Positions 1-64,000 of a stretch of DNA of 64,000 nt are shown piece by piece. The notes beneath the pieces are model-generated. The model had not been told where the DNA came from and did no database searches. It saw nothing but the letters and a program-made list of their open reading frames with translations. Position 1 is the first letter of the stretch, and the number at the start of each line of letters is the position of its first letter. The translations under genes and the position numbers were made by a program. The stretch covers positions 45,915-109,914 of the forward strand of contig CAZLQJ010000001.1 of the NCBI GenBank assembly GCA_964561705.1, read 5' to 3'. The stretch is from an uncultured Lachnoclostridium sp. (GTDB lineage: Bacteria; Bacillota; Clostridia; Lachnospirales; Lachnospiraceae).

Positions 1-1261
1 TCAGATCTAAAATCCCTAAGAATGCCGAAGTTGTCATTCCCTGATTACTTTCACTCAACTGATTATTGGTTTCCGTAAAAACCCGAGCTGGAGAATATCC
101 TAGCTGTGCATAATTTTTAATCATTGTTTTGGTGATCATCATCAAAAGAGCCGCTGGAACTCCCTTTCCCTGTATTTCTCCAGTCATTACTGCAAGATGT
201 GTCTGATCCACAAGAAAAAAATCATAAAAACTTCCTCCCATCTCTCTTGCCACTGCCAGCTTTGCATAAATATCAAATTCTGTTCGCTCTGGAAACGCCG
301 GAAATGTACATGGAAGCATGGAAAGCTGGATACCTGTGGCAACATTTAATTCCGCACTGATCCGCTCCTTCTCAGCAGTTACCTGGCTTAAATTTCCCAT
401 ATAAGAAACCAGTTCCTCGGTCATGTGTGTCAGACTTTCACTTAAAGCCTGTATTTCATCACCTGTATGTACTTGGGGATCCCGAAAACTCAATTCGGCC
501 GGCGAAAGACCGCTACTGCTTTGTTCCACAAAATTCACGGCACTTTCAGACATTCTGCGTACCGGTGCCACCACCGTTTTGTTGATCTGATGTAAGAGCC
601 AGCATAAAAAGACTGCGGCGATTACAACCGTTCCAATCAATACATACAGCAGATACTGCTGCAGATCTGAATAAATCTTATCCATGGGAATATCCACCCC
701 GATCAAACCTACAGCGGAACCGTCTTCCATACAGACCGGATATAATCCGGTCAATACATAACCAAATTCTGAACGGTTGGAAAGATAGGTCATTTCTTCT
801 TTTCCCTGCATTGCCTCCAGAAACTGCTCCGCCATTTCCTTCGGAAATCCCTCCCCTGACAGATCTCCCAGTGAATCAATCTCTCCATATTCTTCTTTTT
901 CTTCTTCCGTGGCAGCATTCCAAACATATACTGCATTATCCACAGACGAAGCATTCAACGGCCGGATCACATAGATAAATTCCACCTGTGATCTCATTTT
1001 TATATGATCTAGTTCTTGTTGTGTCATCGCATACTGTTTACTTTTTTCTCCGGTTTCAATACATTCGTTCATGTCCACAGGATCAATGGTACCTCTTGCA
1101 AGTTCAACAATTGTAGAAATATACTGCTGATACTGCTCCAAAATATTTTTATAATAGGTATAAAATCCCAAGGCTCCAAGGGCTGTGCTTAAAACAAGGG
1201 CAAAAACACTGCAGAACATTGCCATTTTACGGCTCAATCGTTTTTTGGATGTTCCCATCAT
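1..1261 (-). CDS. Sensor phosphatase with a Cache-like extracytoplasmic domain, HAMP and a PP2C/SpoIIE domain; partial, the C-terminus runs off the window
   Basis: My own minus-strand translation from ATG 1261 gives MMGTSKKRLSRKMAMFCSVFALVLSTALGALGFY (TM1). A second TM, LLYVLIGTVVIAAVFLCWLL, is followed by a HAMP-like segment INKTVVAPVRRMSESA. The PP2C/SpoIIE signature follows: ELNVATGIQLSMLP...REMGGSFYDFF...GEIQGKGVPAALLMM. It is absent from the ORF track because there is no stop inside the window. Its start overlaps the upstream stop (ATGA at 1258-1261). Confidence 0.8.
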   Translation of the reverse strand, partial: MMGTSKKRLSRKMAMFCSVFALVLSTALGALGFYTYYKNILEQYQQYISTIVELARGTIDPVDMNECIETGEKSKQYAMTQQELDHIKMRSQVEFIYVIRPLNASSVDNAVYVWNAATEEEKEEYGEIDSLGDLSGEGFPKEMAEQFLEAMQGKEEMTYLSNRSEFGYVLTGLYPVCMEDGSAVGLIGVDIPMDKIYSDLQQYLLYVLIGTVVIAAVFLCWLLHQINKTVVAPVRRMSESAVNFVEQSSSGLSPAELSFRDPQVHTGDEIQALSESLTHMTEELVSYMGNLSQVTAEKERISAELNVATGIQLSMLPCTFPAFPERTEFDIYAKLAVAREMGGSFYDFFLVDQTHLAVMTGEIQGKGVPAALLMMITKTMIKNYAQLGYSPARVFTETNNQLSESNQGMTTSAFLGILDL

Positions 1262-4233
1262 AAGTCCTTCCTCTCTGCCTTTTTGCTTTTATGAAATACC
1301 AATGCATAGATTCCGTTCATCAAACCGGAGACTGCTACAAATCCGGCAATTCCCGGAAGAACAGACGCCCCGGACATCATACTTCCAAAAAGAACAGGTC
1401 CTGCAGCTTCTCCGATGTTATCTACAAAATTGTAGATTCCCATGGCGGAATCTTCCCCATATTCCTTGACATCCTTCATTTCTACAAAATATAACTGCCG
1501 CACAGAACTTCCAAAACTTCCTGCTGCTCCCAACAATAAAAGTACGAAAATCAGCATTGACACAGAACTGTTCCAGCCAAATAACAAAAGTGCCGCAAAG
1601 GAAAGCAGACTGGACAGATAGATACTCGTATGTCCCAGATGTTCCGCCATGTAGTTAGTTGCTGCCACACTCAGATACACACTGCACAAAGAATTCAGCA
1701 TCAGCAAAAGGCAAACTGTATTTTCACTAAATCCCATGGCATCTCCATAAATTGGCACATAATAAAATACAAAACTGTTGATGATCACATAGGGTACTTG
1801 TATGAGAAGCAGATAGGAAACCGCTCTTTTGGATCTCCACAATGCTTTTCCAGACGTTTTCTTTCCTGGATCGACCGAAACCTTTGCCACGTATCTACCC
1901 ATAAACCAGAACAATACTGCAACCAGAAGCCATCCCGAAGCCGAACAGACAAAAACGGTTCTCTGTCCTATACTTCCTGCCAGAGATGCTCCCAACATCA
2001 TGCCGCAGTTAATGCCCGAAAGACTTCCTGCATTTAAGATAGAAAACCCTTCCTGACGCACCTGACTGTCCTGTGTATCTGCAATAAAAATATTCAGGGA
2101 GTTGCTGATCAGTCCCATACCTATTCCATTAAAGATCAGTCCCGCCACCAGACACAGATAATCTCCCCCAAAAAACAGGAGCAGATCACCACACATACTT
2201 ACCAGTCCGCTGACAGCTGCAACACATCGAAATGAAAATCTTCGCAGAAGTTTTGCACAAAACAATGAGGTCAATCCAATAAATGCCATATTTAACGTAA
2301 TCGGCAGAGAAGCTGCCAGTTCTCTCGAAATTCCCAAGGAATCTGTTACGAAGCCTGCCGCGTAAACCGGAAGAAAAGAACTTGCGATATTAAATGCAAT
2401 ATAAGTGATGAAAATACTGCATCGAAGCAAATGAAGGGGCATTCCCTCATGATTTTTCTGCTTTTCCTCCTGATATTTCGTCCTTAAGTCAAAGAAGGAT
2501 AAGATTTCCCCAAACAGGAATAAAACGATCAGGATCACCATCACCAGATTCAGCATGATCGAATTTCTCATTTCATCCACCTTGGTTGTGATCACCTCTG
2601 AAGTTGTTCCAATCTCAATCACACCAGCTACCTGACCTGCACTTGTCAGCACCGGCACCCGGACATAAATATAGGAACCTGTCACATCATCTTTCCCGTC
2701 ATTTCTAACAGAATCACCTGTTTCATAGATATATCCCAATTCTTTGGTTTCTTCTTCATCTAAGGGATAATAGGTTCCTATCGAATTATCCAGATAGGCA
2801 ATGGCAAACCCCTTCTTCTCTTCCAGTCGGAGTACATTTCCATACATTTCCCGGACAGACGCATCTTCCCTGTTCAGCGCCAATTCCATGGTCTCCATGA
2901 TCGCTTTGTAATCTTCACCCATATAATCTTCACAGGTTCTTATCCTCTGCAGGCGGTCTCCATCCATCATCCCGCTGGTTGTATATGCCAAAGCGTAAAG
3001 TTTACTGACCAATTCTTCTCTGTAAATACCGGAAAACTGTTCCAAAAGCTGGGTAACGATGATCATGGCAACCAAAGCTGCCGTACCTGCTGCCAAAAGA
3101 CCGCTTCTTTGCACCGTTGATAGTCGAATTTCCTTTACCCGGCTGAAAATACGAAGGATCAACCATAAACCTGAAATCACTGTCAGAACTGTTGTTGCCT
3201 GATAAAGCGTTTCTTCCATCAGATAGGAAAAACTCTTCTCATATGCATAGACCGTGTCTATCTCTGTATGTTCCTGCATCCGCATGGAAATTCCCCAGTC
3301 ATTCCAAATACCTAAGGCAGTCGTTCCATCCTTCTGTAACGCAGAAGTGATCGTTAAGACCTGGCCCTGATCCATATAGGTCTCTAAAGTTCCGCTTTCC
3401 TTTGACAGACGATAGATCTGATTGGTACGGATATCTGTGATATAAAGATTTTCTTCCCCATCGGATGCTAGCCGGTAAAAGGCAGTTTTTCCAATATATT
3501 GTGGATCCCCGGCCGTATCATATAAAATTTCTACCGCATTTTTCCTTCCCTTTAGAACTTTTCCACGCTTATCCAGTGCATAAACCGTCTGCGCCTGAAA
3601 ATCAATTTCGTAATCCTGAATCAGATCAAACGCATTGGGATACGCAAAAAACTGTTCTTCACGGATCTCACCATTTTCCAATGAAATACGAAACATGGAA
3701 AATCCGTCCTGATCAGACTGAACATAGTACAAACTGTTTTCCACACAAGTCAATGCAAACAGTTTGTGCTTATTTACCCATTCTTCATAAGAAATATCCA
3801 AAATGGTATCTTCATAATTTCCATCCCTGTCATACACGAGGATACATTCTCTTCCGATGGCTGACCCCGTTTCATCCCAACTGGCATCCAACAGATAGAT
3901 CTTTCCATCTTCTCCAAATGCCAGGTCTTCCGCATACCAAAAGGTATCGGCCTCCTTCTCATTGCTTTTGAGCAGAAATTCCACCTTTTGATCCCGGTTA
4001 ACCTTTAAAACTCTGGAACGTTCTTCATCGATCACATAGATATTCCCCTGTGCATCTGCCTGTGCCAGATATGGATTGACAAGTTCCACCTCTCTTCCAG
4101 GGCGGATCTCATACCAGTCCTTCCACTCCCTGATACCTGTCAGTGCCAGAAAAAACAGCACAAGCATCAGCACATCCCACTTTAAGATTTTTTTCTGTGT
4201 GACAAATCTTTTGATCTTCTCCCATTTTTTCAT
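1258..4233 (-). CDS. Chimeric membrane protein: N-terminal NHL-like beta-propeller and Cache-like sensor domains fused to a C-terminal 12-TM MFS transporter
   Basis: ORF 1258..4311; the likely start is MKKWEKIKRF at 4233. NHL-like strand motifs are present (GNIYVIDEERSRVLKV, GKIYLLDASWDETG, NLYITDIRTNQIYRL). A ~190-aa domain between TMs ends in GQVAGVIEIGTT. The C-terminal half is typical MFS, with many TMs (LPVYAAGFV, GLIFNGIGMGL, GAAGSFGSS, DNIGEAAGPVLFG). Confidence 0.75.
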   Translation of the reverse strand: MKKWEKIKRFVTQKKILKWDVLMLVLFFLALTGIREWKDWYEIRPGREVELVNPYLAQADAQGNIYVIDEERSRVLKVNRDQKVEFLLKSNEKEADTFWYAEDLAFGEDGKIYLLDASWDETGSAIGRECILVYDRDGNYEDTILDISYEEWVNKHKLFALTCVENSLYYVQSDQDGFSMFRISLENGEIREEQFFAYPNAFDLIQDYEIDFQAQTVYALDKRGKVLKGRKNAVEILYDTAGDPQYIGKTAFYRLASDGEENLYITDIRTNQIYRLSKESGTLETYMDQGQVLTITSALQKDGTTALGIWNDWGISMRMQEHTEIDTVYAYEKSFSYLMEETLYQATTVLTVISGLWLILRIFSRVKEIRLSTVQRSGLLAAGTAALVAMIIVTQLLEQFSGIYREELVSKLYALAYTTSGMMDGDRLQRIRTCEDYMGEDYKAIMETMELALNREDASVREMYGNVLRLEEKKGFAIAYLDNSIGTYYPLDEEETKELGYIYETGDSVRNDGKDDVTGSYIYVRVPVLTSAGQVAGVIEIGTTSEVITTKVDEMRNSIMLNLVMVILIVLFLFGEILSFFDLRTKYQEEKQKNHEGMPLHLLRCSIFITYIAFNIASSFLPVYAAGFVTDSLGISRELAASLPITLNMAFIGLTSLFCAKLLRRFSFRCVAAVSGLVSMCGDLLLFFGGDYLCLVAGLIFNGIGMGLISNSLNIFIADTQDSQVRQEGFSILNAGSLSGINCGMMLGASLAGSIGQRTVFVCSASGWLLVAVLFWFMGRYVAKVSVDPGKKTSGKALWRSKRAVSYLLLIQVPYVIINSFVFYYVPIYGDAMGFSENTVCLLLMLNSLCSVYLSVAATNYMAEHLGHTSIYLSSLLSFAALLLFGWNSSVSMLIFVLLLLGAAGSFGSSVRQLYFVEMKDVKEYGEDSAMGIYNFVDNIGEAAGPVLFGSMMSGASVLPGIAGFVAVSGLMNGIYALVFHKSKKAERKDL

Positions 4234-4249
4234 TTGATCATTTCCCTTC

Positions 4250-5629
4250 TCATTCCCTTGTTGCTTCCAAATATTCCTTATCTTCCAGCGGTGCATTAAA
4301 AATCGTATCACGATGATTTTTACTCAGCCGTTCCGGATAAAGAATAGAAGATAATGTAAATGCTGATTGATGAACCTTTTTGCACTTCCTATAAGAATCT
4401 GTTTCATCCAGGTTATCAATCTGGATGACCTGCTCTGTCCCCCAAAAATAAAAAGGTAGCGCCAGCATCGAAATATAATCGAAAATCGCATCCGTTTTTT
4501 TCCTTTTTGAAGTCATCCGATGGATCAGTCCTGATTTTTGAAAATAAATTTCCCTTTTTTCATGAAATTCCTTACATAATTCCTGATCTCTTTCATGTAA
4601 AACTTTCACTTCAATCTGTGGGTATTTTTTCTTTAAATTTTCAATTCTTTCCAGATAAAGATCGGCAATCTTTCGTGTTTGTGAACGGAAGTCCAAAACA
4701 ATCTGCTCCCGCATCTTTTCCTCCAGAGGTGCCAGTACGGTTTCTAAATACTTCAGATAAGAAATATCCGGAATCGGAATTGCGATCTTCGCCCCAAGAG
4801 CCTTTGCAAATTCAAACAGCACCTCCAGACTTTGCTGTTCCTGTACCGTTACACTCTTTTTCCGGTTTCGAAAGCTGATTTTTTTGATCTTTTGATGCCA
4901 ATGTTCCACATGATCCGCAAAATCTATTTTTCCGGGTTGTTGGTCATATCGTCTCCCACTGCTGAAATCATAGGAAAACGCTCTGCCATCTTTGTGACAG
5001 ATAATCACCTCCACTTCGTATGTTCCAAAAAGACACGGTCCTCCCACGATCCCAATCGTTTTTCCCTCTTCTACTGATTTCCTGATACTTGGAATATCTG
5101 AAAAAAACAGCGGACATTCCCGGATCCAGGGAAGATTAACCGTATGCAGGATTGGAAGCTTTTTTTCAAGATCGGAAAAATCCCCCATGCTCACTGTATT
5201 TTTATATACGAAGGTCTGACGTTTTTTCAGTCCATAGATTTTCTGCATCTCCCATTCTGCTTCTGCTTCATAATAGGCATTCATATCCCTTAAAGCCTTT
5301 CCAATCCCCTGTTTTGCACAGCGAAGTGCCTGAATTTCTGTCCTATGCTCATACCCTGCCGGATCTGCCTTTTTTAATTCTTTTAACTTTCCGGCAATCG
5401 ACCTTTCTTCCTCTTTTAACCTTTGATAGATTTCATTTTGTTTCTTCTGGTCTGTTTTTTCCAAAAAAACATCTTGACTCCATGAATTGTCTATCCATTT
5501 ATCCAAAGTTTCTAATTGAAAGAAATCACCGGCTGTAATTACAAAATCCCGAACCTGTGGATTACATAAAATATAAATTGTTTCTTCTGCTGATTGCTTG
5601 TTTAAGAGTTCATTGATCGATGTTCTCAT
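4250..5629 (-). CDS. Hypothetical cytoplasmic protein (459 aa); no family recognised
   Basis: Long ORF in the operon frame, with 16-22 nt gaps to both neighbours. No TM segments and no motif I can assign. Confidence 0.6.
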   Translation of the reverse strand: MRTSINELLNKQSAEETIYILCNPQVRDFVITAGDFFQLETLDKWIDNSWSQDVFLEKTDQKKQNEIYQRLKEEERSIAGKLKELKKADPAGYEHRTEIQALRCAKQGIGKALRDMNAYYEAEAEWEMQKIYGLKKRQTFVYKNTVSMGDFSDLEKKLPILHTVNLPWIRECPLFFSDIPSIRKSVEEGKTIGIVGGPCLFGTYEVEVIICHKDGRAFSYDFSSGRRYDQQPGKIDFADHVEHWHQKIKKISFRNRKKSVTVQEQQSLEVLFEFAKALGAKIAIPIPDISYLKYLETVLAPLEEKMREQIVLDFRSQTRKIADLYLERIENLKKKYPQIEVKVLHERDQELCKEFHEKREIYFQKSGLIHRMTSKRKKTDAIFDYISMLALPFYFWGTEQVIQIDNLDETDSYRKCKKVHQSAFTLSSILYPERLSKNHRDTIFNAPLEDKEYLEATRE

Positions 5630-5651
5630 TTTTCATTTCCTGCACTTCACA

Positions 5652-6641
5652 TTAATATTCTTCTAATTGAATCTGCTTCTTACCTGTATTTTGAATTTCC
5701 TGACACCGGTTGCAAAGATATAGATATTGCTTTGCTGCACCATCCATACGATTTGCCTTTAATACCTCTATAAAATGAAGTCTTGCATCATAAAATTTCT
5801 GTTCCTGAAAAAGGTGCACCCCCTTTTCAAACAAAAGTTTTGTTTTACGTTTCAGATTTCTGCTTACCTGATCGTCTCCGTCATAAACATCATAAATATT
5901 TTCAAAAGCTCCAGAAGAACGTATTAGGATTTTCCCCAGATAACGGCTGTTATAATTTCTTTCAAAATCCCTGATCTGTTCCTTCAGTCCTCCTGTCAGC
6001 AGGATCCGTGCACCATACCGATTTCCGATTTCCTGTAAAAAATCAGCAAATCCCGTAGTTTCTGAGATAGTCAGTGTACCAAATCGTTTTTCATCACCAA
6101 CCATCCCAACCATCACATCTCCGTAGGCAAGCCCCATTGCAAATTCCTGTGCCCCTGTTTCCTTCAAATCCATCGCCTCGCAGATTGAAATCGCTGCTCT
6201 TAATGCTCCTTCCGGACTTTTTAGAAAAAACGCCTTTAGACCGGCATCTACAAACCGGTCTATTTCCCCTTCCTGATATAATACAGATGGAACAACATGC
6301 TTTAGTACATCATTAATATATTGAAAGATTTCTTCTGCTGTTTTGGTACGAATCCAATGAAGAAATCCATGAATATTAAAGGACAACACTGCAGCCGGAA
6401 CCACTTTGGGCTCTCCAAGACGAATTTTTCCTAAAGTTCCATTCTGTAAAAGATCCAGAAGCTGTTTTGGCAGCATTGCCTCCTGCAATGTTTTGTTTTT
6501 TACTGCTTCTTCAGATATGTGAGTGCCTGTACTTACCTGTTGTTTTAGCTTATTGTTCTTTCTGATCAGCCAGAGGAATACTCCTGCAATGCAGCCCCAA
6601 AGGAGGCACAAGAGTATTGTTCCTATTATTTTTGTACTCAT
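5652..6641 (-). CDS. Membrane-anchored protein with a degenerate class III nucleotidyl-cyclase homology domain and a C-terminal helical (TPR-like) region
   Basis: N-terminal TM IIGTILLCLLWGCIAGVFLWLI. The cyclase-like core is AAVLSFNIHGFLHW ... IDRFVDAGLKAFF ... GLAYGDVMVGMVGDEKRFGTLTISETTGFADFLQE ... ARILLTG. Canonical FxDIxGFT reads FNIHGF, and the GDxVNxAxR segment reads SETTGFADF. The RBS AGGGGAGGA lies 16 nt after the PAAR-like stop. Confidence 0.6.
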   Translation of the reverse strand: MSTKIIGTILLCLLWGCIAGVFLWLIRKNNKLKQQVSTGTHISEEAVKNKTLQEAMLPKQLLDLLQNGTLGKIRLGEPKVVPAAVLSFNIHGFLHWIRTKTAEEIFQYINDVLKHVVPSVLYQEGEIDRFVDAGLKAFFLKSPEGALRAAISICEAMDLKETGAQEFAMGLAYGDVMVGMVGDEKRFGTLTISETTGFADFLQEIGNRYGARILLTGGLKEQIRDFERNYNSRYLGKILIRSSGAFENIYDVYDGDDQVSRNLKRKTKLLFEKGVHLFQEQKFYDARLHFIEVLKANRMDGAAKQYLYLCNRCQEIQNTGKKQIQLEEY

Positions 6642-6657
6642 AGGTATTTTTCCTCCC

Positions 6658-7044
6658 CTATTTTACCTGCACATTGACTGTGCTGGGATTCTGTATCTGG
6701 ATCACTCCTCCATAAGCACACATACATTTACTGGTTTGTGTAAGACACGGTTTTCCTCCTACCAGGATTGTGGGACTTCCCGGTGCCCAAGGAGCAGTGA
6801 TCACAGGAATACAAGGCATGGGAGTCAGCACGCCCATTGCCGCTGCTGTTGCCGAAGCCACGGTAGGGTTTGACATACTGCTGCACATTCCAAAAGGCAG
6901 AATATTCACCATTGGTACCTGATCCATGATCGTCGCCATCGGCATCTTGCTCATCACTCTTGCCGCCGGCAAAACTGTTAATGCAGAAGGTGCTGCACCA
7001 AAACTGCACATCAATGTGGCACCGCCAAATACGCCAAAACTCAT
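6658..7044 (-). CDS. DUF4280-type PAAR-like spike-tip protein (Afp10 analogue)
   Basis: The product MSFGVFGGATLMCSFGAAPSALTVLPAARVM...ILPFGMCSSMSNPTVASATAAAMGVLTPMPCIPVITAPWAPGSPTILVGGKPCLTQTSKCMCAYGGVIQI matches the DUF4280 pattern. The start ATG at 7044 overlaps the upstream TGA (ATGA), so the longer ORF 6658..7155 is an extension artefact. Confidence 0.8.
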   Translation of the reverse strand: MSFGVFGGATLMCSFGAAPSALTVLPAARVMSKMPMATIMDQVPMVNILPFGMCSSMSNPTVASATAAAMGVLTPMPCIPVITAPWAPGSPTILVGGKPCLTQTSKCMCAYGGVIQIQNPSTVNVQVK

Positions 7045-7823
7045 CCTTTTTTCTCCTCTTCGTAAATTTCTTCTGTGATTTTGTTTTCCTTCTCTGGAAA
7101 CAGCTGCAAGATCCTGCAGATTTCCGGTTCCTGTTCTTTTCCTTTGATCAGGCAAATACTGTTTTCCGTCGGAATATGACGGATCGGCAGATAAAACCGG
7201 CCTTCCCGATCTGCTGTTACTTCATACACCGGGTAGATTGAAGTTCCCACCTTTTTATAACTATTTTTCAACGGATGTTCCATCTGACACACTTCATCCC
7301 TTTGATCAGTAATCCTAAAAAATTCTCTTGTTTCTCCATTTTTAATACAGAGTGTTTTTCCTTCTAAATGTATGATTTCCGGCAAAAAGATGGAGATTTC
7401 CTTCCTCTTCGTTTTCGGTTCATAATCGTATAAAAGCTTATAATTTTTCTTCTGTTCCGGAAACAACAATCGTATCCGGCTATATGGCCGAATCTTCCCT
7501 TTAATACAGGTCGCTCCTGCCGGAAGCGGATAAGCAGCATTTGGAAGCATACGGATCTGAAACACCTGTATTCCATTTCCAAGAGGAAATTCCAATACCT
7601 GTTTCTGATAAAGCGGATCTTCCATGCAAATGCTTACACGGCTTCCTTCTAGATCACAAAACACATGATATCCATCCATTTTACGGATTGACTGTCTGCT
7701 TCCGTCTTCTGTATACATACGAAAAGAAGGGCTTTTGATCACATTTTCTGTAAAATCGTCTATTGGAAGGATTACCAGAGATACTTCTCTTTTTAACCTT
7801 ACAGTCATATAGTTCCTATTCAT
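7041..7823 (-). CDS. eCIS-associated hypothetical protein (260 aa)
   Basis: Its ATG directly follows the TAG of the cap gene (TAGATG at 7821-7826), and its TGA overlaps the ATG of the PAAR-like gene. No recognisable motif; acidic C-terminal tail EEIYEEEKKG. Confidence 0.6.
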   Translation of the reverse strand: MNRNYMTVRLKREVSLVILPIDDFTENVIKSPSFRMYTEDGSRQSIRKMDGYHVFCDLEGSRVSICMEDPLYQKQVLEFPLGNGIQVFQIRMLPNAAYPLPAGATCIKGKIRPYSRIRLLFPEQKKNYKLLYDYEPKTKRKEISIFLPEIIHLEGKTLCIKNGETREFFRITDQRDEVCQMEHPLKNSYKKVGTSIYPVYEVTADREGRFYLPIRHIPTENSICLIKGKEQEPEICRILQLFPEKENKITEEIYEEEKKG

Positions 7824-8393
7824 CTATTCCTCCACGCGAAATTCTACGCTGCCAACCCGTTGGATGTCTCTTGTTTTTGAAGATTCTATGGAAACCGGTC
7901 CCACTTTATAGAAAAGAGAAGGTTTCACCGCAAGATTCGGAAAATTCCATAATTTGATCTTTTCATCCATCTCCAGCTTTCTCATTTCCAAACGAACTCC
8001 TTCACGTCCTTTGCCGCTGATAAATTCCATACTTTCTGTATCCAGTACTCCATAATCTCTGAAAATCTGGATGACTCTTCCCATGATCCTTTGTTCTTCT
8101 TCTGCCCGGAATTTCACATCACTGGCTGAAAATGCAGTAATCATATAGGAAAGAGACAGATACACCGGCGGATATTTTTGTCGTTTGATCCCATCAGAAA
8201 CCATTCCACTCTGTCGGTAATCCTCACTCTCACTCACATCATACAAATGCACACATAAGGTCAAATCTCCTCTGTCAGCCGGTGTTGCCAATCCGATCGC
8301 ATCCGCATTTTGAATGATCTGGGGCACCAATTCTTTTCTCAGCAGCCGCACCAATGCATTCCCAGTTTCCGTAATAACCGTATAACTGCCCAT
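7824..8393 (-). CDS. DUF4255-type tail terminator/cap protein (Afp16/Pvc16 N-terminal-domain-like)
   Basis: The sequence MGSYTVITETGNALVRLLRKELVPQII...DLTLCVHLYDVSESEDYRQ...PPVYLSLSYMITAFS fits the DUF4255 pattern. A GGAGG lies 8 nt upstream of ATG 8393, and the longer track ORF would overlap the previous gene. Confidence 0.8.
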   Translation of the reverse strand: MGSYTVITETGNALVRLLRKELVPQIIQNADAIGLATPADRGDLTLCVHLYDVSESEDYRQSGMVSDGIKRQKYPPVYLSLSYMITAFSASDVKFRAEEEQRIMGRVIQIFRDYGVLDTESMEFISGKGREGVRLEMRKLEMDEKIKLWNFPNLAVKPSLFYKVGPVSIESSKTRDIQRVGSVEFRVEE

Positions 8394-8418
8394 GACTGCT
8401 TCCTCCATTTCTTTCTGT

Positions 8419-9933
8419 TTATTCTGCTGATTCCGGATTCTCCTGTATTCCCGAAGCTTCCGGTGCCGCCTCAGCCAGCGGTGTATTTTTGTAAAATGTA
8501 CCTTCATAAACCAGCACACCGGTCGCGATGTCATACATTGCACCTTTTCCATTATAGGTTCCCATTAAAAATTCTCCTTCGTAGGCCAGAACACTTTCTA
8601 TGTAATATTTTCCGGATCCGTCATATTCTCCTTCCCTAAAACTTCCTTCATAGATCAATGCCTGTGTTTTGGGATCGTAAAGTTTTCCTTCTCCATCATA
8701 CAGACCTCCATAAAAGCTGCCTTCATATAAGAGATTTCCCGTTCCTTCATCATAGAGCCGTCCATCGCCGGACCACTCACCCTTTGCAAAATTACCATCA
8801 TATACAAGAATTCCTGTTTCTTCCTGATATTGACGACCCGCTCCCTCGTAGCTACCTTCCAGGAAACTGCCTTCGTAGATCAAAATTTCATCCAAAAACT
8901 GTTTTCCCTGACCTTCATAAAGCCCTGTCTTTACCTCTCCTTCATAGATCAGACTGCCATCTTCGTCATAAATTCGCGCTGTTCCCTGATCCGGCTGATC
9001 CTGGGAAAAACTCCCCTCATAGATTAAAGTTCCATCCTTGGCATAGGATCTTCCGGTCCCGGATTTTTTCCCCTGAGAAAATTCACCTTCATAGGATAAC
9101 CATCCAACTTCATCATAAAGTATTCCTTTCCCATCATAGAGTCCCTGAGAAAATTCGCCTTCATAAAAAACTTTTCCGTCCTCATTATAAAGGGTTCCCT
9201 TTCCATCATAGAGTCCCTGGGAAAATCCTCCACGAAACAGTTCTTTTCCATTCTCATGATATAAAATTCCTGTTCCGTCATAACATCCCTGGGAGAATCC
9301 TCCCTGATATAATACAGTGCCATTTTCACGATACAAGGTTCCGGTGCCATCATATCCATTGGCATGAAATTCTCCCCGATATTTCAATGTGCCATCCGTA
9401 TAATAACTTTCCCCCTGACCACTATACTGTTCCGATTGAAATTCTCCCCGATACAGAAGATTTCCTTCATAGTCATATAAAGTTCCCTGACCATTGATTC
9501 TTCCTTCCGACAAGGTTCCTGTAAACAAGACGTTATCAAGTGCAAGATCTCCCACCAAGCGCACTTTTCCGTTGTATCCGATCATTTCCTGGGAATTGAT
9601 GACCATCGTCTTTGTCAGATATCTTGACTGGATCCATGGATAGATCACCTTTGTAATCAGCAATGGCAGAAAAATCAAAAGAAGCAATGCTACATACAGC
9701 AGTTTCTTCGCAATATACTGATCTCCCACCGCAACATATTCTTTTAAAGACTTTGGTTTTTCTCCAGCCTGCTTGATCTTTGTCTTTACGTCACCGCTTA
9801 CCTTTCCAACAATTGATGTTGGACTGACTACCCGCACAATCTTTCGATACAACAGTAGAAATGGTGCCGTAACCGTCCGTATAATTCTGCGTATTCCATA
9901 GAACAATGCATTTTTTATGTTAAAACTTGACAT
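8419..9933 (-). CDS. Single-pass membrane protein with about 14-15 MORN repeats
   Basis: Basic N-terminus, then the TM LLYVALLLLIFLPLLITKVIY. After it come tandem 23-aa units of the form YEGEFSQGLYDGKGILYDEDG (Y-x-G-x-F-x-x-G-x-x-x-G-x-G). Confidence 0.85.
   Translation of the reverse strand: MSSFNIKNALFYGIRRIIRTVTAPFLLLYRKIVRVVSPTSIVGKVSGDVKTKIKQAGEKPKSLKEYVAVGDQYIAKKLLYVALLLLIFLPLLITKVIYPWIQSRYLTKTMVINSQEMIGYNGKVRLVGDLALDNVLFTGTLSEGRINGQGTLYDYEGNLLYRGEFQSEQYSGQGESYYTDGTLKYRGEFHANGYDGTGTLYRENGTVLYQGGFSQGCYDGTGILYHENGKELFRGGFSQGLYDGKGTLYNEDGKVFYEGEFSQGLYDGKGILYDEVGWLSYEGEFSQGKKSGTGRSYAKDGTLIYEGSFSQDQPDQGTARIYDEDGSLIYEGEVKTGLYEGQGKQFLDEILIYEGSFLEGSYEGAGRQYQEETGILVYDGNFAKGEWSGDGRLYDEGTGNLLYEGSFYGGLYDGEGKLYDPKTQALIYEGSFREGEYDGSGKYYIESVLAYEGEFLMGTYNGKGAMYDIATGVLVYEGTFYKNTPLAEAAPEASGIQENPESAE
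8450..9546 (-). repeat. In-frame tandem coding repeats (69-nt period) encoding the MORN array
   Basis: The YxGxF...GxG units recur every 23 aa across this span of the translation. The repeat also creates the spurious antisense ORF 8658..9497. Confidence 0.8.
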
Positions 9934-9935
9934 TC

Positions 9936-10826
9936 TTACTCTTCTCCATTCTCCTGTACAACGGCTTCCGGTTCCTCGACGATAAGATCACCGATCTGAC
10001 TCATAGTCTGGATCATTGTCTGGGAACTGCTGTGATCCTGCAGTTTCGTGATCACATACACCACTGCCGCCACCACGATCACAACTGCAAGGATCTTTTG
10101 ACCAATCTTCATCAGCTTCTTCATTCTTTCCCAAAAACGAAACAGAAATGTCTTTGGCAACGGTTCCTTTTGATCTTCCTTTAAAAAGTCTTCATAAACC
10201 GGCAGAAATTCCTGAAACATCTGGATATAACTGTTCCACATTCCACTTTCCAATCCCTGAAGATATTCATTCAGCCGAGGATAGATCTGTTTTTTCGCTT
10301 CATCTGAAAATAACAGTAAAAAAATTTTCCTAAGCTGCAGTCCCACATCCTGAACAGTAAACTCTTCAAATTGTTCCACCTGTTTCAAATGATAATTCCA
10401 ATGGATTTCCAGACTCCTGCTGACCGTGATCTGATCTGTTTCCAATCCGTTCCATGCAAAATATGGATGAGGGTTTTGCATTAACAGCCGTTCAAAAATT
10501 CCTCTTGCAATCTCAGCCCGCTCTCTTCGTCCGCAATATTCCCTCTGAAGATGCTCCGTCAGACTCTGATCCTTGCTGTAGCATAGGACGATCAGGAAAT
10601 TCTCATTTTCCCGAAAACATTCCAGATAATCCGTAAACTCCCGTCCTTTGATCTTTTCTTCTAAAAAAATCGTCAGACGTTTTGCCAGCACAGCATCTGT
10701 GATGCGTATAAGCAGACGTGAGACTTCTTCTCCTGTCTGTTCCGTACACAAAAATTCTTCTGTTTTATTGGTTCCTCCTAAATGCCGCATTACCTGGTAA
10801 CTGCGGTCAAAGTTGGTAAATCTCAT
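9936..10826 (-). CDS. Tail-anchored membrane protein: ~240-aa cytoplasmic domain, C-terminal TM and an acidic tail
   Basis: The TM ILAVVIVVAAVVYVITKL is preceded by the basic stretch RMKKLMKIGQK and followed by EEPEAVVQENGEE. The start overlaps the upstream stop (ATGA at 10823-10826), and the stop lies 2 nt before the MORN gene start. Confidence 0.6.
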   Translation of the reverse strand: MRFTNFDRSYQVMRHLGGTNKTEEFLCTEQTGEEVSRLLIRITDAVLAKRLTIFLEEKIKGREFTDYLECFRENENFLIVLCYSKDQSLTEHLQREYCGRRERAEIARGIFERLLMQNPHPYFAWNGLETDQITVSRSLEIHWNYHLKQVEQFEEFTVQDVGLQLRKIFLLLFSDEAKKQIYPRLNEYLQGLESGMWNSYIQMFQEFLPVYEDFLKEDQKEPLPKTFLFRFWERMKKLMKIGQKILAVVIVVAAVVYVITKLQDHSSSQTMIQTMSQIGDLIVEEPEAVVQENGEE

Positions 10827-12559
10827 TGATCTGCACCCTTTTCTCTTACGATTACAAAGATTGACGCTTTTACTTCCGGATACGCTGCACTTACAGCAGT
10901 TACCTCGTATACACCTGCAGTATTTGGTGCAGTATACATTCCATTGGCATCAATGGTTCCTCCATGATCTTTTACCTGCCAGATCAGACTGGTATCCGGC
11001 ATATTGCTGCATACGGCTTCTAAATAATAACTCTCTCTGATATTCAGATTTAATACATTTGGTCGGATAAAGATCCTTCGCTCCTTCTTTTCTTCGATCA
11101 GTTCTTTCCGGTCACGGATTGCCGTCCAGTGGATCCTTAATCGGTCTCTGGAAGTCGTTGCCTGCATTTTCAGCCCGATCACAAAAGTTCCTTTTTGTGC
11201 ATCTGCCTTGGCAGCCAGTTCCACTTGGGCTACATCCTCCTGAAAGATTCCCGGCGCACCAAAATAAGTTTCCGAATCCTCTTCCCCTTCCAGACTTAAA
11301 ACGATCGTTGTCTCTCCCATTCCCAAGCCATGGGAGATCTCCCGACTGAAGAAACGTTTGCCTTTGGCTGCTCCAATCCCGAAGGAAAAAATCTCTACGC
11401 CTTCTGCGATCAACGGACCGCATGTTTCCCCTTTGGTATTTCCGACCCGTTCATTTTCCGGACCGTTCATTCGTTCCTGTCCTGTATACTGCGGACTGTT
11501 CATCTTCCAAAGGGCATCCTGCAAAAATGGGCTTGCTATATACTGCCCAAAAGGCATTTTTTCCACTTCATCGATCACAACTGTATCGCCAGCCCGCAAA
11601 AGGGTAATCTTTGCAAGATAAAGATCCGGATTTCCACTGTCCTTTAAAATCTGATCCATTCCCTTTTCATAATAGCTTTTCTGTACTTTTTCCTTACCGG
11701 AACCATTGCCGATCTGGATCACTAACCGGCCCTTGGCCTCCTCCTGAATCTGATTCTGGCCAATCCGTAATTTGAAACTGTCCGGTATCACACAAATACT
11801 TCCCTGTGTATTTTTTACACCTAGGGTATCCAGCTGATAGGTATATGTATAACGTCCGGATTTTTCAAACAGTCTCTCATCAAAGGAAACCGTCATATGC
11901 GATCTGCCCTCATAGGAAAGACATACCAGATCCAGTTCATAAGAAAATGCGAAATGATCCTGCTGTCCCATGTTCTCCACTTCGATCCTCAATTCTGTCA
12001 CATCTTTTCCGCTGGCAAATTTCGGCAAAACCTGTCGGATTCTAATGCCCTTTCCCCAATAAATCGTCTGTGAACTTTCAAAAAGACTGCTGCTTGATAA
12101 ATTGGTCGTTTCCGGTTCATTTCTGGTTAAGAACAGTCTGTATCCTTCCCGGATCTTATTATATGCGGTTCCATTTTTTTCTCCGCCATTGCTGATACTG
12201 TGTACAGCCTGTGCCTCTTCTTCCTCATAAGCTGCACAAAGATATAAATATCCTGTATTGCGATCTTCTTCATAATCAGAAAACCCTTCCAGCATACGCA
12301 AAGGTCTTACCACAGGTTCATCGATTACGATTTCCCGTCCAAAATCATCAATTGCCAAACCATTTTCAATCAGAAGACTTGTGTCATCCACTGCTACCAC
12401 ATTCATTCCTGTCACAACACCTGCTCCATAAAGGAAGCGATTCATCATTCGTCTCTTATCATTTCCATATTTCTGCTCTAGACGAAAATCATCCACGGAG
12501 AGCAGTTTTCCATAGTAATAATTGTTGCGCTCAAAAGGAAAAAAATTTGTATTCTTCAT
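10823..12559 (-). CDS. Putative tail-fibre or baseplate-peripheral protein with a C-terminal Ig-like (Big_2-like) domain (Afp13-position analogue)
   Basis: The N-terminus FFPFERNNYYYGKLLSVDDFRLEQKYGNDKRRMMNRFLYGAGVVTGMNV is a motif I associate with eCIS loci. The C-terminus is Big_2-like: SLIWQVKDHGGTIDANGMYTAPNTAGVYEVTAVSAAYPEVKASIFVIV. ATGA overlaps occur at both ends. Confidence 0.55.
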   Translation of the reverse strand: MKNTNFFPFERNNYYYGKLLSVDDFRLEQKYGNDKRRMMNRFLYGAGVVTGMNVVAVDDTSLLIENGLAIDDFGREIVIDEPVVRPLRMLEGFSDYEEDRNTGYLYLCAAYEEEEAQAVHSISNGGEKNGTAYNKIREGYRLFLTRNEPETTNLSSSSLFESSQTIYWGKGIRIRQVLPKFASGKDVTELRIEVENMGQQDHFAFSYELDLVCLSYEGRSHMTVSFDERLFEKSGRYTYTYQLDTLGVKNTQGSICVIPDSFKLRIGQNQIQEEAKGRLVIQIGNGSGKEKVQKSYYEKGMDQILKDSGNPDLYLAKITLLRAGDTVVIDEVEKMPFGQYIASPFLQDALWKMNSPQYTGQERMNGPENERVGNTKGETCGPLIAEGVEIFSFGIGAAKGKRFFSREISHGLGMGETTIVLSLEGEEDSETYFGAPGIFQEDVAQVELAAKADAQKGTFVIGLKMQATTSRDRLRIHWTAIRDRKELIEEKKERRIFIRPNVLNLNIRESYYLEAVCSNMPDTSLIWQVKDHGGTIDANGMYTAPNTAGVYEVTAVSAAYPEVKASIFVIVREKGADQ

Positions 12560-13698
12560 GTCATGCTCCTTCTCTCTTCTTCACCTGTCAAAGTGGCAAA
12601 TGCCAATCTGGTATTTGTATCTAAGGCCGCCTTTTCATATTGGCCCAGAACACTGTTCACACCCAGATAGGAATATCCGTCTGTAAAAATATAAGGTTTT
12701 AATACAATCAGATTTACCTCCATCTGAACCGGCTTAATCTGTTCTAAAATTCTTAAAAGGGTCTGATGCTCCTGATATGCCGGAATATTTTCTTCCTTCA
12801 CCAAAACGGTAAAACATCCTGGATCATCCTCATACAGCTGTTCCAAAAGTTTTCCGTAGGATCCATTGTTTTGATAAACCGACCAATCCTGCCATTCGAT
12901 CACAAATGGCTTTTCTCCTGTATACAGTTCTACCAAAAGCTCAATTCCCCTTCTGGTACCTCTGCTGGCTTGAAATTCCATCGCATGCTCCAGCAAAAAT
13001 CGCAACTGACTTTCTCTCCACATATAAGGAGTTTCAATGTCCAGCCATCCTGCCAATTCTTCCAAAAACTGCTGATCCGCCGTCTTCGGGTCAAGTTGCT
13101 GTGGAAATGATTTGATTTCCCCGCCGACATCCTCATACAGAGATTGGAAGACCGCCAGATATCGATCCAGAAAGGACTGATTTCCCATCTGCTTTTGATA
13201 CAATTCCGGAAGATATTTCATCCAGCTCTGTGCCGGAAATGTGATCATAAACTCTCCCAGTGCCACAGGTTCATCTGTCTGTGGATAAACTTCCAAAAGA
13301 AACCAAAGATATCTTCCTTCCAGACCATGGAGCAAAATATCCTGACTGTAACTCATTTCCTTTTTTAAAAACGGTTCCAGTCTTTTCTTTTTTTCCGACA
13401 ATGACAGCTCCGCAGATTTTAACAGTTCTTTTAGATTCATGGTTTCTCCCTGCTCCAGATACTGAATGGTATCCGATGCATAAAAGGAAATTCTTATGGC
13501 TGCTGACCCCTTCTTTTTTTGTTTTCCGGTCATTCGATGCCATATCGTTCCCTCTTTTCCACTGTCCAGGATCCTGGAAAAAAAAGCTGCCTTTCCAAAA
13601 AAACCTGTTTCGGTTACCAGCCCTGAAGGACTTCCCTCCATATGTTCCGCATAGCCTCTGTTATAATCGGAAGTTTTATTGAAAACAAAATATTTCAT
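12556..13698 (-). CDS. Phage tail protein I-like baseplate wedge protein (P2 gpI / Afp12-like)
   Basis: The motif FLDRYLAVFQSLYEDVGGEIKSFPQQLDPKTADQQFLEELAGWLDIETPYMWRESQLRFLLEHAMEFQASRGTRRGIELLVELYTG matches the conserved phage tail region/gpI pattern. Confidence 0.75.
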   Translation of the reverse strand: MKYFVFNKTSDYNRGYAEHMEGSPSGLVTETGFFGKAAFFSRILDSGKEGTIWHRMTGKQKKKGSAAIRISFYASDTIQYLEQGETMNLKELLKSAELSLSEKKKRLEPFLKKEMSYSQDILLHGLEGRYLWFLLEVYPQTDEPVALGEFMITFPAQSWMKYLPELYQKQMGNQSFLDRYLAVFQSLYEDVGGEIKSFPQQLDPKTADQQFLEELAGWLDIETPYMWRESQLRFLLEHAMEFQASRGTRRGIELLVELYTGEKPFVIEWQDWSVYQNNGSYGKLLEQLYEDDPGCFTVLVKEENIPAYQEHQTLLRILEQIKPVQMEVNLIVLKPYIFTDGYSYLGVNSVLGQYEKAALDTNTRLAFATLTGEEERRSMT

Positions 13699-13718
13699 AC
13701 CTTCCTACCTCTTCTTTT

Positions 13719-15821
13719 CTATTCATCGATCGAACAGGAACAATGGATCTGAATCTCATCTGCAATCCCGTTTCCCGGAAACAACAGATCTCCATATACA
13801 TTCCTACGAATTCCATTTCCTTTGGCATCCAGCACCAGAGATCGTACCCCCAGTACACACTCTAGCCGGTCAATACAGCCATAAAGTCCGCTGTAAGAAA
13901 TTTGACCGCCAAATTGCTTTTGCAGCGGGGCAATATAGTTTTCAACTGCCTGACAAATTCTTTCCTTTGCTCCCTGATACTGTGGTCTTGTAGTCACCTC
14001 CAGATAAACGGATACTGTCCCATATGCCGGTGATAGCATTCTAAAACTTACACCAAGCATTCTTCCCGGCTCCAGATACTGACAGATATTCTCGATCAAT
14101 GCCGGTTTTAATCGTGGTCTTTTCTCAAGGCTTAAAGGCTTTACAACCATTTGAATCTCATTTCCACCTCCCGGACTTGTAAATTCTCCTGTTCCTGCCA
14201 ATGCCTTGCAGCTTTCAATCCGAAGCCCCGGCGTTTTTCGGATTGCCCGCTCATAATCTTCTGCTGTGACCATATTTCTTGCTTCTGTTAATTCCTTTCG
14301 CACCCTGGCAAATGCTGCTGAAAGTGATTCTTCCTCCATACCGCCTGCTGCATCTCTAGGATTCCACGCTACGGACTTTTCTAAGGATTTTAAAGTAAAA
14401 TGATCAATCTTTCCCTTCTTTACATTTCCTCCGCTTCCTAGAACTCTCGTATAAGATACCAGAAGAATTTTTCCCTCTGGTGCCATCCCGTGAATGCTGT
14501 CCCCAAATCGAATTTGACCATTGGCACAATCCGCAATATAATGCCTGTCTTCCGGCCCCGAACCGGAAAAATCTCTTTTTTTCTCCCATTTTCGGTAACA
14601 CCCCGGCTCTTCCGGATCCTCGATCAAAAGTTCCAGATTCTCAGAAGATCCCCTTGTTTCATCCAGGAAGAAGATCTCATTGGGAAAGCCACTTCCTTTG
14701 CCTATAACTTGATGCGCTGTATACCATTCTTCCTCTTTTGAAACCAATATGTAAAAAGTTCCATTTTCAAATTCCTGTAATGTAACATCTGACAGCCAGA
14801 TCCTTAATACGCCTTCTTCTTTTCTGGTCTCTTTGATCACAACCCTTTGATACCGTTCCTCCCTGCACTGATAGACCTGAAATTCTCCCGCTTCACAAAG
14901 TCCGTGAGAAATCCATAAAACTGGCTCATTTTCGTCACAAATTTCTTTTTCTGCTTCCAAAAATACCGCAACTGTTTCTTTTTGTGTCACCTTTAACGTG
15001 TTGACATCCAAAAATCTTAATACCGGCGGCATTTCATACTGGCTGTCTTTTAACTCCATTCTAAGGAAATATCCCAATTCCCCATCAATCTGTCTTTCCT
15101 GCATTTCTCCCGGTACACGAAAAGTCAGCTGTCCGTCAAATAAAAATCCAAAGGTTGTATCTTTTAAAATCTCCAATTCCTGATAACATTCTCCATTCCA
15201 AAAAGTAAAACGGATCTTTGCCAGAGGAAGCGTATCTTTTTGTGCCGGATTTCTTGGACATTCTGTCTCCTCCGCCTCCCAGCAGGTCAGATTGATCGTT
15301 TCATTGGCCGGCAGTGCTTTTGAAAATCCCAGATAAAATACAGTTCCCGTTAACGCTTCACGCCCAAAAGGATAAAAGGCCAGATCATGTCCAAGTTCCA
15401 GCTGCTCTCTGTCAAGAAAACTAACTTTGCGATTTTTCCATCCAAATGCACATTGAATACATACGCCCGGAAGCAGTTGCTCCTCCGTCGTTTCAAAAGG
15501 TACCCCCGAAGCTTCCAATCCTGTTCCTTTCAAAATATGAAGCGGAGTTTCAGCCTTTGTACAAACAAAGGCTGAAGCACTTTTTTGATGCCTTACCCGG
15601 GTTCCTAAAAGTTTCAGATATTTTTCTCTGTGAAGTTCTCCTATATGATCGAGCTCATACTGCTGGATTTCTTTCAGCCATGCAAAAAGTTCCACCAGTG
15701 TGATGCCCGGATCATGATAATTAAAATCTGTCCATTCCGGATAATAACCTGCAATTCTCTTTTTTGCTGTTTCCAGCATCTCCTCAAATGTGATTTGATC
15801 TAAATGAATATCCGGCAACAT
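13719..15821 (-). CDS. Baseplate J / gp6-like baseplate protein (700 aa)
   Basis: The N-terminus is YYPEWTDFNYHDPGITLVELFAW, and the C-terminal part contains VTAEDYERAIRKTPGLRIESCKAL and GGNEIQMVVKP. Both are typical of Baseplate_J. Confidence 0.8.
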   Translation of the reverse strand: MLPDIHLDQITFEEMLETAKKRIAGYYPEWTDFNYHDPGITLVELFAWLKEIQQYELDHIGELHREKYLKLLGTRVRHQKSASAFVCTKAETPLHILKGTGLEASGVPFETTEEQLLPGVCIQCAFGWKNRKVSFLDREQLELGHDLAFYPFGREALTGTVFYLGFSKALPANETINLTCWEAEETECPRNPAQKDTLPLAKIRFTFWNGECYQELEILKDTTFGFLFDGQLTFRVPGEMQERQIDGELGYFLRMELKDSQYEMPPVLRFLDVNTLKVTQKETVAVFLEAEKEICDENEPVLWISHGLCEAGEFQVYQCREERYQRVVIKETRKEEGVLRIWLSDVTLQEFENGTFYILVSKEEEWYTAHQVIGKGSGFPNEIFFLDETRGSSENLELLIEDPEEPGCYRKWEKKRDFSGSGPEDRHYIADCANGQIRFGDSIHGMAPEGKILLVSYTRVLGSGGNVKKGKIDHFTLKSLEKSVAWNPRDAAGGMEEESLSAAFARVRKELTEARNMVTAEDYERAIRKTPGLRIESCKALAGTGEFTSPGGGNEIQMVVKPLSLEKRPRLKPALIENICQYLEPGRMLGVSFRMLSPAYGTVSVYLEVTTRPQYQGAKERICQAVENYIAPLQKQFGGQISYSGLYGCIDRLECVLGVRSLVLDAKGNGIRRNVYGDLLFPGNGIADEIQIHCSCSIDE

Positions 15822-15839
15822 GTGAAACCTCCTGTCTTT

Positions 15840-42302: not shown

Positions 42303-42344
42303 AATGTTTCCTCCTGTCATTTATTTCCGCAAATCCGGTTCTAC

Positions 42345-42384
42345 GGAAAAGGGCGGAAGCTTTTTCTCCCGTGAAGCCTCCGCC
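42345..42384 (-). promoter_or_regulatory. Hairpin in the metA leader (possible attenuator)
   Basis: On the minus strand, GGCGGAGGCTT-loop-AAGCTTCCGCC forms an 11-bp stem with one G-U pair. It is followed by CTTTTCC. Confidence 0.35.
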
Positions 42385-42396
42385 AAACATATTCTT

Positions 42397-42425
42397 ATTG
42401 TAATGTTTTTTACCCCTTTACGCAA
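42397..42425 (-). promoter_or_regulatory. Sigma-A type promoter for metA
   Basis: On the minus strand, TTGCGT (42425-42420) is followed by a 17-nt spacer and TACAAT (42402-42397). Confidence 0.55.
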
Positions 42426-42454
42426 CCAAAAAGATGTAATTTTAAAAAATCTTT

Positions 42455-43288
42455 TTATTTTTCGATATTTTCACAGATCACCTCATCTAATGTTCCAAAG
42501 GTATATCCCTCACTCTCCCATTGGGTAAGCAGCTCATCTAAAATTTCTGCATTGGTTGAAGAGGTACTGTGTAAAAGCACAATGGCTCCCGGATGTACCC
42601 GCGACATTAATTTTTCAAAGGCCTCTTCCCTGGACGGCTGGTCATCCTGTTTCCAGTCCACATAGGCAAGACTCCAGAAAAAGGTATGATATCCTAAATC
42701 CTTTGCCATCTTCAGATTCTCAATACTATATTTTCCCTGAGGCGGACGGTAATATTTCACCATTTCTTCACCTGTAATCTCTTGAAATTTGTTTTCGACA
42801 CTTGTCATTTCTTCCGTAAAACTTTCCAGATTGGAAATTTTCGACATATCATAGTGATGATAGGTATGATTTCCAACGTTGTGGCCTTCCTCCACCATCC
42901 GAAGGACCTGATCCTGTGCAGTTTCCAGATAATGTCCTACCACAAAAAATGTGGCTTTTACCTGATGTTTTTTCAATGCATCTAGAATCGCCGGTGTATT
43001 TCCATTTTCATATCCTGCATCAAAGGTAAGATACAGTCGTTTCTGATTAGTATCTCCTAGGTAATAGGTATCATATTCTTTTAATTCCTCCATCGGTGCC
43101 ATTCCTGTAGGTGGCTGTCCCTGCCTCCCAAATCCTAGTCCCCAGTCCTGACTTTCTGCAATTACCGAATTTGACACAACATTCTTTGCTTCATTTTTTC
43201 TTTGCAGTTCTCCCAAAACAGCGCCGGAAACATAGCAGATACCAAACACAGTCAGGATTCCAAATGCTTTCAAGATCCTAATCTTCAT
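42455..43288 (-). CDS. Polysaccharide deacetylase (PdaA-like, NodB domain) with an N-terminal signal/anchor
   Basis: LYLTFDAGYENGNTPAILDALKKHQVKATFFVVGHYL...GHNVGNHTYHH contains the NodB motifs TFDxG and HxxxH. The start is MKIRILKAFGILTVFG at 43288. Confidence 0.85.
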   Translation of the reverse strand: MKIRILKAFGILTVFGICYVSGAVLGELQRKNEAKNVVSNSVIAESQDWGLGFGRQGQPPTGMAPMEELKEYDTYYLGDTNQKRLYLTFDAGYENGNTPAILDALKKHQVKATFFVVGHYLETAQDQVLRMVEEGHNVGNHTYHHYDMSKISNLESFTEEMTSVENKFQEITGEEMVKYYRPPQGKYSIENLKMAKDLGYHTFFWSLAYVDWKQDDQPSREEAFEKLMSRVHPGAIVLLHSTSSTNAEILDELLTQWESEGYTFGTLDEVICENIEK

Positions 43289-43346
43289 ATTCCTCCAAAT
43301 AAAAAGCTTTTGGTACACTATATGACCAAAAGCTTTCTTATTTGCA

Positions 43347-45236
43347 TTAATTGCTGGCATTGCTTGCTGCAATCTTTACTTTACTCCACAGGTTACTGAT
43401 GATTTTTTTTGTTTCTGCATGAAATTCAAAAATTTCATCTTTTTCATAATTTGTTCTTGGAAGATAAGCGGAAATTCCTTCATAATCTCCACCTACTCCG
43501 GAAAGTTCCTCCATGACTTCCTGATTTGGAGATGTATAACCTACATAGCTGGAATTATCGTAAGCTGCCTCGTAGGTACATACATAATTCATAAATTCAT
43601 GTGCCAATTCTATATTTTTCGCATTGGAAGGAATGACCATGGCATCACACCACAGATTGGTTCCGGATTCCGGCAGATAAAATCCCATATTTTCATTTTC
43701 GCTCATGATATAAGCCGCATCACCAGAATAAACAAGTCCCAGTGCCTTTCTTCCCTGGGCCATATTATCGATGATCTCATCCGTCACGATCTCCGGCTTC
43801 ATGGTTTCTACGCACTGAACCAGCCATTCGTAAGCATTATTTAACTCTTTTTCATCAGTCGTATTCATAGAATATCCCAATGCTTTCAGCGCCATCATAA
43901 AGGAGTCTCTCTCAGAATCGTAGAGATAAATATCTCCCTGATATTTTGGATCCAGGAAAATATTGTATCCTTCTGCCTCAAGTTCTTCCTCTGTCACCTT
44001 GGTCTTGTCATAGATAATTCCAACCGTTCCCCAGAAATATGGCACAGAATACTCATTTCCAGGATCATAGCTCATATCTTTTACATCATCCACCAGAAGA
44101 TCAAAACCTTCCAGTTTTTCCTGTTCCAGCGACTGAATCAGTTTTTCATTGATCATACGCTGAATCATATAATCACTTGGAATCACCACATCATAGGATT
44201 CACCGTTTGCGATCTTAATATACATCTGCTCATTGGAATCAAACAGATCCATTACCACTTTTGCACCGGTCTGCTCCTCAAAATTCTGGATCAGATGCTC
44301 TCCTACATATTCTCCTGCATTATATACTCTCAGGGTTTCTCCCTCATATGGAAGAGCTTCCTTTGTTACACCTCCCCGGAGTGTAAACAAGGCTGCAAAC
44401 AGTGCCAGAACCACTACCGCCAGAATTCCCAGAAGTTTTCCTACATTTTTTCCCTTCTCCTGATATTTTGTCATCACAGCAGGAAGCAGGTTGATCAGCA
44501 AAAGTCCTACAGTAATGATCAAAACAACCAGAGTTGAAATCGCATTAATACTTGGGTTTACGCGTTTACTCATTGTGTAAACCATGATACTTAAGTTTTT
44601 AACCCCCTGTCCTGTAACAAAGTAGGAAATGATAAAATCATCGACAGACATGGTAAATGCGATCAATGCTCCGGAAATGATGCCCGGTGTAATCTGCGGT
44701 ACAATCACCTTTGTCAACGCCTGAAACGGAGTAGCTCCCAGATCCATTGCTGCATTGGCAAGGTTTGGATCCAGCGAACGTACTTTTGGCATCACAGAAA
44801 GCATTACATAAGGAATGCAGAATGCAATATGTGCCAACAGCATGGTCGTATAGCCTTTTTCAATCTTAAAAGTAATAAAAAGTAACATAAATCCGATAGC
44901 AGTTACAATCTCCGGATTCATCATCGGCAGGTTGTTGACCTGATCCATAATATCCCGGATGATCTTTTTGGATTTGCTAAGACCAATCGCAGCGATCGTT
45001 CCAACGACCGTAGAAATTGCCGTCGCCAGAAGTGCTACACTGAATGTTGTATACAAAGCTTCCATCATATCCCTGGATTCCAGCATATGCTGATACCACC
45101 GAAGGGAAAATCCGGTGAAACTAGTCAATGATTTTCCATCATTGAAAGAAAATATGATCATATAAAGGATGGGCGCATAGAAGAAAACAACCAACAGTCC
45201 CATAAGAAATTTTCCATAAGTTCCATTCTTTTTCAT
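43347..45236 (-). CDS. Fused spermidine/putrescine ABC transporter permease (PotC-like) and substrate-binding protein (PotD-like)
   Basis: The N-terminal 6-TM permease carries the EAA-like loop AAMDLGATPFQALTKVIVP. An extra TM follows, then a PotD-like SBP (LRVYNAGEYVGEHLIQNFEEQTGAKVVMDLFDSNEQMY...YDVVIPSDYM). Confidence 0.85.
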   Translation of the reverse strand: MKKNGTYGKFLMGLLVVFFYAPILYMIIFSFNDGKSLTSFTGFSLRWYQHMLESRDMMEALYTTFSVALLATAISTVVGTIAAIGLSKSKKIIRDIMDQVNNLPMMNPEIVTAIGFMLLFITFKIEKGYTTMLLAHIAFCIPYVMLSVMPKVRSLDPNLANAAMDLGATPFQALTKVIVPQITPGIISGALIAFTMSVDDFIISYFVTGQGVKNLSIMVYTMSKRVNPSINAISTLVVLIITVGLLLINLLPAVMTKYQEKGKNVGKLLGILAVVVLALFAALFTLRGGVTKEALPYEGETLRVYNAGEYVGEHLIQNFEEQTGAKVVMDLFDSNEQMYIKIANGESYDVVIPSDYMIQRMINEKLIQSLEQEKLEGFDLLVDDVKDMSYDPGNEYSVPYFWGTVGIIYDKTKVTEEELEAEGYNIFLDPKYQGDIYLYDSERDSFMMALKALGYSMNTTDEKELNNAYEWLVQCVETMKPEIVTDEIIDNMAQGRKALGLVYSGDAAYIMSENENMGFYLPESGTNLWCDAMVIPSNAKNIELAHEFMNYVCTYEAAYDNSSYVGYTSPNQEVMEELSGVGGDYEGISAYLPRTNYEKDEIFEFHAETKKIISNLWSKVKIAASNASN

Positions 45237-45241
45237 AGCTG

Positions 45242-46081
45242 TTACTCTTCCTCCTTTCCACCCTGATTTCTCTTTTCTACATTTCTAACCAGCATCATCA
45301 TCAACATCATAACCATTGCAATGATCATAGAGATGGCACTTCCGAAATTCCACTCCCCGGCTGTAATAAACTGATTTTCAATCAGGTTCCCGATCAGGAA
45401 ATATTGTCCGCCGCCCAACAGCTTCGGAATAAAGAAGGAGCTGACTGCCGGTAGAAATACCAAAGTAATTCCATTGATCACTCCCGGAAGGGATAATGGA
45501 AAAATAACCCTGCGGAAGGTCTGTGCCCGATTGGCTCCCAGATCCGCTGCTGCCTCGATCAGCGAATGATCCATCTTACAGAGCGAAGTATTGATCTGCA
45601 GGATCATAAATGGAAGAAAGTTATAAACCATGCCCAGTAAAACTGCGCCCTCCGTATAGAGGATTTCTGTCTCTTTCAGCCCCAAAAATCCAAGGATCGT
45701 CTGAATGATCCCGCCTTCGCTTAAAATCCCGATCCACGCATAAGTTCTTACCAATGCATTGATCCAGGTTGGAAGTGTAATACAAAGAACTAAAAAGTTT
45801 TGTACCTGCTCCCTGCATTTTGAAATATAATATGCCGCCGGATAGCCGATCAGCAGACAGATCACCGTCGTCTTTACAGCAATGACCAGAGAACGCCACA
45901 GGATCAGAAGAAAATCCGGATCTGTAAAAAACTTTTTGTAATGTTCCAAGGTAAAGGAAAACGAAATGATCTCATTTCCCTGGTGCATTACGGAATACAA
46001 TGCAATGAGTGCCATTGGCAGTACCAGCATCATTGCAGCCCATACGATATATGGAATCGCTAACTGTGAAAATCTTTTCAT
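45242..46081 (-). CDS. potB: Spermidine/putrescine ABC transporter permease (PotB-like)
   Basis: Six TMs with the EAA loop EAAADLGANRAQTFRRVIFPLSLPG. It lies between potA and potCD. Confidence 0.85.
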   Translation of the reverse strand: MKRFSQLAIPYIVWAAMMLVLPMALIALYSVMHQGNEIISFSFTLEHYKKFFTDPDFLLILWRSLVIAVKTTVICLLIGYPAAYYISKCREQVQNFLVLCITLPTWINALVRTYAWIGILSEGGIIQTILGFLGLKETEILYTEGAVLLGMVYNFLPFMILQINTSLCKMDHSLIEAAADLGANRAQTFRRVIFPLSLPGVINGITLVFLPAVSSFFIPKLLGGGQYFLIGNLIENQFITAGEWNFGSAISMIIAMVMMLMMMLVRNVEKRNQGGKEEE

Positions 46082-47661
46082 TACTCAAATACCACCCTTG
46101 ACATAACATGAATATCTTCCGGGAAAAAGGTCAGTCCTACTTCTTCCCCAACTGCTGAATAATCCGTTGTATGGATTTTAAATTCCCTTCCGGTCGTTGA
46201 GAAGGTTACCTTATATACGCCTTCCTTCACATCTTCCGGGTCAAAATCATAATCAACGCTGATATCAATGCTCTGGCTCTCATCACTCAATTTCCATCCC
46301 TGTGCATTGGCCCAGGTCTTAATATCCGTATCCAGTGCCTGAGACTCTAAAATTTCATCAACTGTTTTAAAGAAGTTGAATGCCATAATGGCTTCATTGG
46401 CCTTTTCATTTTTTACGAACGGCTGATTGACCACAAAAATATTCTTTTCAATCGCCGTTCCCCCGGTTGTATAGAAGGTTACCGGATAGCAGCCAACTTC
46501 TTCCTGAAGCTCATATTCTACCTTTGCAATCGAAGTATACTCATCTGTTTCCGGATTCCACGCCTGTGCATTGGAAAGGGCAATGATCTCTTTATCATCC
46601 AGATTCTTTACATCCTCGATATCTACATAGAAATCATTTGCACTGATCTTTTCTTTTCCATCTTCACTAGTCACATCATGGTTATGGATCACATGCATAT
46701 TCACAGTCACACTGGTTCCCGGTACGGTTTCTACGATAATCTCATAATGAACTCCTTTGAACAGGGTGCTCAGTACCTCTCCTGTCATCTTTCCGTCTTT
46801 TACATCCACGATATCGATATCTTCCGGTCTGATAACCACATCCACCTTTTCATCCTTTTTAAATCCAAAATCCACACAGTCAAAGGTAATATCATCAAAA
46901 CGTACTTTATAATCCTCCAGCATAACTGCCGGAATGATATTACTTTCTCCGATAAAGTTGGCAACATAGCAGTTTGCCGGTTCATTATAGATTTCTTCCG
47001 GCGTACCCACCTGCAAAATATCTCCACCCTTCATGACCACGATCTTATCCGACATCGTCAATGCCTCTTCCTGATCATGCGTAACAAAAATAAAGGTAAT
47101 GCCGACTTCCTGCTGGATCCGCTTCAATTCATACTGCATTTCTTTACGAAGCTTTAAATCCAAAGCTGCCAAAGGTTCATCCAAAAGCAATACTTTCGGC
47201 TCGTTGACCAGCGCTCTTGCAATTGCCACACGCTGCTGCTGACCGCCGGAAAGCAGGGTCACATTCTTCTTTTCGTACCCTTCCAGCCCAATGAGTTTCA
47301 GCATTTTCATAACCTTCTGATCAATAACGTCCTTACTCATTTTTTTAATATGAAGTCCAAATGCAATATTTTCATAAACACTCAGATGGGGAAAGAGAGC
47401 ATATTTTTGAAATACGGTATTTAACTCTCTCTCATAAGGAGGCTTTTTACTGATTTCCTCTCCATCAAACATGACACTTCCCTCATCTGCATCCAGGAAG
47501 CCTCCAAGAATTCTTAAAAGGGTTGTTTTTCCACAACCTGAGGGTCCTAACAGGGTCACAAATTCTTTTTCATAAATATCCAGATTCACCCCTTTTAAAA
47601 TGATCTGCCCATCAAAGCTTTTTACGATATTTCGAAACTCAATCTGTTTCTTTTTTTCCAT
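46081..47661 (-). CDS. potA: Spermidine/putrescine ABC transporter ATPase (PotA-like) with a ~180-aa insertion in the C-terminal regulatory domain
   Basis: Walker A is GPSGCGKTT, the signature motif is LSGGQQQR, and Walker B is LLLDEPL. The C-terminal part [10 protein letters not shown]...[12 protein letters not shown] is interrupted by two Ig-like repeats. Confidence 0.9.
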
Positions 47662-47676
47662 TTTCCCATCCTCCCT

Positions 47677-48210
47677 CTAAAACATTGGCGGCGTTGTAAC
47701 CCATAAGATCAATGCGTCACTGCTTCCATGATTATATAAATAATGATTCTTTTTTCCATCTATGTAAAAGGTGTCTTTGGCCTTTAATTTATATTTTTTA
47801 TTGTCTCTTACCAAAGTAACCGTTCCCTTTAAAAGGTAACCAAATTCCTCACCTCTGTGGGATTCCATTTCCTGACTACTCTTTTTCGGCGGAAGTGTCA
47901 GCAAAATCGGCTCCATCTCATTTTTCTGGGCATTCGGAACGATCCACTCAATCTGATAATCTTCTTTTTTATCCACAAAAAAATCTTTTGTAGAAAAAAC
48001 AATCTGTTCCTCTTCCTCTTCGTGAAAAAATTCCGCAAGATTCGTCCCCAGCGCCTCCAAAATATCCTCCAGCGTGGAAATGCTCGGACTGGTCAGATTT
48101 CGCTCAAGCTGTGACAAAAATCCCTTGGTCAGTTCACTTCTGGATGCAAGATCCTCCAGCGTCAGATCATTTTGCAGACGCAGTTCCCTGATCTTTTTTC
48201 CAATATCCAT
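47677..48210 (-). CDS. XRE-family HTH plus cupin-domain transcriptional regulator (PuuR-like)
   Basis: The N-terminus is IGKKIRELRLQNDLTLEDLASRSELTKGFLSQLERN. The C-terminal cupin is GEEFGYLLKGTVTL...HYLYNHG. Confidence 0.85.
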   Translation of the reverse strand: MDIGKKIRELRLQNDLTLEDLASRSELTKGFLSQLERNLTSPSISTLEDILEALGTNLAEFFHEEEEEQIVFSTKDFFVDKKEDYQIEWIVPNAQKNEMEPILLTLPPKKSSQEMESHRGEEFGYLLKGTVTLVRDNKKYKLKAKDTFYIDGKKNHYLYNHGSSDALILWVTTPPMF

Positions 48211-48339
48211 GAAACCCCTCCTTTTGTTTGGTAATACTAAACAATTTTTTTATTGATACACACTTTTCCAATTATACATATTCTCATACATTTTGCAATA
48301 GGTTTTGTAAATTCAAATTAAATTTTTAGTATTGCTATA

Positions 48340-48383
48340 CAAAAATCGACGGAACCTCACCCTGGATGTTCCGTCGATTTTTG
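48340..48383. terminator. Bidirectional-looking rho-independent terminator after sigG
   Basis: 11-bp stem atcgacggaac/gttccgtcgat (48345-48355 and 48368-48378), flanked by an A-run and a T-run. Confidence 0.75.
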
Positions 48384-48401
48384 TTCACATATGCTGTTTT
48401 C

Positions 48402-49181
48402 TTATCTAAGATACTGACGCATAACCTTCAATGCATGTTTTTCCAGCCGGCTCACCTGTGCCTGGGAAATACCGATTTCATCTGCGACCTCCATCTGGGT
48501 CTTTCCCTCATAAAATCGCAGATCAATGATATGTTGTTCTCTGGGGGCCAGCCGTTTCATTGCCTCCTGCAAAGAAATTTCTTCCACCCACTGCTCTTCC
48601 TTATTTTTCTTGTCACTGATCTGATCCATCACATAAAGGGTGTCGCCTCCCTCCGTATAGACCGGTTCATATAAACTGACCGGACTTTGGATTGCATCCA
48701 TAGCAACCACCACATCTTCCTCCGGTACCTGGATCATTTCCGCAATCTCCTTCACCGTCGGTTCCTGGGAATGTTTTTTCATATAATCTTCCTTGGCATA
48801 AATTGCCTTATAAGCAATATCCCGCAGAGAACGGCTGACACGAATCGCATTGGAATTATCCCGCAAATATCTTCGCAGTTCTCCTGCAACCATCGGCACT
48901 GCATAGGTCGAAAACTTCACCATCATCTCCGGCTTAAAATTATCAATTGCCTTGATCAATCCAATGCATCCTATCTGAAACAGATCATCCGGACATTCAT
49001 TACTGTTAGAAAAACGTTTGATCACACTAAGTACAAGTCTTAAATTTCCCTGAATATATTTTTCTCTGGCCTCTTTATCCCCTTGTTTGATCCTTCGGAA
49101 CAGTTCTTCTTTTTCTTCCTCTTTCAGTATCGGCAATTTGGATGTATTCACACCGCAAATTTCAACTTTTCCCTGAACCAT
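48402..49181 (-). CDS. sigG: Sporulation sigma factor G
   Basis: The product MVQGKVEICGVNTSKLPILKEEEKEELFRRIKQGDKEAREKYIQGNLRLVLSVIKRF matches SigG. The synteny spoIIGA-sigE-sigG supports it. AAGGAG lies upstream of ATG 49181. Confidence 0.9.
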   Translation of the reverse strand: MVQGKVEICGVNTSKLPILKEEEKEELFRRIKQGDKEAREKYIQGNLRLVLSVIKRFSNSNECPDDLFQIGCIGLIKAIDNFKPEMMVKFSTYAVPMVAGELRRYLRDNSNAIRVSRSLRDIAYKAIYAKEDYMKKHSQEPTVKEIAEMIQVPEEDVVVAMDAIQSPVSLYEPVYTEGGDTLYVMDQISDKKNKEEQWVEEISLQEAMKRLAPREQHIIDLRFYEGKTQMEVADEIGISQAQVSRLEKHALKVMRQYLR

Positions 49182-49283
49182 TGCTGCTCTCCTTATTTGT
49201 CTTAGACTTCTAAGAAAAGCATTCCCCCGTAATTCCGGATTTATTCCAAATTCGCCTTCCAAAGACTTCCAGATTTAGGAAGT

Positions 49284-50024
49284 TCATTCATATTTTACAA
49301 TCTCCTTTTTCAGACGTTTCATGATCTTTTTTTCCAGTCTAGAAATATAGGACTGAGAGATTCCCAAAAGATCTGCAACCTCTTTCTGGGTCTTTTCCTC
49401 CCCCAAAGGATTGTTCAGCCCAAAACGCATTTCCACGATCGTACGTTCCCTTCTGGAAAGCTTCTCAATGGCTTTGTTCAGCAGCTTGCGCTCCATTTCC
49501 GTTTCAATATCTTTATAGATCACATCCTCTTCCGTCCCCAGAATATCCGAAAGAAGTAGTTCATTTCCATCCCAATCCACATTTAAAGGTTCGTCAATGG
49601 ATACCTCCATTTTCGTTTTACTGTTTCTTCGAAGATACATCAAAATCTCATTTTCAATGCATCTGGACGCATAGGTAGCCAGTTTAATATTTTTGTCTTT
49701 GTTAAATGTGTTGATGGCCTTGATCAGACCAATGGTTCCGATTGAGATCAGATCCTCCACACCAACCCCCGTATTGTCAAATTTTTTTGCTATGTAAACC
49801 ACCAGTCGCAGATTATGTTCGATCAGCATGGTTCTAGCTTCATTTTTTTGTTCACTGTCGAGAAATTCTATAGCTTTTAATTCTTCCTCAGGATCCAATG
49901 GCGGCGGCAGTACTTCATTTCCTCCAATATAATGGATTTCCTGCTGTCTTCCGAACAGCATTTCCGGTAGATTCGGAACAATCTTAAACTGTATCTGTTT
50001 TGGTATCGCTACCTTAACTAACAT
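49284..50024 (-). CDS. sigE: Pro-sigma-E sporulation sigma factor
   Basis: A pro-sequence is followed by [18 protein letters not shown]...[41 protein letters not shown]. The gene lies downstream of spoIIGA. Confidence 0.9.
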
Positions 50025-50036
50025 GTTTTCCCCTCC

Positions 50037-50825
50037 CTAGCAATAATCATTGTGAAGTAAAATGGAATAGTGAAAAATCCCCGTAAACGGCTGTTCCGTA
50101 ATGGCTATCATTGGTTTATCCACAATCTGACTGTCATTTCCTTCCAGGATCACCAGATAATCAATCTGTGCGCCCCACAGGATGCCATCCTTTTTCCCTA
50201 CACTTTTATAAGGCACCGGATGATAGGCCGGCGGTGCCGAATCAGCGATCAAGGCATTCCACGCGTCCCTTGAAATAATACATACCGGTTTCTGACTGAT
50301 CGGATCAAACAAATGATTTCCCGTATCTGCAAATCCCTGCATATGTTGGCTTTGACCATTCCAGTAAAGAACAATTTCTCTCATACAGTCATTTTGCCGT
50401 TTGTAAATCTTTCGTACCTTTTCAAAAATCCCAAAGACAATAGTAAAAAATGCAGACAGCAAAAGCAGCGTATTAATCCGGATCGGTATCCACTGCTCTA
50501 CAAACTGTAAAATCCCCCCAAGAGCCAATGTCCACAGGATCATCTGATATAACAGATATAAGATCCGTCTTCCATCCTTGATCTCCATACATCCACAGAC
50601 CATCAAACCTGCTGCCGGGAACAACACGCCCAGCTGAAGGATCCAGCTGCTGCGAAAAAAAAGGAGGGATGCCATTGTATTGCAGGCTGCTGCTGCGAAA
50701 CTTGCCAAAAAGATCCGGTTTCCTGTAGCGGCAGGAAAAATCGCCGGTTTTAAAAATTCCAGCAACAACAGATTACATATAAAATTTTCTAACAACAATG
50801 TGTCTGGATAAATGACATAATGCAT
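50037..50825 (-). CDS. spoIIGA: Sigma-E processing peptidase SpoIIGA
   Basis: The N-terminal half is polytopic membrane. The C-terminal aspartic protease motif is GFADTGNHLFDP. Confidence 0.9.
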   Translation of the reverse strand: MHYVIYPDTLLLENFICNLLLLEFLKPAIFPAATGNRIFLASFAAAACNTMASLLFFRSSWILQLGVLFPAAGLMVCGCMEIKDGRRILYLLYQMILWTLALGGILQFVEQWIPIRINTLLLLSAFFTIVFGIFEKVRKIYKRQNDCMREIVLYWNGQSQHMQGFADTGNHLFDPISQKPVCIISRDAWNALIADSAPPAYHPVPYKSVGKKDGILWGAQIDYLVILEGNDSQIVDKPMIAITEQPFTGIFHYSILLHNDYC

Positions 50826-50851
50826 AATGTTTTCTCCTTGTCTGCAAGGAC

Positions 50852-50884
50852 ATTATACGAAATGGAATTTTTTTCCTTTGTCAA
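50852..50884 (-). promoter_or_regulatory. spoIIG-type promoter with an over-long spacer
   Basis: On the minus strand, TTGACA (50884-50879) is followed by a 21-nt spacer and TATAAT (50857-50852). Imperfect 0A-box-like sequences TGACAAA and TGTCAAT lie at or upstream of the -35. Confidence 0.5.
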
Positions 50885-50940
50885 AAGAACAGGAAATGTT
50901 TTTTATTTATTTCTCCCAGAATTGACACAGACAACAAAAA

Positions 50941-50961
50941 AGAGCCACATTTCGTGGCTCT
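50941..50961 (-). terminator. Terminator hairpin after aroD
   Basis: The stem agagccac/gtggctct has a 5-nt loop. The minus-strand tail is TTTTTGTTG. Confidence 0.65.
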
Positions 50962-50978
50962 TTTCTCCATAGATCTAT

Positions 50979-51755
50979 TTAACAATATTTGTGTAAGGTT
51001 TCTAAAATCAGTTTCAGATCCTCAATTTTTAGCTGTCCCGGTGCTGACGCTTCTCCCACTGTACCAAAGGTAATATCAGATCCAAAAGTCTCTCCGGCAA
51101 TACGGGTTACAATTCCCATCTGTCCCATTGCCATGGTAATCAAAGGTTTTTCAAAGTTAATGCTGGTTCTTCCGGTAATCTTTAAAAGTCTTGCCACATC
51201 ACCGATCTCATTTGGCATCACTGCAATCTTCAGAATATCTGCATCCAGCTCTTTCATTTTTGACAATTTTGTCATAATTTCACTTCGGCTCGGTGTTTTG
51301 TCGAAATCATGATGAGACGCAATCACTTTGATTCCGGCTTCATGAAGCATCTTGATCACATTTTTGGCTCTTTCCAGGTCGTGGTAGATTTCAAGGTCGA
51401 TCAGATCTACCTCTCCGCACATGGCAACTGCCAGATTTAATGCAAAATAGTCCTTTGCTCCAATCGATTTGCAACCGCCTTCACTTTCTGAACGAAAAGT
51501 AAATAATAACGGCATATCACCAATGATCTCCCGAAGTCCCTGCAGCACAGAAGCAAGTGCCTCCAGATGATAGGCATCTTCAAAATAATCTGCTCTCCAC
51601 TCGATGAGATCTGCCGGATAATGCGTAATCTCCTCCGCCTTTTTCAAAATGTCTTCCCGGGTCTGCTCAATGATCGGAACACAGATTTTTGGCATTCCTT
51701 CACCGATGGTTAAATTTCTTACCGTTACTACCTGTTTCATATCGTTCTCCTTCAC
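50979..51755 (-). CDS. aroD: Type I 3-dehydroquinate dehydratase
   Basis: Motifs PKICVPI, DLIEWRADYF and ITMAMGQMGIVTRI fit the AroD type I pattern. Confidence 0.85.
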   Translation of the reverse strand: MKENDMKQVVTVRNLTIGEGMPKICVPIIEQTREDILKKAEEITHYPADLIEWRADYFEDAYHLEALASVLQGLREIIGDMPLLFTFRSESEGGCKSIGAKDYFALNLAVAMCGEVDLIDLEIYHDLERAKNVIKMLHEAGIKVIASHHDFDKTPSRSEIMTKLSKMKELDADILKIAVMPNEIGDVARLLKITGRTSINFEKPLITMAMGQMGIVTRIAGETFGSDITFGTVGEASAPGQLKIEDLKLILETLHKYC

Positions 51756-51862
51756 GTTTCAGCTATCTTTAGTATAGTATTTTTTGCCATAAAGTGCAAT
51801 ATTTGACAGGCAAAAAAAATTCTTATAGAATGAAGAAAAACTGACGAAATGAGGCTGATTTT

Positions 51863-52729
51863 ATGAAAAATGAGATTACCGGACATACCCGCCTGATCTG
51901 CCTTTTGGGCGATCCTGTTACACACAGTATCTCTCCTGCCATGCACAATCTTTCCTTTCAAACGTTAGGACTTGACTACGTGTATCTGGCTTTCAAATCC
52001 TCCATCGAAGAATTTGATGCTACTGTAAAAACCTTAAAACAGATTGGTGCCCGTGGCTTTAACTGCACAATGCCATGTAAAAGAATTGCCGCTGACCGAT
52101 GTGACGACCTTTCCCCCGCTGCCAGATTAATGGAATCTGTCAATACTGTCGTTATCGAAGATGGCAGACTTCTAGGGCATAATACGGATGGCGTCGGCTA
52201 CATGCGATCTGTCCAGGATGCCGGACATGACATTATCGGAAAAGAAATGACTTTGTTAGGATCTGGCGGTGCCGCTTCCGCAATCCTCACGCAGGCAGCC
52301 TTAGATGGTGTAAAATCCATCCATGTATTTGCCCGTAAGGGGAACTCCTGGAATACGGTCGAAAAACAGATTGATCAAATCAATTCTCAGACAGCCTGCA
52401 AGGTTACTTTAAATGAACTATCTGACACAACATCCCTCAAGCATTCTCTGACAGACAGTGCAATTCTGGTCAATGCATCTTCTGTCGGTATGGCACCTGA
52501 CACGGAAAACTGTCTGATTCCTGACAGTTCCTATTTTCATCCGGAACTGATCGTCTCAGATGTGATCTATAATCCACGCAAAACAAAGCTCCTTCAAATG
52601 GCTGAAACTGCCGGACTTTCCACCTTTAATGGGATGTATATGCTGCTCTATCAAGGCGCAGAAGCATTTCGGATTTGGACGGGACAGAATATGCCGGTAG
52701 ATCTTGTAAAGAAAACTTATTTTTCGTGA
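51863..52729 (+). CDS. aroE: Shikimate dehydrogenase
   Basis: Motifs LIGDPVTHSISPAMHN, FNCTMPCK, NTDGVG and LGSGGAASA are present. Confidence 0.9.
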   Translation: MKNEITGHTRLICLLGDPVTHSISPAMHNLSFQTLGLDYVYLAFKSSIEEFDATVKTLKQIGARGFNCTMPCKRIAADRCDDLSPAARLMESVNTVVIEDGRLLGHNTDGVGYMRSVQDAGHDIIGKEMTLLGSGGAASAILTQAALDGVKSIHVFARKGNSWNTVEKQIDQINSQTACKVTLNELSDTTSLKHSLTDSAILVNASSVGMAPDTENCLIPDSSYFHPELIVSDVIYNPRKTKLLQMAETAGLSTFNGMYMLLYQGAEAFRIWTGQNMPVDLVKKTYFS

Positions 52730-52740
52730 ATACTGGAGAA

Positions 52741-52773
52741 AAAAAGGGTATCCGCACTGCGAATACCCTTTTT
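52741..52773. terminator. Bidirectional terminator between the convergent aroE and ftsZ genes
   Basis: The stem aagggtat/ataccctt (52744-52751 and 52763-52770) is flanked by A-runs and T-runs. Confidence 0.6.
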
Positions 52774-52774
52774 A

Positions 52775-53932
52775 TTATTTACGATTTTTCTGTAAGAAAA
52801 TTGGAATTTTGATTTCCTGTTCTTCCGGAGCTTGTACCTTTGGTGTCACGATTCCCGGAAATGGCTTTGGCGTTGGCATAACTGGTGTTGAAGCTGCACC
52901 TGGCATTGCTGTTCTGGCTGGCGCTGTATATGGGATATTGCTCTTTGTTGGAATAATTTTCTGAGCTCCTGTTACATTTGCATCAAGACCTGTTGCGATA
53001 ACTGTAATACTACATTCATCTGTGTATGTATCATCGTACATCGCACCAAAGATGATATTTGCTTCTTCACCGGCCATATCCTGAACATAGCTTGCTGCAT
53101 CGTTTGCATCCATCAGAGAAATATCTCCGGATACGTTGATGATCACGTGAGAAGCACCTGAAATCGTAGTTTCCAGAAGTGGGGAAGCAACTGCCTGTTT
53201 TACTGCTTCCAGTGCCTTGTCATCTCCCTTCGCACTACCGATACCAATGTGTGCGATACCCTTATCTGTCATAACAGTCTGAACATCTGCGAAATCGAGG
53301 TTGATCAGAGCCGGTAAATTGATCAGGTCTGTAATACCCTGTACCGCCTGCTGAAGCACTTCATCTGCCTTCTTTAATGCTTCCGGCATCGTAGTTCTTC
53401 TGTCAACAATCTCTAAAAGCTTGTCATTTGGAATAACGATCAATGTATCTACACTTTCTTTTAACTTTTCAATTCCTGAAACAGCATTCTGCATTCTTGC
53501 CTTTGCTTCGAATCTGAATGGCTTTGTAACAACACCAACAGTCAAAATACCCATATCTTTGGCTGCTCTTGCTACCACCGGAGCTGCACCTGTTCCGGTA
53601 CCGCCGCCCATACCGCAGGTAACAAATACCATATCTGCACCCTTGATCACATCTTTAATATCATCTAAACTTTCTTCTGCAGCTTTTTCACCGATCTCTG
53701 GTTTTGCACCTGCACCCAGACCTTTGGTCAGCTTTTCGCCAATCTGCAGCACAGTAGGAGCTTTACAGAAATTCAATGCCTGTTTATCTGTATTGATTCC
53801 AATAAATTCTACTCCACCAATTTGTTCATCTATCATTCTGTTAACAGCATTATTTCCTGCACCGCCGACACCGATCACGATAATCCTTGCTGCAGTTTCA
53901 GCTTCATTTGTCATAATTTCTAACAACGCCAT
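52775..53932 (-). CDS. ftsZ: Cell division GTPase FtsZ
   Basis: Motifs [14 protein letters not shown] and the tubulin signature [10 protein letters not shown] are present. Confidence 0.97.
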
Positions 53933-54041
53933 GTCCTCCTTATCGTACCCAACTTGTACAAATATCTACTTCATTTTATATTATCTGCTTTTCGCCAATT
54001 AATCAAGTCGATTTTTACAAAAAGTCAGAAAAATTTGAAAT

Positions 54042-54812
54042 TTATTTATCTTTGATGAAAGAAATGTTCTTACTTTCACTGGTATACTCTTCCATGTGTA
54101 GCACACCTGACTTATCTTCCAGATCCGGCAGCAGTGATTGGATTCTGGATGCCTTTTCATCAATGTGATCCCCTTTTCCAAGATTGATCCTTGCATTGGC
54201 AAAAGTCAGCACAATCTCTGTTCCTTCCTTCTTTAAGGTAATCGCATCCGGATGAAGTTCATACTTCTCCATCATCTGTGTTATGGAAAGCAGCACATCA
54301 AAAATTTTCTCATTTTTTACCTCTAATGGTTCATAGAGTGTCAATGTATCAAATTTCAGCCCATGGATGCATGGAATACCTTCCAAAATCTCACTGGAAC
54401 TTTCCACAACGGTCCCTTCTTTATCAAAATAAAGATTTGAACCCATATATTCTACATAACCGATGATCTTTTTTTCATAAACCCGGATCTTAATGTGATC
54501 CATGGACTTTAAGGTAATCTCTACATTATCTACAAAAGGGATTGCTTTCCCGTCAAGATATTCATACTGGAACATCAGATATAGGGAATTTCTATGTTCT
54601 CCCATGACAAGTTCTTTGATTTCTTCCTCTGTATAGTAGGAATTTCCCGTAACCTCCACTTTATCCACGCGAAAAATCCCTGCCGCTAAAAGAACCGAAA
54701 ACAGTACACCCAATCCAACGACCCCAATCAGAATCCCTTTGAAATTGAATATTTTTTTAATAAATCCTTTTTTCATAACTTTCATTTTATCACATATTTT
54801 CGGTTCTTGCAC
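54042..54812 (-). CDS. ftsQ: Cell division protein FtsQ/DivIB (POTRA domain)
   Basis: An N-terminal TM is followed by the POTRA-like sequence VDKVEVTGNSYYTEEEIKELV...ITLKSMDHIKIRVYEKK. The position upstream of ftsZ fits. Confidence 0.75.
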   Translation of the reverse strand: MQEPKICDKMKVMKKGFIKKIFNFKGILIGVVGLGVLFSVLLAAGIFRVDKVEVTGNSYYTEEEIKELVMGEHRNSLYLMFQYEYLDGKAIPFVDNVEITLKSMDHIKIRVYEKKIIGYVEYMGSNLYFDKEGTVVESSSEILEGIPCIHGLKFDTLTLYEPLEVKNEKIFDVLLSITQMMEKYELHPDAITLKKEGTEIVLTFANARINLGKGDHIDEKASRIQSLLPDLEDKSGVLHMEEYTSESKNISFIKDK

Positions 54813-54821
54813 TATAAGTTT

Positions 54822-56072
54822 CTAGGATTTTCTGTGAATAACTGCACCCAGCTTACAAAAATCTTCTACAATATTCTCATAGCCCCGTTGCAGGATCTGT
54901 GCATTACCAAGTTCTGAATTTCCTTCTGCCTGCAGTGCCGCAATGATCAATGCCGCTCCGCCCCTTAGTTCCCGTACTTCCAACCGTCTTCCTTCCAGTT
55001 TTTTTACCGGAAACAAATAGGCTTTCCGGTCTTTGAGATAAATCTCCGCTCCCATCTTTTTTAGTTCCTCCACAATCCGAAAACGATTTTCAAAGATCTG
55101 CTCCTCAATGCAGCTTTTCCCCTCTGCTCTGCACAAAACAGCCAACAGCGGGGACTGCAAATCTGTGGGGAAGCCAGGATAAGGAGCTGTCACAAGATAG
55201 GGGATGGAATTCGCCCTTTCTTTCATCCGCAGCTTCACATCATTTCCATCTCTCTTAAGTTCACCACCCAGACGATGAACAATCTGAATCGTCTTTCTCA
55301 TATGTTCCAGGGGTGCATCTCTTAAAATGATCTCACCACCGGCTGCGATGGCAGCAAACAGGTAAGTTCCTGCTACGATTCGGTCACTGCAAACGGTATA
55401 TTCCACCTGTGTCTGGCATTTTGCACCCATAACAAAGAGTTTTTCTGTTCCGATCCCATAAATGCGAATTCCCATTGTCGCTAAAAATCTACACAATTCA
55501 ACAATTTCAGGTTCTCTGGCAGCTCCATAGATTCTGGTCATACCGGACGCACCTGCTGCTGCCAAAAGAATATTTTCGGTGACTCCCACACTGGAATATG
55601 GCAAAAACAAATCGCAGCCTTCCAAATGTTCGCACACAGCTTCCAGCCGGTCTTCTTTTTCCTGAAAAGACACTCCCATTGCCTCCAGAACCTGTTCATG
55701 AAGATCAATCGGTCGTTTTCCAATACAGCATCCCCCCGGATAACCCAAGGTTACGGTTCCAAATCTGGCCAGAAAACTTCCAAGCAGCATGACAGAGGAA
55801 CGCATGCGGTCTGTTTTTTCGATCAAGGGTACCGACTGCATCTCTTCCGTATTTAGAATCAGGGTATCTCCTTCCCAGATACTTTTCACTCCTGCATAGG
55901 CCAATACTTCCAGCATGGAGGATACATCCTCAATCTTTGGGCATTTATGTAGGACTGTCTCGCCCCGGTTCAATACACATGCTGACAGGATCGGAAGCAC
56001 TGCATTTTTGCTTCCCTGAATCTGAACCTCACCGCACAATCTGTGCATACCTTCCACTTCTATCTTACTCAA
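54822..56072 (-). CDS. murA: UDP-N-acetylglucosamine 1-carboxyvinyltransferase
   Basis: The N-terminus contains GEVQIQGSKNAVLPIL. The active-site region is GYPGGCCIGKRPIDLH. Confidence 0.9.
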   Translation of the reverse strand: MSKIEVEGMHRLCGEVQIQGSKNAVLPILSACVLNRGETVLHKCPKIEDVSSMLEVLAYAGVKSIWEGDTLILNTEEMQSVPLIEKTDRMRSSVMLLGSFLARFGTVTLGYPGGCCIGKRPIDLHEQVLEAMGVSFQEKEDRLEAVCEHLEGCDLFLPYSSVGVTENILLAAAGASGMTRIYGAAREPEIVELCRFLATMGIRIYGIGTEKLFVMGAKCQTQVEYTVCSDRIVAGTYLFAAIAAGGEIILRDAPLEHMRKTIQIVHRLGGELKRDGNDVKLRMKERANSIPYLVTAPYPGFPTDLQSPLLAVLCRAEGKSCIEEQIFENRFRIVEELKKMGAEIYLKDRKAYLFPVKKLEGRRLEVRELRGGAALIIAALQAEGNSELGNAQILQRGYENIVEDFCKLGAVIHRKS

Positions 56073-56123
56073 AGGATTCCCCCATAAAATTCATTCATAA
56101 AATTCTATGCCCCATCCCCTGGT

Positions 56124-57221
56124 TTAATGTTCTTTTCTTATCGACAGCGAAACATTTAGGGCAATCCCCATCTCCGACAAAAGAAACAGTACCGAGGTTC
56201 CTCCATAACTGACAAAAGGCAGCGTAATTCCCGTATTGGGGATACTGTTGGTCACCACCGCAATGTTTAAAATCACCTGAATCATCAGATGCGCCATGAT
56301 CCCGGAAACAACCAGACAGCCGTAAAGATCTCTGGTATGGCTGGCGACGACCATTAATCTCCAGATCAATATTCCAAACAAAAGGATCAAAAAAATAGCA
56401 CCTAAAAGCCCCAGTTCCTCACATATGATGGAAAAGATCATATCATTCTGGGCTTCCGGTACAAATCCCAGTTTTTGCTTTCCATTACCAATTCCAACCC
56501 CAAATACGCCGCCGGATCCGATGGCATATAATCCCTGCAATGTCTGATATCCTTTCTCATATTTTTCCGGATCCATCCAGATTTTCAAACGTTCCAGACG
56601 ATAACTTTCCATTGCAAGGAAAATGGTCACAAATAATATTCCTACAGTTCCTATGGCAATAAACTGTGCATATTTTGGACTTGCAACAAAGATCAGAACC
56701 ACTGCAATTCCCAGAATAATGATTGCCGTACTCAAATTGTTAGTTCCTACAAGCCCGACGATCGGCAATGCACTTAATATGACCAGAAACATGGTTTTGA
56801 TCTTCACGATCTTCTTTCCCTGCTTTGTGACGATCCAGGCAAGAAATACGATCAATGCCACTTTAGCGAACTCTGACGGCTGAAAAGACAAAGGTCCCAC
56901 GCCCAGCCAGCGTTTTGATCCGTTGATCTCCTGCCCCACAAAAAGAACCAAGGTCGATAAAACCGCCGCGAAACAGTAACCGGCCACAGCAAAGGATGAC
57001 CAGATATGATAATCAATATTTGCCACCAGATACATGGCTGCTAATCCCAGACTGGTCGCAAAAAACTGCTTCTTTAAATAATAAAAAGAATCGCCAAACT
57101 TTACCTGCCCGTTATAGGAACTTGTGCTGTAAAGCATGACCATTCCAAACAAAACAAGAGCCAAAACGCTGATGAGTAATGCCATGTCTACTCTTTTCGT
57201 TCCGGCTCTTTCCTTTTTCAT
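56124..57221 (-). CDS. SEDS family peptidoglycan polymerase FtsW/SpoVE
   Basis: A 10-TM protein with QPSEFAKV, GLGxG-like GVGIGNGKQKLGFVPEAQNDMIFS and LPFVSYGGTS. Confidence 0.9.
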   Translation of the reverse strand: MKKERAGTKRVDMALLISVLALVLFGMVMLYSTSSYNGQVKFGDSFYYLKKQFFATSLGLAAMYLVANIDYHIWSSFAVAGYCFAAVLSTLVLFVGQEINGSKRWLGVGPLSFQPSEFAKVALIVFLAWIVTKQGKKIVKIKTMFLVILSALPIVGLVGTNNLSTAIIILGIAVVLIFVASPKYAQFIAIGTVGILFVTIFLAMESYRLERLKIWMDPEKYEKGYQTLQGLYAIGSGGVFGVGIGNGKQKLGFVPEAQNDMIFSIICEELGLLGAIFLILLFGILIWRLMVVASHTRDLYGCLVVSGIMAHLMIQVILNIAVVTNSIPNTGITLPFVSYGGTSVLFLLSEMGIALNVSLSIRKEH

Positions 57222-57231
57222 GCAGATCTCC

Positions 57232-58587
57232 TTATAATTTTCTTACAAGCTCTTTAAAAATCCTTCCGCGCTGTTCATAATTATCAAACATTCCCCAGCT
57301 TGCACATGCCGGTGAGAGCAGGACTGCCTCGCCCGGATTTGCCAGTCTGGCACAAATTTCTACGGCTTCTTCCATTGTATCTGCAAACATAATCTTATGA
57401 AACCCGTGTTTCCTTGCACACTCTGCAATTTTTTCTCTGGTTGCCCCCAAAAGCACCAGATGGGTTACTTTTCCATCAAAACTCTCAATCCATTCATCAT
57501 ATTCAGATCCCTTGTCATAACCGCCCCCAATCAAAACAGTTTTACGGTTCATTGCCTGGATCCCTTTTATCGCTGCATCCGGATTTGTACCCTTGGAGTC
57601 ATTATAATAATCTACACCATTTTTTTCTGCAACAAATTCAATCCGGTGTTCCACCGCCGTAAATTCCATTACGGTCTTTCTGATCACATCCATCGGCACC
57701 TTCATGCTCACTGCCATTGCGATGGCTGCCATAACATTTTCATGATTATGACCCCCCAACACCTTCAGATCTGTGGTCTTGCAGATTGGTGTTTTGGTAT
57801 TTCCATCCGCATAAATGAATGTATCATCTTCCAGATATACACCCATCTCCAATGTATGCAGACGACTGAAATATAATACCGATGCACTGCATCGTTCTCC
57901 AAATTTTCTTGTCACTTCATCATCATAATTTAAAACACAAACATCTTCTTTTGTCTGATTGCATGCAATCTTTTCTTTGGTTTCTATGTAACATTCCATG
58001 GTATGATGTCTGTTCAGATGATCCGGTGTAATATTTAAAATTGCGCTCACTGCCGGATGAAACCGGTCAACGGTCTCTAACTGGAAGCTGGAAATTTCTG
58101 CTACCGTCACTGTATCTTCCTTCATTTCCAGTGCAGCTTCCGTATAAGGATTTCCAATGTTTCCTACCACAAATACACTGTCAAAATAATTTTTCATCAG
58201 TTTTCCAACCAATGTCGTTGTCGTCGTCTTTCCATTGGTTCCTGTAATAGCAACCACTCTGCCCTTTGACAGACGATAGGCCAGTTCAATTTCACCCCAG
58301 ACCGGAATATTTCTCGTCTTAAACTCTTCCACCAATGGGATATCTGTCGGAACTCCCGGACTTAACACTACCAGATCCAATGTTCCGATCACATCCTCGC
58401 TCAAAACACCTAAAATGATCTTTGCCTTCGAATCCTTCGGCAGTTTCTGTCTAATCTGTTCTTTTGCATTTTTCGTATTTTCATCATAAAGGACCACACG
58501 GGCCTGTACAGTTTCTAAGAGCGTTGCTGCGCTGATACCGCTGATCCCTGTGCCGTATACCAGCACATTTTTATTTAAAAATTCCAT
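57232..58587 (-). CDS. murD: UDP-N-acetylmuramoylalanine--D-glutamate ligase
   Basis: Motifs GTGISGISA and AITGTNGKTTTTTL are present, and the gene lies between mraY and ftsW. Confidence 0.9.
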   Translation of the reverse strand: MEFLNKNVLVYGTGISGISAATLLETVQARVVLYDENTKNAKEQIRQKLPKDSKAKIILGVLSEDVIGTLDLVVLSPGVPTDIPLVEEFKTRNIPVWGEIELAYRLSKGRVVAITGTNGKTTTTTLVGKLMKNYFDSVFVVGNIGNPYTEAALEMKEDTVTVAEISSFQLETVDRFHPAVSAILNITPDHLNRHHTMECYIETKEKIACNQTKEDVCVLNYDDEVTRKFGERCSASVLYFSRLHTLEMGVYLEDDTFIYADGNTKTPICKTTDLKVLGGHNHENVMAAIAMAVSMKVPMDVIRKTVMEFTAVEHRIEFVAEKNGVDYYNDSKGTNPDAAIKGIQAMNRKTVLIGGGYDKGSEYDEWIESFDGKVTHLVLLGATREKIAECARKHGFHKIMFADTMEEAVEICARLANPGEAVLLSPACASWGMFDNYEQRGRIFKELVRKL

Positions 58588-58600
58588 GTTTCCTCCGTAA

Positions 58601-59563
58601 TTACAGTGCCATCAGTCCTACCAGACACAGAAGTGCTGTAATGATCGTAAAGACTGCTACCACCTTTGTTTCTGACCATCCCCCCAATTCAAAATGATGG
58701 TGGATCGGTGCCATTCTGAAAATTCTCTTTCCGTGAGAGATTTTAAAATATCCAACCTGAATGATCACAGATAAAATTTCAATCCAGTAAATCAGTCCCA
58801 CAATAAGGATAAACATCGGCATCTGAAGCATATAGGCAATGGATGCCACAAAGCCGCCCAAAGCCAGAGAACCGGTATCTCCCATAAATACACTGGCCGG
58901 ATGTACATTAAATAATAAAAAGCCCAAAAGTGCGCCGATGACTGCTGCTGCGATCGGCCATACACCGCTTCCTTCTCCCAACGCTACCACGCCAAAAAAG
59001 ATTGCAACCATGATCGTCACACTGGTCGCCAGACCATCCAGACCATCTGTAAAGTTCACGCCGTTCACGGTTCCAATCACTGCAAGGAACATTACCGGAA
59101 TTGCCAAAAAGCCAAGATTTAATGTCACGCCCGGAAAGAATGGAACGATCATTTCCATGGAAATGCCTGAAAATTTGTACATATAAACGGCAAACACACC
59201 AGTAACCAGAAACTGCCCAAACATCTTCTGGGATGGTGTCAACCCTTCCGAACGCTTTAAAATGATCTTAATATAATCATCCAAAAATCCAATGATCCCA
59301 AAGCCTACCGTCACAAACAGTACCGGGATGATCTGCGGATAATCCTTACTGTAAATGCAGGATGTCACGATCACACTGATCAAGAAGATCACGCCTCCCA
59401 TGGTCGGTGTCCCATTTTTCTTTAAATGGGACTGTGGGCCATCATCTCTGACTGTCTGACCAAATTTCAATTTTCTTAAAAACGGAATGATCAGGGGACC
59501 TAGCGCCACACTGATCGCAAATGCAATGATAATCGGAATCGATATTGTAATATATAGATTCAT
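58601..59563 (-). CDS. mraY: Phospho-N-acetylmuramoyl-pentapeptide transferase
   Basis: Motifs TPTMGG, NFTDGLDGLA, GDTGSLALGG and PIHHHFE are present. Confidence 0.95.
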   Translation of the reverse strand: MNLYITISIPIIIAFAISVALGPLIIPFLRKLKFGQTVRDDGPQSHLKKNGTPTMGGVIFLISVIVTSCIYSKDYPQIIPVLFVTVGFGIIGFLDDYIKIILKRSEGLTPSQKMFGQFLVTGVFAVYMYKFSGISMEMIVPFFPGVTLNLGFLAIPVMFLAVIGTVNGVNFTDGLDGLATSVTIMVAIFFGVVALGEGSGVWPIAAAVIGALLGFLLFNVHPASVFMGDTGSLALGGFVASIAYMLQMPMFILIVGLIYWIEILSVIIQVGYFKISHGKRIFRMAPIHHHFELGGWSETKVVAVFTIITALLCLVGLMAL

Positions 59564-59613
59564 AATCCACCTCTTCTATTCTTCTCTTTTGATATTTTAT
59601 AAGTATAATTCTT

Positions 59614-61356
59614 TTATTCTGAACTTTCAACTGTTTCTACCTGTAAATAAGGCAAAATATTTTCAAAGATGCTTTGCAGCACCGGTGCCGCAATTGTTCC
59701 TCCATAATACACCCCTGTAGGCTTTGCGATAATGACCAGACCAAGTACCTGCGGGTCATCCGCCGGTGCAAATCCCAGAAATGAGGAAATATATTGTTTG
59801 GCACTCCTTGGCAATGTCTGGGACGTTGCAGTTTTGCCGCCAATGCGATATCCGTCCACCTGACCTTTCGATCCTCCGCCTTCTGCTACGACACTTTCCA
59901 GAAGAGTTCGCATCACTTCTGATGTTTCTTCCGAAACAATCCCGTTTTTTTTTGGATATTCAAAGGTTTTTATGATCTCTCCCTCATCATTTCTGATTTC
60001 TTTTGCAAAATGCGGTGTTACCCTGTTTCCTCCATTAATGATCGCACTGACAGTCGCTGCAAGCTGAATCGGCGTAATCTGAAAAGACTGGCCAAATGAC
60101 ATGGTCGCAAGTTCCACCAGACCAATGGTTTCCTTTTTATGCATAATCGTTCCAGCCTCTCCCGGGATATCGATCCCCGTCCTGGAAAGCATTCCAAGAT
60201 CTTTCATTCCCTCATAAAAGGCATCTGATCCCACACGCAGCCCCACATTGATAAATACCGGATTGCAGGAATTTTGTATACCCTGTGCAAAAGTTTCTGC
60301 TCCATGGCCTTTTATTTTGTGGCAACGGATCCTGCGATCTTCCACAATGGCAAATCCCGGACAGGAAAAGGTATCATTGACTGTCACTTTTCCTTCTTCG
60401 AACGCAATGGCTGAAGTGATGATTTTAAAGATTGACCCTGGCTCATAGGTATCATTGACGCTTTGATTGCGCCACATTCTGTTTCTTGCATCATTTATCT
60501 GCTGTTGGGTCATAGCTTCCGTCTCCGTCTCTTCCGACAGATCAAAGGGATGATTCAGATCAAATTCCGGCACATTGACATTGGCATAAATAGCTCCGTC
60601 TTCCGGGTTCATTATTATGATCGAAACATATTCTGCCTCCTTTTCTTCCAAAACTTTCAAAGCTGCCTGTTCGCAGTACATCTGAATATTATAATCCAGT
60701 GTCAGACACAGATTATTTCCCGCGATGGCTTCTACCCGTTCTTCCGCTTCTCCGTCCAGTTCGATGCCCCTTGCATCTGTCTGGGTCAGGATCGTCCCGT
60801 CAATTCCTTTCAAATAATCTTCATAATATACCTCCAGACCAATAATTCCCTGATTATCACTCCCGGTAAATCCCAGCACCTTTGATGCTGCCGAATCAAA
60901 TGGATAATATCGCTTAAAATCTTCGTCTATTTTTACACCCGCAAGATTATAATTTCGGATCCTATCTCCTGTTTCCTTATCCACATTCGCCTTAATTTTT
61001 TCAATAGAACTTACTTTTTCCACACGCTTACGGACAATTTCCTCCGTAATCCCCAATTCCCGGCTTAACACCGTGATCACTTTTTCCGGATCCCGGATCT
61101 GACTATGGATAACAGAAACCGTACATACGGTTCGATTAGTTGCAAGTACCACACCTGTACGATCAAGAATTTTCCCACGGGCTGCTTTGATACTTCTTTC
61201 CCTTTCATGAAGCGCATCCGCTTTTTCCTGATAGTATTCTGAACGAAATACCATCAAATATACCAGACGTACACAAAGACATCCTATCACCATCATACAT
61301 AGAAAAAAGACAACAACAATCTTTTTTCTATGATATGTTTTTGTATGATCAAACAT
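59614..61356 (-). CDS. Class B penicillin-binding protein (SpoVD/PBP2B-like transpeptidase)
   Basis: N-terminal TM, SxxK (SIFK), SxN (SCN) and a KTG-like motif (GGKTATS). Confidence 0.85.
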   Translation of the reverse strand: MFDHTKTYHRKKIVVVFFLCMMVIGCLCVRLVYLMVFRSEYYQEKADALHERERSIKAARGKILDRTGVVLATNRTVCTVSVIHSQIRDPEKVITVLSRELGITEEIVRKRVEKVSSIEKIKANVDKETGDRIRNYNLAGVKIDEDFKRYYPFDSAASKVLGFTGSDNQGIIGLEVYYEDYLKGIDGTILTQTDARGIELDGEAEERVEAIAGNNLCLTLDYNIQMYCEQAALKVLEEKEAEYVSIIIMNPEDGAIYANVNVPEFDLNHPFDLSEETETEAMTQQQINDARNRMWRNQSVNDTYEPGSIFKIITSAIAFEEGKVTVNDTFSCPGFAIVEDRRIRCHKIKGHGAETFAQGIQNSCNPVFINVGLRVGSDAFYEGMKDLGMLSRTGIDIPGEAGTIMHKKETIGLVELATMSFGQSFQITPIQLAATVSAIINGGNRVTPHFAKEIRNDEGEIIKTFEYPKKNGIVSEETSEVMRTLLESVVAEGGGSKGQVDGYRIGGKTATSQTLPRSAKQYISSFLGFAPADDPQVLGLVIIAKPTGVYYGGTIAAPVLQSIFENILPYLQVETVESSE

Positions 61357-61405
61357 AAAAAGACCTCATAAAGTTTTTCTTCATTTTATGAGGTCCTTAC
61401 ATTTA

Positions 61406-64000: not shown

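Follow-up and report, generated by a model that had tools for sequence, protein, structure and literature searches.

The window, a stretch of 64,000 nucleotides from an uncultured Lachnoclostridium sp., carries a complete operon for a contractile injection system (CIS), in which two genes for membrane proteins, called A and B hereafter, have an Ig-domain "fibre-like" gene on one side and the Pvc16 cap gene on the other (Table 1). To our knowledge, the Afp and PVC operons contain no membrane proteins, a difference from the CIS of the window. This raises the question of the role of such proteins among the structural genes of a contractile tail.

Table 1. Features of the A/B region and of the rest of the operon, with the evidence for each.
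Feature	Positions	Strand	Description and basis
HAMP-PP2C (SpoIIE-type) membrane sensor phosphatase	2-1261	minus	cut by window edge
1017-aa NHL / TM / MFS fusion membrane protein	1258-4311	minus	operon tail; MFS_1 5.5e-28, weak NHL
329-aa N-terminal-TM protein	5652-6641	minus	cyclase-homology-like domain; conserved operon-tail member
Cap / tail terminator (Pvc16_N)	7824-8408	minus	Pfam E 2.8e-26
Gene B	8419-9933	minus	504-aa bitopic MORN-repeat protein; ORF and Pfam MORN
B residues ~137-480	8494-9525	minus	14 MORN repeats, predicted outside the membrane
B residues 78-100	9634-9702	minus	TM helix; single hydropathy peak 2.6; conserved in orthologues
B residues 1-77	9703-9933	minus	basic N-tail, predicted cytoplasmic; 16 K/R, 4 D/E
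Gene A	9936-10826	minus	296-aa predicted tail-anchored pseudokinase; ORF, AF2 model, Foldseek
A residues 263-296	9939-10040	minus	short acidic ecto-tail (predicted) with conserved QIGDLIVE
QIGDLIVE motif, A residues 277-284	9975-9998	minus	conserved motif of the ecto-tail
A residues 245-262	10041-10094	minus	single C-terminal TM helix; hydropathy and AF2
A residues 1-219	10170-10826	minus	kinase-fold domain without catalytic motifs, predicted cytoplasmic
578-aa "fibre-like" gene (possibly Cis13-like)	10823-12559	minus	overlaps A by ATGA
Sheath gene	27091-28836	minus	used to place the system among characterised CIS

The A/B slot in the CIS operon

An earlier note had placed two adjoining membrane-protein genes between the fibre-like and cap genes of a CIS operon. 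Their position, on the minus strand, is as it had given it, and the operon context is borne out by Pfam matches for the full core gene set (sheath, tube, gp25, two Baseplate_J, P2_I, spike, Pvc16 cap and AAA+ ATPase). The spike consists of base_V plus a DUF4280 tip, and the payload is an ADP-ribosyltransferase. The genes are tightly packed. The ATG of A overlaps the stop codon of the upstream 578-aa gene (ATGA at 10826-10823), only 2 nt separate the TAA of A from the ATG of B, with a GGAG inside the 3' end of A, and the stop codon of B is followed after 10-25 nt by the start of the cap gene, located at 8408 or at 8393, the latter being preceded by a GGAGGA ribosome-binding site.

The same arrangement recurs in other loci. 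Both genes, with the same TM layout, are found in the same slot and in the same order in 13/13 loci retrieved via A, and gene order is kept down to 17% A identity. Most of the 80 loci retrieved via the neighbouring gene also have both genes with this layout in this slot. Of 60 metagenomic loci, 55 place A immediately behind the fibre-like gene, and B occurs in 38 of 41. Such recurrence of the two genes, of their slot and of their TM layout is not due to chance. In this CIS lineage, A/B is a core component and nearly universal. The breadth of the A family was derived from an exhaustive profile search, yielding 321 cluster representatives, and from a metagenome scan with the neighbouring gene; a search with a wide A alignment returned almost only close relatives. 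In the literature on CIS together with MORN, pseudokinase, Lachnospiraceae, or Firmicutes and transmembrane, the pair was not found described.

The 578-aa protein encoded upstream of A has no Pfam, PHROG or PDB sequence match. AF2 models it as Ig-like beta-sandwiches strung one after another, the C-terminus being Big_2-like; the first 44 residues, which are highly conserved, are modelled as disordered. Such Ig-like beads suggest that the protein is a short arm and not a classical trimeric fibre.

Fold and topology of A and B

Since sequence searches gave nothing usable, the kinase fold of A was found only via structure prediction. Pfam at E<=0.01, PHROGs and a narrow-profile search of the PDB at E<=10 all remained without a match, and comparison of an A profile with PDB sequences gave weak matches, mostly to protein kinases (best E 3.6e-4). 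The AF2 model has a pLDDT of 82.6 overall and of 88-97 over residues 1-219. Foldseek returned more than 1891 matches to it in the PDB at E<=1e-3, and all of the 50 listed are protein kinases (probability 1.00, TM 0.37-0.54), including S. aureus PknB/Stk1 and M. tuberculosis PknB. The fold assigned on these grounds is the bilobal Hanks fold, defined by an N-lobe made of a beta-sheet and helix C, and a helical C-lobe.

Across 136 members of the A family, no Lys or Asp is conserved at the VAIK, HRD and DFG positions. In the A protein of the window, YFAWNGLETDQ stands in the catalytic-loop region and HWNY in the DFG region; when the A profile is aligned to CDPK1, the HRD position corresponds to a non-conserved consensus, 'yea'. 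Sub-threshold matches to Pfam Pkinase (PF00069) are observed in 4 of 42 family members (best E 0.005), and A of the window has none. As judged from its model, A is a pseudokinase, because it has a Hanks protein-kinase fold devoid of VAIK, HRD and DFG motifs; the earlier note had not recognised this. That A would be an active Ser/Thr kinase is ruled out by the loss of these motifs. Moreover, the lack of conserved catalytic residues in the family makes a scaffold role likelier than a role in phosphorylation.

The hydropathy of A peaks only once (2.5 on the Kyte-Doolittle scale over 19 aa, residues ~241-262), with no other hydrophobic segment above 1.6. The corresponding TM segment is modelled within a continuous helix spanning residues 227-264. 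On its N-side, the flank LFRFWERMKKLMKIGQ is KK-rich with 5 K/R, and the 34-aa C-tail has 0 K/R and 8 D/E. Tail-anchored proteins are here understood as lacking an N-terminal signal sequence and having a single TM no more than ~50 residues from the C-terminus, past which a short tail is translocated. A has these features and is a tail-anchored membrane protein, its insertion being predicted. In the tail, G279 is invariant and I278 nearly so among 42 diverse members, and an IG-x3-hydrophobic motif is present in 54 of the 56 full-length A proteins from metagenomic loci.

B contains a repeat array in which 14 G-x-G-phased units of 23-24 aa can be counted. MORN repeats, defined as tandem repeats of ~23 aa with the pattern YxGxWxxGxxxGxG scoring above the gathering threshold, are detected by Pfam MORN (PF02493) with an E of 3.3e-13 (49.1 bits vs a cut-off of 22.5), and in ten metagenomic orthologues with E between 5.5e-9 and 4.5e-54. 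These ten show MORN only, with no extra wall-binding domain on the long orthologues; the B protein of Aminipila terrae has a single weak BamE-like match. Downstream of the TM helix, B has 30 K/R vs 66 D/E. The ectodomain is acidic in all orthologues and the N-tails are basic, with means over 54 orthologues of 14.8 K/R vs 5.0 D/E; five orthologues lack the basic N-tail and have only a signal-anchor-like N-terminus. Taken with the positive-inside rule and the single-TM fusions described below, this acidic composition predicts that the MORN array faces outward. The topologies put forward in the earlier note, a tail-anchored A with a short acidic ectodomain and a single-pass, N-in B with an outward array, are thus upheld at the level of prediction, and its estimate of 14-15 MORN repeats agrees with the 14 counted by phasing.

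MORN copy number varies from 6 to 30 across the orthologues, as would be expected of a diversifying surface-binding array. It can therefore be proposed that B, with A as its partner, is a surface adhesin or recognises contact with prey or host, being linked to the CIS by co-expression only, or that the pair serves self-protection or immunity. This proposal is improbable. It leaves both the cytoplasmic domain of A and its strict juxtaposition with the baseplate gene unexplained. Moreover, the juxtamembrane motifs and the tail motif of A are conserved across very divergent loci, which points to a fixed part of a machine rather than to a surface protein in an arms race. The candidate toxin is encoded ~20 kb upstream and has no A/B-like neighbours.

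In some loci A and B are joined in one polypeptide. Three fusion proteins with two types of junction were found (P0022 on the one hand, P0151 and P0154 on the other), as well as a further fusion in locus L083. In these fusions, the A domain is followed by exactly one TM and then by the MORN array; in P0022, the A domain replaces B residues 1-56. P0022, P0151 and the L083 fusion are encoded in the place of A and B, flanked by the fibre-like gene and the cap gene. A single TM between them places the pseudokinase and the MORN array on opposite faces of the membrane. The fusions also suggest that A and B act together.

Sheath affinity and the membrane proteins of related CIS

Among solved structures, the sheath of the window best matches that of the Halogeometricum CIS (9ezm_A, E 6.5e-130, 437 bits), followed by the Streptomyces CIS (8bky/9gtp, E 1.7e-108, 367 bits), the matches to PVC, AFP, tCIS and AlgoCIS lying between 1e-34 and 1e-56. 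The Cis11-like protein is closest to Streptomyces Cis11 (E 2.5e-35). Bacillota CIS were previously described as those most closely related to the haloarchaeal T6SS-like CIS (Zachs et al., 2024; PMC11566945). It should be noted that clade IIa sensu Zachs et al. (Bacillota and haloarchaea) is defined by the phylogeny of Cis2 and Cis11, and that the affinity given here is one of sheath match scores alone. Secreted eCIS (Afp, PVC, AlgoCIS) and the thylakoid-anchored tCIS share with the CIS of the window the core gene set, the AAA+ ATPase and the tape measure, but they are much more distant in sheath sequence than the haloarchaeal and Streptomyces systems. In tCIS, as summarised by Casu et al. (2025; PMC12237407), anchoring is achieved by an extension of the baseplate and not by separate TM proteins.

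Both the haloarchaeal and the Streptomyces relatives rely on membrane proteins encoded in their clusters (PMC11566945, PMC12237407), to which A and B are apparently unrelated. In S. coelicolor, the membrane adaptor CisA is bitopic with a cytoplasmic N-terminus, its C-terminal extracytoplasmic domain is a proposed sensor, and a contact with a peripheral baseplate protein is predicted; CisA is absent from the purified particle and is needed for contraction in situ (Casu et al., 2025; PMC12237407). Like A/B, it is a membrane protein encoded in the cluster of a closely related CIS. However, CisA is one polypeptide, its N-terminal region largely disordered and its ectodomain like a solute-binding protein, whereas A/B has a well-folded cytoplasmic pseudokinase and owes its MORN ectodomain to a second gene. 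Nothing indicates homology between the two, and the published architecture of CisA is unlike that of either A or B. In haloarchaea, the presence of the cluster-associated membrane protein Hbor_38620, which has a cytoplasmic domain, correlates with a membrane-bound mode (Zachs et al., 2024; PMC11566945). This putative anchor belongs to the CIS whose sheath best matches that of the window. It differs from A/B in having six TM helices and a ~150-aa cytoplasmic domain, with neither kinase fold nor MORN reported, and its gene is located upstream of the core cluster, not between baseplate and cap genes.

The absence of a lysis cassette, already remarked in the earlier note, was verified: none of the sizeable ORFs in the operon and the DNA flanking it matched a holin or endolysin in Pfam or PHROGs. 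A prophage or holin-endolysin origin of the locus was also considered and rejected, as lysis families are absent, the flanks carry chromosomal dcw and sporulation-sigma genes, and no relatives of A were found in viral contigs (IMG/VR). If the particles were secreted, an egress route would be needed, and A/B could then be the release factor of a classical extracellular CIS, perturbing the membrane or the wall in a holin-like, spanin-like or autolysin-recruiting manner. The eCIS-type AAA+ and tape-measure genes and the predicted location of the MORN array in the wall compartment would fit such a role. We nevertheless regard it as very unlikely, since no holin, spanin or lysin is known that looks like a folded pseudokinase of 220 aa or a repeat array of 400-900 aa, no hydrolase domain was found in A, B or their orthologues, and the nearest characterised CIS relatives are not released. 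The earlier note had left the choice between a membrane-associated CIS and a release factor. The former gains comparative support from the near-universal presence of the pair, the fusions and the sheath relatives, and the latter has received no positive evidence.

Proposed docking at the membrane, and possible signalling and outward firing

We propose, with about even confidence, that A and B make up a 'receptor pseudokinase' split over two proteins, and that a CIS assembled in the cytoplasm is docked or triggered by it at the membrane. This proposal derives from the tight packing of A and B with structural baseplate and cap genes, from the natural fusions and the conserved synteny, from a sheath nearest to those of membrane-bound and cytoplasmic CIS, well ahead of secreted eCIS, from the lack of both a lysis cassette and viral relatives of A, and from the precedent of membrane pseudokinases acting as hubs in Gram-positive secretion machines.

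A would be inserted tail-first, with its dead kinase-fold domain on the cytoplasmic face. There, this domain may serve as a protein-binding scaffold for the periphery of the baseplate, either the Ig-domain 578-aa protein or Cis11/Cis12-like proteins. B would cross the membrane once, and its acidic, elongated MORN array would reach into or through the thick wall, where it could either anchor the complex or sense an envelope or contact signal. A and B would form a physical complex, probably through their TM helices and the conserved ecto-tail motif of A. Upon engagement of the A/B complex by the baseplate, the particle would be positioned at the membrane and contraction licensed. The spike and the ADP-ribosyltransferase might then be driven through the envelope of the producer into a neighbour, as in the archaeal T6SS-like relative. 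Alternatively, the shot may kill the producer, as in Streptomyces.

In this role A/B would resemble CisA, and in architecture YukC and EsaA of the T7SSb. Membrane pseudokinases are structural hubs in the T7SSb (YukC/EssB) and in a Gram-positive T4SS (TraF); YukC comprises a pseudokinase (3-206), a TM (220-243) and an extracellular part, is catalytically dead and serves a Gram-positive envelope machine as a hub of interactions, and its partner EsaA/YueB, contacted mainly via TM regions, has an elongated ectodomain able to span peptidoglycan (PMC9600267, PMC13037476). The layout of A (1-219, TM 245-262) is nearly the same size. However, the likeness of A to EssB/YukC is one of architecture only. 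A of the window has no match to the EssB/YukC family (PF10140), a weak Pfam YukC match occurs in 1 of 42 A-family members (E 2.5e-4), and EssB/YukC chains appear neither among the 60 listed of 93 PDB sequence matches nor among the top 50 structural matches of A. Further, the ecto-part of A is a 34-aa tail and that of YukC a 140-aa helical domain, B is single-pass and EsaA polytopic, and the machines themselves are a contractile tail and an FtsK-ATPase secretion system, respectively.

Several observations count against docking. The 578-aa protein, one of the candidate contacts, matches no solved CIS baseplate chain, and its model shows generic Ig-like domains. An Afp14-like tape measure and a pair of Afp15-type AAA+ ATPases are encoded in the operon, as in secreted eCIS. 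A. terrae is the only cultured carrier that was found, and its B appears frameshifted. Finally, the operon tail is rich in signalling proteins (cyclase-like, HAMP-PP2C, NHL-MFS), so that the module to which A/B belongs could be sensory and not mechanical.

The proteins of this tail are themselves conserved. The 329-aa protein is found in L001-L010 and in many metagenomic loci, a domain homologous to its own is C-terminal in HAMP proteins of L010, L013 and L095, and Guanylate_cyc is detected in its A. terrae homologue. The NHL-MFS fusion is conserved in L002, L004, L005 and L008, and the HAMP-PP2C protein (Pfam SpoIIE 1.9e-11, HAMP 1.6e-4), whose gene has an ATGA overlap with the MFS gene, in L001, L002 and L008. 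A/B might be devoted to signalling, working with these three proteins, with MORN as input and the pseudokinase as allosteric output, and control CIS assembly, loading or expression without holding the particle. Its architecture would be that of a receptor Ser/Thr kinase: the PASTA kinases PknB/PrkC/Stk1 are among the best structural matches of A (4eqm_A, 1o6y, 3ori_A, 9ymt), and receptor Hanks kinases share with the fused A-B orthologues the plan of kinase fold, TM and repeat ectodomain. The conserved sensor phosphatase and cyclase-homology protein of the same operon, and the BTAD and LuxR regulators upstream, also speak for signalling. In the Pseudomonas H1-T6SS, a threonine-phosphorylation pathway involves PpkA, PppA and Fha; the PP2C PppA shares an operon with the kinase PpkA, and the operon of the window likewise carries a PP2C. 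However, A differs from receptor Hanks kinases in having no VAIK, HRD or DFG motif and no threshold Pfam Pkinase match, and thus cannot supply a phospho-signal. In addition, the receptor is split over two genes in most loci, and its ectodomain is MORN, not PASTA or vWA. No phospho-reader, FHA or other, was detected in the operon, and A/B is located among baseplate and cap genes, overlapping one of them, and not with the regulators. Signalling as the sole function therefore appears rather unlikely.

Returning to docking, the pair offers a concrete candidate, open to testing, for the connection still missing between the particle and the envelope in thick-walled Gram-positives. It would represent a third non-homologous solution after CisA and Hbor_38620, and would extend the theme of pseudokinase organisers, known from T7SSb and T4SS, to contractile systems. 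A bolder version, possible but doubtful, is that monoderm gut Clostridia have a T6SS-like weapon anchored to the cell, of which A/B forms the trans-envelope complex, with a pseudokinase foot holding on to the baseplate and a peptidoglycan-spanning MORN stalk, a foot-and-stalk logic paralleled by YukC/EsaA. We know of no precedent for outward firing through a thick Gram-positive wall, which also weighs against docking. If such a weapon exists, its architecture would be a 'Gram-positive T6SS', the first of its kind and widespread among the Lachnospiraceae of human and animal guts. Given that the lineage is a common gut one and carries an ADP-ribosyltransferase payload, its mode of action matters for how gut bacteria interact with one another or with the host.

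The metagenomes in which the lineage is common are those of the human, mouse and rabbit gut.

Organisation and affiliation of the CIS locus

Over its left 41 kb, the window (genome GC 42%) is occupied by a single long minus-strand locus encoding a contractile injection system (CIS), listed below in transcription order. The right part carries chromosomal housekeeping genes (PBPs, MurD, FtsZ, a sigma factor, ABC transporters). Because the locus is flanked by a cell-division and cell-wall region (48402-63715; two PBPs, MurD, FtsZ and a sigma-70-family factor), it has no obvious prophage or plasmid location.

Features of the CIS locus in transcription order, with one locus from Aminipila terrae
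Feature	Coordinates	Strand	Remarks
719-aa orphan	39100-41259	minus	first gene
AAA+ ATPase, Afp15-like	36918-39086	minus	
LuxR-type regulator; AAA/Trans_reg_C/BTAD regulator		minus	between the two ATPase genes
Second AAA+ ATPase, Afp15-like	31794-33575	minus	
656-aa double ADP-ribosyltransferase protein	29803-31773	minus	Pfam ADPrib_exo_Tox, E 1e-30, two stretches
Sheath, two gp19-type tubes, tail-assembly-chaperone-like ORF		minus	
1232-aa tape-measure-like protein	21800-25498	minus	assigned from position; highly acidic, repeat-rich
CIS_tube+LysM, GPD-like, spike (Phage_base_V), gp25		minus	
Two Baseplate_J proteins (975 and 700 aa), Tail_P2_I		minus	
578-aa protein		minus	fibre-like; without family
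A	9936-10826	minus	296 aa
B	8419-9933	minus	504 aa
Cap		minus	Pvc16_N
260-aa orphan	7041-7823	minus	
DUF4280	6658-7044	minus	PAAR-like; followed by membrane or signalling proteins (operon tail)
329-aa protein	5652-6641	minus	N-terminal TM; divergent class III cyclase-homology-like domain (AVLSFNIHGF...FVDAGL)
1017-aa fusion protein	1258-4311	minus	N-terminal TM, NHL-like beta-propeller, further TMs, C-terminal MFS transporter domain
HAMP-PP2C membrane sensor phosphatase	2-1261	minus	cut by window edge; closes the operon
Aminipila terrae CP047591.1 (L095)	12687-14605 and 19389-21302		split B; SLH-domain protein

Two Afp15-like ATPases thus occur within one locus, the one at 36918-39086 having a WHD N-domain. 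The ADP-ribosyltransferase protein, encoded directly downstream of an ATPase gene and bearing short direct peptide repeats at its N-terminus (VEREM...VERM), is the likely CIS payload. The tape-measure-like protein contains ENIENIENIE and TDRNV-type repeats and matched no family; to judge from its length, the tail may be unusually long. The 260-aa orphan is conserved and always comes next after the cap gene, its stop being overlapped by the DUF4280 start (ATGA); it has no family or PHROG match.

The best solved relative of the sheath is that of the Halogeometricum borinquense CIS (9ezm_A, E 6.5e-130), followed by the cytoplasmic Streptomyces CIS sheaths (1.7e-108), whereas the secreted Afp, PVC and AlgoCIS and the thylakoid tCIS reach merely 1e-34 to 1e-56. 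For the 975-aa Baseplate_J protein, the nearest match is Streptomyces Cis11. By cryo-ET, the H. borinquense CIS stands perpendicular on the cytoplasmic membrane, with T6SS-like action, and its cluster encodes a membrane protein with six TM helices, Hbor_38620 (PMC11566945). In Streptomyces, the cluster-encoded CisA is bitopic with a cytoplasmic N-terminus, is needed for firing and is predicted to bind Cis11 (PMC12237407). Each of the two characterised relatives is thus dependent on, or correlated with, a membrane protein encoded in its cluster (PMC12237407, PMC11566945), and the phylogenetic neighbourhood therefore favours a non-secreted, membrane-engaging mode.

A pseudokinase and a MORN protein between baseplate and cap genes

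The genes of A and B lie where the earlier note had placed them, and their tight packing was confirmed. The TGA of the 578-aa gene overlaps the ATG of A (ATGA), 2 nt separate the TAA of A from the ATG of B, whose start is preceded by GGAG, and the cap gene starts 10-25 nt past the B stop.

At normal thresholds, A matched nothing in Pfam, PHROG or the PDB sequences. An AlphaFold2 model built from 16 homologues was nevertheless confident (mean pLDDT 82.6; 88-97 across residues 1-219). Foldseek of this model against the PDB gave over 1891 matches with E<=1e-3; the 50 listed are all protein kinases, including the bacterial receptor kinases PknB/Stk1 of S. aureus and PknB of M. tuberculosis. A broader family profile found weak matches among PDB sequences (best E 3.6e-4), mostly protein kinases, covering the N-lobe through the catalytic-loop region, with the HRD triplet aligned to non-conserved positions. 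Among 136 family members, no conserved lysine or aspartate was found at the VAIK, HRD and DFG positions. Given this fold and this lack of catalytic residues, A is, as judged from the model and the family alignment, a tail-anchored pseudokinase, its dead kinase fold lying on the cytoplasmic face. The tail anchor and short acidic ectodomain proposed earlier were both recovered: a single hydrophobic segment (residues about 245-262) with a lysine-rich cytoplasmic flank precedes a 34-residue tail with 8 acidic and 0 basic residues. The tail has a conserved motif, F..IG[TD].[ED]I (in the window, QIGDLIVE); of 56 full-length A proteins taken from independent loci, 54 carry it.

B is likewise a single-pass protein, as previously described, with a basic N-tail of 77 residues (16 K/R against 4 D/E), one TM (about 78-100) and an acidic C-terminal part, predicted to be external, that contains 14 in-phase MORN repeats (14-15 in the earlier count; Pfam MORN, 49 bits for a cut-off of 22.5 bits). 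In its orthologues (387-968 aa, 6 to 30 repeats), the TM is conserved together with the juxtamembrane motif P[WF].Q..F.TKTM.VNS..M.GYSGKVRL. Basic residues prevail in the N-tails of these orthologues (on average 14.8 K/R to 5.0 D/E), acidic ones in the C-terminal parts (43 K/R to 87 D/E); in five, the N-terminus is merely signal-anchor-like.

Conservation and fusion of the pair

In some genomes, A and B are fused. In P0022 (687 aa), the pseudokinase is joined directly to the pre-TM segment of B; in P0151, P0154 and the L083 protein, the pseudokinase and one TM are followed by the B juxtamembrane motif and MORN array. Every one of these fusions has a single TM, and those whose context was checked (P0022, P0151, L083) fill the A/B slot between the fibre-like and cap genes. 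They are the strongest topological evidence for the pair: the 220-residue N-terminal domain, having no signal peptide, has to stay cytoplasmic, and the MORN array is therefore outside. In addition, as a classical Rosetta-stone case, they argue for A and B acting as a single unit. The A ecto-tail and B residues 1-56 have been lost from the fusions and, for that reason, are candidates for the non-covalent A-B contacts.

An exhaustive profile search yielded 321 cluster representatives of A, nearly all about 285-300 aa. In every locus fetched through A, the gene order is P2_I, fibre-like, A, B, cap, 260-aa, DUF4280, membrane signalling proteins, even at an A identity as low as 17%. When metagenomes were scanned with the neighbouring 578-aa gene, 80 loci were recovered, most of them in gut samples. 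Of the 60 loci with enough downstream sequence, 55 have A directly after this gene; B occurs in 38 of 41 metagenomic loci. Among the exceptions are two distant loci without the pair (L064, L093), two with a truncated fibre-like gene (L089, L092) and the L083 fusion; in L084, A was found beyond the adjacency window applied. In one sub-lineage, A and B are separated by an inserted gene for a large HAMP protein. A and B are thus core genes of this CIS lineage, amid baseplate and cap genes.

Named carriers of A are Roseburia, Acetatifactor, other Lachnospiraceae MAGs and the isolate Aminipila terrae, and the 578-aa family extends to Desulfotomaculaceae and Peptococcaceae MAGs. No A relatives were found in IMG/VR viral contigs. 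A. terrae is the only cultured carrier found. There, B lies in two overlapping ORFs (208 and 471 aa), by either frameshift or sequencing error, and has an extra, weakly matching BamE-like domain at the C-terminus; the locus ends with a gene for an SLH-domain (wall-binding) protein.

Possible roles of the pair and the operon-tail signalling genes

The functions discussed here are predictions. A and B may form a hetero-oligomeric membrane complex, in which the pseudokinase would offer a docking surface to the baseplate periphery. The 578-aa Ig-bead protein is an obvious candidate partner, because its gene overlaps that of A and its N-terminus is highly conserved and disordered in isolation. The MORN array would anchor in, or sense, the cell wall. 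In MORN crystal structures, each repeat measures roughly 1 nm; 6-30 repeats would thus be comparable to the thickness of a Gram-positive wall. Docking may then license contraction, the shot either leaving the cell to enter a neighbour, like that of the archaeal relative, or killing the producer, as in Streptomyces. Delivery to another cell is slightly favoured by the PAAR-like DUF4280 tip and the double ADP-ribosyltransferase payload.

In architecture, the nearest precedent is YukC/EssB of the T7SSb, an interaction hub with a pseudokinase (3-206) and a TM (220-243); its partner through TM regions, EsaA/YueB, has an elongated ectodomain able to span peptidoglycan (PMC9600267). For a Gram-positive T4SS, too, a homologous pseudokinase has recently been described (PMC13037476). 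The concept of a membrane adaptor encoded in a CIS cluster is already established (CisA, Hbor_38620); new here are the protein family and the unit split in two, which would give Firmicutes CIS their first candidate adaptor. In full-text searches, no paper combined CIS with pseudokinases, and the papers retrieved on CIS with MORN, Lachnospiraceae or Firmicutes/transmembrane proteins do not describe the pair. Nor does a 2025 review of bacterial pseudokinase families touch on any of these contexts.

Support for A and B as a release factor is purely negative: as the earlier note had stated, the locus lacks a lysis cassette, with no match to any holin or endolysin family along its length. An adhesin or immunity module would explain neither the cytoplasmic pseudokinase nor the strict adjacency to a baseplate gene. 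The main rival is a purely sensory pair. Receptor kinases share the plan of kinase fold, TM and repeats, and among the products of the operon tail are a TM cyclase-homology protein, the NHL/TM/MFS fusion and the HAMP-PP2C sensor phosphatase. However, A is incapable of phosphorylation, no phospho-reader was found, and A and B are grouped with structural genes, not with regulators; a docking adaptor is therefore preferred.

The sensor phosphatase comprises a TM, an extracytoplasmic domain, a second TM, HAMP and a PP2C/SpoIIE domain. The phosphatase gene begins within the stop of the MFS-fusion gene (ATGA overlap), and in L001, L002 and L008 a homologue comes after the locus. The sole kinase-like protein encoded with this phosphatase in the operon, A, is catalytically dead. 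The cyclase-homology-like domain is found elsewhere at the C-terminus of 900-980-aa HAMP proteins (L010:7085-9817, L095:16433-19366); Pfam Guanylate_cyc reaches threshold solely in the A. terrae homologue of the 329-aa protein. The domain suggests cyclic-nucleotide signalling tied to the CIS. Several loci keep the 1017-aa NHL/MFS fusion at their operon tail, with 58-59% identity.
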